Source of the DNA: an uncultured Actinomycetes bacterium
GTDB lineage: Bacteria; Actinomycetota; Thermoleophilia; Gaiellales; F1-60-MAGs149
Length of the DNA: 64,000 nucleotides
Assembly: GCA_963722525.1 (NCBI GenBank)
Contig: CAVRMM010000002.1
Coordinates: forward strand, 452,078-516,077
Reading direction: 5' to 3'
Positions 1 through 64,000 of this stretch are shown here, piece after piece (within the stretch, counting starts at the first letter, position 1; each line of letters opens with the position of its first letter). The position numbers and the translations under genes are program-made. Under the pieces are notes generated by a model. The model was not told the DNA's origin and searched no databases. It worked only from the letters and a program-made list of their open reading frames with translations.

Positions 1-1341
1 GACGCGCCGAACAGCAACGTCTGCGCGGTCTGCCTCGCGCACCCGGGGATGCTGCCGGTCGCGAACCGCGAGGCGGTCGACCAGGCCCTGCGGGTGGGGC
101 TGGCGCTGGGCTGCCGCATCCCGGCCCACTCGAAGTGGGACCGCAAGAACTACTTCTACCCCGACTCGCCCAAGGCGTACCAGATCTCCCAGTACGACGA
201 ACCGCTGTGCGCCGAGGGCACGTTCCTCGACGTCGGGATCACGCGCGCGCACCTCGAGGAGGACGCCGCCAAGACGATCCACGTCGGCGGTGGCGGCGGC
301 CGCATCGCCGGCTCCGACGCGTCCATCGTCGACTTCAACCGCGCCGGCACGCCGCTGCTCGAGATCGTCACCGACCCCGACCTCCGCGACGCCGCGCAGG
401 CCCGCCGGTTCCTGACGATGCTGCGCGCCACGGTGATCGCCACGGGCGCGTCCGACTGCGACCTCGAGAAGGGCTCGCTGCGCGTCGACGCGAACGTCTC
501 CGTCCGGCGCGAGGGCGAGACCGCGTTCGGCACCAAGTGCGAGCTGAAGAACATGAACTCCTTCCGCTACCTGGAGCGCGGCATCAACGCCGAGATCCGG
601 CGCCAGATCGCGCTGCTCGACAGCGGCGGGCGCGTGCGTCCAGGCGACGATGCACTACGACCCGGCCAGCGACGAGCTGTCGCTGCTGCGCTCGAAGGAG
701 GAGGCGGACGACTACCGCTACTTCCCCGAGCCCGACCTGGTGCCCGTCGCGCCCGATCCGGCGCATCTCGACCGCCTGCGTGCCGGCCTCACCGAGCTGC
801 CGCTGGCGCGGATCGCCCGCCTGCAGGCCGACGTACGAGCTGTCCGACGCGACGGCCGAGACGCTGGCGCTGGACGACGGTCTGACGACCTACTTCGAGG
901 ACGTCGCGGGCCGCACCGGTGACGCCAGGGCGAGCGCCAACTGGGTCATGGGCGAGCTGGCCGCACAGCTGAACGCGACCGGCGTCGACGCCGCCGCATC
1001 GCCCGTCACGCCCGAGCGGCTGGCGGGACTGATCGCACTCGTGGCGCGCCGGCACGCTGTCGTCGACGGCGGCGAAGCAGGTGTTCACGGCGATGCTCGA
1101 CGACCCGGCCGAGGCGGCCGAGCTGACCGAGCGGCTCGGGCTGGCGCAGGTCGGCGACGTCGACGAGCTCGGCGCGATCGTCGACCAGGTGCTGGCCGCG
1201 AACCCGGTCGAGGTCGAGGCGTACCGCGGCGGCAAGGCCCAGCTGATCGGCTTCTTCACGGGCCAGGTGATGCGGTCCTCCGGCGGGAAGGCCGACCCGA
1301 AGGTCGTCCAGGCACTGCTGCGGGACCGGCTCGGCGCGTGA
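1..1341 (+). pseudogene. gatB: Asp-tRNA(Asn)/Glu-tRNA(Gln) amidotransferase subunit B; 5'-partial at the window edge; frame broken three times (likely artefact)
   Basis: GatB hallmark blocks are present: NVCAVCLAHPGMLPV, KNYFYPDSPKAYQISQ, AHLEEDAAK, NRAGTPLLEIVTDPD, ELKNMNSF, SKEEADDYRYFPEPDL and C-terminal GFFTGQVMRSSGGKADPKVV. They lie in successive frames (ORFs 49..885, 650..922, the frame of 135.., and 1081..1341). Extra bases sit near 637, 831 and 1047. Confidence 0.88.
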
Positions 1342-2475
1342 CGAACCTGCTGCTCACGCCCGGGGCCGACGCCCATCCCGCCCGCCGTCGTGGCTGCCGG
1401 GGCGCTGCCGCTGCCGCACCATCGCTCGCCCGAGTTCAAGGCGGTGCTGGCACGCGTGCTGACCGGCCTGCAGCGCGTGTACCGCACCGAGCGCGACGTG
1501 ATCCTGTTCAGCTCGAGCGGCACGGCCGCGTTCGAGTCGGCCTATGCCAACCTGCTCTCGCCCGGCGACAAGATCCTCGTGGTCGCCGCGGGCAACTTCG
1601 GCGAGCGCTGGGTGAAGATGGGGGAGGCCTACGGCGCCGACGTCGAGGTGCTGCGCTCGCCCTGGGGCAGCCGGCCCGACCCGGCGGCGGTCGCCGCACG
1701 CGTGAACGGCCGCAGCGACCTCGCGGCGGTGTTCGTCGTGCACTCCGAGACCTCCACGGGCGCCACCGCCGACGTGCAGGCGATCGCCGAGCTGACGCGC
1801 GAGCGCTCCGCCTGCCTGGTCGTGGACGGCATCTCGTCGCTTGGCGCGACGCCGCTCGAGACCGACGCCTGGGGCCTCGACGTGGTCGTGACCGGGTCGC
1901 AGAAGGCGCTGATGACGCCGCCCGGACTGGCGTTCGCGTCGGTCTCCGAGCGCGCCCTGGAGCGCGCCCGCACGTCGACCAACCCGCGCTTCTCGCTCGA
2001 CTGGGACCGGGCGCTGAAGGCGCAGGCCAAGGGTCAGACCCCGTTCACGCCGGCCATCTCGCTGATCCTCGGCCTCGACGCGGCGCTGGCGATCATCGAG
2101 GCGGACGGACTGGAAGCGCGCTTCGACCGCACGCTGCGCCTCGGCCGCGGCGTCCGCGCCGCGATGACGGCGCTGGGGCTCGAGCTGTTCTCGCCCGACC
2201 GCGACGACTGCTCGCTGGTGACGGCCGCGCTGTGGCCCGCCGGCATCGACGGCGAGGCGGTGCGCAAGCGGCTGCGCGACGTGCACGGCATCACCGTCGC
2301 CGGCGGCCAGGGCGAGCTCGAGGGCCGCATCCTCCGCATCGGCTCGTTCGGCGCCATCGAGGCGGGCGACATCGTGCGCGGCCTGGCGGCGCTCGAGGTC
2401 GAGCTCGTGGCCGCGGGGCACCCCATCGAGCTCGGCGCCGGCGTCGGAGCCTTCTCGCGCGCCCACGCGGCATGA
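1338..2475 (+). pseudogene. Class V PLP aminotransferase (AGXT/phosphoserine-aminotransferase type); N-terminus frameshifted
   Basis: ORF 1390..2475 has HHRSPEF, SSSGTAAFE, HSETSTG, VDGISSLG and the PLP-lysine block TGSQKAL. The expected N-terminus TNLLLTPGPTPIPPAV starts at GTG 1338 (GTGA overlap with the gatB stop). It is shifted by one extra G in gggg 1362-1365. The stop overlaps the serA ATG. Confidence 0.8.
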
Positions 2476-4043
2476 GGGTCCTCGTCACCGAGACCATCGC
2501 CGCGGCCGGCATCGACCGGCTGCGCGACGCGGCCGAGGTCGACGTCGAGACCGGCCTCGACCGGGCCGAGCTGCTGCGCCGCATCGGTGCCTACGACGCG
2601 CTGGTCGTCCGCTCGGCCACCCGCGTCGACGCCGAGCTGATCGCTGCCGGGTCGAGCCTGCGGGTGATCGGGCGGGCCGGCACGGGCGTCGACAACGTCG
2701 ACGTCGAGGCGGCCACCGCTCGTGGCATCCTGGTCTGCAACGCGCCGCAGTCGAACGCGCTGTCGGCCGCGGAGCACGCCATCGCGCTGATGCTGGCGCT
2801 GGCCCGCAACATCCCGCAGGCCCACGCGGCGCTGGTCGACGGACGCTGGGAACGGAGCCGCTTCAGCGGCGTCGAGCTGGCCGACAAGACGCTCGCGGTG
2901 GTCGGCTTCGGCCGCATCGGCCAGCTGGTCGCGGCGCGCGCCCGCGGCCTCGGCATGCGCGTCGTGACGTACGACCCGTTCGTCAGCGCCGAGCGCGTGC
3001 GCGAGCGCGGCGCCGAGCTGGCCGACACGGTCGAGGACGCCGTCGCCCAGGCCGACTGGGTGACGCTCCACCTGCCGGCGACGGCCGAGACGCGCCACAT
3101 CGTCGGCGCCGCCCTGCTCGCGAAGATGCGGCCCGGCGTGCGCATCGTCAACGCCGCGCGGGGCGAGCTGGTCGACACGGTGGCGCTGGCCGAGGCGCTC
3201 GAGTCGGGCCACGTCGCCGGCGCGGCGCTGGACGTGTTCGAGTCGGAGCCGATCACCGAGTCGCCCCTGTTCGAGCGCTCGGACGTGGTGGTGACGCCGC
3301 ACCTCGGGGCCTCGACCGCGGAGGCGCAGGACCGGGCGGGCACGATCATCGCCGAGCAGGTCGTGCGCGCGCTCACGGGCGAGATGTGCGAGAACGCCGT
3401 CAACGTGCCCGACGTGAGCGTCGAGGACCGCGCGGCGCTGGCCGCCTACGTGCCCCTCGCCGAGAAGCTCGGCCGCGTCGCGGTGGCGCTCTCCGACGGC
3501 GGCATCGAGCGCATCGAGATCACCTGCGCGGGCGGCATCGGGCAGCGCGACACGCGGCTCTTGACCCTCGCGGTGCTGCGCGGCGCGCTGCACGGGATGG
3601 CCGAGGACGACGCCAACCTCGTCAACGCGCGGGCCCTGGCCCAGGCGCGCGGCATCGACGTCCGCGAGCTGCGCCGCGAAGCCGGCGACTTCACGAACCT
3701 GATCCGCGTCGCGACCTCCGACGACGCCGCGGTGGCCGGCACGCTGTTCGGCGCCGACGACCGGACGTGGCTCGTCCGTGCGCGCGGCTACGAGGTCGAG
3801 ATCGAGCTCGCCGGCCTGATGCTGTTCGTCCTCAACGACGACCGGCCGGGCATGATCGGCACCATCGGCACGCTGCTGGGCGAGGCGGGCGTGAACGTGG
3901 CGAACATGAACGTGGCGCGCAACCGCGAGGGGGCGATGGCGCTCTCGGCCATCCAGGTCGACGGCGACGTGCCGCCGGCCACGCTGGCCGCGCTGCGCGC
4001 CGCGCCGGGCCTGACCGGCCTGCGCGTGGTGCGCGTGGACTGA
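2472..4043 (+). CDS. serA: D-3-phosphoglycerate dehydrogenase with C-terminal ACT domain
   Basis: These are the last 524 codons of ORF 135..4043. Motifs: NAD-binding VVGFGRIGQ, the RGxLVD block NAARGELVD, catalytic TPHLGAST, and the C-terminal ACT-like LFVLNDDRPGMIGTIGTLLGEAGVNVANMNV. ATG 2472 overlaps the upstream stop (ATGA). Confidence 0.93.
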   Translation: MRVLVTETIAAAGIDRLRDAAEVDVETGLDRAELLRRIGAYDALVVRSATRVDAELIAAGSSLRVIGRAGTGVDNVDVEAATARGILVCNAPQSNALSAAEHAIALMLALARNIPQAHAALVDGRWERSRFSGVELADKTLAVVGFGRIGQLVAARARGLGMRVVTYDPFVSAERVRERGAELADTVEDAVAQADWVTLHLPATAETRHIVGAALLAKMRPGVRIVNAARGELVDTVALAEALESGHVAGAALDVFESEPITESPLFERSDVVVTPHLGASTAEAQDRAGTIIAEQVVRALTGEMCENAVNVPDVSVEDRAALAAYVPLAEKLGRVAVALSDGGIERIEITCAGGIGQRDTRLLTLAVLRGALHGMAEDDANLVNARALAQARGIDVRELRREAGDFTNLIRVATSDDAAVAGTLFGADDRTWLVRARGYEVEIELAGLMLFVLNDDRPGMIGTIGTLLGEAGVNVANMNVARNREGAMALSAIQVDGDVPPATLAALRAAPGLTGLRVVRVD

Positions 4044-4104
4044 CCTGCGGGCCGCCTCGCCGTCGGGCGGGCTGACGGTAGGATGAGCCGACGGTGGGGG
4101 ATGC

Positions 4105-5268
4105 ATGCACGAAAGATTTGAGCGGGTGCGGCGCGGGCGACCGGGCGACCCCGGCGTGATCCCGCTCGCCCGGCCCGACGTCGGCGCGCGCGAGGAGGAG
4201 CTCGTCCTCGAGGTGCTGCGCTCGGGCGTGCTCTCGCTCGGCCCCGTCGGGCGCCGCTTCGAGCAGGACTTCGCGGCCTACATCGGCACGCGCCATGCCG
4301 CCGCCGTCTCCAGCGGCACGGCCGGCCTGCACCTCGCGGTGCGCCTGGCCGGGGTGGGGGCGGGGGACGAGGTGATCACCAGCCCGTTCTCGTTCGTGGC
4401 GTCGGCCAACTGCGCGCTCTACGAGGGTGCGACGCCGGTGTTCGCCGACATCGACCCGGTGACGTTCAACATCGATCCCGCCGCGGTCGAGGCGGCGATC
4501 ACGCCGCGCACCCGCGCGATCGTGCCGGTGCACGTGTTCGGCCTGCCGTGCGACATCGAGGCGATCAACGAGATCGCGCGCAAGCACGACCTGCGGGTGA
4601 TCGAGGACGCCGCCGAGGCCATCGGCGCCCGCCGGCGCGGCCGCCTGATCGGCACGCACGGCAACCCGGCGGTGTTCGCCTTCTACCCGAACAAGCAGAT
4701 GACGACGGGCGAGGGCGGCATGGTGACGACCGACGACCCCGTCCTGCACGCCGGCCTGAAGAGCCTCTCGAACCAGGGCCGGTCGGACACCGGCGACTGG
4801 CTGGAGCACGACCGCCTCGGCTTCAACTACCGGCTCGACGACGTCTCGGCGGCCATCGGCGTCGGCCAGGTGGAGCGCCTCGACGAGCTGCTCGCATCCC
4901 GCGCGTCGGTCGCCGCGCGCTACGACGCGCTGCTCGGCGACCTCGAGGGCGTGTCGACGCCGGCGGTGGTCGAGGGCGACGAGCGCTCGTGGTTCGTGTA
5001 CGTCGTCGAGCTGCACCCGCAGGCCGATCGCAACGCCGTGATGGCGCGGCTGCAGGCCAACGGCGTGGCCTGCAAGCCATATCTGCCCGCGATCCACCTG
5101 CAGCCGTTCTACCGCGAGCTCGGTCATCGCGAGGGCGAGCTGCCGGTGTGCGAGTCGGTGTCGGCCCGGACGCTGGCGCTGCCGTTCTTCGGCGCCATCA
5201 CGGAGGCCGAGCAGCACACGGTCGCGCAGGAGCTCGAGGCGGCCGTGGAGGCGTCGTGGCGCTCGTAG
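4105..5268 (+). CDS. DegT/DnrJ/EryC1/StrS family sugar aminotransferase
   Basis: Family blocks from ORF 4105..5268: VSSGTAGLHLA, ITSPFSFVASAN, DIDP.TFNIDP, AFYPNKQMTTGEGGMV and GFNYRLDDVSAAIG. The start is uncertain (GTG at about 4126 is also possible). Confidence 0.85.
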   Translation: MHERFERVRRGRPGDPGVIPLARPDVGAREEELVLEVLRSGVLSLGPVGRRFEQDFAAYIGTRHAAAVSSGTAGLHLAVRLAGVGAGDEVITSPFSFVASANCALYEGATPVFADIDPVTFNIDPAAVEAAITPRTRAIVPVHVFGLPCDIEAINEIARKHDLRVIEDAAEAIGARRRGRLIGTHGNPAVFAFYPNKQMTTGEGGMVTTDDPVLHAGLKSLSNQGRSDTGDWLEHDRLGFNYRLDDVSAAIGVGQVERLDELLASRASVAARYDALLGDLEGVSTPAVVEGDERSWFVYVVELHPQADRNAVMARLQANGVACKPYLPAIHLQPFYRELGHREGELPVCESVSARTLALPFFGAITEAEQHTVAQELEAAVEASWRS

Positions 5269-6293
5269 CCGCGCTTCCGCACCCCGTGCAGCTGGTGCGG
5301 TCGACGACCGCGTACCTGCTGGCGCCGGCGCCGCTCGACGATGGCGTCGCCTACCTGACGGTGCCGCGGCGGCTGGGCGGGCCCGCCGTGATGGCGCGCG
5401 TCTCGGGCGACCGCCTGCTGGTGCAGCGCGCGTCCGGCGTGCGGACGCTGTTCGACTACGGCTGCGACGTGGCGGTGGAGTGCAACGCCGTCCGGGCGCC
5501 GGTCGGCGACGGCGTCGACGTCGTCTACGGCGTACCGATCGAGGAGGGTGGCGGCTACGTGGCCCGGGCCGGCGTGAACGGCCGGTCGCGCCTGGTGGCC
5601 GGCGACGAGACCTCCGCGGGGGCCGTGCTGTCCTACACCGCGGCCGGCGGCATGACCGTCTACGCGTCGCGCGGGACGATCGTCGTCCGCAACGGCGGCG
5701 CCGCGCCCGTGGTGCTCGTGCCGCGATCGGCCAGCGGCGGCGACGTCCGTGGCGTCGCCGCCACCGCGGCGGGCGTCGCGTGGATCTCGCGCGCCGGCTC
5801 CCGCGGCCTCTGGTACGTCGGCGTCAAGGTGGGCGACGCGATGGCGACGAGCGTCACCGACCGGCGGCCCGGCGTGCGCCTCGGCGCGCCGGCGCTGGCC
5901 GACGACGGCACGGTCGCCTTCTCGCGGCGCGTACCGCTCCCCGGCCGCCGCGCGCGGTTCGAGATCGTCACGATCCGGCCCGGTCTGCCGGAGCGCGTGA
6001 TCGCCGTCTCGCCGCCGGTGAAGATCAGCGACGGCGACTTGCTGCCGCGCGTCGCGATCCGGGGCACGACGGTCGTCTACCGCCTCCGGGACGGCTCGGG
6101 CGGCCGCTGGGAGGCGATCAGGGCGACGGAGCTGGTGGCCGGCACGACGCGCACGATCGCGCGCGTCGGCCGCCGTGCTGCCCGCATGTCGGACCCGGCC
6201 ATCGACGCGACGCGCATCGTCTGGGCGCAGGCCGATTTCCGGTCCGGCAGGTTCGTCCGCTCGCGCATCCTGCGGGTGCGCGTGGCGCTGTAG
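5256..6293 (+). CDS. Hypothetical protein (beta-rich, no motif recognised)
   Basis: This is the in-frame tail of ORF 4548..6293, with non-repetitive composition and GC-rich third positions. It lies between the DegT gene and the remA-like gene on the same strand. The start is uncertain (GTG 5256 or ATG 5389). Confidence 0.45.
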   Translation: MALVAALPHPVQLVRSTTAYLLAPAPLDDGVAYLTVPRRLGGPAVMARVSGDRLLVQRASGVRTLFDYGCDVAVECNAVRAPVGDGVDVVYGVPIEEGGGYVARAGVNGRSRLVAGDETSAGAVLSYTAAGGMTVYASRGTIVVRNGGAAPVVLVPRSASGGDVRGVAATAAGVAWISRAGSRGLWYVGVKVGDAMATSVTDRRPGVRLGAPALADDGTVAFSRRVPLPGRRARFEIVTIRPGLPERVIAVSPPVKISDGDLLPRVAIRGTTVVYRLRDGSGGRWEAIRATELVAGTTRTIARVGRRAARMSDPAIDATRIVWAQADFRSGRFVRSRILRVRVAL

Positions 6294-6302
6294 GATCTCG
6301 GC

Positions 6303-6569
6303 ATGAGCGCTCGCCGCACGTCGCGCATGGTGCCCCTCGGGTACGGCAAGTTCGTCCGCGCCGACCGGATCGTGATGGTCGAGCCGCTCACCGGCGAGGA
6401 GGGACGCGGCGACGGCGCTCGCACCCGCGTCTGGGTGGACGGCGTCACCGAACCCGTGATCGCCTCGCGCTCGGAGCGCGCCATCCTGGACGACATGGGC
6501 GAGCTGCCCGACCGCTCCCGGGGCGCGAGAGCCGCGATGCGCGCCTCGGGGCAGGAGGAGCTCTTCTAG
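6303..6569 (+). CDS. DUF370 / RemA-like (extracellular matrix regulator A family) small protein
   Basis: ORF 6303..6569 has LGYGKFVRADRIVMVEP...RTRVWVDGVTEPVIASRSERAILDDM. This matches the RemA pattern (iGfGN.V.a.RIvaiv.p...R...vi...d..iLS....eTl). Confidence 0.7.
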   Translation: MSARRTSRMVPLGYGKFVRADRIVMVEPLTGEEGRGDGARTRVWVDGVTEPVIASRSERAILDDMGELPDRSRGARAAMRASGQEELF

Positions 6570-6610
6570 CCCGTCACACTCCCGCGCGCTCTCGTACGCC
6601 TTCGATGCGC

Positions 6611-6670
6611 GGGGTCTGACCCCGAAAACGGCTCCGCTGGGGTCTGACCCCAGAACGTTTCCGCGCGGAA
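6611..6670. repeat. Two copies of the 13-nt palindrome GGGGTCTGACCCC, followed by a 12-nt palindrome TTCCGCGCGGAA, in a convergent intergenic region
   Basis: Read directly: copies at 6611-6623 and 6639-6651, each followed by (G)AAAACG or AGAACG, then TTCCGCGCGGAA at 6659-6670. The region lies between the 3' ends of the remA-like (+) and phosphatase-family (-) genes. Confidence 0.6.
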
Positions 6671-6748
6671 CGCGGACGAGTCGTGCGACATGGGTGAGTA
6701 CGCGCGCAAGTGGACGACGACCGCGCGCGCACCGGCACGTGGGACGCG

Positions 6749-7960
6749 CTAGACCGGCAGCAGGCCGAGGTACGTGTGCGACTCCTCGGCGCTGAGGCCG
6801 CCGTGGTGCCCGAACAGGTGCTGCTCCCAGACCGGCGGCTCGTACCAGTACGCCTCGTGGCCCTCTGCCGGCAGCACCACGACATCGCCGAGGCGGCTGC
6901 GCAGACGGTCGGAGACGCGGCCGAACAGGCCGTCGGCGATGAGGACGTCGATCGGCTCCACGATCGCCCGTTCGCCCAGCCGCTCGCGGAGGCCGCCGAC
7001 CACCTCGTCGGAGCGGCCCGGCTGCACGTGCAGGAACACGTCGCGCGGCGAGCCGGCGGGGGCCGCGATCGACAGCAGGCCCCCCAGCTCGGGCCAGATG
7101 CGGTTCAGGTACAGGCAGCGGTCGGGATTGGCGGGAACGTGCCCGTGGTCGGCCGTCACCGCGAGCAGCGTGCCGGGCGCGAGCTGCGAGACCAGGTGCT
7201 CGAGCGCGTCCAGCGACGCCCGCGTGGCCGCGGTCGCCTCCTCCGAGCCGGGCCCGGCCGCGTGGCACGCCGCGTCGACCGCGTCGAGGTAGACGAACGC
7301 GAACCCGCGCTCCACCTCGGCCGCGAGGCGCAGGGCCTCGCCCGGCTCGAAGAACGAGATCACCTCGGCGCCCGCGAGCGCACACTGCGAGAACGGCGAG
7401 GTGGCGTACAGCGCGTTCTGGAAGCTGGTCGCCGGCACGCCGCGGCGCACGAGGCTCTGCACGAACGTCTCGCCGAAGTCGTAGAAGGCCGCGGGGTCGA
7501 CCGGCAGCGAGCCCGGCATCTCGCCCGGCCGCGCGTAGAGCAGCGGCCCGACGAGGCCGTCGGCGGCCTCGTGGAACTGGTACCACTCGTAGAACCCCGT
7601 CTCGCCCACCGGCCGGCCGGTGCACAGCGTCGTGACGTGCGCGGTGGTGGTGGAGGGGAACTGCGTCGTCAGGCGCAGCACGTGCCCGTCGTCCAGCAGG
7701 CGGCGCGCGAACGGCTCGTCGGAGAAGGCCGCGAGCCGGTGCCAGCCGAGGGCGTCGGCGAGCACCAGGACGACGCGCTCGTACGGCGGCGCCAGCGGGC
7801 CGAGCGACGCGGCGGGCAGGCCCGGAGCGGCGGCCGCGCCGGCCAGCCACGCGACCGTCTCCGGGATGCCGTCGAAGCAGTACGTGCCGGCGAGCGGCAG
7901 GGTGAGGTCGTCGCGCCACCGCGCCGCCTCAACCGCCTGGACGGACGCGGGATCGATCAT
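6749..7960 (-). CDS. Alkaline-phosphatase superfamily protein (type I phosphodiesterase/nucleotide pyrophosphatase-like)
   Basis: ORF 6749..7960 has VVLVLADALGWHRL, QFPSTTTAHVTTLCTG (nucleophile Thr/Ser region) and LLAVTADHGHV (metal-binding DHGH). Confidence 0.72.
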   Translation of the reverse strand: MIDPASVQAVEAARWRDDLTLPLAGTYCFDGIPETVAWLAGAAAAPGLPAASLGPLAPPYERVVLVLADALGWHRLAAFSDEPFARRLLDDGHVLRLTTQFPSTTTAHVTTLCTGRPVGETGFYEWYQFHEAADGLVGPLLYARPGEMPGSLPVDPAAFYDFGETFVQSLVRRGVPATSFQNALYATSPFSQCALAGAEVISFFEPGEALRLAAEVERGFAFVYLDAVDAACHAAGPGSEEATAATRASLDALEHLVSQLAPGTLLAVTADHGHVPANPDRCLYLNRIWPELGGLLSIAAPAGSPRDVFLHVQPGRSDEVVGGLRERLGERAIVEPIDVLIADGLFGRVSDRLRSRLGDVVVLPAEGHEAYWYEPPVWEQHLFGHHGGLSAEESHTYLGLLPV

Positions 7961-7977
7961 CGCGGCACTATACGGGC

Positions 7978-8544
7978 GTGCTCGATGCGGCGTTCCTGCA
8001 GCGCGACGCGGTCGCGGTGGCCCCTGATCTGGTCGGCTGCTCGCTGCAGCTGGACGGCTGCGGCGGGCGCATCGTCGAGGTCGAGGCGTACACGCGCGAC
8101 GATCCGGCGTCGCACTCCTGGCCCGGTCCCACGGCCCGCAACGCGAGCATGTTCGGGCCCGCCGCGCACGTCTACGTGTACCGCTCCTACGGCATCCACT
8201 GGATGCTGAACCTGGTCTGCGCCGACGCGTCTGCGGTGCTGGTGCGCGCGCTGGTGCCGGAGGCCGGCCGTGACCGCATCGCGGCGCGCCGGCCCGGTGT
8301 GCCGGAACGCGACTGGTGCCGCGGCCCGGGTCGTCTCGGCACGGCGCTGGCGCTCGGACCGCAGCACGACGGCCTGCCGCTGGACGGCGGGCTCTTCTCG
8401 CTGCACGCGTGCGAGGGGCGCGCGCCCGAGGTCACGGCGACGCGCCGCATCGGCATCACGAAGGCCGTCGAGCGGCCGTGGCGGTTCGTCGAGACCGGGT
8501 CGCGCTACGTCAGCTCGCCTGCCGGCGGGCCGTCAGCAGCGTGA
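7978..8544 (+). CDS. mpg: DNA-3-methyladenine (alkylpurine) glycosylase, Mpg/AAG family
   Basis: ORF 7978..8544 has VAPDLVGC, IVEVEAYTRDDPASHS, YRSYGIHWMLN, GPGRLGTALAL and RIGITKAVERPWRF, all typical of the family. Confidence 0.85.
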   Translation: MLDAAFLQRDAVAVAPDLVGCSLQLDGCGGRIVEVEAYTRDDPASHSWPGPTARNASMFGPAAHVYVYRSYGIHWMLNLVCADASAVLVRALVPEAGRDRIAARRPGVPERDWCRGPGRLGTALALGPQHDGLPLDGGLFSLHACEGRAPEVTATRRIGITKAVERPWRFVETGSRYVSSPAGGPSAA

Positions 8545-11345
8545 TCGTCGCGCCCTTCGGCACCTGACGGCCGGGTGCGACGTCGGTGTCGACGACGTTG
8601 TCGTCGTCGCGGGTCGTGGAGCCGCCGTTCGCGCGCTCCGACTCCACCCGCAGGCCGGCCTTGAGCAGCGCGCTCTTCGCCCGGGCCAGCGTCATGCCGT
8701 TCACCTTCGGCACCGGCACCGCACCCGAGGCACCGACGACCGCGAGCGTGATCACGCTGCGCCGCGGCGACGGGGCGTCGGCGCGGACGTCCTGGCCGAT
8801 CACCTGGCCCTGCCGCGCGCCGTCCTGCGTGGCGCCGTCCTCGATCACCACGCGGAACTTGACCGCCTGCAGACGGGCGACCGCCTCGGCCACGTTGAGC
8901 CCCGTGACCTCGGGCACGCGCACCAGCGGCACGTCCTTCGCGATGAACACGCGGACGGGGTCGCCGATCGGCACCTGCACGCCGGGCTCGGGCACCTGGT
9001 CGACCACGCGATCGACCGTCTGGCCGGGCTCCGCCGCGACGTACTCCCACTGGAACTCGAGGCCCTGGCCGTTCGCCAGCGTGCGCGCCGCGGAGCGCCG
9101 CTGCGAGGCCAGGTCGGGCACGAACGTGAGGCCGCGCTCGCAGTCCGACGTCTGCTTCTTCGGCCGGTCGCCGATGGCCATGATCAGCTCCCGGACGCCC
9201 TTGCAGCCGATCGGCGCGAGCACGTAGGGGTCGCGCCTGATGTCGACCGCGTAGCCGTTCTGCTGCACGCCAGGCGACGACGGGAAGCCCGCCGAGGCCT
9301 CGCCCTTCAGCGCCTGCTGCATGTAGTCGTGGAAGATCTCGGCCGGGTACGTGCCGCCGAACACCGGCTCGCCCTTGTAGTCCCGCGACATCGAGCGGGC
9401 CGGGTTGACGTAGCCCACCCAGACCGCCGTCGCGCGCTGCGGCGTGAAGCCGACGAACCACGCGTCCTTGAAGTCGGACGAGGTGCCCGTCTTGCCGATC
9501 ACCGTGCGGCCCGGCAGGGCGGCGGCGTTGCCGGTGCCCGACTCCTGCGCGACGACGCCGCGCATGGCGTCGATCTGCGTCAGGGCGTCGGTGTCGGACA
9601 TCGCCCGGGTCGCCTTCGGCCGGTTCACGTCCTTGCGCCCGTCGGGGAAGTCGACGCGCAGGATCGAGACGGGGTCCTGCGTCGGCGAGTCGTAGCCGGC
9701 GTCGGGCGTGTGGAAGAGGATCGAGCCGCCGATCCGCTTGCCGCGCGCGGCGATCGTCGAGTAGGCGTGCGCCATCTCGAGTGGCGTGACGCCGACCCGG
9801 ACGCCGCCGAGGCCGATCGACAGGTTCGGGTCGAGCGGCGAGTTGATGCCCATCGCGTGCGCGGCGTCGACGACGGCGTCGGGGTGCACGGCCTGCGTGA
9901 GCTGCGCGTAGACCGTGTTGTCGGACTCGGTCATCGCCCGCCGCAGGTCGATCGGGCCGGAGTAGACCGGGAAGTCATTCTTGACGAGCATGAAGTTGTG
10001 GTCGTCCTGCTGGAGGATCACCTTGCCGCGACACGAACACCGTGTCGGGCTGGATGCCCTTCTTGAGCGCGGCGGCGAGCACGAACGGCTTGAACGCGGA
10101 GCCCGGCTGGCGGTGCCCGTCGGTGGCGATGTTGAACGTGGACTCGCCCTGCTTCGTGCGGCGTCCGTACTTGGAGCCGCCGACCATCGCCTTGACCTCG
10201 CCGTTCCGCGGATCGATCGACACCAGCGAGCCCGAGATCGGCGTGCCGCCCTGGCCGACCCCGCGCAGGTGGTCGCGCACCTGCTTCTCGGCGTGCGCCT
10301 GCTCGGTCAGGTTGATCGACGTGTAGACGCGCAGGCCGCCGTTGAAGGTGGTCTTCTCGCCGTACTTGTTGACGAGCAGCTGCGTCACGTACTGCACGAA
10401 GAACGGCACCTTCGTGGCGCCGAACGAGATCTCGTGCTTGGTGTCGGCCGGCAGCAGCGCGGCGGCCTTGGCGTCGGCGCCGACGGCGGCCGAGATGTAG
10501 CCCTGCCCGACCATCGCGTCGATCACCAGGTCGCGGCGCGCGCGGGCCGCCTCGGGGTGCTCCAGCGGGTCGAACTCGGTCGGCGACTTGGGAATCGCGG
10601 CGAGCAGGGCGGCCTCGGGGACGTCGAGGTCCTTGGCGCGCTTGCCGAAGTAGAAGCGCGCCGCGGCGTCGACGCCGTACGAGCCGTGCCCGAAGTAGAT
10701 GGTGTTGAGGTACGAGGCGAGGATCTGCGGCTTCGAGTGCACCGAGCGCTCGACCTGGTACGCCAGCATGATCTCCTGGAACTTCCGCCGGACGGTCTGC
10801 TCGGACGTCAGGTACGTGTTCTTGATCAGCTGCTGCGTGATCGTCGAGCCGCCCTCGCGACGTCCCAGGGCGACGCGGTTGAAGACGGCGCGCACGATGC
10901 CCTCGGGATCGAAGCCCTTGTGCTGGTAGAAGCGCTGGTCCTCGATGGCGACGATGGCGTCGGTCATGGGGCGCGAGATCTGGCTCGGCTTCAGCACCTG
11001 GCGGGCCTCACCCTGGCGCAGGACGCCGATCCGCACCCAGCAGCCCTTCGCACCCGCACGGGCGGCCTTGCACGACGCCTTCTTCGGATCGCGCGCGTAG
11101 AGGTAGCCCACCTGGGCGGGCTCGCGCGCCGCGAACTGGTCGAGATCGGGCGCGTTCTGCGCGACGGCCGTCATGAAGCCGAACATCGACGACACGATCG
11201 CGAGCAGCGTCAGCAGGGCCAGCACGAGGCCGAAGCGCACCCAGCGCATGCGGCGGCGGCGCGCCTCGCGCGGCCGGGGCGGCTGCGGCGGGGGCGCGAA
11301 GTCGAAGCGGAGCGGCTGCTCTGATCGGCGTCGGCGTCTGCGCAT
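8510..11345 (-). pseudogene. Class A penicillin-binding protein (glycosyltransferase + transpeptidase) with C-terminal PASTA repeats; one frame break (likely artefact)
   Basis: ORF 9975..11345 has the membrane anchor, GT51 motifs (AIEDQRFYQHKGFD, GGSTITQQL, RKFQE) and SAFKPF (SxxK). ORF 8510..10021 continues with the transpeptidase (SDN, KTGTS) and two to three PASTA-like units (VPEVTGLNVAEAVARL..., VPKVNGMTLARAKSALLKAGL...). The segments join with one extra base near 10027. Confidence 0.88.
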
Positions 11346-11424
11346 GTCGGAACGAGGCCGGACGGGGCCCGACGCGCCAGATGGTACCGCGGCGATGGCA
11401 GATCGCCGCCTCTATCCTCCGGGA

Positions 11425-12706
11425 ATGGCGGACGACGCGATCCTCGACGACCTCGGCTGGCGGGGGCTGATCTTCCAGAGCACCGACGAGGATCGCATCC
11501 GCACGCGCCTTCGCGGCGAGCCGGCGCGGGTGTACTGCGGGTTCGATCCGACGGCGCCCTCGCTGCACCTCGGCAACCTCGTGCCGCTGTTCGGCCTGGC
11601 GCGGTTCCAGCGCGCCGGTCACGCGCCGATCGCGCTCCTCGGCGGCGGCACCGGGCTGATCGGCGATCCGCGGTCGACTACCGAGCGCACGCTCAAGTCG
11701 ACCGAGGTGGTGCGCGACTGGGCCGAGCGGATCCGCCCGCAGCTGGAGCGGTTCATCGACTTCGATCCGAAGCTGCCGAACGCGGCCGATCCTGGTCGAC
11801 AACTACGACTGGCTCGGCCCGATGACGGCCACCGAGCTGCTCCGCGACGTCGGCAAGCACTTCCCGATCGGCTACATGCTGGCCAAGGAGACGGTGCGCT
11901 CGCGCCTCGAGAGCGGCATCTCCTACACCGAGTTCTCCTACATGCTGCTGCAGGCGTACGACTACCTGGAGCTGTCGCGCCGCCACGGCTGCCGCCTGCA
12001 GATCGGCGGCTCCGACCAGTGGGGCAACATCACGGCCGGCTGCGAGCTGATCCGCCGCGTCGACGGCGGCGAGGCCGATGCGATCACCTTCCCGCTCGTC
12101 ACCAAGGCCGACGGCGAGAAGTTCGGCAAGTCGGAGGCCGGCGCGGTCTACCTCGACCCGGCCATGACCTCCGTGTTCGCCTTCTACCAGTTCTGGCTCA
12201 ACCAGGACGACGCCGACGCGGGCCGGTTCCTGCGCGTCTTCTCCTTCGCCTCGCGCGAGGAGATCGAGGCGCTCGACGCGGCCACCGCGGAGCGCCCGCA
12301 CGAGCGTGCGGCGCAGCGGGCCCTGGCCCGCGAGCTGACGGTGCGCGTGCACGGCGAGGACGCCTGGGCGCGCGCCACCCGCACCTCCGAGGCGCTGTTC
12401 GGCCGCGGCCGCCTGGACGAGGCCGACCCGGCCGAGCTCGAGGCGGCGCTCGGCGACGCGCCCACCGTGGAGCTGGACGGGGCCGCGGAGCTGCCTGCGT
12501 ACGCCGAGCTGTTCCAGCGCGCCGGCCTGGTCTCGAGCATCTCCGAGGCAGTGCGCATGGCCGCCGGCGGCGGGCTCTCCGCCAACGACGACAAGGTCGA
12601 CGATGTGCGGCAATCGCCTGCACCTGACGACTTTCTCGGAGGGCGCCTGCTGGTACTCTCCCGGGGTCGCCGGAACCGTGCGCTGGTGCGGCGAGGCGGC
12701 CCGTGA
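11425..12706 (+). pseudogene. tyrS: Tyrosine--tRNA ligase; one frame break (likely artefact)
   Basis: The frame of ORF 11173.. gives [15 protein letters not shown] (HIGH motif). ORF 11822..12706 gives [22 protein letters not shown] (KMSKS-type) and a C-terminal S4-like domain. The segments join across one extra base near 11788 (NAA|[12 protein letters not shown]). Confidence 0.9.
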
Positions 12707-12716
12707 CGGTTCCCGT

Positions 12717-12744
12717 TTGCACCGGGAGCCAACCCTGGTAGGAT
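12717..12744 (+). promoter_or_regulatory. Candidate rrn promoter P1 (TTGCAC-16 nt-TAGGAT)
   Basis: The hexamers were read directly in the tyrS-16S spacer. They fit a housekeeping-sigma -35/-10 pattern. No transcript data. Confidence 0.3.
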
Positions 12745-12828
12745 CCGTCCCGGCAGCGAGTCAAGGAGCCCTCGGGCTCCGCGAGCCGAAAGGCTCGTGC
12801 TCGCTCCCTTCTGCATGTCGGTCGACGG

Positions 12829-12857
12829 TTGCTTACCGCGCCGACAGTTGATAGTCT
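12829..12857 (+). promoter_or_regulatory. Candidate rrn promoter P2 (TTGCTT-17 nt-TAGTCT)
   Basis: The hexamers were read directly, about 235 nt upstream of the mature 16S 5' end. Confidence 0.35.
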
Positions 12858-12887
12858 TTCTCGTTGCGCCGTTTTATGGCGCCTGGT

Positions 12888-12899
12888 CTTTGAAAACTG
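12888..12899 (+). promoter_or_regulatory. boxA-like rRNA leader element CTTTGAAAACTG
   Basis: The motif is in the 16S leader and recurs as CCTTGAAAACTG at 14919-14930, just upstream of the 23S. That is the usual placement of rrn antitermination boxA-type elements. Confidence 0.4.
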
Positions 12900-13091
12900 A
12901 ACAGCATGGCGCCATCAACGGAATACTTCCGTCGATGGCAGCCAGTCGAGTTTTAAGCCGAGCGCCGGCCTTTTAGGTCGGCGACTCACAAGCGGCCGTG
13001 TCGACTGCCGGGCCTTCGGGCACCGGATGGAGACATCGGCTGGATCAACTCCATAGCCTGTAATCGCCACTTCGGCGAATACAACAAGGTT

Positions 13092-14642
<1,551 letters not shown>

Positions 14643-14918
14643 TAGGGATGCGGTGACATCGGTCACGCAGGCGCCCCCCACCGGATGTGGAGCTCTCGTT
14701 CTCGGGGTGACTTACCTGGACGCGTGTATCGCGTCGGAGAGCTCGCACGATGGGGCACGTTAGAACGATCGTCGACCACGGCTTGGCCGGCCAGCGCTGA
14801 GAACTCGTAGGTCATTCATGTTGCTCAGTTTTCAGAGACAGGCGCTTCGGCGCCCCTGACCGTCGTCCTCTCGAGGGCGGGTCGTCGCGTCTCTCAGCGG
14901 GCATGGCGTCCGCGCGCA

Positions 14919-14930
14919 CCTTGAAAACTG
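14919..14930 (+). promoter_or_regulatory. boxA-like spacer element CCTTGAAAACTG upstream of the 23S
   Basis: Second copy of the leader motif (see 12888-12899). Confidence 0.35.
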
Positions 14931-14956
14931 CATAGTGGTATGTGGTGTTCTCTTAC

Positions 14957-17957
<3,001 letters not shown>

Positions 17958-18033
17958 AATATGGTGAGCCCATCATGCCCTATGCAGCTTTGAAGGTGCG
18001 CGGAGCCGCGCCCTGATCTGACATCTCAGAGCT

Positions 18034-18150
18034 TTCCGGTGGCTATGGCGAGGGGGATACACCTCTTCCCTTTCCGAACAGAGCAGTTAAGCCCCTCAGC
18101 GCCGATGGTACTTGGTTCGCAAGAGCCTGGGAGAGTAGGTCGCCGCCGGA
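18034..18150 (+). rRNA. rrf: 5S ribosomal RNA
   Basis: About 117 nt with CCGAACAGAGCAGTTAAGC and CCTGGGAGAGTAGGTCGCCGCCGGA, the typical 5S helix I/IV-V signatures. Confidence 0.85.
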
Positions 18151-18160
18151 TTCAACGTCA

Positions 18161-18191
18161 CGAGGCCGGTCACCTTCGGGTGCCGGCCTCG
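18161..18191. terminator. GC-rich hairpin between the 5S and the convergent phosphatase gene (bidirectional terminator candidate)
   Basis: CGAGGCCGG(T)CACC-TTCG-GGTGCCGGCCTCG, a 13-bp stem with one bulge and a TTCG loop, followed by TTCGTCGTC. Confidence 0.5.
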
Positions 18192-18210
18192 TTCGTCGTC
18201 CTGGGCAGTT

Positions 18211-18838
18211 TCAGGCCTCTTCGGTCGGCTCGTGCGCAGTCGCCAGTGGCACGTTGTAGCCCTCGAGCCGCCAGCCGGGCACGCTCGATCACGGTCAGGC
18301 TGCCGTGGACGAGCGGCGCCACGCCGCGCCGCGCGTCGCGCCAGTCGCCGCCGGCAGCGTGTGCGACGGCCGCGCGGATGACGCCGCCGTGCGAGAACAC
18401 CGCCACCACGTCGTGGCTGGCATAGAGCCCCGGCCACGCGCTCCAGCGCCTCGACCGACGCGATCCTGCAGTTCGGCGAAGGTCTCGCCGTCCTCCCAGG
18501 AGGTCTCGCCCGACTCGTGGCGCCCGACGGCGCCCTGGCTGGGCGGCGAGGATCTCGATGCGCTGTCGTCCGGTCCACGACCCCGTGTCGATCTCGCGCA
18601 GCGACGCGTCGGTCTGCACATCGAGCCCGCAGAGCGCCGCCGAGGGGCGGGCGGTGTCGATCGCGCGCACGAGGTCGGAGGCGTGAATGGCGACCGGGCT
18701 CAGAGCAGCGACGGCCGGCGCGATGGCGACGGCCTGCTCGCGGCCGAGGTCGTTCAGCGGCTGGTCGCTGTGCCCCTGCCAGCGTTGCTCGGCGTTCCAG
18801 TCGGTCTCGCCGTGTCGCAGAAGGTGCAGGCGCGCCAT
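18211..18838 (-). pseudogene. Histidine phosphatase (phosphoglycerate-mutase-like) family protein; frame broken four times
   Basis: The homologous path runs through four frames. (1) MARLHLLRHGETDWN...REIDTGSWTG (ORF 18170..18850). (2) GAVGRHESGETSWEDGETFAELQ (ORF 18295..18621). (3) RIASVEALER (ORF 18096..18848). (4) WPGLYASHDVVAVFSHGGVIRAA...SLTVIERA, then WRLEGYNVPLATAHEPTEEA with a stop at 18211. Breaks lie near 18535, 18467, 18437 and 18274. Confidence 0.75.
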
Positions 18839-18867
18839 ATGGCGGCACACCCTATACGCTGCCGTCC

Positions 18868-19635
18868 GTGGACCTGGGACTGGACGGCCGTCGCGCTCTC
18901 GTCACGGGCGGCACCAAGGGCATCGGGCGCGCGATCGCCGCGGGCCTTGTCGCCGAGGGCGCCCGCGTGGTCGTCGTCAGCCGCGGCGGCGACGCCGTGC
19001 CGGGCTGCGAGCTGGCCATCGCGGCCGATCTCGGCAGGCGTGGCGCGCCCGAGCGGGCCGTGGCCGAGGCCGTCGCCGCGCTGGGCGGCCTGGACATCCT
19101 CGTGAACAACGTCGGCGTCGCGCGGCAGGTGTCGTTCGACGACCTCGACGACGACGACTGGCAGGCCGCGCTCGACCTGAACGTGATGAGCTACGTGCGC
19201 TCCATCCGCGGCGCGCTGCCGCACCTGCGCGCCTCCGACCAGGCCCGCATCGTCAACGTCTCGTCGACCGCCGGCAAGCGGCCGTCGACCGGCATGCCCG
19301 ACTACACCGTCACGAAGGCGGCCGTGCTGTCGCTGTCGCGCCTGGTGGCCGACCTGGAGGCGAAGAACGGCGTGCTCTGCAACGCGGTCTGCCCGGGCCC
19401 GTCGCTGACGCCGGCGTGGCTCGAGGAGGGCGGCCTCGCCGACCAGGCCGTCGCCCGCGACGGCGGCGACCGCGACGCCGTGCTGGCCAAGGTGGCGGCC
19501 GGCCGGCCGCTGAACCGGATGGCGGAGCCGGAGGAGATCGCGCGCGTCGCCGTGTTCCTCTGCTCGGCCGCCGCGTCGTATGTCACAGGTGCCGCGTGGG
19601 GTGTCGACGGGGGCACGGTTCCGGTCATCATTTAG
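18868..19635 (+). CDS. SDR family oxidoreductase
   Basis: This is the tail of ORF 18517..19635. It has [15 protein letters not shown] (TGxxxGIG), NNVG, the catalytic S...YxxxK region (SSTAGKRP...YTVTKAA) and C-terminal [12 protein letters not shown]. The GTG 18868 start is inferred. Confidence 0.85.
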
Positions 19636-19664
19636 ACCCGTCGCCGAGTACCCTTCGGTAGACG

Positions 19665-21247
<1,583 letters not shown>

Positions 21248-21248
<1 letters not shown>

Positions 21249-22265
21249 TGCCCGACGGCGACGGGCCGGTCGCCGCGCGCTTCGAGGAGCGCATGCGGGA
21301 GGAGGAGGAGCGCCGCCTGGCGCCCGAGGCGGTGCGGTCGTACGGCACCCGCGGCCGGGCCGAGGCCGAGGAGGAGTGCTCGCTGCGCACGCCATTCCAG
21401 CGCGACCGCGACCGTATCATCCACGCAAAGGCGTTCCGCCGGCTCAAGCACAAGACCCAGGTCTTCATCGCCCCCGAGGGCGACCACTACCGCACCCGCC
21501 TCACGCACACGCTCGAGGTGGTCGGCATCGCCCGCTCCGTGGCCCGCGCCCTGCAGCTCAACGAGGACCTGACCGAGGCGATCGCGCTCGGGCACGACCT
21601 CGGCCACCCGCCGTTCGGCCACGCCGGCGAGGAGGCCCTCTCCGACGCGCTGGAGGCCGCGCACGGGGAAGCGCTTCCGCCACAACGAGCACTCGCTGCG
21701 CATCGTCGAGCATCTGGAGCGCGACGGCCGCGGCCTGAACCTCACGCACGAGGTCCGGGACGGCATCCTCAACCACACGGGGCAGACGGCGCCGGCGACG
21801 CTCGAGGGTCGCATCGTGAAGCTCGTCGACCGGGTCGCGTACATCAACCACGACATCGACGACGCGATCCGCGCCGGCGTCCTCGAACCGGAGCGGCTAC
21901 CGGCGGACGAGGTGGCGCTGTTGGGGAACACTGCTGCGCGTCGGATCGACCGATTTGTGCATGATCTTGTTGAAAACTCGTCCCAGATCCGCGATATTCT
22001 CCTGGCCCCCCGGATGAGCGAGTCGCTCCTGACCCTGCGCGCCTTCATGTTCGAAGAGGTCTATCTCCGCCCTGACGGCGACGACGAGCGTCGTCGCGTG
22101 CGCCACGTGGTGTCCTCGCTGTTCGGCTGGTTCCTGGCCGCGCAGCCCGAGGGCCCGGACCGCGTGGCGCGCGTCGTCGACCACGTGGCCGGCATGACGG
22201 ACCGCTACGCGCTGCGCACGTATCGCGAGCTGTTCGAGCCGGAGGGGTGGGCCTTCCAGCCATGA
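21248..22265 (+). pseudogene. dgt: dGTP triphosphohydrolase-like HD-domain protein; one frame break (likely artefact)
   Basis: [34 protein letters not shown] and [11 protein letters not shown] are in the frame of ORF 19580... The protein continues as [14 protein letters not shown]...[14 protein letters not shown] in the frame of ORF 21816..22265. There is an extra G in gggg 21665-21668. Both neighbours overlap by ATGA-type junctions. Confidence 0.85.
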
Positions 22266-24001
22266 ACGCGGTCGGCGGCCGGATCACCCAGGCGACCATC
22301 GACGCGGTCCGCGACCGCGCCGACCTGGTCGAGCTGGTCGAGGCGCGGACCGGCCCCGGCCGGCCGTCGCGCGGCCAGATGATGCTGCGCTGCCCGTTCC
22401 ACGACGAGCGCACGCCGTCGTTCCACGTGCACCCGGGCGACAAGCTCTACAAGTGCTTCGGCTGCGGCGAGCAGGGCGGGCTGTTCGACTTCGTCCGCAA
22501 GATCGAAAGTCTCAACTTCCCCGAGGCCGTCGAGTGGCTCGCCGACCGCTATGGCGTCGAGGTCGAGCGCGAGGACCTGTCGCCCGGCGACCGCGACCGG
22601 CTCGACCGTGCGAAGCGCGCCGACAGCCTGCTCGACGACGTCACGTCCTTCTACGAGCGCTACCTGGAGCGCGCCGACGAGAGCGAGGCGGCGCGCACCT
22701 ACCTGGCCGAGCGCGGCGTGACGGCCGAGTCGATCGCGCGCTTCCGGCTCGGCTTCGCGCCCTCCGACTGGGATCGCGTCGCCCGCTCGGCGCTCTCCAA
22801 GGGCTATCCGACCGAGCTGCTGTACGAGGCGGGCGTCTCGTCGCAGGGGCGCCGCGGGCCGATCGACCGGTTCCGCGGCCGCATCACGTTCCCGCTCTGC
22901 GATGCGCGGGGCCGCGTGCGCGGCTTCGGCGCGCGGGTGATGCCGGGTGGGGAGGGGCCGAAGTACCTGAACAGCCCCGAGTCCGAGATCTTCAAGAAGA
23001 GCCGCATCCTGTATGGGCTGCACCTCGCCCGTCCCGCGATCGCGAAGAAGCACCGCGCGATCGTGGTCGAGGGCTACACCGACGTGATCGCCCTGCACGC
23101 CGCCGGCTTCGACGAGTCGGTCGCCGCGATGGGCACGTCGCTGACCGAGGAGGGCGTGCGCGAGCTGCGCCGCCTGGCCGACGCCGTGCTGCTGTGCTTC
23201 GACGCCGACGCGGCGGGCCAGGAGGCGGCGCTGCGCGGCATGGAGATGGCCGAGCGCAGCGGCCTGCGCGTGCGCATCGTGGCGCTGCCCGGCGGGCAGG
23301 ACCCGGCCGACATCCTGGCGCGCGGCCCCGAGGCCTTCGAAGAGGCGCTCGCGGCGGCCCAGCCGGTGCTGGCGTTCCGCATCGGCCGGGCGCTCGACCT
23401 CGCCCGGGGCGAGGAGGGGCCCGACGCGGCCTACACCGCCTGCCGCAGCATCCTCGCCGCCGCCGCTCCCGGCCCCGAGCGCGACGAGCAGGTGCGGCTC
23501 GTCTCCAGCGCGCTGCGGCTCGGCGCCGCCTCGCAGGCCGCGCTCGTGCCCGGCCGCCGCGGCGGGCCGCGGATGCCCGACACGTCCGTCGCACGCGCCC
23601 CATCCGACCAGCGGCGCGTCGCCTACCATCGCCTCCTCGCCGCCTGTCTGGTCGCGCGCCTGGCGCCCGAGGAGACCGACGAGTCCGAGCTCGCGGCGTG
23701 GGTGCGCGCGCGGATCGCAGGCAACGCGGAGGGCGTCCCGGAGGGCCTCGAGGGCGATGCGGCCGCCGTGCTGTCCTACACCGCCGACTACGACGACGGC
23801 GACGCCGGGCGGGTCGATGCCCGCCACGCGGTCGAGAGTTTTCGCCGCGCGCGACGTATCACCGAGATCGACGACGCCATCGCTGAGCTAAAGGCGAACG
23901 GCGAAAGCACCGAATACACCCGTGAGCAGCAAATCACGTTGAACCAGCTGCAACGCGAAAAGGCCGCCTTGCGCGACCAGGACCGTAGTGCTGCCACCTA
24001 G
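22262..24001 (+). CDS. dnaG: DNA primase
   Basis: ORF 22247..24001 has the zinc ribbon [13 protein letters not shown]...[10 protein letters not shown], the RNA-polymerase core KYLNSPES and Toprim [10 protein letters not shown]...[13 protein letters not shown] 22262 overlaps the dgt stop. Confidence 0.9.
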
Positions 24002-24008
24002 GAGTTCC

Positions 24009-25028
24009 GTGGAGCCCGACCGCTTCGATTACATCGAGACACCCGCCGCCGTCGATCCTGTCGACGGGGATGAGACCCTGCTCGAGAAGACGGGCCTCGA
24101 GGTGATCGGGTTCGACGCCGTCGACGAGGAAGAGGAAGACGTCTTCGAGGAGCCCGTCGTCGTCGCCGACGCCGCGGCCGGCGTCACGATCGACGTCGCC
24201 GTCCGGCACCGCGACCACGACCCGGTGCGCGCCTACCTGCGCGAGATCGGCAAGGTGCCGCTGCTGACCGGCGAGGAGGAGATCTCCCTCGCCAAGCGCG
24301 TCGAGCGCGGCGACCCGGCGGCCAAGCAGGCGCTGATCGAGGCGAACCTGCGCCTCGTCGTCTCGGTCGCGAAGCGCTACGTCGGTCGCGGCATGCTCTT
24401 CCTCGACCTGATCCAGGAGGGCAACCTCGGGCTGATGCGCGCCGTCGAGAAGTTCGACTGGCGCCGCGGCTACAAGTTCTCGACGTACGCCACGTGGTGG
24501 ATCCGCCAGGCGATCACCCGCGGCATCGCCGACCAGGCGCGGACGATCCGCGTGCCGGTGCACATGGTGGAGACGATCAACAAGCTCGTCCGCGTCCGCC
24601 GCCAGCTGACCCAGGAGCTGGAGCGCGACCCGACGAACGAGGAGATCGCCCTGAAGATGGAGATCACGCCGGAGCGCGTGGAGCAGATCCTCAAGATCGC
24701 CCAGGAGCCCGTCTCGCTCGAGACGCCCGTCGGCGACGAGGACGACTCGAACCTCGGCGACTTCATCGAGGACGACGAGCTGCAGCGGCCGCACGTCGCG
24801 GTCGACTCCAAGATGCGCGGCGAGGAGCTGCAGGGCGTGCTCTCGTCCCTGTCGCACCGCGAGCGCAAGGTGATCGAGCTGCGGTACGGCATCGGCGGCG
24901 GCGAGCCGATGACGCTGGAGGAGGTGGGGCGCTACTTCGGCGTCACCCGCGAGCGCATCCGCCAGATCGAGACGCGCACCCTGTTCAAGCTGAAGTCGAT
25001 GCGAGCCGCGGGACGCTTCAGCGATTGA
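24009..25028 (+). CDS. rpoD: Primary (group 1) RNA polymerase sigma factor
   Basis: ORF 23988..25028 has region 1.2 [11 protein letters not shown], region 2 [39 protein letters not shown], region 3, and region 4.2 [25 protein letters not shown] at 24000-24004 favours the GTG 24009 start. Confidence 0.9.
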
Positions 25029-25062
25029 TCCGATCCAGGCCGGGTATACTCTGGTCAGCCGA

Positions 25063-25134
25063 TCCTCGGTAGCTCAACGGCAGAGCATCCGACTGTTAAT
25101 CGGAGGGTTGTAAGTTCGAATCTTACCCGAGGAG
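25063..25134 (+). tRNA. tRNA-Asn (anticodon GTT)
   Basis: A cloverleaf was folded by hand: acceptor TCCTCGG/CCGAGGA, D stem GCTC/GAGC, anticodon stem TCCGA/TCGGA with loop CTGTTAA, T arm GTAAG-TTCGAAT-CTTAC, discriminator G. CCA is not encoded. Confidence 0.88.
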
Positions 25135-25136
25135 CT

Positions 25137-25919
25137 CTACGAAAGCCCTGCATTTGCAGGGCTTTCGGCGTCCTGGGGGGCGGCGTCCCGCCCGCGCCAC
25201 GGCAGGATCGGCTGGCCGGCCATCACGCGCGGCGCGAGGCCGGCGAAGACGAGGCCGATGGTCGCCCACAGGATCGTTTGCATGCCGACGGTCGACTCGC
25301 GGAACCGCCACAGCGTCGCGGCGGGGAAGTCGGCGGGGATCTCGTGGACGCCCGGCAGCACGAGCCCGGCGGCGAGGACGATCACGGCGTAGGTCGCGAT
25401 CGCCAGCAGCGTCGCCGTCGCGGCCCGGACACGCCGGGCGTACGTCGCGCGCAGCTGCACGGCGATGTACGCCGCCAGCAGCGAGATGACGATCATGCAG
25501 ACGTACAGCAGCGTCCGGCGGCCGATCGTGTCGGGGTCGCCGACCGCCGGCGGGTTCGACGGGTACTTGATGAACGGCACCAGGAAGACGACGACGAAGG
25601 CGGCGGCCGCCAGCCACAGCGCCGTCCGCGCCGGTGACGCCCGGCCGATCCGGCCGTAGACCGCTGCGAACGCGAGCGCGAACAACCCGCCGATGGCGAG
25701 CCCGAAGACGATGGCGGCGGTGAGCAGGCCGAAGCTCTTCTGCGTCGAGCGGCTGACCAGCGCCGGCTCGGCGGGTTCGCCGGCTGCAGTGGCCCTGGCG
25801 CCCTCGAAGGCGATCGCCTGGTCGACGGCCGACTCGCCGACACCGCGGGCGAAACCGGTCGCGAGGAGCCCGCCCAGGACACCTGCGATCAGGCCGCAGA
25901 TGAGGAGGTTCCTCAGCAT
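25137..25919 (-). CDS. cbtA: Cobalt transporter subunit CbtA-like membrane protein
   Basis: ORF 25137..25919 has multiple TM segments and FIKYPSNPPAVGDPDTIGRRT (the CbtA signature KYP.NPP..G). It lies immediately downstream of cbtB. Confidence 0.78.
   Translation of the reverse strand: MLRNLLICGLIAGVLGGLLATGFARGVGESAVDQAIAFEGARATAAGEPAEPALVSRSTQKSFGLLTAAIVFGLAIGGLFALAFAAVYGRIGRASPARTALWLAAAAFVVVFLVPFIKYPSNPPAVGDPDTIGRRTLLYVCMIVISLLAAYIAVQLRATYARRVRAATATLLAIATYAVIVLAAGLVLPGVHEIPADFPAATLWRFRESTVGMQTILWATIGLVFAGLAPRVMAGQPILPWRGRDAAPQDAESPANAGLS
25141..25166. terminator. Perfect 12-bp-stem hairpin (GAAAGCCCTGCA-TT-TGCAGGGCTTTC) between tRNA-Asn and convergent cbtA
   Basis: Read directly. It sits 7 nt after the tRNA 3' end and overlaps the last codons of the cbtA ORF on the other strand. 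Confidence 0.5.
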
Positions 25920-25923
25920 CGGG

Positions 25924-26151
25924 CTAGTGGCACGGGAAGCCGAGGAGGTGACGACCGTCGTGCACCCACTCGTGGACCTCGAGACCGGGGATCACGGCGA
26001 GCGCTCCCTGATCCACGGCGACGAAGTAGATCATCGCGAGCAGCGCGAAGCCGAACAGGAGCCAGGGCCACGCCTCATGCAGCGGCGAGATCGCCGGCGG
26101 GTGCGTTGCCTCGGGGAGCCGCAGGCGGCCCGCTGTCGTATCGGAGTTCAA
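25924..26151 (-). CDS. cbtB: Cobalt transporter subunit CbtB-like small membrane protein
   Basis: ORF 25924..26151 has one TM helix and the C-terminal signature HEWVHDGRHLLGFPCH. The only in-frame start is TTG at 26151, so the start is uncertain. Confidence 0.72.
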   Translation of the reverse strand: MNSDTTAGRLRLPEATHPPAISPLHEAWPWLLFGFALLAMIYFVAVDQGALAVIPGLEVHEWVHDGRHLLGFPCH

Positions 26152-26234
26152 CCGGATCCTCGCTCCGTGACCGTGTCGGTGCGGACGTTAGCGCGTCCGT
26201 CTCGCGACCGCCAGACGAGCCGGTCGGTGCGACG

Positions 26235-26861
26235 ATGTGGGACACCGTGCGATCGCTCCTGCTGATCCGGAACGCGTCCACCGCGGCCACCCGTGCTGCG
26301 GCGTTTCCCGCGGACGAGCCGCTCGACGATCGCGGGCACCGGGCTGCCGCCGGCCTGCCCGGGGCGCTGCCACCGCGGTTCGACGCCCTCTGCAGCCCGG
26401 CGCTGCGCTGCCGCATGACCGCCACCGCGGCCGGGCTGTCGCCGCAGATCGAGCCGGCGCTGGCCGGCTGGGACCTCGGCGCCTGGGCCGGCTGCTCGCT
26501 CGCCGACGTCCATGCCGCGGAGCCCGGGGCCGCCGCCGCGTGGAGGACCGATCCCGACGCGCGCCCGCACGGGGGCGAGAGCCTGCGCGACTTCTGCGGG
26601 CGGATCGCCGGCTGGCTCGACCAGCAGGCGCGGCTCGAGGGACGCGCCGTCGTCATTACCCACGGCGGTGTCATCAAGGCGGCGGTGGTGCACGCCCTCG
26701 GCGCCCCGGTCGCGGCCTTCTGGCACGTCGACGTCGCCCCGCTCTCCGTCACCGAGCTGCACGCCCACGACGGCCGCTGGACGCTCGGTCGCGCGAACCA
26801 TCCCGCGGCGCTGAGGAATGCTCCGCCGCCGCGCGACGTTCTCGCCCATGACCCGAACTGA
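26235..26861 (+). CDS. Histidine phosphatase family protein (CobC-like by context) with a non-canonical N-terminal motif
   Basis: This is the tail of ORF 26106..26861. It has PHGGESLRDFCGRI and VVITHGGVIKAAVVHALG. The usual LxRHGxT is replaced by LLLIRNAST, so the catalytic His position reads Asn. Confidence 0.68.
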   Translation: MWDTVRSLLLIRNASTAATRAAAFPADEPLDDRGHRAAAGLPGALPPRFDALCSPALRCRMTATAAGLSPQIEPALAGWDLGAWAGCSLADVHAAEPGAAAAWRTDPDARPHGGESLRDFCGRIAGWLDQQARLEGRAVVITHGGVIKAAVVHALGAPVAAFWHVDVAPLSVTELHAHDGRWTLGRANHPAALRNAPPPRDVLAHDPN

Positions 26862-26884
26862 CGCGAAGGGTGTGTCTGCCGATC

Positions 26885-27277
26885 ATGGCGATCTCGAAGC
26901 TCAACAAGAACGTCAACTCCGTCCAGGACTACGACGACGTGATCGCGGTGGTGGAGGGCTACGTCGCGGGCCTGAAGAGCGGCAAGGTGGACGACCTGCG
27001 GCAGAGCTTCCACGCCGACGCGACCATGTACGGGCACGGCCCCGACGGGCTGCTGGGCGGCACGATCGACAACCTCTACGGCTTCGTCGAGCACTACGGC
27101 AAGGCCGAGACCATCGCCACGCGCCTCGACGTGCTCGACATGACGCCGACCACCGCGGTCGTGCGGGTGACGATGGAGCGGGACGCGGCCGGCGCCGACT
27201 ACACCGACTACCACTCGCTGATCAAGATCGACGGCCAGTGGAAGATCGTCGCGAAGCTCTTCCACCTCTACGGCTAG
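26885..27277 (+). CDS. NTF2-like (SnoaL/lumazine-binding-type) small protein
   Basis: ORF 26870..27277, about 130 aa, has FHADATMYG...VRVTMERD...DYHSLIKIDGQWKIVAKLFH. This is the typical NTF2-fold pattern. Start is ATG 26885 or GTG 26870. Confidence 0.55.
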   Translation: MAISKLNKNVNSVQDYDDVIAVVEGYVAGLKSGKVDDLRQSFHADATMYGHGPDGLLGGTIDNLYGFVEHYGKAETIATRLDVLDMTPTTAVVRVTMERDAAGADYTDYHSLIKIDGQWKIVAKLFHLYG

Positions 27278-27281
27278 CCCG

Positions 27282-27464
27282 TCACGCGCGGCCCTGCCGA
27301 GGTGGGTGCGGCGGCACCAGACCGTCCTCGTCGAGCGCCAGCACCGCGCCGCAGACGGGGCAGCGCCCCTCGTTCGGCCGCATCGCCGATGCCGGATACT
27401 CGTCGGGAAACCGTTCCCCCAGCGGCTCTCCGCCGCTTCCGGCGCAGGTGCCTTGGTCGCTCAT
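27282..27464 (-). CDS. Small hypothetical protein with a CPVCG zinc-ribbon-like motif
   Basis: This is the MSDQGTC...RCPVCGAVLALDEDGLVPPHPP part of ORF 27282..27515. Third-position GC is high. No family was recognised. Confidence 0.35.
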   Translation of the reverse strand: MSDQGTCAGSGGEPLGERFPDEYPASAMRPNEGRCPVCGAVLALDEDGLVPPHPPRQGRA

Positions 27465-27590
27465 CCGTGCGTTGCCTCCACCATTTCCTGACCCTCTCAT
27501 ACGAGTACGAAACACTGCCGTCTGATAGGGCAGGCGGCGCGACGCGGCGCCTGCCGCGCACCCGGAGGCCGCGTGACGTAGGCTCCGCTC

Positions 27591-28160
27591 ATGCGCGGTC
27601 GAGTTCTGACGGCGATCCTGGCGATCTCACTGGTCGCGACTGCCTGCGGCGGGACGGACGAGCCCGCCGCGCCGGCCGGAGCGACGTCCGAGGTCGCGCC
27701 GGCAGCGACGGCGCCCGTCCCGACGACGCCGGTGCCGACCGCGACCGCCGCCGCCCAGCCCGCGGCGGAGACCACGCCGGCCGAGCCGGCCCCGCCGAAG
27801 CATCCGACGCTCAAGGTGGTCTCATCCGACTTCGGCAAGACGATCGCCGACGACGACGGTGAGGCGCTGTACCTGTTCGACGCCGATACGACGAAGAAGA
27901 GCACGTGCTACGACGCGTGTGCCGTCGCGTGGCCGCCGCTGCTCACCAAGAAGGCGCCGACGGTGTCGGCCGCGCTCGACCCCGGGCTGGTCGGCACGAC
28001 CAGGCGCACGGACGGCACGCGCCAGGTCACCTACAACGGGCACCCGCTCTACTACTACGTCGGCGACTCGCCCGGCGTGATCAAGTGCCAGGACGTCTTC
28101 GAGTACGGCGGCCGGTGGCTGATCGTCAAGCCGAACGGCAAGGCGAACCTGGCGGGCTAG
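27591..28160 (+). CDS. Lipoprotein of the COG4315 type (Yx(FWY)xxD-motif family)
   Basis: ORF 27591..28160 has the lipobox LVATAC, a Pro/Thr/Ala-rich linker, then GEALYLFDADT...CYDACAVAWPPL...QVTYNGHPLYYYVGD. Confidence 0.7.
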   Translation: MRGRVLTAILAISLVATACGGTDEPAAPAGATSEVAPAATAPVPTTPVPTATAAAQPAAETTPAEPAPPKHPTLKVVSSDFGKTIADDDGEALYLFDADTTKKSTCYDACAVAWPPLLTKKAPTVSAALDPGLVGTTRRTDGTRQVTYNGHPLYYYVGDSPGVIKCQDVFEYGGRWLIVKPNGKANLAG

Positions 28161-29524
28161 CCGAGCTCGAAGAAGCGCTCCAGCTCGCGATCCGTCACCA
28201 GCGCCCGGAACTCGCGCTCCTGCCACTCGCGGGTGTCCGCGAAGTGGTCGACGAACGTGTCGCCGAACAGCTCGCGTGCCACCGACGACGCGCGGAAGCG
28301 GTCGATGCCGTCGCGGAACGCGCCGGGGAAGGCGAGGTGCTCGGGCACCTCGACGGCGTACGCGTCGCGCTGCAGGGCCGGCTCGGGCTCGATGCGGTGC
28401 TCGACGCCGTACAGGGCCGCGCCGACCAGTGCGGCGGTGACGAGGTACGGGTTGGCGTCGGCACCGGGTGTCCGGCACTCGACGCGCGTCCCCGCCGGCG
28501 TGCCGGGGATGACGCGCAGGGCGCAGGAGCGGTTCTCGACGCCCCAGAACGCCGCGATCGGCGCGAAGATGCCCGGCACCAGGCGCTTGAACGAGTTGAC
28601 GTTCGGCGCCAGCATCAGCAGCAGCTCCGGCATCAGCCGCTGCATGCCGCCGAGCATGTGGTGCATCGTGGTCGACAGGCCGCTCGGACCGTCGGCGTCG
28701 TGCAGCAGCGGCGTGCCCTCGAGGTCGCGCAGCGAGAGGTGCAGGTGGCCGCTCTGGCCGTCGACCTCGTTCGACCAGCGGGCCATGAAGCTCAGCAGCA
28801 GGTCGCGACGGTGGGCGACGGCCTTGGCGTAGCTCTTGAACACGGCCGCGTCGTCGGCCACGCGCAGCGGCGAGCCGTAGGCGATGGTCGCCTCCATGAA
28901 CCCGGGGCCCATCTCCTCGTGCATGCTGTCGAGCGAGACGCCGAGCGACCGGCAGGCGTCCATGATCGCGCCGTAGAACTCCGCCCACGCCGACTGCCGC
29001 TGCAGCGCGTAGTACGTGGAGTGGGGGGTCGCGACCTGCAGGTCGCGGTGGCCCTTCGCCACCACCGTGTCGGACGTCTCGCGGAACAGCGTGAACTCGT
29101 ACTCGAGGCCCGTGACCGGTGCGATGCCCTGGTGCTTCGCGCGCGCCAGCACGCGGTGCAGCACGCTGCGGGTGCAGACCGCTGCGGTCTCGTCGGCGTA
29201 CTCCAGCTGGAAGAAGAGGTTGCGGCCGACCGGCTCCCACGGGATCACGCGGCACGACTCCGGGATCACGCGCACGAGGGCGTCGAAGTAGCCGGTGTCC
29301 GGCCCGCCGACGGTGGCGTTCGCGGCCATGACGTCGTGGTAGTCGAGCCCCAGCGTGACGGCCGGGACGCCCATGCCGTCGCGCAGCGCGCTCTCGAACT
29401 TGCGCCGCGACACGTACTTGCCGCGCAGCATGCCCTGGGTGTCCACGATGCCCACCGTGACGAACTCCGCGTCCGTCTCCTGCAGGACGCGCTGGGCGCC
29501 CTCGACATTCGTCACATCGAACAT
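28157..29524 (-). CDS. Glutamine synthetase family protein (gamma-glutamyl-amine-ligase-like)
   Basis: ORF 28157..29524 has GLEYEFTLF, HEEMGPGFMEAT, SGHLHLSL, NSFKRLVPG and NRSCALRV, the conserved GS catalytic blocks. Confidence 0.85.
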   Translation of the reverse strand: MFDVTNVEGAQRVLQETDAEFVTVGIVDTQGMLRGKYVSRRKFESALRDGMGVPAVTLGLDYHDVMAANATVGGPDTGYFDALVRVIPESCRVIPWEPVGRNLFFQLEYADETAAVCTRSVLHRVLARAKHQGIAPVTGLEYEFTLFRETSDTVVAKGHRDLQVATPHSTYYALQRQSAWAEFYGAIMDACRSLGVSLDSMHEEMGPGFMEATIAYGSPLRVADDAAVFKSYAKAVAHRRDLLLSFMARWSNEVDGQSGHLHLSLRDLEGTPLLHDADGPSGLSTTMHHMLGGMQRLMPELLLMLAPNVNSFKRLVPGIFAPIAAFWGVENRSCALRVIPGTPAGTRVECRTPGADANPYLVTAALVGAALYGVEHRIEPEPALQRDAYAVEVPEHLAFPGAFRDGIDRFRASSVARELFGDTFVDHFADTREWQEREFRALVTDRELERFFELG

Positions 29525-29575
29525 GGCCCGGGAGCATACGGGGATCGTCGCCCGCCCAATGGTGGGCCCGCTCGC

Positions 29576-30385
29576 TCAGGGATCGCGGCCCGCGGCCCGG
29601 TGGAACGCGATCGCGCTGGCCGCGGCGACGTTGAGCGAGTCGACGCCGGGCGCCATCGGGATCCGCACGCGCAGGTCGCTCGCCGCCAGCGCGCCGGCGC
29701 TCAACCCGGGGCCCTCAGCGCCCAGCAGCAGCGCCAGACGGCCGGTCGCCGGCAGCCGGTCGATCGGCACCGTGTCGTCGCCCGGCGTCAGTGCGGCAAC
29801 GGTGAAGCCGGCCGCGCGCGCGTCGGCGAGCGCGTCGGGCCACGACCGCGCGCGTGCCCACGGCGTCGTCAGCACGTGGCCCATCGACACGCGGATCGAC
29901 CGTCGGCCGAACGGGTCGGCGGTGCGCGGGTCGAGCAGCACGCCGTCGAGGCCGAACGCGGCCGCGTTGCGGAAGATCGAGCCGAGGTTCTCGATGTCGC
30001 CGACGCCCTCCAGCACCGCGATCCGCGTCGCGCCCGCCAGGAGCCCGGCCTCGTCGACGCCGTCGTCGCGGTCGGCCGACGCGATGGCGCCGCGGTGGAA
30101 GGCGTAGCCGACGGTGGCCTCGATCAGCTCGCGCGTGCCGAGGTAGACGGGCGCGTCGAGATCGTCCAGCACGTCCGCCAGGGCCGTGCGCTGCGGTGCG
30201 TCGACCAGCACGGCGCGCACCCGGCGGCCCGACCGGATCAGCCGGCGCACCGCGTAGGCGCCCTCCACGATCAGGTAGCCGGCGTCGCGCGCGGCCTGCT
30301 CCAGCTCGCGCCGCCGCAACCGCGGGTCGTCGCCCGCGAAGTCGCTCAGCCGCGGATCGGCGGGATCGTCGACCGGTCGTGCCAT
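29576..30385 (-). CDS. TrmH/SpoU family RNA 2'-O-methyltransferase
   Basis: ORF 29576..30385 has VLEGVGDIENLGSIFRNAAAFG, LLLGAEGPGLS and IPMAPGVDSLNVAAASAIAFH (SpoU motifs 1-3). Confidence 0.85.
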   Translation of the reverse strand: MARPVDDPADPRLSDFAGDDPRLRRRELEQAARDAGYLIVEGAYAVRRLIRSGRRVRAVLVDAPQRTALADVLDDLDAPVYLGTRELIEATVGYAFHRGAIASADRDDGVDEAGLLAGATRIAVLEGVGDIENLGSIFRNAAAFGLDGVLLDPRTADPFGRRSIRVSMGHVLTTPWARARSWPDALADARAAGFTVAALTPGDDTVPIDRLPATGRLALLLGAEGPGLSAGALAASDLRVRIPMAPGVDSLNVAAASAIAFHRAAGRDP

Positions 30386-30414
30386 CCCGGCATGGTGGCG
30401 TAGGATTGGCGGCC

Positions 30415-30765
30415 ATGAGCGATATCGAGCGACTGCACACGAACAGCCGGATGAGCCAGGCGGTCATCCACGGCGACACCGTCTACCTGGCCGGCCAGGT
30501 CGCGGCCGACAACTCCGCCGACGTGGCGGGCCAGACGAAGCAGATCCTGCAGCAGATCGACAGCCTGCTGGCCGAGTCGGGCAGCGACAAGACGAAGATC
30601 CTGATGGCCACCATCTGGCTGTCCGACATCGGCGCGTTCGACCAGATGAACGGCGAGTGGGACGCCTGGGTGCCCGAGGGCCACACGCCGGCCCGCGCGT
30701 GCGTGGAGTCGAAGCTCGCAACCGACGCCTACAAGGTCGAGATCCGGGTCGTCGCGGGGCGGTAG
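30415..30765 (+). CDS. RidA (YjgF/YER057c/UK114) family protein
   Basis: This is the tail of ORF 29854..30765: VYLAGQVA...QTKQIL.QID..L...GSDK..IL.ATIWL.D...F..MN..W..W.....PAR.CVE..L. It is a 116-aa protein. Confidence 0.82.
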   Translation: MSDIERLHTNSRMSQAVIHGDTVYLAGQVAADNSADVAGQTKQILQQIDSLLAESGSDKTKILMATIWLSDIGAFDQMNGEWDAWVPEGHTPARACVESKLATDAYKVEIRVVAGR

Positions 30766-30774
30766 GCTACGACC

Positions 30775-31566
30775 ATGGCCGCTACCGAACAGGCACTGAG
30801 GGTCAACCGCCAGCACATGCCCTTCGAGCTCGACGGCGGTGTCGCGCCGCGGGCTGCGATCGGCCTGATCGTGCTCGCGACCGACAACACGATCGAGCAC
30901 GAGTTCCGGCAGATCGTCCCGCGGGTCGCGGGCGCCGCGGTGTTCCACACCCGGATCCTGAACGACCCCGACATCAATCCCGTGACGCTCCGGGCGATGG
31001 AGGCGCGCCTCGCCGACTGCAGCCGCACGCTGCGGCCGGGCGAGCGCATCGACGTGGTCGCCTACGGCTGCACGTCGGCGTCGATGGTGATCGGCCCGGC
31101 CGGCGTCGCCGCCCGCGTGCACGAGGGCCGGCCCGACGTGCCGGTGACGAACCCGGTCAGCGCCGCCGTGACGGGCCTCGGGGCGATGGGGGCGAAGCGC
31201 ATCGCGCTGCTGACGCCGTACATCGACGAGGTCAACCAGGGCATGCGCAACTTCTTCGTCGGCCAGGGCCTCGAGGTGCCGGTGATGGGCTCGTTCAACC
31301 ATGCGGACGACAACGAGGTGGCGCGGATCTCCGAGGCGTCGATCGAGGACGCGCTGGTCGAACTGGGGTCGAACGACGACGTCGACGGCGTGTTCATCTC
31401 GTGCACCAGCCTGCGCGTCTGCGGCATCGTGGAGCGCGCCGAGGAGCGCCTCGGCAAGCCCATCACCTCGTCCAACCACGCCCTTGCATGGCACGCGCTG
31501 CGGCTCGCCGGCGTCGACGAGCAGCTGGACGGGCTCGGGCGCCTCTTCCGCACGCCGCTGCCGTGA
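30775..31566 (+). CDS. Asp/Glu/hydantoin-racemase superfamily protein (maleate cis-trans isomerase / arylmalonate decarboxylase-like)
   Basis: ORF 30775..31566 has IGLIVLATDNTIEHEF, VVAYGCTSAS (first catalytic Cys), RIALLTPY and VFISCTSLR (second Cys). Confidence 0.72.
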   Translation: MAATEQALRVNRQHMPFELDGGVAPRAAIGLIVLATDNTIEHEFRQIVPRVAGAAVFHTRILNDPDINPVTLRAMEARLADCSRTLRPGERIDVVAYGCTSASMVIGPAGVAARVHEGRPDVPVTNPVSAAVTGLGAMGAKRIALLTPYIDEVNQGMRNFFVGQGLEVPVMGSFNHADDNEVARISEASIEDALVELGSNDDVDGVFISCTSLRVCGIVERAEERLGKPITSSNHALAWHALRLAGVDEQLDGLGRLFRTPLP

Positions 31567-32067
31567 CCGGCGGCGGCGTCGAGATCGAGCGCAAGTACCT
31601 GCTGCCCGGGCCGCCGCCCGCGCGGGTGCTCGAGTCGGCGACGGCGTACGAGATCGACCAGACCTACCTCGGCGCCGGTGACGGCTCGCGACGCCTGCGC
31701 CGGCGCGTGGGGCCCGACGGCGAGCGCTTCTGGCTGACCGAGAAGCACGCGCGGGGCGGCATCACTCGCTCCGAGGACGAGCGCGAGCTCGACGCCGACG
31801 AGTACCGCGAGCTGCTCGGGGAGGCCGATCCGCAGTCGGGCACGGTCGTCAAGACGCGCCACGTCATCGAGCACGGCACGCAGCTGATCGAGGTCGACGT
31901 GTTCGCGGCGCCGGCCGGGCTGGTGCTGCTCGAGGTCGAGCTGGAGTCGGAGGACGAGGCGGTCGAGCTGCCCGCGTGGGCGGCGGGCGCCGTCGACGTC
32001 TCGGAGGACGGCACGTACACGAACGCCGCGATCGCGCGCGCAGCTCGGCCCCGACCGCGACCGTTAG
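31563..32067 (+). CDS. CYTH domain protein (triphosphate tunnel metalloenzyme); 3' end inferred
   Basis: The EIERKYLL start motif and LLEVELESE are in the frame of ORF 30657..32732, with a GTGA overlap with the upstream stop. As given, the frame has no stop until 32732 and runs antisense through the next gene. A +1 insertion in the GCGCGCG run at about 32036-32040 would place TAG 32065-32067 in frame (...AAIAR|AQLGPDRDR*). Confidence 0.6.
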
Positions 32068-32192
32068 GCGCGCGGTTCCGCGCGGAAGGCGCCTGGGGCG
32101 ACAGATCCGGTGCCTGGCACCGAATTTGCGCGGATGGCACGGACGCGTTCGAGGTGCGGTGCCTTCTGGGACGCTCCGCGCGCGACCCGGTA

Positions 32193-32717
32193 CTAGGTGG
32201 TCGCCGAGGCGAACCTGCCGTGGTGGAAGATCAGCGGCGCCGCGTCGGTGGACTCGGCCGCCGACACGAACCCCGTGAAGATCACGTGGTCGCCGCCCGG
32301 CAGCAGCGAGTGCAGCGTGCAGTCGAGATAGCCGACCGCGCCGGCGATGCGCGGGTGGCCCAGCGGACCCGGCTCCCAGTCGATCTCGGCGAACTTGTCG
32401 CCGTCCTTGCGGGCCAGGGCGCGGCAGACACCCTCCTGGTCGGCGGCCAGGAAGTTGATCGTGAACGCGCCGGCGGCGACCAGGATCGGCCGTGTGCGCG
32501 AGGTGCGCGCGGCGCACACGAGCACCAGCGGCGGCTCCAGCGACAACGACGAGAAGGCGTTGGCCGCGAACCCGTACGGCTGCTCGTCGTGGACGACGGT
32601 GATCGCGGCGACGCCGGTGGGGAAGACGCCGGCGACCGTCCGGAGCACGTCGGGGGCAACTGCGGTGACGGGTTCGAGTGGCTCCCCGTCGGGCCAGTGC
32701 TGTTCATCGCCTCGCAT
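32193..32717 (-). CDS. Flavin reductase (HpaC/NtaB-like, two-component monooxygenase partner)
   Basis: ORF 32193..32771 from MRGDEQHW has FPTGVAAITV, GFAANAFSSLSLEPPLVLVC and INFLAADQ. It is divergent from the GntR/LLM operon. Confidence 0.8.
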   Translation of the reverse strand: MRGDEQHWPDGEPLEPVTAVAPDVLRTVAGVFPTGVAAITVVHDEQPYGFAANAFSSLSLEPPLVLVCAARTSRTRPILVAAGAFTINFLAADQEGVCRALARKDGDKFAEIDWEPGPLGHPRIAGAVGYLDCTLHSLLPGGDHVIFTGFVSAAESTDAAPLIFHHGRFASATT

Positions 32718-32720
32718 GGT

Positions 32721-32751
32721 CTTGCATGGTAGCCTGCTTCTACCATGCAAG
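32721..32751. promoter_or_regulatory. Perfect 12-bp inverted repeat CTTGCATGGTAG-N7-CTACCATGCAAG; candidate GntR operator
   Basis: Read directly. It fills the 27-bp gap between the two divergent start codons (CAT 32715-32717 and ATG 32745-32747). The right arm contains the GntR ATG. An extra GCATGGT half-site lies at 32714-32720. The core TGGTAG...CTACCA resembles the GT-N-AC type sites used by GntR/FadR regulators. Confidence 0.5.
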
Positions 32752-33320
32752 CCAGGGAAGCCAGCCTCCAATCGCGTGTCGCCGCACAGATCCGCGAGGG
32801 AATCGTGACCGGTGACTACGCCGCGGGCACCGGGCTCTCAGAGGTCACCCTCTCCGGTGAGCTGGGCGTCTCCCGCACGCCGGTGCGCGAGGCGCTGAAG
32901 CAGCTGGCGACCGAGGGGCTGGTCGAGATCGTGCCGCGGGTCGGGACCTTCGTGGCCACGCCGACGCGCCGCGACATCAACGAGCTGTACGGCCTGAAGG
33001 AGATCTTCGAGGGCTGCGCGGCCGGACTGCTCGCGCCCCGCGGCGACGACGAGGCGATCGCGCTGCTGGCCGAGTGCGTCGACGACGGCCCGCGGTTTGC
33101 GGAGCGGCTCGTCGAGGCGGCCGACTCGGCGAAACTGGCGCTGACGTATCGCTGGCACATGAACCTGCTCGCCTCGCACGAGCCCCCCGACCGAGGTGCC
33201 CAGGCGGTCGCGGAGCTCGAGGTGGTGCTGGAGCGGCTCCGCGCGAGGGATGCGCACGGCGCCGAGCACGCGATGCGAGACCATGTCCGGGCCGACCTGA
33301 GAGCACTGATGCAACGATGA
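32745..33320 (+). CDS. GntR family (FadR/FCD-type) transcriptional regulator
   Basis: ORF 32745..33320 has the winged HTH LSEVTLSGELGVSRTPVREALKQLATEGLVEIVPRVGTFV plus a helical C-terminal domain. Its stop overlaps the next ATG (ATGA). Confidence 0.85.
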   Translation: MQAREASLQSRVAAQIREGIVTGDYAAGTGLSEVTLSGELGVSRTPVREALKQLATEGLVEIVPRVGTFVATPTRRDINELYGLKEIFEGCAAGLLAPRGDDEAIALLAECVDDGPRFAERLVEAADSAKLALTYRWHMNLLASHEPPDRGAQAVAELEVVLERLRARDAHGAEHAMRDHVRADLRALMQR

Positions 33321-34435
33321 AGTTCTCCGTCTTCCACAACCTGGGTGCGCCCGGCCGGCTGGACGAGTACGCGGCCGTGATGGGCGAGGCGCGGGAGTAC
33401 GCGCTGGCCGCCGAGGCCGCCGGGTTCTGGTCGATCTGGTACACCGAGCACCACTTCGGGCACGAGGCCGTCGAGATCACGCCCAACCCCGTGATCATGA
33501 GCACCGACATCGCGGCGCGGACGTCGCGGATCCGCATCGGGCAGGCCGCGAACATCATCACGTTCTGGCACCCGCTGCGCCTCGCGGAGGACCTCGCGAT
33601 GCTCGACCAGCTGTCGGGCGGCCGCCTCGAGATCGGCATCGGCCGCGGCCTCTACGGCCGCGAGGCGCTGAACCTGAACCCGATCGCCGACCCCCGCAAC
33701 GAGCACCAGAACCGCGAACTGTTCGCCGAGACACTCGAGGTGATGCAGAAGGCGTGGAGCGAGGAGTTCTTCTCGCACCACGGCCGGTTCTACGAGTTCC
33801 CGCAGCCCGGCGTGCGCTGGAACCACCCGCTCAGCCCGCCCGACGAGCGGTTCGCCGACGAGCGCGGGATGATCACGAAGATGAGCGTCACGCCGCGGCC
33901 GCTGCAGCGCCCGCACCCGCCGATCTGGCAGGTCATCGACACGCAGCCGTCGATCGAGTGGGCGGCGGCGCGCGGCATCAAGGGCATGTTCTGGCTGCCG
34001 CCCGTCTCGGCCCTGAAGCGGCGCTTCGCGCTGTACCGCGAACGGGCCGCGGCGGCCGGCATCACGCTCGCCCAGGGCGAGAACCTGTCGCTGGTGCGCG
34101 ACGTCTACGTGGCACCGACGATGGAGCAGGCGCGCCGCGAGTTCGAGGCGGCGGTGATGACGTCGTACCAGTGGATCCTGCACTGGCGCGGCCTGCGCAA
34201 CCTGCTCGAGGACGGCGAGGAGCTCGGCTCGCACGCGCTCGACTACGACTTCCTGCACGCCCGCAACCAGCTGGTCGGCACGCCGGAGTTCGTGCGCGAG
34301 CGCATCGCCGAGCTGCGCGACGAGCTCGGCCTCGAGCACCTGCTGATCTGGACGACGCACCCCGGCCTGCCGCATCGCCAGGCGATGCGCAGCCTCGAGC
34401 TGTTCGCCGGCGACGTGATGCCGGAGTTCTCGTGA
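33317..34435 (+). CDS. LLM-class (luciferase-like) flavin-dependent monooxygenase
   Basis: This is the tail of ORF 33074..34435, starting MKFSVFH. It has FWSIWYTEHHF, IRIGQAANI, LDQLSGGRLEIGIGRG and GTPEFVRERI. Confidence 0.85.
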   Translation: MKFSVFHNLGAPGRLDEYAAVMGEAREYALAAEAAGFWSIWYTEHHFGHEAVEITPNPVIMSTDIAARTSRIRIGQAANIITFWHPLRLAEDLAMLDQLSGGRLEIGIGRGLYGREALNLNPIADPRNEHQNRELFAETLEVMQKAWSEEFFSHHGRFYEFPQPGVRWNHPLSPPDERFADERGMITKMSVTPRPLQRPHPPIWQVIDTQPSIEWAAARGIKGMFWLPPVSALKRRFALYRERAAAAGITLAQGENLSLVRDVYVAPTMEQARREFEAAVMTSYQWILHWRGLRNLLEDGEELGSHALDYDFLHARNQLVGTPEFVRERIAELRDELGLEHLLIWTTHPGLPHRQAMRSLELFAGDVMPEFS

Positions 34436-35016
34436 TCCGCAAGCTCGTGTCGGTGGTCGAGGAGATCTCGGCCGAGCCGGGCTCAGGGCCCAACGAGCCC
34501 GTGCGTCGCGCCGCCGCGGCCGCCGTGATCGACAACCCGTGGACGGGCCGCGGCCGCGTTGACGACCTGGGCGCCGAGGTCGAGCGGATCGCACCCGTCG
34601 TCGCCGTCGCCCTGACCGACCGCCTCGCCGAGGTGCTGGGCGGAGCGGAGGAGATCGAGGCGTTCGGCAAGGCCGCCATCGTCGGCACCGACGGCGAGAT
34701 CGAGCACGGCGCGGCGCTCATCCACACGCCCTGGTTCGGCGACGTCGTGCGGCAGGCGCTCGACGGCACGTCGATCATCGTCTTCTCCGACACGCGCGGC
34801 CCGGCCGGCACCGCGCTGGTCGTGCCCGTCTGGCACAAGACCGCCGCCGCCACCCGATCGCACTACCAGACCGTCGAGATCCGGATCGCCGACGCGCCCC
34901 GGCCCGGCGAGATCGTGCTCGTCTGCGCCGCCGCCACCGGCGGGCGCCCGCAGGCCCGCATCGGCGATCGCACCACCGACACCGCGAACGTCCGCCTGGA
35001 GGACCACCGGCCGTGA
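34432..35016 (+). CDS. 'Amino acid synthesis' family protein (PF06684/DUF1185-like), copy 1
   Basis: This is the tail of ORF 33754..35016: IRKLVSVVEEI...AAAAAVIDNPWTGRG...FGKAAIVGTDGEIEHGAALIHT...RSHYQTVEI. It has GTGA overlaps on both sides. Confidence 0.72.
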   Translation: MIRKLVSVVEEISAEPGSGPNEPVRRAAAAAVIDNPWTGRGRVDDLGAEVERIAPVVAVALTDRLAEVLGGAEEIEAFGKAAIVGTDGEIEHGAALIHTPWFGDVVRQALDGTSIIVFSDTRGPAGTALVVPVWHKTAAATRSHYQTVEIRIADAPRPGEIVLVCAAATGGRPQARIGDRTTDTANVRLEDHRP

Positions 35017-35564
35017 AGCTCCGCAAGCTCGTCACCATCATCGAGGAGACCACCTCCGAGGGCGGCCGCCCGGTCGAGCCCGTGCACCGGGTCGCGATCG
35101 TGCTCGCCGTGATCGAGAACCCGTGGGCGGGACAGGGCTTCGTCGCCGACCTCGCGCCGCTGATCGACGAGGTGGCGCCGCAGCTCGGCGAGCTGCTCTC
35201 GGCGCGCTGCGTCGAGGCGCTCGGCGTGCCGGCCGAGGCGTACGGCAAGGCCGGGCTCGTCGGGCTGGACGGCGAGGTCGAGCACGCGTCGGGCCTCATC
35301 CACACCCTCAAGTTCGGCAACTTCTTCCGCACCGCCGCCAACGCCACGACGCTGCTGCCGGCCGTCGAGAAGGTCGCGCCCGCCGGCGCCAGCTTCGACA
35401 TCCCGCTGAAGCACATCACCGACGCCACGATCCGGTCGCACCACCAGTCGGTCACCGCCTTCGTCCCCGACGCGCCGCGCGCGAACGAGCTGCTGATCGG
35501 CCTCGCCGCCGCCAGCCGCGGCCGACCGCAGGAGCGGCTCGCGCCCCTGTCGACCGAGCTGTGA
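35013..35564 (+). CDS. 'Amino acid synthesis' family protein (PF06684/DUF1185-like), copy 2
   Basis: ORF 35013..35564 has LRKLVTIIEET...VAIVLAVIENPWAGQG...YGKAGLVGLDGEVEHASGLIHT...RSHHQSVTA. It is clearly paralogous to copy 1. Confidence 0.72.
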   Translation: MKLRKLVTIIEETTSEGGRPVEPVHRVAIVLAVIENPWAGQGFVADLAPLIDEVAPQLGELLSARCVEALGVPAEAYGKAGLVGLDGEVEHASGLIHTLKFGNFFRTAANATTLLPAVEKVAPAGASFDIPLKHITDATIRSHHQSVTAFVPDAPRANELLIGLAAASRGRPQERLAPLSTEL

Positions 35565-36238
35565 TCGACGGGCCGGTCCTGCTGCTGCACGGCGTCGGTC
35601 TCGACCGCACGGTCTGGGATCCGGTCGTCGCGCTGCTGGGCGGCGCCGACGTGCATGCGCCGAACCTGCGCGGCCACGGCGGCGACGTGCTGGACGGGCC
35701 CGTCACCCTGCGCGACCTGGTGCCCGACGTGTCCGAGCCGGCCCACGTGGTCGGGTTTTCGCTGGGCGGCCTGGTCGCCACCCGGCTGGCGGCCGACCGG
35801 CCCGAGCTGGTGCGGTCGCTGACGCTCGTCGCCACCGTCGCGGAGCGCACACCCGAGGAGCGCGCGGCGGTGGGGAAGCGGCTCGCCGCCGCCGAGGCCG
35901 ACCTGCACGGGTCGTTCGACGGCGCCCTGGCGCGCTGGGGCTCCGACGTGGTCGCGCCGGTGCTGCACGCGAACGACCGTGAGAGCTACCTCGCCTGCTA
36001 CCGCGTATTCGCGACGGCCGACGCGGAATGCGCGCCGCTGTACGCCGGGCTCGAGATGCCGGTGCTCGCGATCACCGGCGCCGACGACGCCGGCTCCACG
36101 CCCGCCATGTCCGCCACCATCGCCGCGGCGTGCCCGCGCGGCGAGGTCGTGATCGTCCCTGGCGCCCGCCACCTGCTGCCGCTCGACGCGCCGCAGGCCG
36201 TGGCCGACGCCATCATCCGCAACGCCGGGAGGTCCTGA
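35561..36238 (+). CDS. Alpha/beta hydrolase
   Basis: This is the tail of ORF 35123..36238. It has VLLLHGVGLD, the nucleophile elbow VVGFSLGG and a C-terminal GARHLLPLDAP (His). Confidence 0.8.
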   Translation: MIDGPVLLLHGVGLDRTVWDPVVALLGGADVHAPNLRGHGGDVLDGPVTLRDLVPDVSEPAHVVGFSLGGLVATRLAADRPELVRSLTLVATVAERTPEERAAVGKRLAAAEADLHGSFDGALARWGSDVVAPVLHANDRESYLACYRVFATADAECAPLYAGLEMPVLAITGADDAGSTPAMSATIAAACPRGEVVIVPGARHLLPLDAPQAVADAIIRNAGRS

Positions 36239-37737
36239 TGGCAACCGTCGCGCTCAAGCAGTACCAGCACTACATCGGCGGCGCGTGGGTGGATGCCGCC
36301 GACGGCGCCACCTTCGAATCGTTCAACCCGGCCACCGGCGAGCCCTGGTACACGGCCGCCCGCGGCAGCGCGGAGGACATGCATCGCGCGGTGGCGGCCG
36401 CCAAGAAGGCGTTCGACGCGCCGTCGTGGAAGGGCCTCACGCAGACGCAGCGTGGCCACCTGCTGCGCAAGCTGGGCGACCTGATCGCCGAGAACGCCGA
36501 GCGCCTCGCGGTCGCGGAGTCGACCGACAACGGCAAGCTGATCCGCGAGATGCGCGTGCAGCTCGCCGTGCTGCCGGAGTACTACTACTACTTCGGCGGG
36601 CTGGCCGACAAGATCCACGGCGACGTCATCCCGGCCCTGCGCAAGGAGATCCTCAACTACACGCTGCGCGAGCCGATCGGCGTGGTCGGGGCGATCACGC
36701 CCTGGAACTCGCCGCTGCTGCTGACCTCGATGAAGCTCGCGCCGGCGCTGGCGGCGGGCTGCGCGATCGTCATCAAGCCGTCCGAGCACACCTCGGCGTC
36801 GCTGCTGGAGATGATGCCGCTGATCGAGCAGGCGGGGTTCCCGCCGGGCGTGGTCAACGTCGTCACCGGCTTCGGTGCCGACGCCGGGGCGGCGCTGGTG
36901 GGCCACTCCGACGTCGCCAAGATCGCGTTCACGGGCTCCAGCCAGACGGGCGCGCGGATCGCCGCCCAGGCCGGCGGCCGCCTGGCGCGCGTCACCCTCG
37001 AGCTGGGCGGCAAGTCGCCGCAGCTGGTGTTCGACGACGCCGACCCGCAGAGCGCCGCGATGGGCATCGTGGCGGGCGTGTTCGCGGCGGCCGGGCAGAC
37101 GTGCGTCGCCGGCTCGCGTGTGTTCCTGCAGGAGGGCATCTACGACGAGGTGCTCGAGCTGGTGCTGGAGCGCACGCGGCGCATCAAGATCGGCGACCCG
37201 CTCGATGCCGAGACCGAGCTCGGCCCGCTGGCGCTCAAGGACCAGCTCGAGAAGGTGCAGGGCTACGTCGCGATCGGCCGCGACACCGACGGCGCCACGC
37301 TGCTGCACGGCGGCCGCCAGCCCGACATCGCGGCGACGTCGGGCGGCTGGTTCCACGAGCCGACCATCTTCACCGACGCCCGCAACGACATGCGGGTCTG
37401 CCAGGAGGAGATCTTCGGCCCGGTCGCGATGATGATGCGGTTCCGCGACGAGGCCGAGGCGGTCGAGCTGGCGAACTCCAGCCAGTTCGGGCTCGCCGCC
37501 GGCGTGTGGACGCGCGACCTGGCCCGCGCGCACCGGATGGCGTCGGCGCTCGACGCGGGCACGATCTGGATCAACACCTACCGGGCGATGTCGCCGATGT
37601 CGCCGCTGGGCGGGTTCAAGCAGTCGGGCATGGGCAAGGAGAACAGCCCCGAGGTGATGCGGGAGTACACGCGGCTGAAGTCGGTGTGGGTCAACACCAG
37701 CGACGAGCCGACCGCCGATCCGTTCGTCCTGCGCTGA
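36238..37737 (+). CDS. NAD(P)-dependent aldehyde dehydrogenase
   Basis: This is the tail of ORF 36028..37737. It has GAITPWNSPL, FTGSSQTG, the catalytic LELGGKSP and GQTCVAGSR, and EEIFGPV. Confidence 0.9.
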   Translation: MATVALKQYQHYIGGAWVDAADGATFESFNPATGEPWYTAARGSAEDMHRAVAAAKKAFDAPSWKGLTQTQRGHLLRKLGDLIAENAERLAVAESTDNGKLIREMRVQLAVLPEYYYYFGGLADKIHGDVIPALRKEILNYTLREPIGVVGAITPWNSPLLLTSMKLAPALAAGCAIVIKPSEHTSASLLEMMPLIEQAGFPPGVVNVVTGFGADAGAALVGHSDVAKIAFTGSSQTGARIAAQAGGRLARVTLELGGKSPQLVFDDADPQSAAMGIVAGVFAAAGQTCVAGSRVFLQEGIYDEVLELVLERTRRIKIGDPLDAETELGPLALKDQLEKVQGYVAIGRDTDGATLLHGGRQPDIAATSGGWFHEPTIFTDARNDMRVCQEEIFGPVAMMMRFRDEAEAVELANSSQFGLAAGVWTRDLARAHRMASALDAGTIWINTYRAMSPMSPLGGFKQSGMGKENSPEVMREYTRLKSVWVNTSDEPTADPFVLR

Positions 37738-37763
37738 CCGCAGGTGTAGTACCGTCGGCTCCC

Positions 37764-38561
37764 ATGTCCGACGACCTCGCGCTCGTCGCCGACGCCGACG
37801 GCGTCCGCACGATCACCATGAATCGCCCCGAGCGCCGCAACGCGCTCAACCTCGCGCTGCTCGAGGCGCTGCGGGCGGCGTTCGCCGCCGCCGCCGCCGA
37901 CGAGGCGATCCGCTCCGTCGTGCTGGCGGGCGCGGGGAAGGGGTTCTGCGCGGGCGCCGACGTGAGCGACTGGGCCTCGTACGGCGATGCCGACGGGGCG
38001 GCCGCCGACGCCGGCGCGGCGTGGGAGCGCAACGCGCACGCGCTGGTGCAGGAGGTGCACGACCTGCCGAAGCCGACCGTCGCGGTGCTGCACGGCGCCG
38101 CGGTCGGCGCCGGGCTCGACCTCGCGTGCGCCTGCGACTTCCGCGTGGCGGCCGAGGACGCCGTCTTCTTCTGCGCCTACACCTGGGTCGGCTACAACCC
38201 CGACGTCGGCGGCTCGTGGCTGTACCCGCGCCTGATGGGCCTGGAGGCGGCGAAGCGGTTCGTGTACACGGGCGAGCGGTGGGACGCCGCCACGGCGAAG
38301 GGCCACGGCCTGGTCTCCGAGGTCGTCTCGCGCGACGAGCTGGCCGCCGCGGGCGCGAGCCTGGCGGCCGAGCTGGCGAGCGGGCCGAGCGTCGCGATCG
38401 GGCTCGCGAAGGGCCTGCTGCAGACCGCGTCCACGCGCACGCTCGGCGAGCAGCTGGAGGCCGAGAAGGCGGCGGGCCAGATCTGCGCCGAGACCGAGGA
38501 CCACCGCGAGGCGCTGGCGGCGTTCACCGAGAAGCGCTCGCCCGTGTTCCGCGGCCGGTGA
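37764..38561 (+). CDS. Enoyl-CoA hydratase/isomerase (crotonase) family protein
   Basis: This is the tail of ORF 36285..38561. It has ITMNRPERRNAL, GKGFCAGADV, HGAAVGAGLDLACACD and EDHREALAAFTEKR. Confidence 0.88.
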   Translation: MSDDLALVADADGVRTITMNRPERRNALNLALLEALRAAFAAAAADEAIRSVVLAGAGKGFCAGADVSDWASYGDADGAAADAGAAWERNAHALVQEVHDLPKPTVAVLHGAAVGAGLDLACACDFRVAAEDAVFFCAYTWVGYNPDVGGSWLYPRLMGLEAAKRFVYTGERWDAATAKGHGLVSEVVSRDELAAAGASLAAELASGPSVAIGLAKGLLQTASTRTLGEQLEAEKAAGQICAETEDHREALAAFTEKRSPVFRGR

Positions 38562-40555
38562 ACGCCCGGCGCCTGCTGCGACCGCGCTCGGTCGCCTTCA
38601 TCGGCGGTGGCCTCTCGCCCGTGGCGATGCAGATCTGCGTCGACGGCGGCTTCGACGGCCCCGTGTACGCGGTGCACCCGCGCAACGAGGGCGCCTACCG
38701 GTCGATCGCCGACCTGCCCACGGTGCCGGACGCGGCCTTCATCGGCGTCAACGCCCAGGCTACCGTCGAGGTGGTCGGCCAGCTGGCCGCGATCGGCACG
38801 GGCGGCGCCGTCTGCTACGCCGCCGGGTTCGCCGAGGCGGGCGACCCGGAGCTGGAGCGGGCGCTGGTCGAGGCGGCGGGGGAGATGGCGCTGCTGGGCC
38901 CCAACTGCTACGGCCTGGTCAACCGCGTCGACGGCGCCAGCCTGTGGCCCGTGCCGTATCCGCTGCCCCGCGTCGACCGCGGCATCGGGCTGGTGCTGCA
39001 GTCGGGCAATCTCGGCATCAACCTCTCGATGGCCGACCGGTCGCTGCCGGTCGCGTTCATCCTCACGGTCGGCAACCAGGCCGGCCTCGACGTCGCCGCC
39101 TCCGTCGACCTGCTGCTCGACCAGCCGGAGACGACCGGGATCGGCATCTACCTGGAGGGCCTGCGCGACGCCGCGCCGTTCGCCGACGCGGCCGCCCGGG
39201 CGCTGGAGCGCGGCATCCCGATCACCGTGGTCAAGTCGGGGGCGAGCGAGGTCGGCGCCCAGGTGACCGCCACCCACACCAGCTCGCTGGCCGGGTCGGA
39301 CGAGCTCTACGACGCGTTCTTCGACCGGCTCGGCGTCAGCCGCGCACCCGACATGCCGGCCCTGCTCGAGACGCTGAAGGCGCAGACGGCCATCGGCCCG
39401 TTGCGCGGCCGGCGCACGATCGTGTTCACGTGCTCCGGCGGCGAGTCGGCCCTGTCGGCCGACGCCGCCACGGCGGCCGGGCTGGAGCTGCCGCCGCTGA
39501 GCGAGGCGACCACCGCCACCATCGCGGCCGAGCTGCCGTGGTATGCCGGCGTGGGCAATCCGCTGGACTACAACACCTCGCTGTGGGGCCTCGAAGAGCC
39601 GCTCACGCGCGTGTTCTCGGCCGCGCTCACCGAGGGCGCCGACGTCGCGCTGCTGGTGATCGACCACCCGCGCGCCGACCTGGGCATCACCTCCGAGATC
39701 GACGCCGCCGTCACCGCGCTGGAGCGCGCGTGCGCGACCGCCGGCGTGGCCGCGGCCGTCGTCTCGACGATGCCCGAGTCGTTCCCCGCCGACCGCCGCG
39801 ATGCGCTCTACGCGCGCGGCGTGGCCCCGTTGCAGGGGCTGCGGGACGCGTTCGGGGCGCTCGGCGCCTGCGCGGCGTGGGGCGCCCGCCTCGCCGATCC
39901 GACGCCCGTGTCGGTGGACGCGCAGGCCGAGGAGCCCGACGCGCCGCTGCTCGACGAGCACGACTCGAAGCGGCGCGTCGCCGCCGCGGGCGTCGCGGTG
40001 CCCGACGGGCGCCTCGTCGAGCCGGCGGCGGCAGGTGCGGCGGCGGCCCAGATCGGGTTCCCGGTGGCGGTCAAGCTGTGCTCGGCCGACTTGCCGCACA
40101 AGGCCGACGCCGGCGCGCTGGCGCTGGGGCTGACCTCGGCGGCCGCGGTCGACGAGGCCGTCGCGAGAATGCTGGAGCGCAATGCCGGCGTGCCGCTCTC
40201 CGGCGTGCTGGTCGAGTGCATGGTCGGCGGTGCCGTGGCCGAGTTGCTGGTCGGCATCAAGCGCGACCCGGTGTTCGGGCCGGTGGTGGTGGTGGGCGCC
40301 GGCGGCGGCCTGGTCGAGCTGATCGGCGATGCGCGGCCGCTGCTCGCACCCGTCACGCGCCCGGCGGTGGAGGCGGCGCTGCGCAGCCTGCGGATCTGGC
40401 CCCGGATCGCGCGTGGCGACATCGCCGCGGCGGTCGACGCGGTGCTCGCAATCGCAGGCCTGGCGCCGGATGTCGTCGAGCTCGACGTGAATCCGCTGCT
40501 GGTGCTCGACGTGGGTTGCGTCGCAGCGGACGCGTTAATCCGCACGTCGCGCTAA
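38558..40555 (+). CDS. ADP-forming (NDP-forming) acyl-CoA synthetase family protein (CoA-binding + succinyl-CoA-synthetase-like + ATP-grasp domains)
   Basis: This is the tail of ORF 38021..40555. It has SVAFIGG, LLGPNCYG, SGNLG, the phosphohistidine loop ATHTSSLAGSD and a C-terminal ATP-grasp (FPVAVKL...HKADAGA). It has a GTGA overlap with the crotonase stop. Confidence 0.8.
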   Translation: MNARRLLRPRSVAFIGGGLSPVAMQICVDGGFDGPVYAVHPRNEGAYRSIADLPTVPDAAFIGVNAQATVEVVGQLAAIGTGGAVCYAAGFAEAGDPELERALVEAAGEMALLGPNCYGLVNRVDGASLWPVPYPLPRVDRGIGLVLQSGNLGINLSMADRSLPVAFILTVGNQAGLDVAASVDLLLDQPETTGIGIYLEGLRDAAPFADAAARALERGIPITVVKSGASEVGAQVTATHTSSLAGSDELYDAFFDRLGVSRAPDMPALLETLKAQTAIGPLRGRRTIVFTCSGGESALSADAATAAGLELPPLSEATTATIAAELPWYAGVGNPLDYNTSLWGLEEPLTRVFSAALTEGADVALLVIDHPRADLGITSEIDAAVTALERACATAGVAAAVVSTMPESFPADRRDALYARGVAPLQGLRDAFGALGACAAWGARLADPTPVSVDAQAEEPDAPLLDEHDSKRRVAAAGVAVPDGRLVEPAAAGAAAAQIGFPVAVKLCSADLPHKADAGALALGLTSAAAVDEAVARMLERNAGVPLSGVLVECMVGGAVAELLVGIKRDPVFGPVVVVGAGGGLVELIGDARPLLAPVTRPAVEAALRSLRIWPRIARGDIAAAVDAVLAIAGLAPDVVELDVNPLLVLDVGCVAADALIRTSR

Positions 40556-40643
40556 AGCCCCCTGCCCCAGTGCCGATGACCTAGCCCGAGGGCCTGGAAC
40601 CGGTGTGGGAACCGGCTCCGATGCCCGGAGCAAGGGGAGCACC

Positions 40644-41168
40644 GTGGTTCGTCTCGTCACGATCGCAGTCGCGCTGGCAGCAGTTGCCATTCCCGCGCGC
40701 GCTCTGGCGGCTGCACCGGTCACGTCGGGTTCGATCCGGGTGAACGCGTCGGTGGCGACGGTGCAGATCGGGCTCACCCGCTCCACCGTGGTGCGGCGCG
40801 TCGGCCAGCCGCTGGAGCGGCACTCCCGCGACGACTGGGGCTGGGACGGGCCGATGACGACCTTCGGCGTGACCTTCGACCAGCACCGCGTGGTGCGCGT
40901 CTCGATCGGCGGCTCGGGGCTCTTCTGCATCAAGGCCGGCGTGTGCACGGGCAGCCGCGGCGGCATCGGCTATCTGAAGCGGCGCTATGGCTCGAAGCTG
41001 CACTTCTTCCGCGTCGAGGATGGCACGCGCGCCGCGATGGTCGTCGGCAAGCGCGGCAAGCGCCGGGTGTTCACGATCTTCGGCGACGTCACGTCGGCGA
41101 AGCCCGCGGGTCGGTTCCGCAGCGTCCTGATGGGCGATTGCGACCGCGGCGCCAGCCGCCCCTGCTGA
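40644..41168 (+). CDS. Secreted hypothetical protein
   Basis: GGGGAG lies 5 nt before GTG 40644. The signal-like N-terminus is VVRLVTIAVALAAVAIPARALA. No family was recognised. Confidence 0.5.
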   Translation: MVRLVTIAVALAAVAIPARALAAAPVTSGSIRVNASVATVQIGLTRSTVVRRVGQPLERHSRDDWGWDGPMTTFGVTFDQHRVVRVSIGGSGLFCIKAGVCTGSRGGIGYLKRRYGSKLHFFRVEDGTRAAMVVGKRGKRRVFTIFGDVTSAKPAGRFRSVLMGDCDRGASRPC

Positions 41169-41274
41169 CCGTTCGCCCGGCGGTGCCAGGCACCGATGAC
41201 GCCGGCACACATCCGTGCGCGGTTTGGCCGGATCCGGCACGGACCGCGCGGCGCGCTGCGCTACGCTCGCCGCG

Positions 41275-43152
41275 ATGAGCCGAGTCGAGGAGCTGCACCG
41301 CGCGAGCCTGGCCGACCCCGCGGCCTTCTGGGGTGAGGCGGCGCGCGCCATCGACTGGACGGTGGCGCCGACGACCGTCCTCGACGATCGCAACGCGCCG
41401 TTCGTCCACTGGTTCCCGGACGGCGAGCTGAACACCGCCTGGAACTGCATCGACCGGCACGTCGCGGGCGGCCGCGCCGACCAGCTCGCGCTCGTCTCCG
41501 ACTCGCCGGTGACCGGCACCGTCCGTCGCTTCACGTACCGCGGAGCTGCAGGACGAGGTCGCGCGCCTCGCCGGCGCGTTGGCCGGGCTCGGCGTCGGGC
41601 GCGGCGACCGGGTCGTGCTGTACATGCCGATGGTGCCCGAGGCGGTGTTCGGCGATGCTCGCCTGCGCGCGGCTCGGCGCCGTCCACTCGGTGGTGTTCG
41701 GCGGCTTCGCGCCGCGCGAGCTCGCGATCCGCATCGACGACGCGCCGGCCGACCGTGATCCTGTCGGCGTCGTGCGGCATCGAGGGCGCCCGCGTGATCC
41801 CGTACAAGCCGCTCCTCGACGAGGCGATCGGCCTCGCCCGCCACAAGCCAGGTGCGTGCCTGATCCTGCAGCGGCCGCAGGCCGAGGCGTCGCTGGTCGA
41901 GGGCCGCGACCACGACTGGGCCGGCGCGGTCGCCGCGGCGGCACCGGCGGACTGCGTGCCGGTGCGCGCCACCGACCCGCTCTACATCCTCTACACGTCG
42001 GGCACCACCGGGTTGCCGAAGGGCGTCGTGCGCGACAACGGCGGGCACGCCGTGGCGCTCGCGTGGTCGATGCCGAACGTCTATGGCGTCAAGCCGGGTG
42101 ACGTCTACTGGGCGGCGTCCGACGTCGGCTGGGTCGTTGGCCACTCCTACATCGTCTACGCGCCCCTGCTGCACGGCTGCACGACGATCCTGTACGAGGG
42201 CAAGCCGGTCGGGACGCCCGATGCGGGCGCCTTCTGGCGCGTCATCGCCGAGCACGGCGTGCGGACGCTGTTCACCGCGCCGACCGCGTTCCGCGCGATC
42301 AAGAAGGAGGATCCCGACGGCAAGCTGCTCGCGCAGCACGACCTGGGCGGGTTCGAGGCGCTGTTCCTCGCCGGCGAGCGCACCGACACGGACACCTACC
42401 ACTGGGCGCGCGACCTGCTCGGCGTGCCGGTGATCGACCACTGGTGGCAGACGGAGTCCGGGTGGCCGATCGCGGCGAACTGCATCGGCATCGAGCCCCT
42501 GCCCGTGAAGCCCGGCTCGCCGACGAAGCCCGTGCCGGGCTACGACGTGCGGATCCTGCGCGAGACCGGGGAGGAGGCCGACCGCGGCGAGACCGGTGCG
42601 ATCGCGATTCGCCTGCCGCTGCCGCCAGGCGCGCTGCCGACGCTGTGGAACGACGACGAGCGCTTCGTCTCCTCCTACATGGAGCAGTTCCCCGGCCACT
42701 ACGTGACGGGCGACGGCGGCTACATGGACGAGGATGGCTACCTGTTCGTCATGGGCCGCATCGACGACGTCATCAACGTCGCGGGCCACCGCCTGTCGAC
42801 CGGCTCGATGGAGGAGGTGCTCGCGACGCACGCCGACGTCGCGGAGTGCGCGGTGATCGGCGTGCCGGACGAACTGCGCGGCGAGGTGCCGTTCGGCTTC
42901 GTGGTGCTGAAGGCGGGCGTCGACCGGCCCGGTGCCGAGATCGTCCGCGAGCTCGTCCAGCTCGTGCGCGAGCAGGTGGGTGCGGTCGCGGTGTTCCGCG
43001 ATGCGCGGATCGTCGCCCGTCTGCCGAAGACCCGCTCGGGCAAGATCCTGCGCGGCACGATGCGCTCGATCGCGGCCGGCACCGCGTACACCGTGCCCTC
43101 CACGATCGACGATCCGGCCATCCTGGAGGAGATCGCGACCGCCCTGTCTTGA
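41275..43152 (+). pseudogene. AMP-forming acetyl/propionyl-CoA synthetase family ligase; frame broken three times (likely artefact)
   Basis: The N-terminus FWGEAARAIDW...WFPDGELNTAWNCIDRH, YTSGTTGLPKG, WWQTESG, YVTGDGGYMDEDGY and KTRSGKILR are in ORF 41215..43152. The internal segment [11 protein letters not shown]...[11 protein letters not shown]|[19 protein letters not shown]...IDDA|RPTVILSAS runs through the two other frames. Extra bases lie near 41541, 41651 and 41744. Confidence 0.88.
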
Positions 43153-43286
43153 CTGTTCATGCTGCACTAGCTGCGCGTTTCTCAATTGTTCTAAGGCATC
43201 TGCAAAAGTTGCCGAATATAAGAAACAAGAAGCAATACGCCCTGCGGGGCCCCAGCAGCACCCATTCAGCCAGGGAGGGCGGAACG

Positions 43287-43607
43287 GTGGCAAGACGACA
43301 GTCGGATCTACTCGAAGACGTGAGCGTCGCCAGCCGCGTCGTGGACCTCGAGTTCACGGTCGGCCAGGTGTGCAAGATCGCCGGCATCACCAAGATGCAG
43401 CTCGACTACTGGACCGTGCGCGGGGACATCCCGACGCTCGGCAAGAAGCAGCGTCTCTACGACTCGCACGCCGTGGAGTTCGTGATGCTCATCAAGCAGG
43501 CCCGCGACCTGGGCTTCGACGTGAACGCCGCGATCGCCGCCGCGAAGGAGTACCAGGGCATCCGCGACACGCAGCGCTCGGACGAGCAGCTCCGCCGCGC
43601 CGCCTGA
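43287..43607 (+). CDS. MerR-family helix-turn-helix protein
   Basis: This is the tail of ORF 42444..43607. It has FTVGQVCKIAGITKMQLDYWTVRGDIP...RLYDSHAVEFVMLIKQARDLGF (a MerR-type HTH plus wing). GGGAGGG precedes GTG 43287. Confidence 0.68.
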   Translation: MARRQSDLLEDVSVASRVVDLEFTVGQVCKIAGITKMQLDYWTVRGDIPTLGKKQRLYDSHAVEFVMLIKQARDLGFDVNAAIAAAKEYQGIRDTQRSDEQLRRAA

Positions 43608-43667
43608 GTCCGGCCGGCGCGCGCCGGTCGCCCTCCCGCCGGCGCGCCCCCGTATGCTCTCACCGCC

Positions 43668-43739
43668 GGGCCTGTAGCTCAGCGGTAGAGCAGCGGACTC
43701 ATAATCCGTTGTGCCCTGGTTCGAATCCAGGCGGGCCCA
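43668..43739 (+). tRNA. tRNA with anticodon CAT; elongator Met by anticodon, but with tRNA-Ile2 (lysidine)-like features
   Basis: Hand-folded cloverleaf: acceptor GGGCCTG/CGGGCCC, anticodon arm GCGGA-CTCATAA-TCCGT, T arm CCTGG-TTCGAAT-CCAGG. It is not an initiator (no GGG:CCC in the anticodon stem). C4-G69/C5-G68 and the G27:U43 wobble also occur in E. coli ileX as I recall it. Confidence 0.85.
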
Positions 43740-44337
43740 TCTCCGGCTGCCCGCGAGCCGGTGCCGGCGCGAAGTGGAAGTGCGTGACGCCCGTGTCCTC
43801 CACCGTGCGGGTCGCCGCGAGCCGCTGGAATCCACCGTGGGGATCGAACAGCGGCGTGCCCGCTCCGAGCAGCACGTGGACGAGGTGGAGCCGCAGCTCG
43901 TCGAGGAGCCCGGCCGCCAGGAACGCGCGGCCGATCGTCGGCCCACCGATGACGACCACGTCGCGATCTCCCGCCGCCGCCCGGGCGCTCTCGAGCGCCT
44001 GCTCGACGCCGCCGGCGAACGTGAACGTGCTCCCGCCCGGGACGGAAACCGGCTCCTCGACGCGGTGCGTGACGACGAGCACCGGGAGGCCGTGGAACGT
44101 CTCGGGACTCCAGTGGGACTTGCCGACGTCGAACACGCCTCGCCCCATGACGACGGCGCCGGCGCTGCCGAACACCTCGTCCTGCACGCGCCGGCCGGTC
44201 TCCGTCGCACCGGAGAACATCCAGTCGTGCAGCCGCTCGCCGTGGTCGCCGAGCGGGTTGCGGGCGCTGATGCCGGGCCCCGCGCCGTACCCGTCGAGCG
44301 AGACGGACAGATCCAGGATCGTGCGGCTGCGGCTCAC
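43699..44337 (-). CDS. Dihydrofolate-reductase-like (RibD C-terminal domain) family protein
   Basis: ORF 43699..44337 has LDLSVSLDGY, VVMGRGVF, VVVIGGPTIGRAFLAAGLLDELRLHLVHVLLGAGTPLF and VTHFHF. The last 22 or so codons run antisense into the tRNA, so the 3' end is suspect. Confidence 0.78.
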   Translation of the reverse strand: MSRSRTILDLSVSLDGYGAGPGISARNPLGDHGERLHDWMFSGATETGRRVQDEVFGSAGAVVMGRGVFDVGKSHWSPETFHGLPVLVVTHRVEEPVSVPGGSTFTFAGGVEQALESARAAAGDRDVVVIGGPTIGRAFLAAGLLDELRLHLVHVLLGAGTPLFDPHGGFQRLAATRTVEDTGVTHFHFAPAPARGQPEMGPPGFEPGHNGL

Positions 44338-44506
44338 GACTGACCTCCTGCGGTAGCTGTTTCTGAGGACCGGCGCGCGCGTTGGAACTCATCGCCGGCG
44401 GCGAGGCAGACGACCGAGCCTGGGAAATCCTCGTTTCAACAGATATTCGCTTGGGCCGCATGGTTGCTGGGCTCGCGACGTATCACACCCATGAATCCTC
44501 CATCTC

Positions 44507-44546
44507 TTTCAACAGTTTCCACAGGTTTCAAAAGGTTTTCCAAATG
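44507..44546. repeat. Four tandem imperfect 9-12-nt A/T-rich repeats (TTTCAACAG TTTCCACAG GTTTCAAAAG GTTTTCCAAATG) upstream of hemA
   Basis: Read directly. A fifth copy, TTTCAACAG, lies at 44434-44442. Both TTTCAACAG copies are preceded by GAA(A)TCCTC. Confidence 0.6.
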
Positions 44547-44678
44547 CTCCGCTCAGACACTCGATGGGGCGGGGGGCCGACCGAAGCTACGGAGGTCCTT
44601 GAAGGTGGAGAACGACTGGCAGCTCGCCCGATCCGCTGAACCCGTCCTGCACGTTCGCAGGCCGGTCGAGATCGCGGC

Positions 44679-45914
44679 ATGACGCTGGCCCTCGTCGGCA
44701 TCTCCCACCATCGTGCGCCGATCGAGCTGCGCGAGCGCGTCGCCATGGACCTCGACGCCTCGCGCGCGGTCGCCGAACGACTCGGCCCCGAGTCGGTCGT
44801 CGTCTCGACCTGCAACCGCACCGAGCTCTACCTCGCCGGTGACGGCGACGCCGAGGAGCGCGCGGTCGAGCTGCTGACGACGCTCGCCGGCGACCGCCGC
44901 GACCAGCTCGAGTCGGTGCTCTACCGCCTGCGCGACGAGGCCGTCGGCGTCCACCTGTTCCGCGTCGCCGCCGGGCTCGACTCGAGCGTGCCCGGCGAGG
45001 GCGAGATCCTCGGGCAGCTGCGCACCGCGCACGCGGCCGGAACGGCCGGGCCGATCCTCGACCGCCTGTTCCGCGAGGCACTGCGCGCCGGGCGCCGCGT
45101 GCGCGTCGAGACGACGATCGGGCAGAACCCGGCCTCCGTCCCGTCTGCCGCCGCGGCCTTCGCGCAGCGCGTGCTCGGCGACCTCGCCGGCCGCCGGGTG
45201 CTGCTGCTCGGCGCGGGCAAGATGAGCGCGTCGACGGCGCACAACCTGGTTTCCCGCGGCGCGGAGATCACCGCCGTCGCGAACCGCACGCTCGACAACG
45301 GCGAGCAGCTGGCGCGCCGGTTCGGCGCGCGGGCCATCCAGCTCGCCGACGTCGTCGCCGAGCTGGCCCAGGTCGACGTCATCGTCTCGTCCACGAGCGC
45401 CCCCGGCTACGTGATCTCGCGCGCCGACGTCGCCGCCGGGCTCCCCGTCCGGGACGGCCGCCCGCTGCTGCTCGTCGACCTCGCCGTGCCGCGGGACGTC
45501 GACCCGGCCATCGGCCGGCTGCCCGGCTGCTTCGTCAGCAACGTCGACGACCTCGAGGCCGTCGTGGCCGAGACGATCACGGTGCGGCGCAGCGAGGCCG
45601 CCCGCGCCGAGCGCATGGTGGCCGCCGAGGTCGAGCGGTTCCGCGAGTGGCGCGCGTCGCTCGACGTGATGCCGACGATCGTGGGGCTGCGGGCCCTCGC
45701 CGACGAGATCCGCGACAGCGAGCTGGAGCGGATGGGCGCGCGCCTGTCCGACACCGAGCGGCAGCAGCTGGAGTCCGTCACCTCGAAGATCCTCGCGAAG
45801 CTCCTCCATCTGCCGACCGTCCGGATGAAGGAGGCGGCCCTCGCCGCCGACGGCGTCGTGATGGCCGACGTCGTGCGTCACCTGTTCGGCCTGGGCGAGG
45901 AGCAGCGAGCCTGA
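44679..45914 (+). CDS. hemA: Glutamyl-tRNA reductase
   Basis: ORF 44679..45914 has GISHHRAPIELRE, VVSTCNRTELY (catalytic Cys), GEGEILGQ, the NADPH site LLLGAGKMS and VANRT. Confidence 0.9.
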   Translation: MTLALVGISHHRAPIELRERVAMDLDASRAVAERLGPESVVVSTCNRTELYLAGDGDAEERAVELLTTLAGDRRDQLESVLYRLRDEAVGVHLFRVAAGLDSSVPGEGEILGQLRTAHAAGTAGPILDRLFREALRAGRRVRVETTIGQNPASVPSAAAAFAQRVLGDLAGRRVLLLGAGKMSASTAHNLVSRGAEITAVANRTLDNGEQLARRFGARAIQLADVVAELAQVDVIVSSTSAPGYVISRADVAAGLPVRDGRPLLLVDLAVPRDVDPAIGRLPGCFVSNVDDLEAVVAETITVRRSEAARAERMVAAEVERFREWRASLDVMPTIVGLRALADEIRDSELERMGARLSDTERQQLESVTSKILAKLLHLPTVRMKEAALAADGVVMADVVRHLFGLGEEQRA

Positions 45915-46015
45915 TGGGCGGCTTCGTGCGCATCGGCAACGGCACGTCGCCGCTCGACGACGTCGACCGGGTCGTCGTCCGCCTCTCGCCCCTTCCCCCC
46001 GAGGTACCCGCGAAC

Positions 46016-47065
46016 ATGAACGTCCGTCGTCCCGCCTTCCTTCTTGCCACGCTCGCCTCCGCCGCGCTGCTCGCCGCCTGTGCCGGCTCCAGCGGCGACG
46101 CGACCTCCGGCATCGCCGCCGTTCCGGCCGATGCCGCGGCGCTGGTCGCCGGCAAGCCGATCCTCAGGAAGGACGTCGACCACCTGGTCGCCATCACGAT
46201 CGCCGGCTACAAGCAGCGCCAGGCGACCGTGCCGCTGCCCGGGACGCCGGAGTACGACGCGGTGCGCCAGCAGGCGACCCAGGTGCTGTTCCAGCGGGCC
46301 GTGGTCCTGGCGGAGGCCGCGAAGCAGGGCATCGCGGTGGACGAGGACGCTGTGCAGAAGGCGCTCCGGGACGCCAAGGGCAGCGCCGGCGACGCAGCCT
46401 GGCAGCAGCAGCTGGCCGCCATGGGCGCGAGCGAGGCCGACTACACCGACACGATCGCCGTGCAGCAGCTCGCGAAGGCGCTGCAGATCCGCGTCGCGAA
46501 GCAGGAACCGGCGGTCACGGATGCCGAGATCGAGGCGCAGTACGAGAAGGTCAAGGCGAACGCGTACAGCGTCCCCGCCGCGCGGAAGGTCATGCACATC
46601 CTGATCGGGCCGGCCGACGGCACCGCGCCGGCCGAGAAGCGCCTGCCGGCGTACCGCGCGAAGGCGGCGAGCATCATCAAGCAGCTCCGCGGCGGCGCCG
46701 ACATGAAGACCCTCGTCCAGCAGTACTCCACCGACGGCCGCAAGAAGGAGAACGAGGGCATCTACGACGTCACGCGGTCCGGGTTCGACAAGGCGTTCGC
46801 CGAGGCGGCCTACGCGCTGAAGACCGGCGAGTTCACGTCCGAGCCGGTGCAGACCGCCTCCGGCTACCACGTGATCAAGGCGCTCGCCGCTCCGACGAAG
46901 GACGGGATCAGGCCGCTGACCGAGGTCGCGGGGCAGATCCGGGCCGAGCTCGCCGCGGAGCGCACGGGCACCGCGACGGCCGCGTGGTTCGACCGCGTCC
47001 AGTCCGAGTACGAGGCGAAGACGGCCTTCGCCGCCGGCTACAGCCTGCCGACCGCCGTCGGCTAG
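46016..47065 (+). CDS. Parvulin-type peptidyl-prolyl isomerase lipoprotein (PrsA/SurA-like)
   Basis: This is the tail of ORF 45647..47065. It has the lipobox LLAACAG, a SurA-N-like helical region and a PpiC domain (MHILIG...GFDKAFAEAAYALKTGEFTSEPVQTASGYHVIK). Confidence 0.8.
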   Translation: MNVRRPAFLLATLASAALLAACAGSSGDATSGIAAVPADAAALVAGKPILRKDVDHLVAITIAGYKQRQATVPLPGTPEYDAVRQQATQVLFQRAVVLAEAAKQGIAVDEDAVQKALRDAKGSAGDAAWQQQLAAMGASEADYTDTIAVQQLAKALQIRVAKQEPAVTDAEIEAQYEKVKANAYSVPAARKVMHILIGPADGTAPAEKRLPAYRAKAASIIKQLRGGADMKTLVQQYSTDGRKKENEGIYDVTRSGFDKAFAEAAYALKTGEFTSEPVQTASGYHVIKALAAPTKDGIRPLTEVAGQIRAELAAERTGTATAAWFDRVQSEYEAKTAFAAGYSLPTAVG

Positions 47066-47156
47066 TCGCGCGGCGCCCGGCGCCGGCGTCTACCATGTCG
47101 GCATCGAACGCTGGCACCTCCCCTCGATCGATGCATCCGGGCAACGCGAGCCGCGC

Positions 47157-47483
47157 GTGCTCTTCTCCACGCCCGAGTGCCGGGCCGTGGTGATCGACCT
47201 GCGTCCCGGCGACGAGCTCGGCGACCACTCCGTGCGCGAGCGCGCGACGATCCAGGTCGTCTCCGGCTCGGTGGCGATCACCAGCGGCGGCCAGACGGTC
47301 GAGGCCGAAGCCGGCACGCTGATCACCTTCGCGCCCGGTGAGCGGCACGCGATCAGGGCCGGCGGCGATGCGCGGGTCCTGCTGCTGCTGTCGCCGTGGC
47401 CGGCCACGTCGCACTACGCGTCGGGCGAGGACGCCCGCCCCGACCGGCTCCCGGGGAACGCGCAGACCCCCTCGCTCGACTGA
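47157..47483 (+). CDS. Cupin domain protein
   Basis: ORF 47157..47483 has G..LG.H......IQVVSGSVAI.....TVEAEAGTLITFAPGERHAI, the two-motif cupin pattern. Confidence 0.7.
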   Translation: MLFSTPECRAVVIDLRPGDELGDHSVRERATIQVVSGSVAITSGGQTVEAEAGTLITFAPGERHAIRAGGDARVLLLLSPWPATSHYASGEDARPDRLPGNAQTPSLD

Positions 47484-47579
47484 GTTCCGGCGCGTTCGGC
47501 GCGATCGGAAAACCGTCCCGGCGACCACTGCGTATCACGACGAAAGTCGGATTGGCGTGAGTTCTACGGCAAGCCCTTC

Positions 47580-48732
47580 GTGCCGCCGATCCCGAACCAG
47601 GGATCGGGCCGGATCGGCGCCTCGTTCGTCTTCCTCGGCAGCGCCGCCGGCATCGTCGGCACCAACCCGGCGAACGCGCACGCGCAGATCCTGCCGTGGC
47701 TGATCGTCACCGGGAACCAGGACATCACCGTCGGCGGGTCGGCGGTGGACGGTGCCGGCGACGTCAACGGCGACGGCTCTGACGACATCATCATCGGCGC
47801 CGCCGGCTTCGACGCCACCGGGCTGAACTGGCCCGGCGCCGGCGCCGATCCGTTCCGCGACGGCGCAGCGCTGATCTTCCACGGCGGCCCGGCCGGCATC
47901 GCGAACCCGACCGCCGGCATCACCGCGACGACGCTGGCCGGGGCGGCGCAGACGGTGACGTCGGGTCAGGAAGGAGGCGCCGCGAGCTACTCCCTCGGCG
48001 CCGGCGACGTGAACGCCGACGACCGCGACGATCTGATCGTCGGCGTGCCCGGCGACGACAACGGCCACACGCGGGAGGGCGCGGCGTTCGTCCTGCTCAG
48101 CGGGCACGACCGGTCCGCCACCGCCACCGCCGCCGGAGAACCGGCCGCCCGTCGCCAACGCCGGGCCCGACCAGGTCCTGACCGACACGGGCGGCGACGG
48201 CTCGGAGGTCGTCACCTACAACGGCTCGGGCTCGTCCGACCCCGACGGCACGATCGTCGCCTGGAACTGGTCCGTCGTGCTGGCGGGCGGCATCCGGTCG
48301 ATGCTCGGCAACACGTCGACCTGCTCGGTGCAGCAGTCGGTCGGCACGTACACCGTGGAGCTGACGGTCACCGACGACCGCGGCGCGACGGCCACCGACC
48401 AGGTGCTCGTGTCGTTTGCGGCGGCCCCGCCGCCGCCACCGGCCGCGCTGCCGGCGCCGAGCCTCACCGCGCCCGTCACCGGGACGCGATTCGGCCCGGG
48501 CCGGACGGTCGCGTTCGACTGGGGCAACGTCGCCGGGGCGACGGGCTACACGATCCAGGTGGACGACGCGAACACGTTCCCGGCTCCGCTGGTCGCGTCG
48601 GCGAACCCGACGGCCTCGGCCTGGTCGACCAGCACGCTGCCCACGCGGCGCCTGTTCTGGCGCGTGCGTGCGGTCAACGCCGCGGGCACGCCGGGCGCGT
48701 GGTCGGCCGTCCGCAGCATCGAGATCCGGTAG
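47580..48732 (+). pseudogene. FG-GAP repeat / PKD-domain surface protein remnant (no N-terminus or signal peptide; one frame break)
   Basis: ORF 47580.. has FG-GAP units (GASFVFLGSAAG, GDVNGDGSDDIIIGA, GDVNADDRDDLIVGVP, GAAFVLLSG). After an extra base near 48105 the protein continues in the frame of ORF 48277..48732. That segment has a PPPPPPP linker, a PKD-like unit (ANAGPDQ...DPDGTIVAWNW...GTYTVELTVTDDRGATATD) and a terminal Ig/FN3-like unit. The open frame starts right after the cupin stop, with no ATG. Confidence 0.68.
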
Positions 48733-48845
48733 CGCTCGCGATGGTCAGGGCGGCGGGTCGGCCGGTCGTTCACGGCCGGCTCGCCGACCGACATCGAGTG
48801 ACGCGCCGCACGGTACGCGCCCGTGCTGATCCGTATACTCGCGCC

Positions 48846-49472
48846 GTGATCGACCTCACAGCGGCTCTCATCGCGGACGCCCTCGACGCCATCGGGCTGC
48901 GCCGGCAGATGCTCTCGAGCGCGCTCCGGCCGCTCCGGCCGGGGTTCGCGGTCGCCGGCCCCGTGCTCCCGGTCCGGGTGGCCGCCGCCGACCAGATCGC
49001 CGCCGAGCCGTACCGCACGGAGATGGCGGCGATCGACGCGATCCGGCCCGGCGAGGTCCTGCTGTACGTCTGCGATCCGGACGTCCGCGCCGCGGTCTTC
49101 GGCGAGCTGTTCGGCCAGGCCGCGCGCGCGCGGGGCGCCGCCGGGGTCGTCGCCGACGGTCCGATCCGTGATGCGGCAGCACTTGCGGAGGCCGGCTGGC
49201 CGGTGTTCGCGAGCGCGTTCTCCCCGCTCGACACGAACGGCCGGGCCGAGGTCGTCGCGATCGGCGAGACGATGCGCTGCGGCGATGTCGAGGTCGCGCG
49301 CGGCGACCTGATCGTCGGCGACGAGGATGGCGTGGTCGTGTGCCCGGCGGCCCGCGCCGACGACGTCCGGGACGCGGTTCGGCGCCAGCTCGAAGGCGAG
49401 TCCGGCGCCCGCGCGGATCTGGAACAGGGTGTACCGCTGGCAGCCGTGTGGGAGCGCTGGGGTGTCCTGTAG
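48846..49472 (+). CDS. RraA family protein (4-hydroxy-4-methyl-2-oxoglutarate aldolase / oxaloacetate decarboxylase-like)
   Basis: This is the tail of ORF 47580..49472. It has AVFGELFGQAARARGAAGVVADGPIRD, WPVFA and GDLIVGDEDGVVVCP. Confidence 0.78.
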   Translation: MIDLTAALIADALDAIGLRRQMLSSALRPLRPGFAVAGPVLPVRVAAADQIAAEPYRTEMAAIDAIRPGEVLLYVCDPDVRAAVFGELFGQAARARGAAGVVADGPIRDAAALAEAGWPVFASAFSPLDTNGRAEVVAIGETMRCGDVEVARGDLIVGDEDGVVVCPAARADDVRDAVRRQLEGESGARADLEQGVPLAAVWERWGVL

Positions 49473-49502
49473 CGCCGCCCGGGCGGAGCTGCGGGGTGCG
49501 GG

Positions 49503-50627
49503 GTGACGGAGGCCGGATCGGCCACGAGCACCACCGCCGCCGTCCTGCGGGGGTTCGGCGCTCCGCACCGCATCGAGGAGGTCGCGCTGCGCGCGCCCGG
49601 GCCGTTCGAGGCACGGGTCAGGATCACGCGCGCCGGCGTCTGCCACTCCGATGTCGGCCAGGCCGACGGCGAGTGGAGCGCGACGCTGCCGCTCGTCCTC
49701 GGGCACGAGGGAGCCGGCATCGTGGAGGCGGTCGGCGCGGGCGTCGAGGTGCCGCCCGGAACGCGGGTCGTGCTGAACATGGCGCCTGGATGCGGGTCGT
49801 GCCGGGCGTGTGCCGCCGGCCGGCCGATCCTCTGCCAGCCGGCGCTGGACGCGATGTCGGCGGCCGCCCTGCTGACGGGACCGTCGCCCTTTCGGGCGCA
49901 GGACGGCCCGATCGGCACGTACGCCCTGCTCGGGTGCTTCGCGCGTCACGTGGTCGTGTCCGCCCGGAGCCTGATGCCGCTGCCCGACGACGTGCCGGAC
50001 GAGGTCGGAGCCCTGCTGGGGTGCGCCGTGATCACGGGCGTCGGCGCCGCGATCGAGACGAGCGACATCGCGGCCGGGTCGCGCGGCGCGGTGATCGGTG
50101 TCGGCGGCGTGGGGATGAGCGCCGTCCAGGGCGCTCGCGCCCGCGGTGCCGCCGACGTGATCGCGATCGATGCGGCCACCTCGCGCCTCGACCTCGCGGC
50201 GGCGTTCGGCGCGACGCGGTCGATCCGGGCGGACGACCGCGGGCTGCTGGACGGCATGGTGGCGTCCGCGCGGCTCGACGGCCTGGACTGGACGATCGCG
50301 ACCGTCGGCGCGCCCGACGCGATGCGTCTTGCGATCGACCTGCTGCGGCCGGGCGGGACGGCCTGCATCGTCGGCCTCGCCCGTGAGGACCATCCCGTGC
50401 CGGTCGACATGCTCGACCTCGTGACGTTCGAGAAGCGCATCGTCGGCTCGGCGTACGGGAGCCTCGCGCCGACGCTGCTCGTGCCCCGGATCATCGAGCT
50501 GTACCGGGCCGGGCTGCTGCGTCTCGACGAGCTCGTGACCGAGACCTTCCCGCTCGAGGCGATCGACGAGGCATTCGCGCGATCGCGCGGCTCTGCCGGC
50601 CTTCGGCCCGTCCTCGAGATGGCATGA
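49503..50627 (+). CDS. Zinc-dependent alcohol dehydrogenase (MDR superfamily)
   Basis: ORF 49503..50627 has GVCHSD, GHEGAGIVEAVG, the structural-zinc cysteines CGSCRAC...C and the Rossmann motif VIGVGGVG. Confidence 0.85.
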   Translation: MTEAGSATSTTAAVLRGFGAPHRIEEVALRAPGPFEARVRITRAGVCHSDVGQADGEWSATLPLVLGHEGAGIVEAVGAGVEVPPGTRVVLNMAPGCGSCRACAAGRPILCQPALDAMSAAALLTGPSPFRAQDGPIGTYALLGCFARHVVVSARSLMPLPDDVPDEVGALLGCAVITGVGAAIETSDIAAGSRGAVIGVGGVGMSAVQGARARGAADVIAIDAATSRLDLAAAFGATRSIRADDRGLLDGMVASARLDGLDWTIATVGAPDAMRLAIDLLRPGGTACIVGLAREDHPVPVDMLDLVTFEKRIVGSAYGSLAPTLLVPRIIELYRAGLLRLDELVTETFPLEAIDEAFARSRGSAGLRPVLEMA

Positions 50628-50640
50628 GCGGCGCCGCCCG

Positions 50641-51633
50641 GTGACCTTCTCGGAGGCGCACCCGTTCGTCCGGTTCCTGATCGGGCGAAGCATCGCCGCT
50701 GTCGGCACGCTGCTGGTCGCGTCGATGCTGATCTTCGCCGCCACCGAGCTGCTACCCGGCGACATCGCAGGGGCGGTGCTGGGGAAGAACGCCACGCCGG
50801 AGGCGCTGGCCGAGGTGCGCGCGCAGCTCGGGCTGGACAACTCCGCCCTCGAGCGCTACCTCGACTGGCTCGGCGGGTTCGTCACCGGCGACCTGGGCGA
50901 CTCGGCCGCCGGCCTCGCGGCGGGCGCGGAGAGCGCCCCGATCATCGACCAGATCCGCGAGCCGATCCGCAACACGCTGATCCTCGCCGGCATCACCATC
51001 GCGCTGCTGATCCCGCTGTCGCTCATCCTCGGCGTCATCACGGCGACCCGGGCCGCGAAGCCGACCGACTACGTCGTCTCGACGCTGACGCTCGTCGCCA
51101 TCTCGCTGCCGGAGTTCGTGATCGGGTCGCTCCTCGTCCTGGTGTTCTTCGTCCAGCTCGACGTGCTACCGCCGGTGGCGCTGGTGCGGCCCGGCGAGAG
51201 CCCGCTCGAGCAGCCCCGGGAGCTCGTCCTGCCCGCGCTCACGCTGCTCGCGACCTCGCTGGCCTGGACGACGCGGCTGGTACGCGCGGCGATGATCGAT
51301 GCGCTCGCCTCCGAGCACGTCGAGCAGGCGCGCCTGAACGGCTTCAGCGAGCGCCGCGTGGTCTGGCGCTACGGGCTGCGCACGGCCCTCGCGCCCACCG
51401 TCCAGGTGTTCGCGCAGGCGATCCAGTACCTCGTCGGGGGCGTCATCGTGACCGAGGTCGTGTTCGGCTACAACGGGCTCGGCAAGGAGCTGGTGGACGC
51501 GGTGGCGGTACGGGACGTGCGCGCCGTCCAGTCGATGGCGATGCTGATCGCCGTCGTCTACATCACGATCAACATCATCGCCGACCTGCTGGTGGTGCTC
51601 CTCGTCCCGCGCCTCCGGACGGCGGCGCGATGA
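50641..51633 (+). CDS. ABC transporter permease (DppB/OppB type)
   Basis: ORF 50641..51633 has the N-terminal RFLIGR...LIFAATELLPGD, the EAA loop EHVEQARLNGFSERRVVWRYGLRTAL and the C-terminal NIIADLL. Confidence 0.88.
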   Translation: MTFSEAHPFVRFLIGRSIAAVGTLLVASMLIFAATELLPGDIAGAVLGKNATPEALAEVRAQLGLDNSALERYLDWLGGFVTGDLGDSAAGLAAGAESAPIIDQIREPIRNTLILAGITIALLIPLSLILGVITATRAAKPTDYVVSTLTLVAISLPEFVIGSLLVLVFFVQLDVLPPVALVRPGESPLEQPRELVLPALTLLATSLAWTTRLVRAAMIDALASEHVEQARLNGFSERRVVWRYGLRTALAPTVQVFAQAIQYLVGGVIVTEVVFGYNGLGKELVDAVAVRDVRAVQSMAMLIAVVYITINIIADLLVVLLVPRLRTAAR

Positions 51634-52462
51634 GGGCCCTGCGATTCGCCCGCACGCCCACCGGCGCGGTCGGGCTGACCATCCTGGCCCTCGTCCTGCT
51701 GTTGGTCGTCGTCGGGCCGTTGCTGGCGCCGAACTCGCCGTCGCGCCCGGTCGGCGTCCCCGGCACGGGCCCGTCCGTCCGACGCGCTGCTCGGGACCGA
51801 CTTCCTCGGTCGCGACGTCCTCTCGCGGGTGCTCTGGGGCGGGCGCTCGGTGATCGGGCTCGCCGGCATCGCGACGGCGCTGGCCTACCTCACCGGCGGC
51901 ATCACGGGGCTCGTCGCCGGGTATGCCCGGCCGCGCGTCGACGGCGTGCTGATGCGGGGCGTCGACGTGCTCCTCGCGTTTCCGCCGCTGCTCGTGCTGC
52001 TCGTGCTGATCGCCGGTGCCGGGACCTCGCTGACGGTGCTCGTGCTGGGAGTCGCGCTCGTGCAGATGCCGGGCATCGCGCGGCTCGTCCGATCGCTCAC
52101 GCTGGCGACCATGGGCCGCGGGTACGTCGAGGCGGCGATCGTCCGCGGTGAGACCACCGCGGCGATCCTGCGCCGTGAGATCGTGCCGTCGATCGCGGGC
52201 CCGATGATGGCCGACTTCGGCCTGCGGATGACGTTCTCGATCCTGCTGATCGCCGGCGCCAACTTCCTCTCGCTCGGGCTCCAGCCGCCCGCCGCCGACT
52301 GGGCGTTGATGATCTCCGAGAACCGGGACTTCCTCGGGCTCAACCCGTGGGCGGTCGCCGTGCCGGCTGCACTGATCGCGGCCCTGACCGTGGGCCTGAG
52401 CTTCACCGGCGATGCGATCGCCCGGATGCTGCGGCCACAGCGACGTGGCGACGCTGCGATGA
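51630..52462 (+). pseudogene. ABC transporter permease (DppC/OppC type); one clear frame break, and a possible second at the 3' junction
   Basis: ORF 51630..52151 gives the N-terminal TM. After an extra base near 51777 the protein continues as DALLGTDFLGRDVLSRVLWGGR... in ORF 51829... It has the EAA loop YVEAAIVRGETTAAILRREIVP and C-terminal FTGDAIARMLRP. As given there is no stop before the ATPase. One more +1 insertion near 52447 would give ...PQRRATLR* with TGA 52460-52462 overlapping ATG 52459. Confidence 0.78.
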
Positions 52463-54253
52463 CGGGCCCCGCGGTCCTCGTCGACGGCCTTCGCGTGGCG
52501 CGCCGCGACGCGGTCGCCGTCGTCGACGGCGTCTCGCTCGCCGTCCAGCCCGGCGAGGTGCTCGGCCTGGTCGGCGAGTCCGGCTCCGGCAAGACCACGA
52601 CGGCGCTCGCGCTGCTGGGCTACGCGCGACCCGGCCTGCGCATCACCGGCGGCTCGGTCGAGGTGGGCGGCGTCGGCGTGACGGGCGATCGCTCCCTGCG
52701 CGGGCGGGTGGTCTCGTACGTGCCACAGGACCCCGGCGGCGCGCTCGATCCGAACCTCCGGATCGGCACGTCGCTCGAGCACATGCTGCGCGCCCACCGC
52801 TCGGACATGGCTGCCGCGCCGGCGATCGGCGACGCCTTCCGTGGCGTCTCGCTGCCGGGCGACGCCGCGTTCCGCCGGCGCTACCCACACCAGCTCTCGG
52901 GCGGACAGCAGCAACGGGTCGCGATCGCCATCGCACTCGTCTGCGAGCCGCCCGTCGTGGTCCTCGACGAGCCGACGACCGGTCTCGACGTGGTCACGCA
53001 GGCGCGGGTGCTCGACGAGATCGAGCGGCTCCGCGGCGAGCGGCAGGTCGCGATGGTCTACGTCACCCACGACCTCGCCGTGATCGCCCGGATCGCCGAC
53101 CGCGTCGCCGTGATGTACGCCGGCCGGATCGTCGAGGAGGGGCCGACGACTGCCGTGCTGGCCCGGCCGCGCCATCCGTACACGCGCGGCCTGGTCGCGT
53201 CGATTCCCGACCACGGCGCGCCGCGGATGCTCCGCAGCATGCCGGGAGCGAGCGCGACGCCCGGGGAGATCGGCACCGGCTGCGCGTTCGCGCCGCGCTG
53301 TCCGCTCGCCTCCGAGCCGTGCACGACCGCGGCGCCCGCGCTCGTCGCGGTGGCTCCCGCCCGCACCGCGGCCTGCATCCACGCGGACCTCGTGCCCGCG
53401 CTGGACACGCCGGAGCGGCGGACGATCCTGCGCCGGGAGGGTGCACCGCTGCTCGGGGTGGACGCGATCGTGGCCCGCCACGGCAGCAACGTCGCGGTCG
53501 ACGGCATCTCGTTCGCCGTCCGGCGCGGCGAGTGCGTGGCGCTGGTGGGCGAGTCGGGGTCGGGCAAGACGACGACCGCGCGCGTGATCGCCGGGCTGCA
53601 CGACGGCGTCGGCGGGCCGAGTGCTGCTCGAGGGCGTGCCGCTCGCCGGCGGCGCGCGGCGGCGCACGGCCGCCCAGCGGCGCAGAATCCAGATCGTGTT
53701 CCAGAATCCCGCCGACGCGCTCAATCCGCGGCAGCGCGTCGTCGATCAGATCGCCCGCCCGGCGCGGATCCTGCGCGACCTGGACGCCCGGGCGGCGCAG
53801 GCGGAGGCGGCGCGCCTGATGGAGCTCGTCCGCCTCCCGGAGCGGCTGATGGGGCGCTTCCCCCGTGAGCTCTCGGGCGGGGAGCGGCAGCGGGTCGGGA
53901 TCGCACGAGCGCTCGCCGCCGGCCCCGACGTGGTGGTCTGCGACGAGATCACGTCGGCGCTCGACGTGTCGGTGCAGGCCTCCGTCCTGGAGTTGCTGGT
54001 CGAGCTGCAGCGAAGCCTCGACCTGGCGCTGCTGCTGATCACGCACGACCTCGGCGTCGTCGCCAGCGTCGCCGACCGCGTGCTCGTCCTCGAGAGCGGG
54101 CAGCTGCGCGAGTCCGGCCCGGTCGACCAGGTGCTCGCGGTGCCGGAGCATCCCTACACGCGGCGTCTTCTCGACGCAGCACCCTCGCTATCGGCGGTCG
54201 TGGCACCGGCCCGCCGGGCACCGACGAAAGGAGTCGAACATGACGGAGTATGA
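52459..54253 (+). pseudogene. ABC transporter ATP-binding protein with two fused nucleotide-binding domains (DppD-DppF type); one frame break
   Basis: NBD1 has GESGSGKTTTA, LSGGQQQRVAIA and VVLDEPTTGLD. NBD2 has Walker A GESGSGKTTTA in ORF 51829..53868. After an extra base near 53616 it continues in ORF 53621..54253 with LSGGERQRVGIA and VVCDEITSALD. Confidence 0.85.
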
Positions 54254-55875
54254 GCGGCAACGCCGCCTCTTCGAGCAGGAGGTGAACCGTCGCCGGTTCC
54301 TCGCCATCTCCGGCGCGGCCGGACTGGCCGGGATCCTCGCGGCCTGCGGCGGATCCGATTCACCGAGCACGACGGCCGCGACGACCGCGGCGGGCGAGAC
54401 GCCCCGTGGCGAGCGGTTCGACTGCCGCCGCCGCGACCGCCAAGACCGGCGGCCGGCTCAGGATCGCGCACGTCGGCGGCGGCGACGCCGAGACGTTCGA
54501 TCCGGCCCGCGGCTCGAACTTCATCGACGCGTCGCGCTACTACAACGTCTACGACCCGCTGACCCGGGTCAACGCCGACTTCACCACGTCGCCCGGCCTC
54601 GCCCTCGAGTGGACCCCGAACGCCGACTCGACCGAGTGGCAGATCGCGCTCCGGCCCGACGTCACGTGGCACGACGGCTCGCCCTTCAACGCGAACGACG
54701 TCATCTACACCCTGCGGTCGATGGCCAACGAGGGCCACGTCTCGGCGGCGTCCGTCGCGAACGTCAACCTCGACGGGCTGAAGGCCACCGACGACCTGAC
54801 CGTCGTCGTCCCGCTGAAGTCGTCGAACGCGCGGCTGTTCGACTCCTTCCTCCAGCAGAACACCGTGGTCATCAAGGACGGCGTCACCGACTTCTCGAAG
54901 CCGGTCGGCACCGGGCCGTTCATGTTCCAGGAGTTCACGCCCGGCAAGTCCAGCCTCTGCGTCAAGAACCCCAACTACTGGGAGGCGGGCAAGCCGTACG
55001 TCGACGAGTGGGAGGACATCTCGATCGACGACCCGGCGGCGCGCCTGAAGGCGCTGCAGGGCGGCGAGGTCGACATGATCTCCCAGATCGGCTTCGTCGA
55101 GGCGAAGTCCGAGCAGCAGAAGGGCGAGATCCAGGTGTTCGCCGCGACGAGCCCCGCGGTGCAGGTCTTCATCATGGCCGTCGACCGGCCGCCGTTCGAC
55201 AACGTGAAGGTGCGCCAGGCATTCCGGCTGGCCTGCGACCGCCAGGCGCTGATCGACGTCGCGCTCGCCGGTTTCGGCTCGCCGGCGAACGACCTGGCGG
55301 GCGCGAGGCTGCCGTTCTTCCTCGACGGTCCGGTGCCGACCCGCGACGTCGATGCGGCGAAGGCACTGCTGGCCGAGGCCGGCGTCTCCGACCTGAAGGT
55401 GACCCTCCAGACCTCGGACGTGGTGCCGGGGTTCATCGAGGCGGCCACCCTGTTCGCCGAGCAGCTCAAGGACATCGGCGTGACGGTGGAGATCAAGAAG
55501 GAGGACGCGGGCGCCTACTTCGACACCGCCCGGCTGTACACCAAGATGGACTTCGCGCAGTCCTTCTGGACGCTCTCGTCCGTCGGCCTCTGGTACGAGC
55601 AGGCGCTGCTGTCCGACGCCGTGTGGAACGAGACGCACTTCCGCGACCCGGCCTACGACGACCTCATCCGCCAGGCGCAGGGCGCCCCCACGGAGGCCGA
55701 GGCGACGGAGCTCTTCAAGCAGGTGCAGCAGCGCCAGCTGGACGAGGGCGGCTACATCGTCTGGGCCAACCAGTCGCTCGTGGACGGCGCCGCCAGCTAC
55801 GTCAAGGGCGTCGTGCCGAGCTCGTTCTTCAACCTCGGCGGCTGGAACTACCGCGACGTGTGGCTCGACAAGTGA
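54240..55875 (+). pseudogene. ABC transporter substrate-binding protein, family 5 (peptide/oligosaccharide type), Tat/lipoprotein signal; one frame break
   Basis: ORF 54240.. gives RRRFLAISGAAGLAGILAACGG (twin-arginine plus lipobox). An extra C in cccc 54402-54405 shifts the frame into ORF 54406..55875. That ORF has WHDGSPFNANDVIYT, GTGPFMF and NPNYW, the typical SBP_bac_5 blocks. Confidence 0.85.
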
Positions 55876-55927
55876 GGAAGACCGCCCCGCGGACCGGTGG
55901 TGGGGTCGGCCGGGAGAGGCCGGGCCG

Positions 55928-56788
55928 ATGACGCTCGGCCTCTCCTGCGGCGATCTCGAGGCGGTCGTCGCTCCGGAACAGGGCTGCGAGGTGCGGTCGC
56001 TCCGCTTCCGCGGCGCCGAGCTGCTGTTCCAGGCGCCCTGGGCACCGGCACCGATGCCCAGGGCGCCCGCCACGGCGGAGGACTGGGAAGCAGCCTGGCG
56101 CGGCGGCTGGCAGATCCTGCTGCCCAACTCCGGCGAGCCGTGCACGGTCGACGGCCGGCGGCACGGGTTCCACGGTGACGCCTCGATCGCATCGTGGAAC
56201 GTGCTCACCGCGGGGCCGGCCGAGGTGCTCGCCGCGTGGACCGATGCCGATGGCCTCGTTGCCGAACGCTCGGTGGAGCTCGTCCCGGGAGGCGTCCGTG
56301 TCCGGACGGAGGTCGTCAACTCGACCGGCGTGCCGCAGGGGCTCGTGCCCACCGAGCACCTCGTGCTCGGCGGCCCGCTGGCCGGCGAGGACGTCGAGAT
56401 CGAGATCGCCGGCGGGACCGTCGCCCCGCAGACGTGGGACGGCCGGCCGGACGGGCCGGCCGCACCATGGCCGGCGGGATTCGACCGCCTCGCCGGCCGC
56501 CCGTTCTCGCGGTTCGGCGTCGTCCGCGACGTCGCCGGCCGCCGCGCGGTCGTACGGGGCGGCGGTCTCGCGCTCACGCTCGCCTTCTCGCACCCGCACC
56601 TGTGGCTCTGGCAGGAGGGCGGCGGGGCTACGTCGGTGCCATGGAACGGCACCACCGCCTGCCTCGCGATCGAGCCGTCGTACTGCCCGAGCGCCGACGG
56701 CCTGGGCGCCGCGATCGCCCGCGGCGAGGCGATCGTCCTCGAGCCGGGCGCTTCCACCGTCACCCACCTGGAGATCGAGATCGCATGA
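55928..56788 (+). CDS. Aldose-1-epimerase-like (galactose-mutarotase fold) protein
   Basis: ORF 55928..56788 has FQAPW, GGWQILLPNSGEP, HGFHGDAS and LAIEPS. The resemblance to the mutarotase-like superfamily is weaker than for the neighbouring calls. Confidence 0.55.
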   Translation: MTLGLSCGDLEAVVAPEQGCEVRSLRFRGAELLFQAPWAPAPMPRAPATAEDWEAAWRGGWQILLPNSGEPCTVDGRRHGFHGDASIASWNVLTAGPAEVLAAWTDADGLVAERSVELVPGGVRVRTEVVNSTGVPQGLVPTEHLVLGGPLAGEDVEIEIAGGTVAPQTWDGRPDGPAAPWPAGFDRLAGRPFSRFGVVRDVAGRRAVVRGGGLALTLAFSHPHLWLWQEGGGATSVPWNGTTACLAIEPSYCPSADGLGAAIARGEAIVLEPGASTVTHLEIEIA

Positions 56789-57948
56789 CCCCCTCGCCCG
56801 TGGTCGCCGTCGAAGCCATCGCGCTCGCGGCGCCCGCATCCGATCCCTCCGACCTCGACGCGGCCCGCGAGACCCTGCTCGTCCGGGTCACCGATGCGGA
56901 GGGGCGGACGGGGATCGGCGAGGCCGATGGGCCGGCGCCGGCGATCCGCGAGCTGTTCCGCATGACCGGGCGGTTCGACGGCAGCCGGGCGCTCGCGGAG
57001 TGCGTGATCGGCCGCGATCCGTTCGAGCTGCGCGCGATCCAGGCCGAGCTGGTCGCGGCGACGGCCTACCACGGCCGCCGCGGGCTCGGTATCCACGCTC
57101 TCTCGGGGCTCGACGTGGCGCTCCACGACCTCGCCGGCAAGCAGCTCGAGCGGCCAGTCTGGCAGCTGCTCGGCGGGGCTCGCCGCGACGCGATCACGCC
57201 GTACGCCACCATCTGGCCCGGCGGCGTCAAGGGGCGCTCGATCGGCCAGATGATGGAGGAGATCGGGCGGCAGATCGCCCGGGCCGTCGAGCTCGGCTTC
57301 CGGGCGGTGAAGATGGAGGTGATCTTCGGCGACCTCGTGACGGATCGCGAGCTCGTGCGGTGCATCCGGGACGGCCGGGCGCTGGCGGGCGAGGACGTCA
57401 TGTTCGCCGTCGACTTCGGCTACCGGTGGACGGCGTGGCGCGACGCGCTCACCGTTCTCGAGCAGCTCGCGGACAGCGACGTCTACTTCGCGGAGGCGAC
57501 GCTGTCGCACGACGACGTCAAGGGCCACCGGCAGCTGGCGGCCCGGAGCCCGGTGCGGGTCTGCGCCGGCGAGTTCTCCGCATCGGTGCACGAGTACCGC
57601 GAGTGGCTGGAGGCGGGGGTCGACGTCGTCCAGCCCGACGTGTCGCGGTCGGGCGGCCTGACGGAGCTCGTCCGGATCGCCGAGCTGGCAGGCCACTACG
57701 GCGCGGTCGTGATCCCGCACGCCTGGAAGACGGGCATCACCGCGACGGCGGTGCGGCACTTCCAGGCCGCGGTGCCGAACTGCCCGTACATCGAGATGTC
57801 CGTGCCCGAGCTATGGGACTCGCCACTGCGGGCCGGCCTCGTCGAGCCCGAGCCGGTGGTGCATGACGGACGCATCGCACTGCCGACCGCGCCCGGCCTC
57901 GGCATCGAGCTCGTGCCCGAGACCGTCGACCGTTACCGAGGGAGTTGA
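56785..57948 (+). CDS. Enolase-superfamily enzyme (mandelate racemase/muconate lactonising family; acid-sugar dehydratase candidate)
   Basis: This is the tail of ORF 56194..57948. It has GIGEA, DVALHDLAGK, FRAVKMEV, FAVDFGY, FAEATL and VVQPDVSRSGGLTE (metal-ligand D/E/D pattern). It has an ATGA overlap with the upstream stop. Confidence 0.83.
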   Translation: MTPSPVVAVEAIALAAPASDPSDLDAARETLLVRVTDAEGRTGIGEADGPAPAIRELFRMTGRFDGSRALAECVIGRDPFELRAIQAELVAATAYHGRRGLGIHALSGLDVALHDLAGKQLERPVWQLLGGARRDAITPYATIWPGGVKGRSIGQMMEEIGRQIARAVELGFRAVKMEVIFGDLVTDRELVRCIRDGRALAGEDVMFAVDFGYRWTAWRDALTVLEQLADSDVYFAEATLSHDDVKGHRQLAARSPVRVCAGEFSASVHEYREWLEAGVDVVQPDVSRSGGLTELVRIAELAGHYGAVVIPHAWKTGITATAVRHFQAAVPNCPYIEMSVPELWDSPLRAGLVEPEPVVHDGRIALPTAPGLGIELVPETVDRYRGS

Positions 57949-57956
57949 CCGCCGCG

Positions 57957-58949
57957 ATGGTGCGCCTCGCCGAGTACTTCGATCCGTATCCGAACGTCTA
58001 CTGGGCGATGCTCCGGCAGGTCGGCATCGACGCGGCGGTCTCGAAGCTCGACCGGCGCTCGGACGGCGAGTGGAACAACTCCGGCGACCGGCCGTGGGAC
58101 TTCGGCCCGCTGCACGCGATGCAGCGGCGCTACGAGGAAGCCGGTCTCGAGCTGGTCGGCATCGAGGACTACCCGCCGATGGATCGCACGCGCCTGGGGC
58201 TGCCGGGGCGGGACGAGGAGATCGAGGCCTTCTGCACGCTCGTCCGCAACATGGGCAGGCTCTCGATTCCGATGCTCTGTTACAACTGGATGGGCTGCAT
58301 CAACTGGGTCCGCACCGACATCGCCCGTCCGGGGCGCGGCGGTGCGCGGGTGACGGCGTTCCGGCTCGCCGACCTGGGCGACCAGGAGCCGACCTGGGCG
58401 GGCACGGTCGCGGCGGAGCAGCTCTGGGAGGCGTGGCAGCACTTCATCGAGATCGTCGTGCCGGTGGCGGAGAAGGCGGGCGTGCGCCTGGCGCTGCATC
58501 CGGACGATCCGCCGATCGCGCGCGTCCGCGGCATCGACCGGATCATGAACTCCGTCGAGTCGTACGAGCGGGCCATGGCGTACATCGAGAGCGAGGCGAA
58601 TGCGATCTGCCTCTGCCAGGGCAACTTCACGCTGTTCTGCGACGACCTGCCGGCGGTGATCCGGCGGTTCGGCAGCCGTGGCCACCTCGCGTTCGGGCAC
58701 TTTCGCGACGTCGACGGCACGGCCACCGACTTCGTCGAGACGTTCCACGACCAGGGCATGACCGACAAGGTCGCGTGCATGGAGGCGTGGCACGACTTCG
58801 ACTTCGGCGGCGTCCTGCGCGCCGATCACGTCCCGACGCTCGAGGGCGAGTCGAACGACGATCCGGCCTACGCGTGGCTCGGCCGGCTCCACTCGACGGG
58901 GTACCTGCAGGGCCTGCGGGCGGCGGCGGCGCGGTCTAGAGGGGGATGA
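57957..58949 (+). CDS. uxuA: Mannonate dehydratase family protein (UxuA-like)
   Basis: ORF 57945..58949 has LCYNWM, VRLALHPDDPP, RIMNSVESYE and HFRDV...F.E.FHD.G, the UxuA family blocks. It is a short form of about 330 aa. Confidence 0.75.
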   Translation: MVRLAEYFDPYPNVYWAMLRQVGIDAAVSKLDRRSDGEWNNSGDRPWDFGPLHAMQRRYEEAGLELVGIEDYPPMDRTRLGLPGRDEEIEAFCTLVRNMGRLSIPMLCYNWMGCINWVRTDIARPGRGGARVTAFRLADLGDQEPTWAGTVAAEQLWEAWQHFIEIVVPVAEKAGVRLALHPDDPPIARVRGIDRIMNSVESYERAMAYIESEANAICLCQGNFTLFCDDLPAVIRRFGSRGHLAFGHFRDVDGTATDFVETFHDQGMTDKVACMEAWHDFDFGGVLRADHVPTLEGESNDDPAYAWLGRLHSTGYLQGLRAAAARSRGG

Positions 58950-59697
58950 CGGGGTACGCGAAGCAGCGCGAGGTCGACGCCCCGTCGACCGGCACCGCTG
59001 CGCCGCTGACGTACGAGGCCTCGTCGGAGAGGAGGAACGCAACCACTGCCGCGACCTCGGCGGGCGAGGCGATGCGCGCCATGGGCGACAGCGCGCCTCC
59101 GTCTGTGACGGCGTCGGCGCGCGACATACCGGCCGGGATCACCTCGTCGAGCATCGGCGTGTCGATCGTGCCCGGCAGCACGACGTTGCACCGGATCCCG
59201 TAGGGCCCGTAGTCGACGGCGACACTGCGCGTCGCCTGGATCAGCGCGGCCTTGGCGGAGCCGTAGACGAAGTAGCGCGGGAAGGCCGCGACGCCCTGGA
59301 TGGACGAGATCGTGACGATGCTTCCCGCCCGGTGGGCGAGCATGCGGCGCGTGGCGACGGCGAGCCCGAACATCGGGCCGGTGCAGAGCACCTCGAGCCC
59401 GCGCTCGACGTGCGCCGCGTCGACCTCGTGCGCGCCGCCCTGCAGGTCGATGGCGGCGTTGTTCACCCAGCCGCCGAGCGGCGCCGACTGCTCGGCCAGG
59501 TCGGCGGCCGCCTCGTGCGCGGCCCACTCCGCGATCGAGCCGACGAGCGGGACGAATCCGACCGCGCGCGCCGCCTCACGGAGCGGTTCCTCCGCGATAT
59601 CCAGCCCGACGACCACCCACCCCCGGGCCGTGAGCGTCTCGGCGATCGAGCGGCCCAGTCCGCTCGCCGCGCCCGTCACGACACACGATCGGTCCAC
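58936..59697 (-). CDS. SDR family oxidoreductase
   Basis: ORF 58936..59697 has VVTGAASGLGRSIA, NNAA, S...YGSAKAA and PGTIDTPM. Confidence 0.85.
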   Translation of the reverse strand: MDRSCVVTGAASGLGRSIAETLTARGWVVVGLDIAEEPLREAARAVGFVPLVGSIAEWAAHEAAADLAEQSAPLGGWVNNAAIDLQGGAHEVDAAHVERGLEVLCTGPMFGLAVATRRMLAHRAGSIVTISSIQGVAAFPRYFVYGSAKAALIQATRSVAVDYGPYGIRCNVVLPGTIDTPMLDEVIPAGMSRADAVTDGGALSPMARIASPAEVAAVVAFLLSDEASYVSGAAVPVDGASTSRCFAYPVIPL

Positions 59698-59981
59698 GGC
59701 GCTGATCGTACGCGATCGGCTGACGTAGCGGCGGGAATAGGACTTGGGATATCCTCATTCGGACTGATGTTAGGGGAGCCTAAGCGACAGATTCCTGCTG
59801 TCGGCGGGCCTCCGGGGGAGGGGTGGAAGACGTGACAGGACCCGGCGACGTCGTCGACGCGGCGACGGTCACGGAGGCGTACGGCCTGGCCTGCGCGGTC
59901 GTGCCGGATCCCGTCAGCGGCACGCCGTTGGTCGTGCCCCGAGGTCGCCACCGCAACGGCACCTGAACCGGGTGCAGCGCC

Positions 59982-60058
59982 GTGTCGTATCGGTGCCTGG
60001 TGCGAATACGACACGAGCCGAGTCGAATGTCGTTTTGGTGCCTGGCACCAATACGACA
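59982..60058. repeat. Two related 31-33-nt palindromic elements (centres 59998 and 60043) upstream of the DUF4342 operon
   Basis: Element 1 is GTGTCGTAT-N15-ATACGACAC (9-bp perfect arms, 59982-60014). Element 2 is TGTCGTTTTGGTGCC-T-GGCACCAATACGACA (14/15 symmetric, 60028-60058). The two share 26/31 positions, including the core GGTGCCTGG. Confidence 0.6.
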
Positions 60059-60180
60059 GGCCCGGTGGTCTACCCGGCAGCTTGCACGCCATCGGCCGCC
60101 TCGAGAGGCGGTTGCGGCGTTTCGGAGCCCTCGGTGACGGGGACGAGTTCTCCGATCAACCTCTCTCCAGGAGCACACCA

Positions 60181-60399
60181 ATGGGACAGAACGACCAGGG
60201 GAACCCGCTCGGCACGGAGCGGCCGCTGACCGAGGAGGACGTCGTCGAGAAGATCGACGACGCGGGCGCCAACCAGCCCGTCGACGAGCACGCGCCCGCG
60301 GCCGAGCGTCGCGAGACCGGCGACGTCGAGCAGCAGAAGGAAGCGTTCAAGGACACGCTCGAGCAGGCCGCCGGCCGGAACCTGGACACCGAATCGTGA
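60181..60399 (+). CDS. Small acidic, probably disordered protein
   Basis: ATG 60181 is preceded by CCAGGAG. The product is 72 aa and rich in E/D/Q. Its stop overlaps the GTG of the DUF4342 gene (GTGA). Confidence 0.5.
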   Translation: MGQNDQGNPLGTERPLTEEDVVEKIDDAGANQPVDEHAPAAERRETGDVEQQKEAFKDTLEQAAGRNLDTES

Positions 60400-60668
60400 G
60401 CGCGGCGACCTCGTCGCGCGAGACCATCGCGGTCGAGGGCTCCGAGCTGCTCGACCAGGTCAAGCACCTCATCCACGAGGGGAACGTCCGGCGCGTCGCG
60501 ATCATCCACGACGGACACAGGGTGCTGGAGATCCCGGTCACGCTCGGCGTCGTCGGCGTGCTGGCGGCACCGTGGCTGGCCGCGGTCGGAGCGGCCGCGG
60601 CGATGCTCTCCGACTGCACCGTCGAGGTGGAGCGGGACGTGCCGGAGCCCGACGCCCAGCCGGTCTAG
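60396..60668 (+). CDS. DUF4342 domain protein
   Basis: ORF 60396..60668 has ELLDQVKHLIHEGNVRRVAIIHDGHRVLEIPVTLGVVGVLAAPWLAAVGAAAAMLSDCTVEVER, which matches the DUF4342 pattern as I remember it. Confidence 0.72.
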   Translation: MSAATSSRETIAVEGSELLDQVKHLIHEGNVRRVAIIHDGHRVLEIPVTLGVVGVLAAPWLAAVGAAAAMLSDCTVEVERDVPEPDAQPV

Positions 60669-60704
60669 CCGCACGCGGAACGGCACGGATGCTAGCGTGG
60701 AGGC

Positions 60705-61343
60705 ATGCCGTCCGTCCACGCGCTGGCCCTGTTCTCGCTCGCGACGATCGCCCTGCTGATCATCCCGGGCCCCGCCGTGCTGTTCATCGTCACGCGGTCG
60801 GTCGACCAGGGACGCTCGGCCGGACTGGTCTCGGTGGCCGGCATCCACTGCGGCACCATCCTCCACGTGCTGGCCGCCGCGTTCGGTATCTCCGCCGTGC
60901 TGGCGGCCTCGCAGACGGCATTCGACGCCATGCGCTACGCCGGCGCCGCGTACCTGATCGTCCTCGGCATCCGCGCGCTGCTGCGGCCGGCTGACAATCC
61001 CGCCGCCACCCCGGAGCGGGCGCCGCTGGGCCGGATCTTCGGGCAGGCCATGATCGTCAACGTCCTGAACCCGAAGACGGCGCTCTTCATTGTCGCCTTC
61101 CTGCCGCAGTTCATCGATCCGGCCCGCGGGTCGGCGACCCTGCAGATCCTCGTGCTCGGCGCGGTCTTCATCCTGCTCGGCCTGGCGTCCGACACCGTCT
61201 ACGCCCTCGGCGCCGCCCGGGCCGGAGCCCGGCTGCGCGCCTGGCGGCGGTTCGGCTCCGTCCAGCGGTACGCGTCGGGCGCGGTCTACATCGGCCTCGG
61301 CCTCGCGGCCGCCCTCACCGGCTCGCGCCCGCGCCGGTCGTAG
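60705..61343 (+). CDS. LysE family amino-acid exporter
   Basis: ORF 60705..61343 has IIPGPAVLFIV, the NPKTALF motif, and five to six TM segments. Confidence 0.85.
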   Translation: MPSVHALALFSLATIALLIIPGPAVLFIVTRSVDQGRSAGLVSVAGIHCGTILHVLAAAFGISAVLAASQTAFDAMRYAGAAYLIVLGIRALLRPADNPAATPERAPLGRIFGQAMIVNVLNPKTALFIVAFLPQFIDPARGSATLQILVLGAVFILLGLASDTVYALGAARAGARLRAWRRFGSVQRYASGAVYIGLGLAAALTGSRPRRS

Positions 61344-61403
61344 AGGGGGTGCCGCCGCCCCCGCCGGGTCCGGCGGAGGCGGCAGCCTTGGAGGGGGTGG
61401 TGC

Positions 61404-61949
61404 CTACTTGCGCCGCTCGATGGTGAGCGGGTTCGTGAAGGCCTCGATGCGGCGCTTCCCGAGGTGGATGCGGTCCGGGTTCATCAGCGCGGCATTGGCG
61501 GACAGCGTGAACGTCAGGCTGGCCGAGCAGTGGGCGTTGATGTCGATGCCGTCGTAGCCGCCGTAGTTGTTGAACAGGAACGACACCGTCGTCTTGTCGG
61601 CCGAGACCGAGAACACGTCGCCGTGCTTCTTCTCGAGCTTGAACGCGCGGACGCTCAGCGGCTTGCCGTCGTTGGACTTGATCGTGCCCGTGAAGGTGAG
61701 CTTGGTCGAGCCATGGTGCCGCGCCCGCAGGTGCCAGCCGTTGCGGTTGTGCCAGATCCAGGCGTCGCCGGCGCGGGTCGGCCGCAGCGCCCGGCTCGTC
61801 ATGCCGTTCACCGACGACGGGACGTGCCCGGCGGCGCAGCCCTTGCCGGTCTCCTCGGGCGCCGGCGCCTTGGCCGATGCGGCGGGTGCCGCGGCGGCCG
61901 TCAGGGCGACTGCCCCTGCGATCGCGATCATGGAACGCTTCATGTTCAT
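61404..61949 (-). CDS. Secreted hypothetical protein
   Basis: This is ORF 61404..62069 from MNMKRSMIAIAGAVALTAAAAPAASA (signal peptide). GGGAG lies upstream. No family was recognised. Confidence 0.55.
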   Translation of the reverse strand: MNMKRSMIAIAGAVALTAAAAPAASAKAPAPEETGKGCAAGHVPSSVNGMTSRALRPTRAGDAWIWHNRNGWHLRARHHGSTKLTFTGTIKSNDGKPLSVRAFKLEKKHGDVFSVSADKTTVSFLFNNYGGYDGIDINAHCSASLTFTLSANAALMNPDRIHLGKRRIEAFTNPLTIERRK

Positions 61950-62154
61950 CTCCCGCTGTCGTGTCGGTTGCGTCCGACATCTCGACCGTAAGGGCGGGTT
62001 GTAAGCGGCGATGGCGCCATCTGTAAGCGATCGGTGAGGACGCGGTAGGGAATTCGCGTCAGATCGCACCCCGACCGGAACGGGTTTATCTCAGGGATAC
62101 GTTCCACTGATGTCACTGCCCGCTGCGCGTAGACTCTCGCGCGTGACCGAACGC

Positions 62155-63097
62155 ATGAACCTGCCCTTCACGGGAATCGCCACCTTCGCGAAGGTGCCGT
62201 ACGCGCCCGACCTCGCGACCCTCGACGCCGACGTCGCCATCATCGGCGCCCCGTACGACCTCGGCACGCAGGTGCGCTCGGGCACCCGCCTCGGCCCCCG
62301 CGGCATCCGCAACGCCTCGACCATCTACGGCATGCGCACGACGCGCTACTACGACGCCGAGTTCGACGAGATCTACCTCGACGGCGTCCGCGATCGTCGA
62401 CTGCGGCGACGTCGACATGCTGCACGGCGACCCGCGCACCTGCCTCGACAACATCCAGGAGGCGATCGGCGCCATCCTCGCCCGCGGCGCGCTGCCGGTC
62501 ACGCTCGGCGGCGATCATGCCGTCCCGATCCCGATCCTGCGCGCCTACGGCGACGCCGGCATCGACGGCATCTGCATCGTGCAGATCGACGCGCACCTCG
62601 ACTTCGTCGACGACCGCCTCGGCGTGCGCGAGGGCCACGGCAACGTGATGCGCCGCATCGCCGAGATGCCGCACACGACGGGCCTCGCGCAGATCGGCAT
62701 CCGGGGCCCGGGCTCGTCCGACCCGTCCGACTTCGTGGACGCCCGCGCGGCCGGCAGCGTCATCATCGGCCCACGGCGCTTCCGCGAGCTGGGCGTCGCC
62801 GGCGTGCTCGCGCAGATCCCGCGCGCGGAACGCTACTACGTGACCATCGACTGCGACGGGTTCGACCCGGCGCTGATGCCGGGCAACGGCTCGCCCTCGC
62901 CGGGCGGCCTCACGTACCACGAGGGCGTCGACCTGCTGCGCGGCATCGCCGAGCTGGGCGACGTCGTCGGCTTCGACTTCGTCGAGGTCGCGCCGATGTA
63001 CGACCCGACCGAGATCACGCAGCAGACGGCGGCGCGGATCGTGCTCGACTTCCTCGGGGCGATCTTCAAGGCGCGCGAACGGCGCGCCGCGGGCTAG
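62155..63097 (+). pseudogene. Agmatinase/arginase (ureohydrolase) family protein; one frame break (likely artefact)
   Basis: ORF 62110.. gives FAKVPY...DVAIIGAPYDLGT..R.G.R.GP..IR. After an extra base near 62388 it continues in ORF 62417..63097 with GGDHAV, QIDAHLD, DCDGFDP and SPGGLT (Mn-binding motifs). Confidence 0.85.
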
Positions 63098-63678
63098 GCG
63101 ATCCGGCGCTCGAGCCGGTCGCGCACGGCGGGCCACTCCTCGACGAGGATCGAGTACATCGCCGTGTCGCGCAGCAGCTCCGGCTCCTCCATGCGGCGGC
63201 CCCAGTAGCGGAGGATGCCCTCGAACTGCCCGCCGACGCCCAGGATCGCGCGGCGCGACCGCTCGTTGCGCGCGTCGCATTTCAGCGTCACCCGCTGCGC
63301 GCCCAGGTCGTCGAACGCGTAGGACAGCAGCAGCAGCTTCGCGGCCGGGTTGACCTTCGTGCCCTGCCACGGCCCGCCGTACCACGTGTGGCCGATCTCG
63401 ATCCGGTTGTCCGGCAGCGCCATCTCGAGGAAGCTCGAGCCGCCCGCCACGGTGTCGCCCTCGAAGACGGTGAACGGCAGCCGGCCGCCGCCGGCCCGCT
63501 CGGCCAGGGCCTGGTCGGTCCACTCGTCGGCACCGCCCCGCATCGAACCGGGCCCGGAGACGTCGAACGCCGAGCGGTCGACGTTGGTCGCGGCACGGAT
63601 GCCGTCGCGATGGCTCTCGGTGATCGGCTCCAGCCGGAGGCCGTGACCTTCGAGGACGATCGGCTCGGGGGCCTTCAT
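63094..63678 (-). CDS. GNAT family N-acetyltransferase (RimJ/RimL-like)
   Basis: ORF 63094..63678 has LRLEPITESH, IEIGHTWYG and AQRVTLKCDARNERSRRAILGVG. Confidence 0.8.
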   Translation of the reverse strand: MKAPEPIVLEGHGLRLEPITESHRDGIRAATNVDRSAFDVSGPGSMRGGADEWTDQALAERAGGGRLPFTVFEGDTVAGGSSFLEMALPDNRIEIGHTWYGGPWQGTKVNPAAKLLLLSYAFDDLGAQRVTLKCDARNERSRRAILGVGGQFEGILRYWGRRMEEPELLRDTAMYSILVEEWPAVRDRLERRIA

Positions 63679-63760
63679 GTGACGCTCCGGAGGCAGGGTG
63701 GAAAAGGCACGGAGCGGAATCTACCTGCCCTCAGGAGCGTTTGATACGTTGGACGCGGTC

Positions 63761-64000
63761 ATGCCGATCCCCTTACCGACCCACACGCTGGTCCTCAACG
63801 CCTCGCACGAGCCCCTCTCGGTGGTCCCGTTACGGCGGGCGTTCACCCTGGTCGAGGCCGGTAAGGCCGATCTGATCGAGTCGGCGGGCCTGCTGCGCTC
63901 GCCGTCCCGCACCTTCGATGCCCCCGCCGTCGTGCGGCTCTCCCGCTACGTCCACGTGCCGTACCGGCGCTCCACGCACGCGGTGCGCCGAGTCGTGCTG
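63761..64000 (+). CDS. HNH-endonuclease-family protein (actinobacterial type); 3'-partial at the window edge
   Basis: My own translation from ATG 63761 is MPIPLPTHTLVLNASHEPLSVVPLRRAFTLVEAGKADLIES...VVRLSRYVHVPY. This N-terminal pattern (LVLNASYEPL...RRA..LV...KA) precedes the HNH motif in that family. The HNH motif itself lies beyond the window. Confidence 0.55.
   Translation, partial: MPIPLPTHTLVLNASHEPLSVVPLRRAFTLVEAGKADLIESAGLLRSPSRTFDAPAVVRLSRYVHVPYRRSTHAVRRVVL

Follow-up and report, generated by a model that had tools for sequence, protein, structure and literature searches.

A conserved GntR-associated gene cluster of a Gaiellales bacterium, probably a ring-opening catabolic operon of the Tgn/Rut class

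In the Rut system of Escherichia coli (RutA-G), a two-component enzyme consisting of a luciferase-like monooxygenase (LLM) and a flavin reductase opens an N-heterocycle directly, and the reactive intermediates are then processed by a hydrolase of the alpha/beta type together with a small, trimeric protein of the chorismate-mutase fold. In the pyrABCDE system of Arthrobacter sp. 68b, a two-component flavin monooxygenase cleaves a pyridine ring directly by oxidation, and the later steps involve a dehydrogenase, then an amidohydrolase and a semialdehyde dehydrogenase; we know of no DUF1185 protein in this system. A trigonelline cluster tgnABCDEF (plus R and P) of Acinetobacter baylyi ADP1 was reportedly described by Perchat et al. 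in 2018. DUF1185 proteins are taken by us to be TgnF-like with a chorismate-mutase-like fold. Trigonelline is N-methylnicotinate. Its pathway tgnABCDEF of A. baylyi is cited in PMC7913881, and TgnB is counted among the luciferase-like enzymes (PMC11354265). The homarine operon homABCDER is described as opening the ring in a TgnAB-like manner before a "peptidase" and an ALDH-like enzyme act, as containing a regulator, a betaine transporter and a variably placed auxiliary gene, and as occurring in SAR11 (Ferrer-Gonzalez et al., 2026, PMC13236597).

The window, i.e., the whole stretch of 64,000 nucleotides analyzed here, contains the following features of interest:

30775..31566, plus strand: EutA-like / arylmalonate-decarboxylase-family gene of the Asp/Glu racemase superfamily (Pfam Amdase, 95 bits)
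32193..32717, minus strand: NAD(P)H:flavin reductase, reductase component of a two-component monooxygenase (Pfam Flavin_Reduct, 1e-38)
32721..32751, no strand: perfect inverted repeat of 12 nt, CTTGCATGGTAG-N7-CTACCATGCAAG, located between the start codons of the two divergent genes
32745..33320, plus strand: GntR/FCD-family transcriptional regulator (Pfam GntR, 2e-20; FCD, 9e-8)
33317..34435, plus strand: luciferase-like (class C) flavin-dependent monooxygenase (Pfam Bac_luciferase, 1e-51)
34432..35016, plus strand: PF06684/DUF1185 paralogue a, TgnF-like (Pfam AA_synth, 2e-60)
35013..35564, plus strand: PF06684/DUF1185 paralogue b, TgnF-like (Pfam AA_synth, 5e-56)
35561..36238, plus strand: alpha/beta-fold hydrolase, TgnD-like (Pfam Abhydrolase_6/_1)
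36238..37737, plus strand: NAD(P)-dependent aldehyde dehydrogenase (ALDH), TgnC-like (Pfam Aldedh, 4e-169)
37764..38561, plus strand: crotonase-superfamily enoyl-CoA hydratase/isomerase (Pfam ECH_1, 2e-54)
38558..40555, plus strand: fused ADP(NDP)-forming acyl-CoA synthetase (ACS; Pfam CoA_binding_2, Succ_CoA_lig and ATP-grasp_5)
41215..43152, plus strand: PrpE/Acs-like AMP-forming short-chain acyl-CoA ligase (Pfam ACAS_N and AMP-binding)

The initial annotation had listed nine genes, a tightly coupled operon of eight and a divergent flavin reductase, and translation and Pfam searches agreed with its genes and families. All reading frames were intact, with a third-position GC content of 0.88-0.99 and no internal stops. 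Direct reading found all seven junctions as described: an ATGA overlap between GntR and LLM at 33317, GTGA overlaps at 34432, 35013, 35561 and 38558, a TGATG junction between hydrolase and ALDH at 36236, and a gap of 26 nt (37738-37763) between ALDH and crotonase. Two starts had to be moved. The ALDH frame opens with the ATG at 36238 instead of position 36236, and the flavin reductase, divergent as claimed, most likely starts with the ATG at 32717 (174 aa), since initiation from the TTG at 32771 would produce an overlap with the start of GntR. The inverted repeat occurred as a single copy in the window (expectation from shuffled sequences, 0); its arms were identical in the related loci L001, L002 and L060, while the spacer varied. 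Judged by its sequence, it is the likely operator candidate of GntR. Searching the window for a transporter, a succinate-semialdehyde dehydrogenase (SSADH; TgnE) or an isochorismatase (RutB) found none of them.

No named pathway had been recognized in these genes before. Comparison with the Tgn system, represented by the tgn-type loci of Rhizobium (L081) and Leisingera (L089), changed this view. The families GntR, PF01613 reductase, LLM, DUF1185, alpha/beta hydrolase and ALDH correspond one for one to those of tgnABCDEF, and the Rhizobium locus contains a homologue of every core protein at 29-47% identity. Proteins 78-82% identical to the LLM of this locus are named "flavin-dependent trigonelline monooxygenase", which places it in the TgnB orthologue group. 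Identities to the window proteins were 31% for GntR, 38% for the reductase, 34% for the hydrolase and 43-45% for the DUF1185 pair (45% for paralogue a). The window ALDH was 47% identical to the ALDH in the TgnC position, but only 38% to the SSADH of the same locus, and its clade is annotated as TgnC: among 120 close homologues with 65-88% identity, approximately 20 carry the automated name [quoted passage not shown]. Differences were also clear. The window LLM is 25-30 residues longer than its tgn-type counterparts; the gene order is R-LLM-DUF-DUF-hydrolase-ALDH with a short divergent reductase, in contrast to R-DUF-hydrolase-reductase(311 aa)-LLM-ALDH; DUF1185 is present twice instead of once; TgnE is missing; and a crotonase/ACS module is added. 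Paralogue a, an actinobacterial duplicate with homologues in PDB 2qtp and 3byq, retains all 39 invariant columns of the family. Paralogue b is the better conserved copy (68-75% identity across Actinomycetes, 42-49% in Bacillales and SAR11, 62% to the sister cluster L087) and the best match of all SAR11 and most Bacillales single-copy DUF1185 proteins. PF06684 had been considered a family with no established function; its member TgnF, however, was tested and reportedly stimulates oxidation of the downstream semialdehyde, the step following hydrolysis. DUF1185 genes were also observed in other pyridine-carboxylate contexts, e.g., as a tandem pair adjoining 6-hydroxynicotinate reductase on a Sulfitobacter plasmid.

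The LLM, our proposed ring-opening oxygenase, has orthologues in 80 loci at 48-94% identity. In the NCBIfam search no model reached its own cutoff, and no trigonelline-type name appeared among its 120 best homologues. Its identity to the TgnB-type LLM of Rhizobium was 29%, and LLM clades at 37-44% identity stand nearer to it than TgnB, some of them in unrelated contexts (Rieske/cupin, ThDP enzyme). On these grounds it was rejected as a TgnB orthologue, so the substrate cannot be named from it; candidates are trigonelline, homarine or another N-heterocyclic betaine. Given the unrelated contexts of the nearer clades, the oxygenase may have been recruited independently of TgnB. Among the plasmids in PLSDB, no homologue of the window LLM above 35% identity was present, which we count as a difference from pyrABCDE. 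The top PDB matches of the LLM were luciferase-type enzymes, with a full-length alignment to 3,6-diketocamphane 1,6-monooxygenase (PDB 4uwm, 1.6e-18). The hydrolase, with its visible GFSLG nucleophile motif, Asp and His, resembles PcaD-type enol-lactonases (3-oxoadipate enol-lactonases, its top NCBIfam matches) no less than the tgn-locus hydrolase. Both observations would suit a ketone or lactone degradation, with the LLM as a diketocamphane-monooxygenase-like type II Baeyer-Villiger enzyme, the hydrolase as lactonase, the ALDH oxidizing the chain after opening and the CoA module supplying beta-oxidation. We regard this as highly improbable, as the NCBIfam matches all lie far below the family cutoffs, DUF1185 and the TgnC-named ALDH indicate the Tgn scheme, the cluster occurs in SAR11, and the companion transporters are of the BCCT betaine and NCS1 nucleobase types rather than systems for hydrophobic substrates.

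The core [GntR]-LLM-DUF1185(x1-2)-hydrolase-ALDH was found in 80 independent loci of Actinomycetes, Bacillales and SAR11, with GntR directly 5' of the LLM in the Actinomycete and Bacillales loci. Repetition of the order LLM-DUF1185-hydrolase-ALDH in so many independent loci means that the arrangement is not due to chance. BCCT betaine-type transporters, a further likeness to Tgn, adjoin 30 loci and NCS1 permeases 29, while the SAR11 loci use TRAP or ABC systems. Genes for flavin supply near related loci encode PF01613 or PF03358 reductases or riboflavin kinase; the window reductase itself had HsaB/FerA-type enzymes as top NCBIfam matches, below cutoff. Of 20 SAR11 loci, 18 have a EutA-like homologue adjoining the LLM cluster, as do the Gaiellales-type loci. 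The window copy scored 211.7 bits against a EutA cutoff of 318 and is possibly an associated accessory, e.g., an isomerase or decarboxylase. By its published description, homABCDER resembles the window clade in the ring opening proposed here, ALDH, regulator, betaine transporter and occurrence in SAR11. The homarine intermediate reported there, C7H9NO5, would have the formula of the Tgn diacid intermediate. homABCDER is reported mainly from Alpha- and Gammaproteobacteria (PMC13236597), while the window clade is mainly found in Actinomycetes, Bacillales and SAR11.

The initial annotation had also sensed a likeness to Rut-type heterocycle cleavage, correctly in our judgment. A Rut-like pathway proper for a pyrimidine or a cyclic amide or amidine (uracil-type or ectoine-type ring), with the LLM as RutA, the hydrolase as RutD and DUF1185 as RutC counterpart, nevertheless appears improbable. 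The NCS1 permeases would suit it, as would the isochorismatase of 13 Bacillales loci (best match RutB, weak) and the EutA-like and EutD/DoeA-like genes adjoining SAR11 clusters. In the sister cluster L086, RidA (RutC family) lies directly 3' of the LLM and before the ALDH, the place of DUF1185 in the loci of the window clade, with an isochorismatase gene nearby, upstream on the opposite strand. Orthology is missing, however: no RutA signal was present among the 25 NCBIfam matches listed, and RutD (6e-6) and RutF (4.5e-14) were marginal. Moreover, the window lacks RutB, and an ALDH, foreign to Rut and here related to proteins named TgnC, belongs to the core in place of RutE/YdfG.

The eight genes had been read as one complete route of monooxygenation, hydrolysis, aldehyde oxidation, ADP-forming CoA thioesterification and hydration by crotonase. 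Its core genes stood, the crotonase and synthetase did not: 76 of the 80 orthologous loci lack both, the crotonase being limited to the four closest relatives (L001-L003 and L060), of which only L002, L003 and L060 gave a synthetase match. In L003 (83% LLM identity), an MCP (chemotaxis-receptor) gene separates ALDH from crotonase/synthetase. All eight genes share one strand, with only 26 nt between ALDH and crotonase and no site in this gap in a consensus terminator scan (total sites similar to shuffled sequences), and three relatives with 93-94% LLM identity retain the arrangement. The related LLM/DUF1185 cluster L087 also carries an ECH gene and a CoA-transferase, but its ECH is just 37% identical to the window crotonase, a generic level, and CoA chemistry is not required in Tgn, the precedent. 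A single eight-gene pathway is therefore unlikely in our view, and crotonase and ADP-forming synthetase are lineage-specific additions outside the conserved core. NCBIfam matched the synthetase to ADP-forming acetate-, 4-hydroxybutyrate- and 3-hydroxypropionate-CoA ligases, far below cutoff. The PrpE-like ligase (propionate-CoA ligase, 619 bits against a cutoff of 955) is syntenic with the crotonase/ACS module in L001-L003 and L060.

What we observed is the gene content, the homologies, the conserved synteny and the associated transporters; the individual chemical steps, the substrate and the role of DUF1185 are all inferred. The core is probably a GntR-repressed catabolic operon of the Tgn/Rut class, directed at a small N-heterocyclic carboxylate whose ring it would open. 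The most likely substrate is a betaine of the pyridinium type, for example trigonelline or a closely similar compound. GntR would act at the palindrome between the divergent starts. FMNH2 would be made by the divergently encoded reductase, and the LLM would use it with O2 for ring cleavage with no prior hydroxylation, giving an N-formyl enamine aldehyde or lactol. The TgnC-like ALDH would oxidize this product to the acid, and the hydrolase, a proposed deformylase or enamide hydrolase, would strip the formyl and amine groups, releasing formate and an amine along with an unstable 2-formyl or oxo-dicarboxylate. This order follows Tgn, in which the ALDH acts before the hydrolase and not after it as first assumed. 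The DUF1185 pair may promote tautomerization, hydrolysis or decarboxylation of the unstable enamine/imine or 2-formyl acid. Crotonase, ADP-forming synthetase and PrpE-like ligase would constitute a lineage-specific CoA module, which may process the carbon skeleton further.

The families that the initial annotation had assigned to the genes of the cluster were all confirmed by Pfam. Translation of its coordinates gave uninterrupted frames with a third-position GC of 0.88-0.99 for the open reading frames of the cluster, in a window of approximately 72% GC. The genes, the adjoining EutA-like gene and an inverted repeat are the following.

30775-31566, EutA-like (Amdase-family) gene, adjoining the cluster
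32193-32717, strand opposite to the operon, PF01613 flavin reductase (Flavin_Reduct)
32721-32751, perfect 12-nt inverted repeat CTTGCATGGTAG-N7-CTACCATGCAAG, between the start codons of the reductase and GntR genes
32745-33320, operon strand, GntR regulator with FCD domain
33317-34435, operon strand, luciferase-like monooxygenase (LLM, Bac_luciferase)
34432-35016, operon strand, PF06684 (DUF1185) protein, copy a
35013-35564, operon strand, PF06684 (DUF1185) protein, copy b (DUFb)
35561-36238, operon strand, alpha/beta hydrolase
from ATG at 36238, operon strand, aldehyde dehydrogenase (ALDH)
37764-38561, operon strand, crotonase (ECH)
38558-40555, operon strand, fused NDP-forming acyl-CoA synthetase

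The proposed junctions were exact (ATGA at 33317; GTGA at 34432, 35013, 35561 and 38558; TGATG at 36236; a 26-nt gap before 37764). Two starts were corrected, that of the ALDH to ATG at 36238 and that of the reductase to ATG at 32717; the other coordinates stand. The reductase, starting most plausibly at this ATG, comprises 174 aa and is encoded divergently from the LLM, with 27 nt separating the two start codons at 32717 and 32745. The inverted repeat occurs a single time in the window (0 expected by chance), and in three related genomes its arms are unchanged and its spacer is variable. It constitutes a candidate operator for the GntR regulator. The promoter scan yielded no promoter-like sites and the consensus terminator scan matches at chance level, both scans being uninformative at 72% GC. 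None of the nine cluster proteins gave an equivalog-level NCBIfam match reaching the cutoff.

A CYTH-like open reading frame ("VEIERKYLL...") with high third-position GC follows the EutA-like gene at 31563-32732 (+). Its frame is open to 32732, antisense through the reductase gene, and it may contain a frame break. For a glutamine-synthetase-family gene at 28157-29524 (-), type I GS, type III GS and gamma-glutamylputrescine synthetase scored about equal, all below cutoff; the gene could assimilate an amine from the pathway, while nothing ties it to the cluster. A complete rRNA operon (16S, 23S, 5S) at 13092-18151 accounts for the low GC at 12-18 kb, and tRNA genes are located at 25063-25134 and 43668-43739.

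The cluster had initially not been recognised as any named pathway. It matched the characterised trigonelline pathway tgnABCDEF (Tgn) of Acinetobacter baylyi in gene composition, whereas strict orthology and gene order differed. Synteny with a characterised pathway had been named beforehand as a finding that would refute the initial view, and this refutation thus holds in part. In this pathway, the two-component oxygenase TgnAB reportedly cleaves the trigonelline ring directly to an N-methylformamido lactol, which TgnC is said to oxidise. The hydrolase TgnD reportedly then yields formate, methylamine, CO2 and succinate semialdehyde, the last being oxidised, as is reported, by TgnE with the help of TgnF. 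PMC11354265 places TgnB (Q6F9F6) with the luciferase-like enzymes. A plasmid of Rhizobium leguminosarum carries the order GntR - DUF1185 ("amino acid synthesis family") - alpha/beta hydrolase - flavin reductase - LLM - ALDH - ... - succinate-semialdehyde dehydrogenase (SSADH), and the same order was found on a Leisingera plasmid. As proteins 78-82% identical to the Rhizobium LLM bear the JGI name [quoted passage not shown], this locus type represents the TgnB orthologue group.

Like Tgn, the window encodes an LLM-type oxygenase together with a PF01613 flavin reductase, and its PF06684 accessory is present in two genes, 43-45% identical to the Rhizobium tgn-locus protein. The window ALDH was 47% identical to the Rhizobium ALDH in the TgnC position versus 38% to the SSADH of the same locus. 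About 20 of its 120 best homologues (65-92% identity) were named [quoted passage not shown], i.e. TgnC; these names, from JGI and once from NCBI, are automated and not derived from assays. Judged from its sequence, the window ALDH would thus be of the TgnC type. The hydrolase shared 34% identity with the tgn-locus hydrolase, with PcaD-type lactonases scoring similarly, and Ser/Asp/His motifs were visible in its sequence. The flavin reductase and the GntR regulator were 38% and 31% identical to their Rhizobium counterparts. Unlike Tgn, the window encodes no TgnE succinate-semialdehyde dehydrogenase; neither a second ALDH nor a further match to the Rhizobium SSADH was found in the 64 kb. The LLM itself is not orthologous to TgnB, because it was only 29% identical to the Rhizobium TgnB-type LLM in pairwise comparison and none of its 120 best matches, very well conserved and all generically named, carried a trigonelline name. 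Current annotation pipelines label the ALDH as TgnC and the oxygenase only generically. The pyrimidine pathway RutA-G (Rut) differed from the cluster in several respects. RutA was absent among the 25 NCBIfam matches listed for the LLM, RutD (6e-6) and RutF (4.5e-14) scored far below their cutoffs in the window proteins, and the genes examined at 27.6-45.9 kb included neither isochorismatase nor RidA genes. Overall, the cluster represents a Tgn-type system for heterocycle ring cleavage in a divergent variant of wide distribution, and not a wholly unknown pathway. The initial interpretation is supported in part.

When genomes were scanned with the LLM as query, each species being represented by a single genome, 80 loci were obtained. 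Cultured carriers of the clade include Amycolatopsis thermalba, Saccharopolyspora rosea, Priestia endophytica and a Brevibacillus sp. LLM identity was 80-94% in Gaiellales-type and other uncultured actinobacterial MAGs, 61-75% in diverse Actinomycetes, 57-62% in 34 Bacillales and 48-53% in 20 SAR11/Pelagibacterales genomes. When the window proteins were compared with these loci by tblastn, [GntR]-LLM-DUF1185-hydrolase-ALDH emerged as the conserved core; DUF1185 is present twice in Actinomycetes and as a single copy in Bacillales and SAR11. The reductase gene lies divergently upstream or downstream of the ALDH gene; none was detected in the SAR11 loci by tblastn with the window protein. In Bacillales a PF03358 FMN reductase adjoined by a riboflavin kinase takes the reductase role (kinase beside reductase at 14084-15641 in L029, 14620-15018 in L026 and 14836-15573 in L030, all Bacillales loci; the L029 kinase also carries a fused DHBP-synthase domain). 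These kinase genes look like a local FMN supply for the oxygenase. As regards the type II Baeyer-Villiger monooxygenases for 2,5- and 3,6-diketocamphane, the LLM aligned over its full length but weakly with PDB 4uwm (1.6e-18, 70 bits), a level typical of any class C LLM. The below-cutoff NCBIfam matches of the LLM comprised both F420-type and FMN-type families. FMN is favoured over F420 as cofactor, since genes for flavin reductases and riboflavin kinase lie beside the clade's loci and since the clade extends to Bacillales and SAR11, two groups from which F420 synthesis is not known.

The neighbourhoods contained further genes. The EutA-like gene is a direct neighbour of the cluster in Gaiellales-type loci, the window among them, and likewise in 18 SAR11 loci. 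In the SAR11 loci L062-L080 (e.g., L063 6140-7309, L073 5535-9831) the LLM operon diverges from genes for an EutD/DoeA-like M24 hydrolase (472 bits, cutoff 613), the EutA-like protein and a transporter of ABC or TRAP type. This set of flanking genes hints at a catabolic island for ectoine-like or related compounds. Some Bacillales loci contain an isochorismatase and a YCII protein. The second ALDH of Bacillales loci was considered as a TgnE-type SSADH and rejected, its best match being a lactaldehyde-dehydrogenase model and its scores falling far below the SSADH cutoffs. A SnoaL-like small protein was found in about nine actinobacterial loci of the clade (e.g., L007 7604-8032) and in the sister locus L087 (2047-2466). 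In the MAG with 94% LLM identity (L001) the ALDH aligned as three pieces in different frames (12923-14420), which probably reflects assembly frameshifts and not a pseudogene.

When 1.84 billion representatives were searched exhaustively, the boundary of the LLM clade, which collapses to three clusters at 48-51% identity, and its sister clades could be defined. Beyond it lies a continuum of full-length LLM clades at 37-44% identity, nearer than TgnB. A plasmid search with the LLM gave only distant relatives (at most 34%), one of them the Rhizobium leguminosarum LLM, and none above 35% identity; it thus revealed no characterised close homologue on a plasmid, for instance the pyridine enzyme PyrA. 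The sister clades showed the following layouts.

P0248, LLM-GntR-cupin-Rieske
P0244, LLM-ThDP enzyme
L086 (Glaciihabitans tibetensis, 5283-10059), isochorismatase upstream on the opposite strand, then LLM (39% identity), with RidA/YjgF and ALDH directly after
L087, CoA-transferase-ECH-DUF1185-SnoaL-reductase-ALDH-amidohydrolase-ALDH-LLM

The sister loci L082-L085 and L088 were ruled out as the same system by their unrelated neighbourhoods. The layout of L086 is Rut-like, with RidA between LLM and ALDH, where the window clade has DUF1185. In L087 the DUF1185 protein was 62% identical to DUFb and the ALDH 54% identical to that of the window. The picture is that of a modular toolkit of LLM plus reductase, small chorismate-mutase-fold protein, ALDH and hydrolase, paired with differing oxygenases.

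Crotonase and synthetase were restricted to L001-L003 and L060 among the 80 loci, so that the eight-gene operon originally proposed resolves into a conserved six-gene module, including the divergent reductase, and a lineage-specific CoA module. In L003 (83% LLM identity) a methyl-accepting chemotaxis gene separates ALDH and crotonase, and L004 (80%) is devoid of both CoA genes. Conservation argues for an add-on. Co-transcription with the core is possible, as ALDH and crotonase genes lie 26 nt apart and no site was placed between them by the terminator scan, which is uninformative at such a GC content. A functional link to the core is kept plausible by ECH and CoA-transferase in L087, with a probability somewhat below even. 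The synthetase combines CoA_binding_2, Succ_CoA_lig and ATP-grasp_5 in one chain and thus belongs to the NDP-forming acyl-CoA synthetase (ACD) superfamily; NCBIfam matches of synthetase and crotonase were at family level, none reaching an equivalog cutoff. In the closest relatives the CoA module runs on into an uncharacterised secreted protein and a PrpE-like ligase. The corresponding gene of the window, at 40605-41168 (+) between synthetase and PrpE-like ligase and syntenic there, encodes a 187-aa protein with a signal-peptide-like N-terminus, for which no match was found in Pfam or NCBIfam.

RidA proteins and DUF1185 belong to the same fold class. Copies a and b of the window reached 203 and 189 bits for PF06684 (cutoff 27). 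In an alignment covering Actinomycetes, Bacillales, SAR11 and the Rhizobium tgn-locus protein both paralogues retained all 39 invariant columns and are therefore likely to be functional. Of the two, DUFb is better conserved, and it is the best match of every SAR11 and most Bacillales single copies. Structures of the family have been available since 2010, with 2qtp and 3byq as PDB homologues. A tandem DUF1185 pair was also observed on a Sulfitobacter pontiacus plasmid (L090, 1519-8585), in one gene string with a 6-hydroxynicotinate reductase, a UPF0280 protein and a Mo hydroxylase of the xanthine-dehydrogenase family; this cluster is a nicotinate-type pathway and another pyridine-carboxylate setting for DUF1185. 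In the trigonelline pathway of A. baylyi the DUF1185 protein TgnF stimulates TgnE-dependent succinate-semialdehyde oxidation, and the hydrolase step precedes its action, according to PMC7913881. The post-hydrolase action of TgnF, RidA in the equivalent position of L086 and the nicotinate-type pair of L090 suggest that DUF1185 acts on reactive ring-opened intermediates. The reaction might be enamine/imine hydrolysis, or tautomerisation/decarboxylation of a 2-formyl-dicarboxylate.

Concerning the substrate, no transporter genes were found within the 64-kb window. BCCT betaine/choline/carnitine-type transporters were present in 30 of the 80 loci, NCS1 permeases in 29, and TRAP or ABC uptake systems in the SAR11 loci. 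The BCCT transporters indicate a betaine of quaternary or zwitterionic type, the TRAP systems a carboxylate and the NCS1 permeases an N-heterocycle. Trigonelline, homarine and other pyridine betaines all agree with these indications. For the homarine operon homABCDER, PMC13236597 (2026) describes a TgnAB-like pair, a "peptidase", an ALDH-like enzyme, a regulator, a betaine transporter within the operon, an auxiliary gene upstream or downstream and occurrence in SAR11, with HomA-E corresponding to SPO3188-3192 of R. pomeroyi and ACFLL8_11490-11520 of Cobetia. The homarine intermediates named there include C7H9NO5, a composition that our own calculation also gives for the diacid intermediate of Tgn. 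The window clade is compatible with these features, the comparison being by description only (the paper's text gives no families or sequences). We regard trigonelline itself as a tentative candidate, rather doubtful on balance, and homarine as an improbable one; the remaining probability goes to other heterocycles.

One further proposal, which we consider unlikely but worth stating, is that the LLM clade represents a hitherto uncharacterised route by which Actinomycetes, Bacillales and SAR11 break down an abundant N-heterocyclic betaine that is not trigonelline. A different oxygenase would there have been coupled to the Tgn-type ALDH/hydrolase/DUF1185 trio, and DUF1185 would be an enzyme for an unstable enamine or 2-formyl-acid product. 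If true, DUF1185 would gain its first biochemical function. More generally, the cluster would show that Tgn-type downstream enzymes form a reusable module with varied ring-opening oxygenases. It also offers a tractable way to DUF1185 function; members of this family are found repeatedly in heterocycle pathways of several kinds. Plants and phytoplankton produce pyridine betaines such as trigonelline and homarine in plenty, and SAR11 is a dominant group of the ocean. The value of the finding lies in the SAR11 distribution, the substrate question and the chance of a function for DUF1185. If the clade degrades a pyridine betaine, a carbon and nitrogen source would be named for soil Gram-positives and SAR11.
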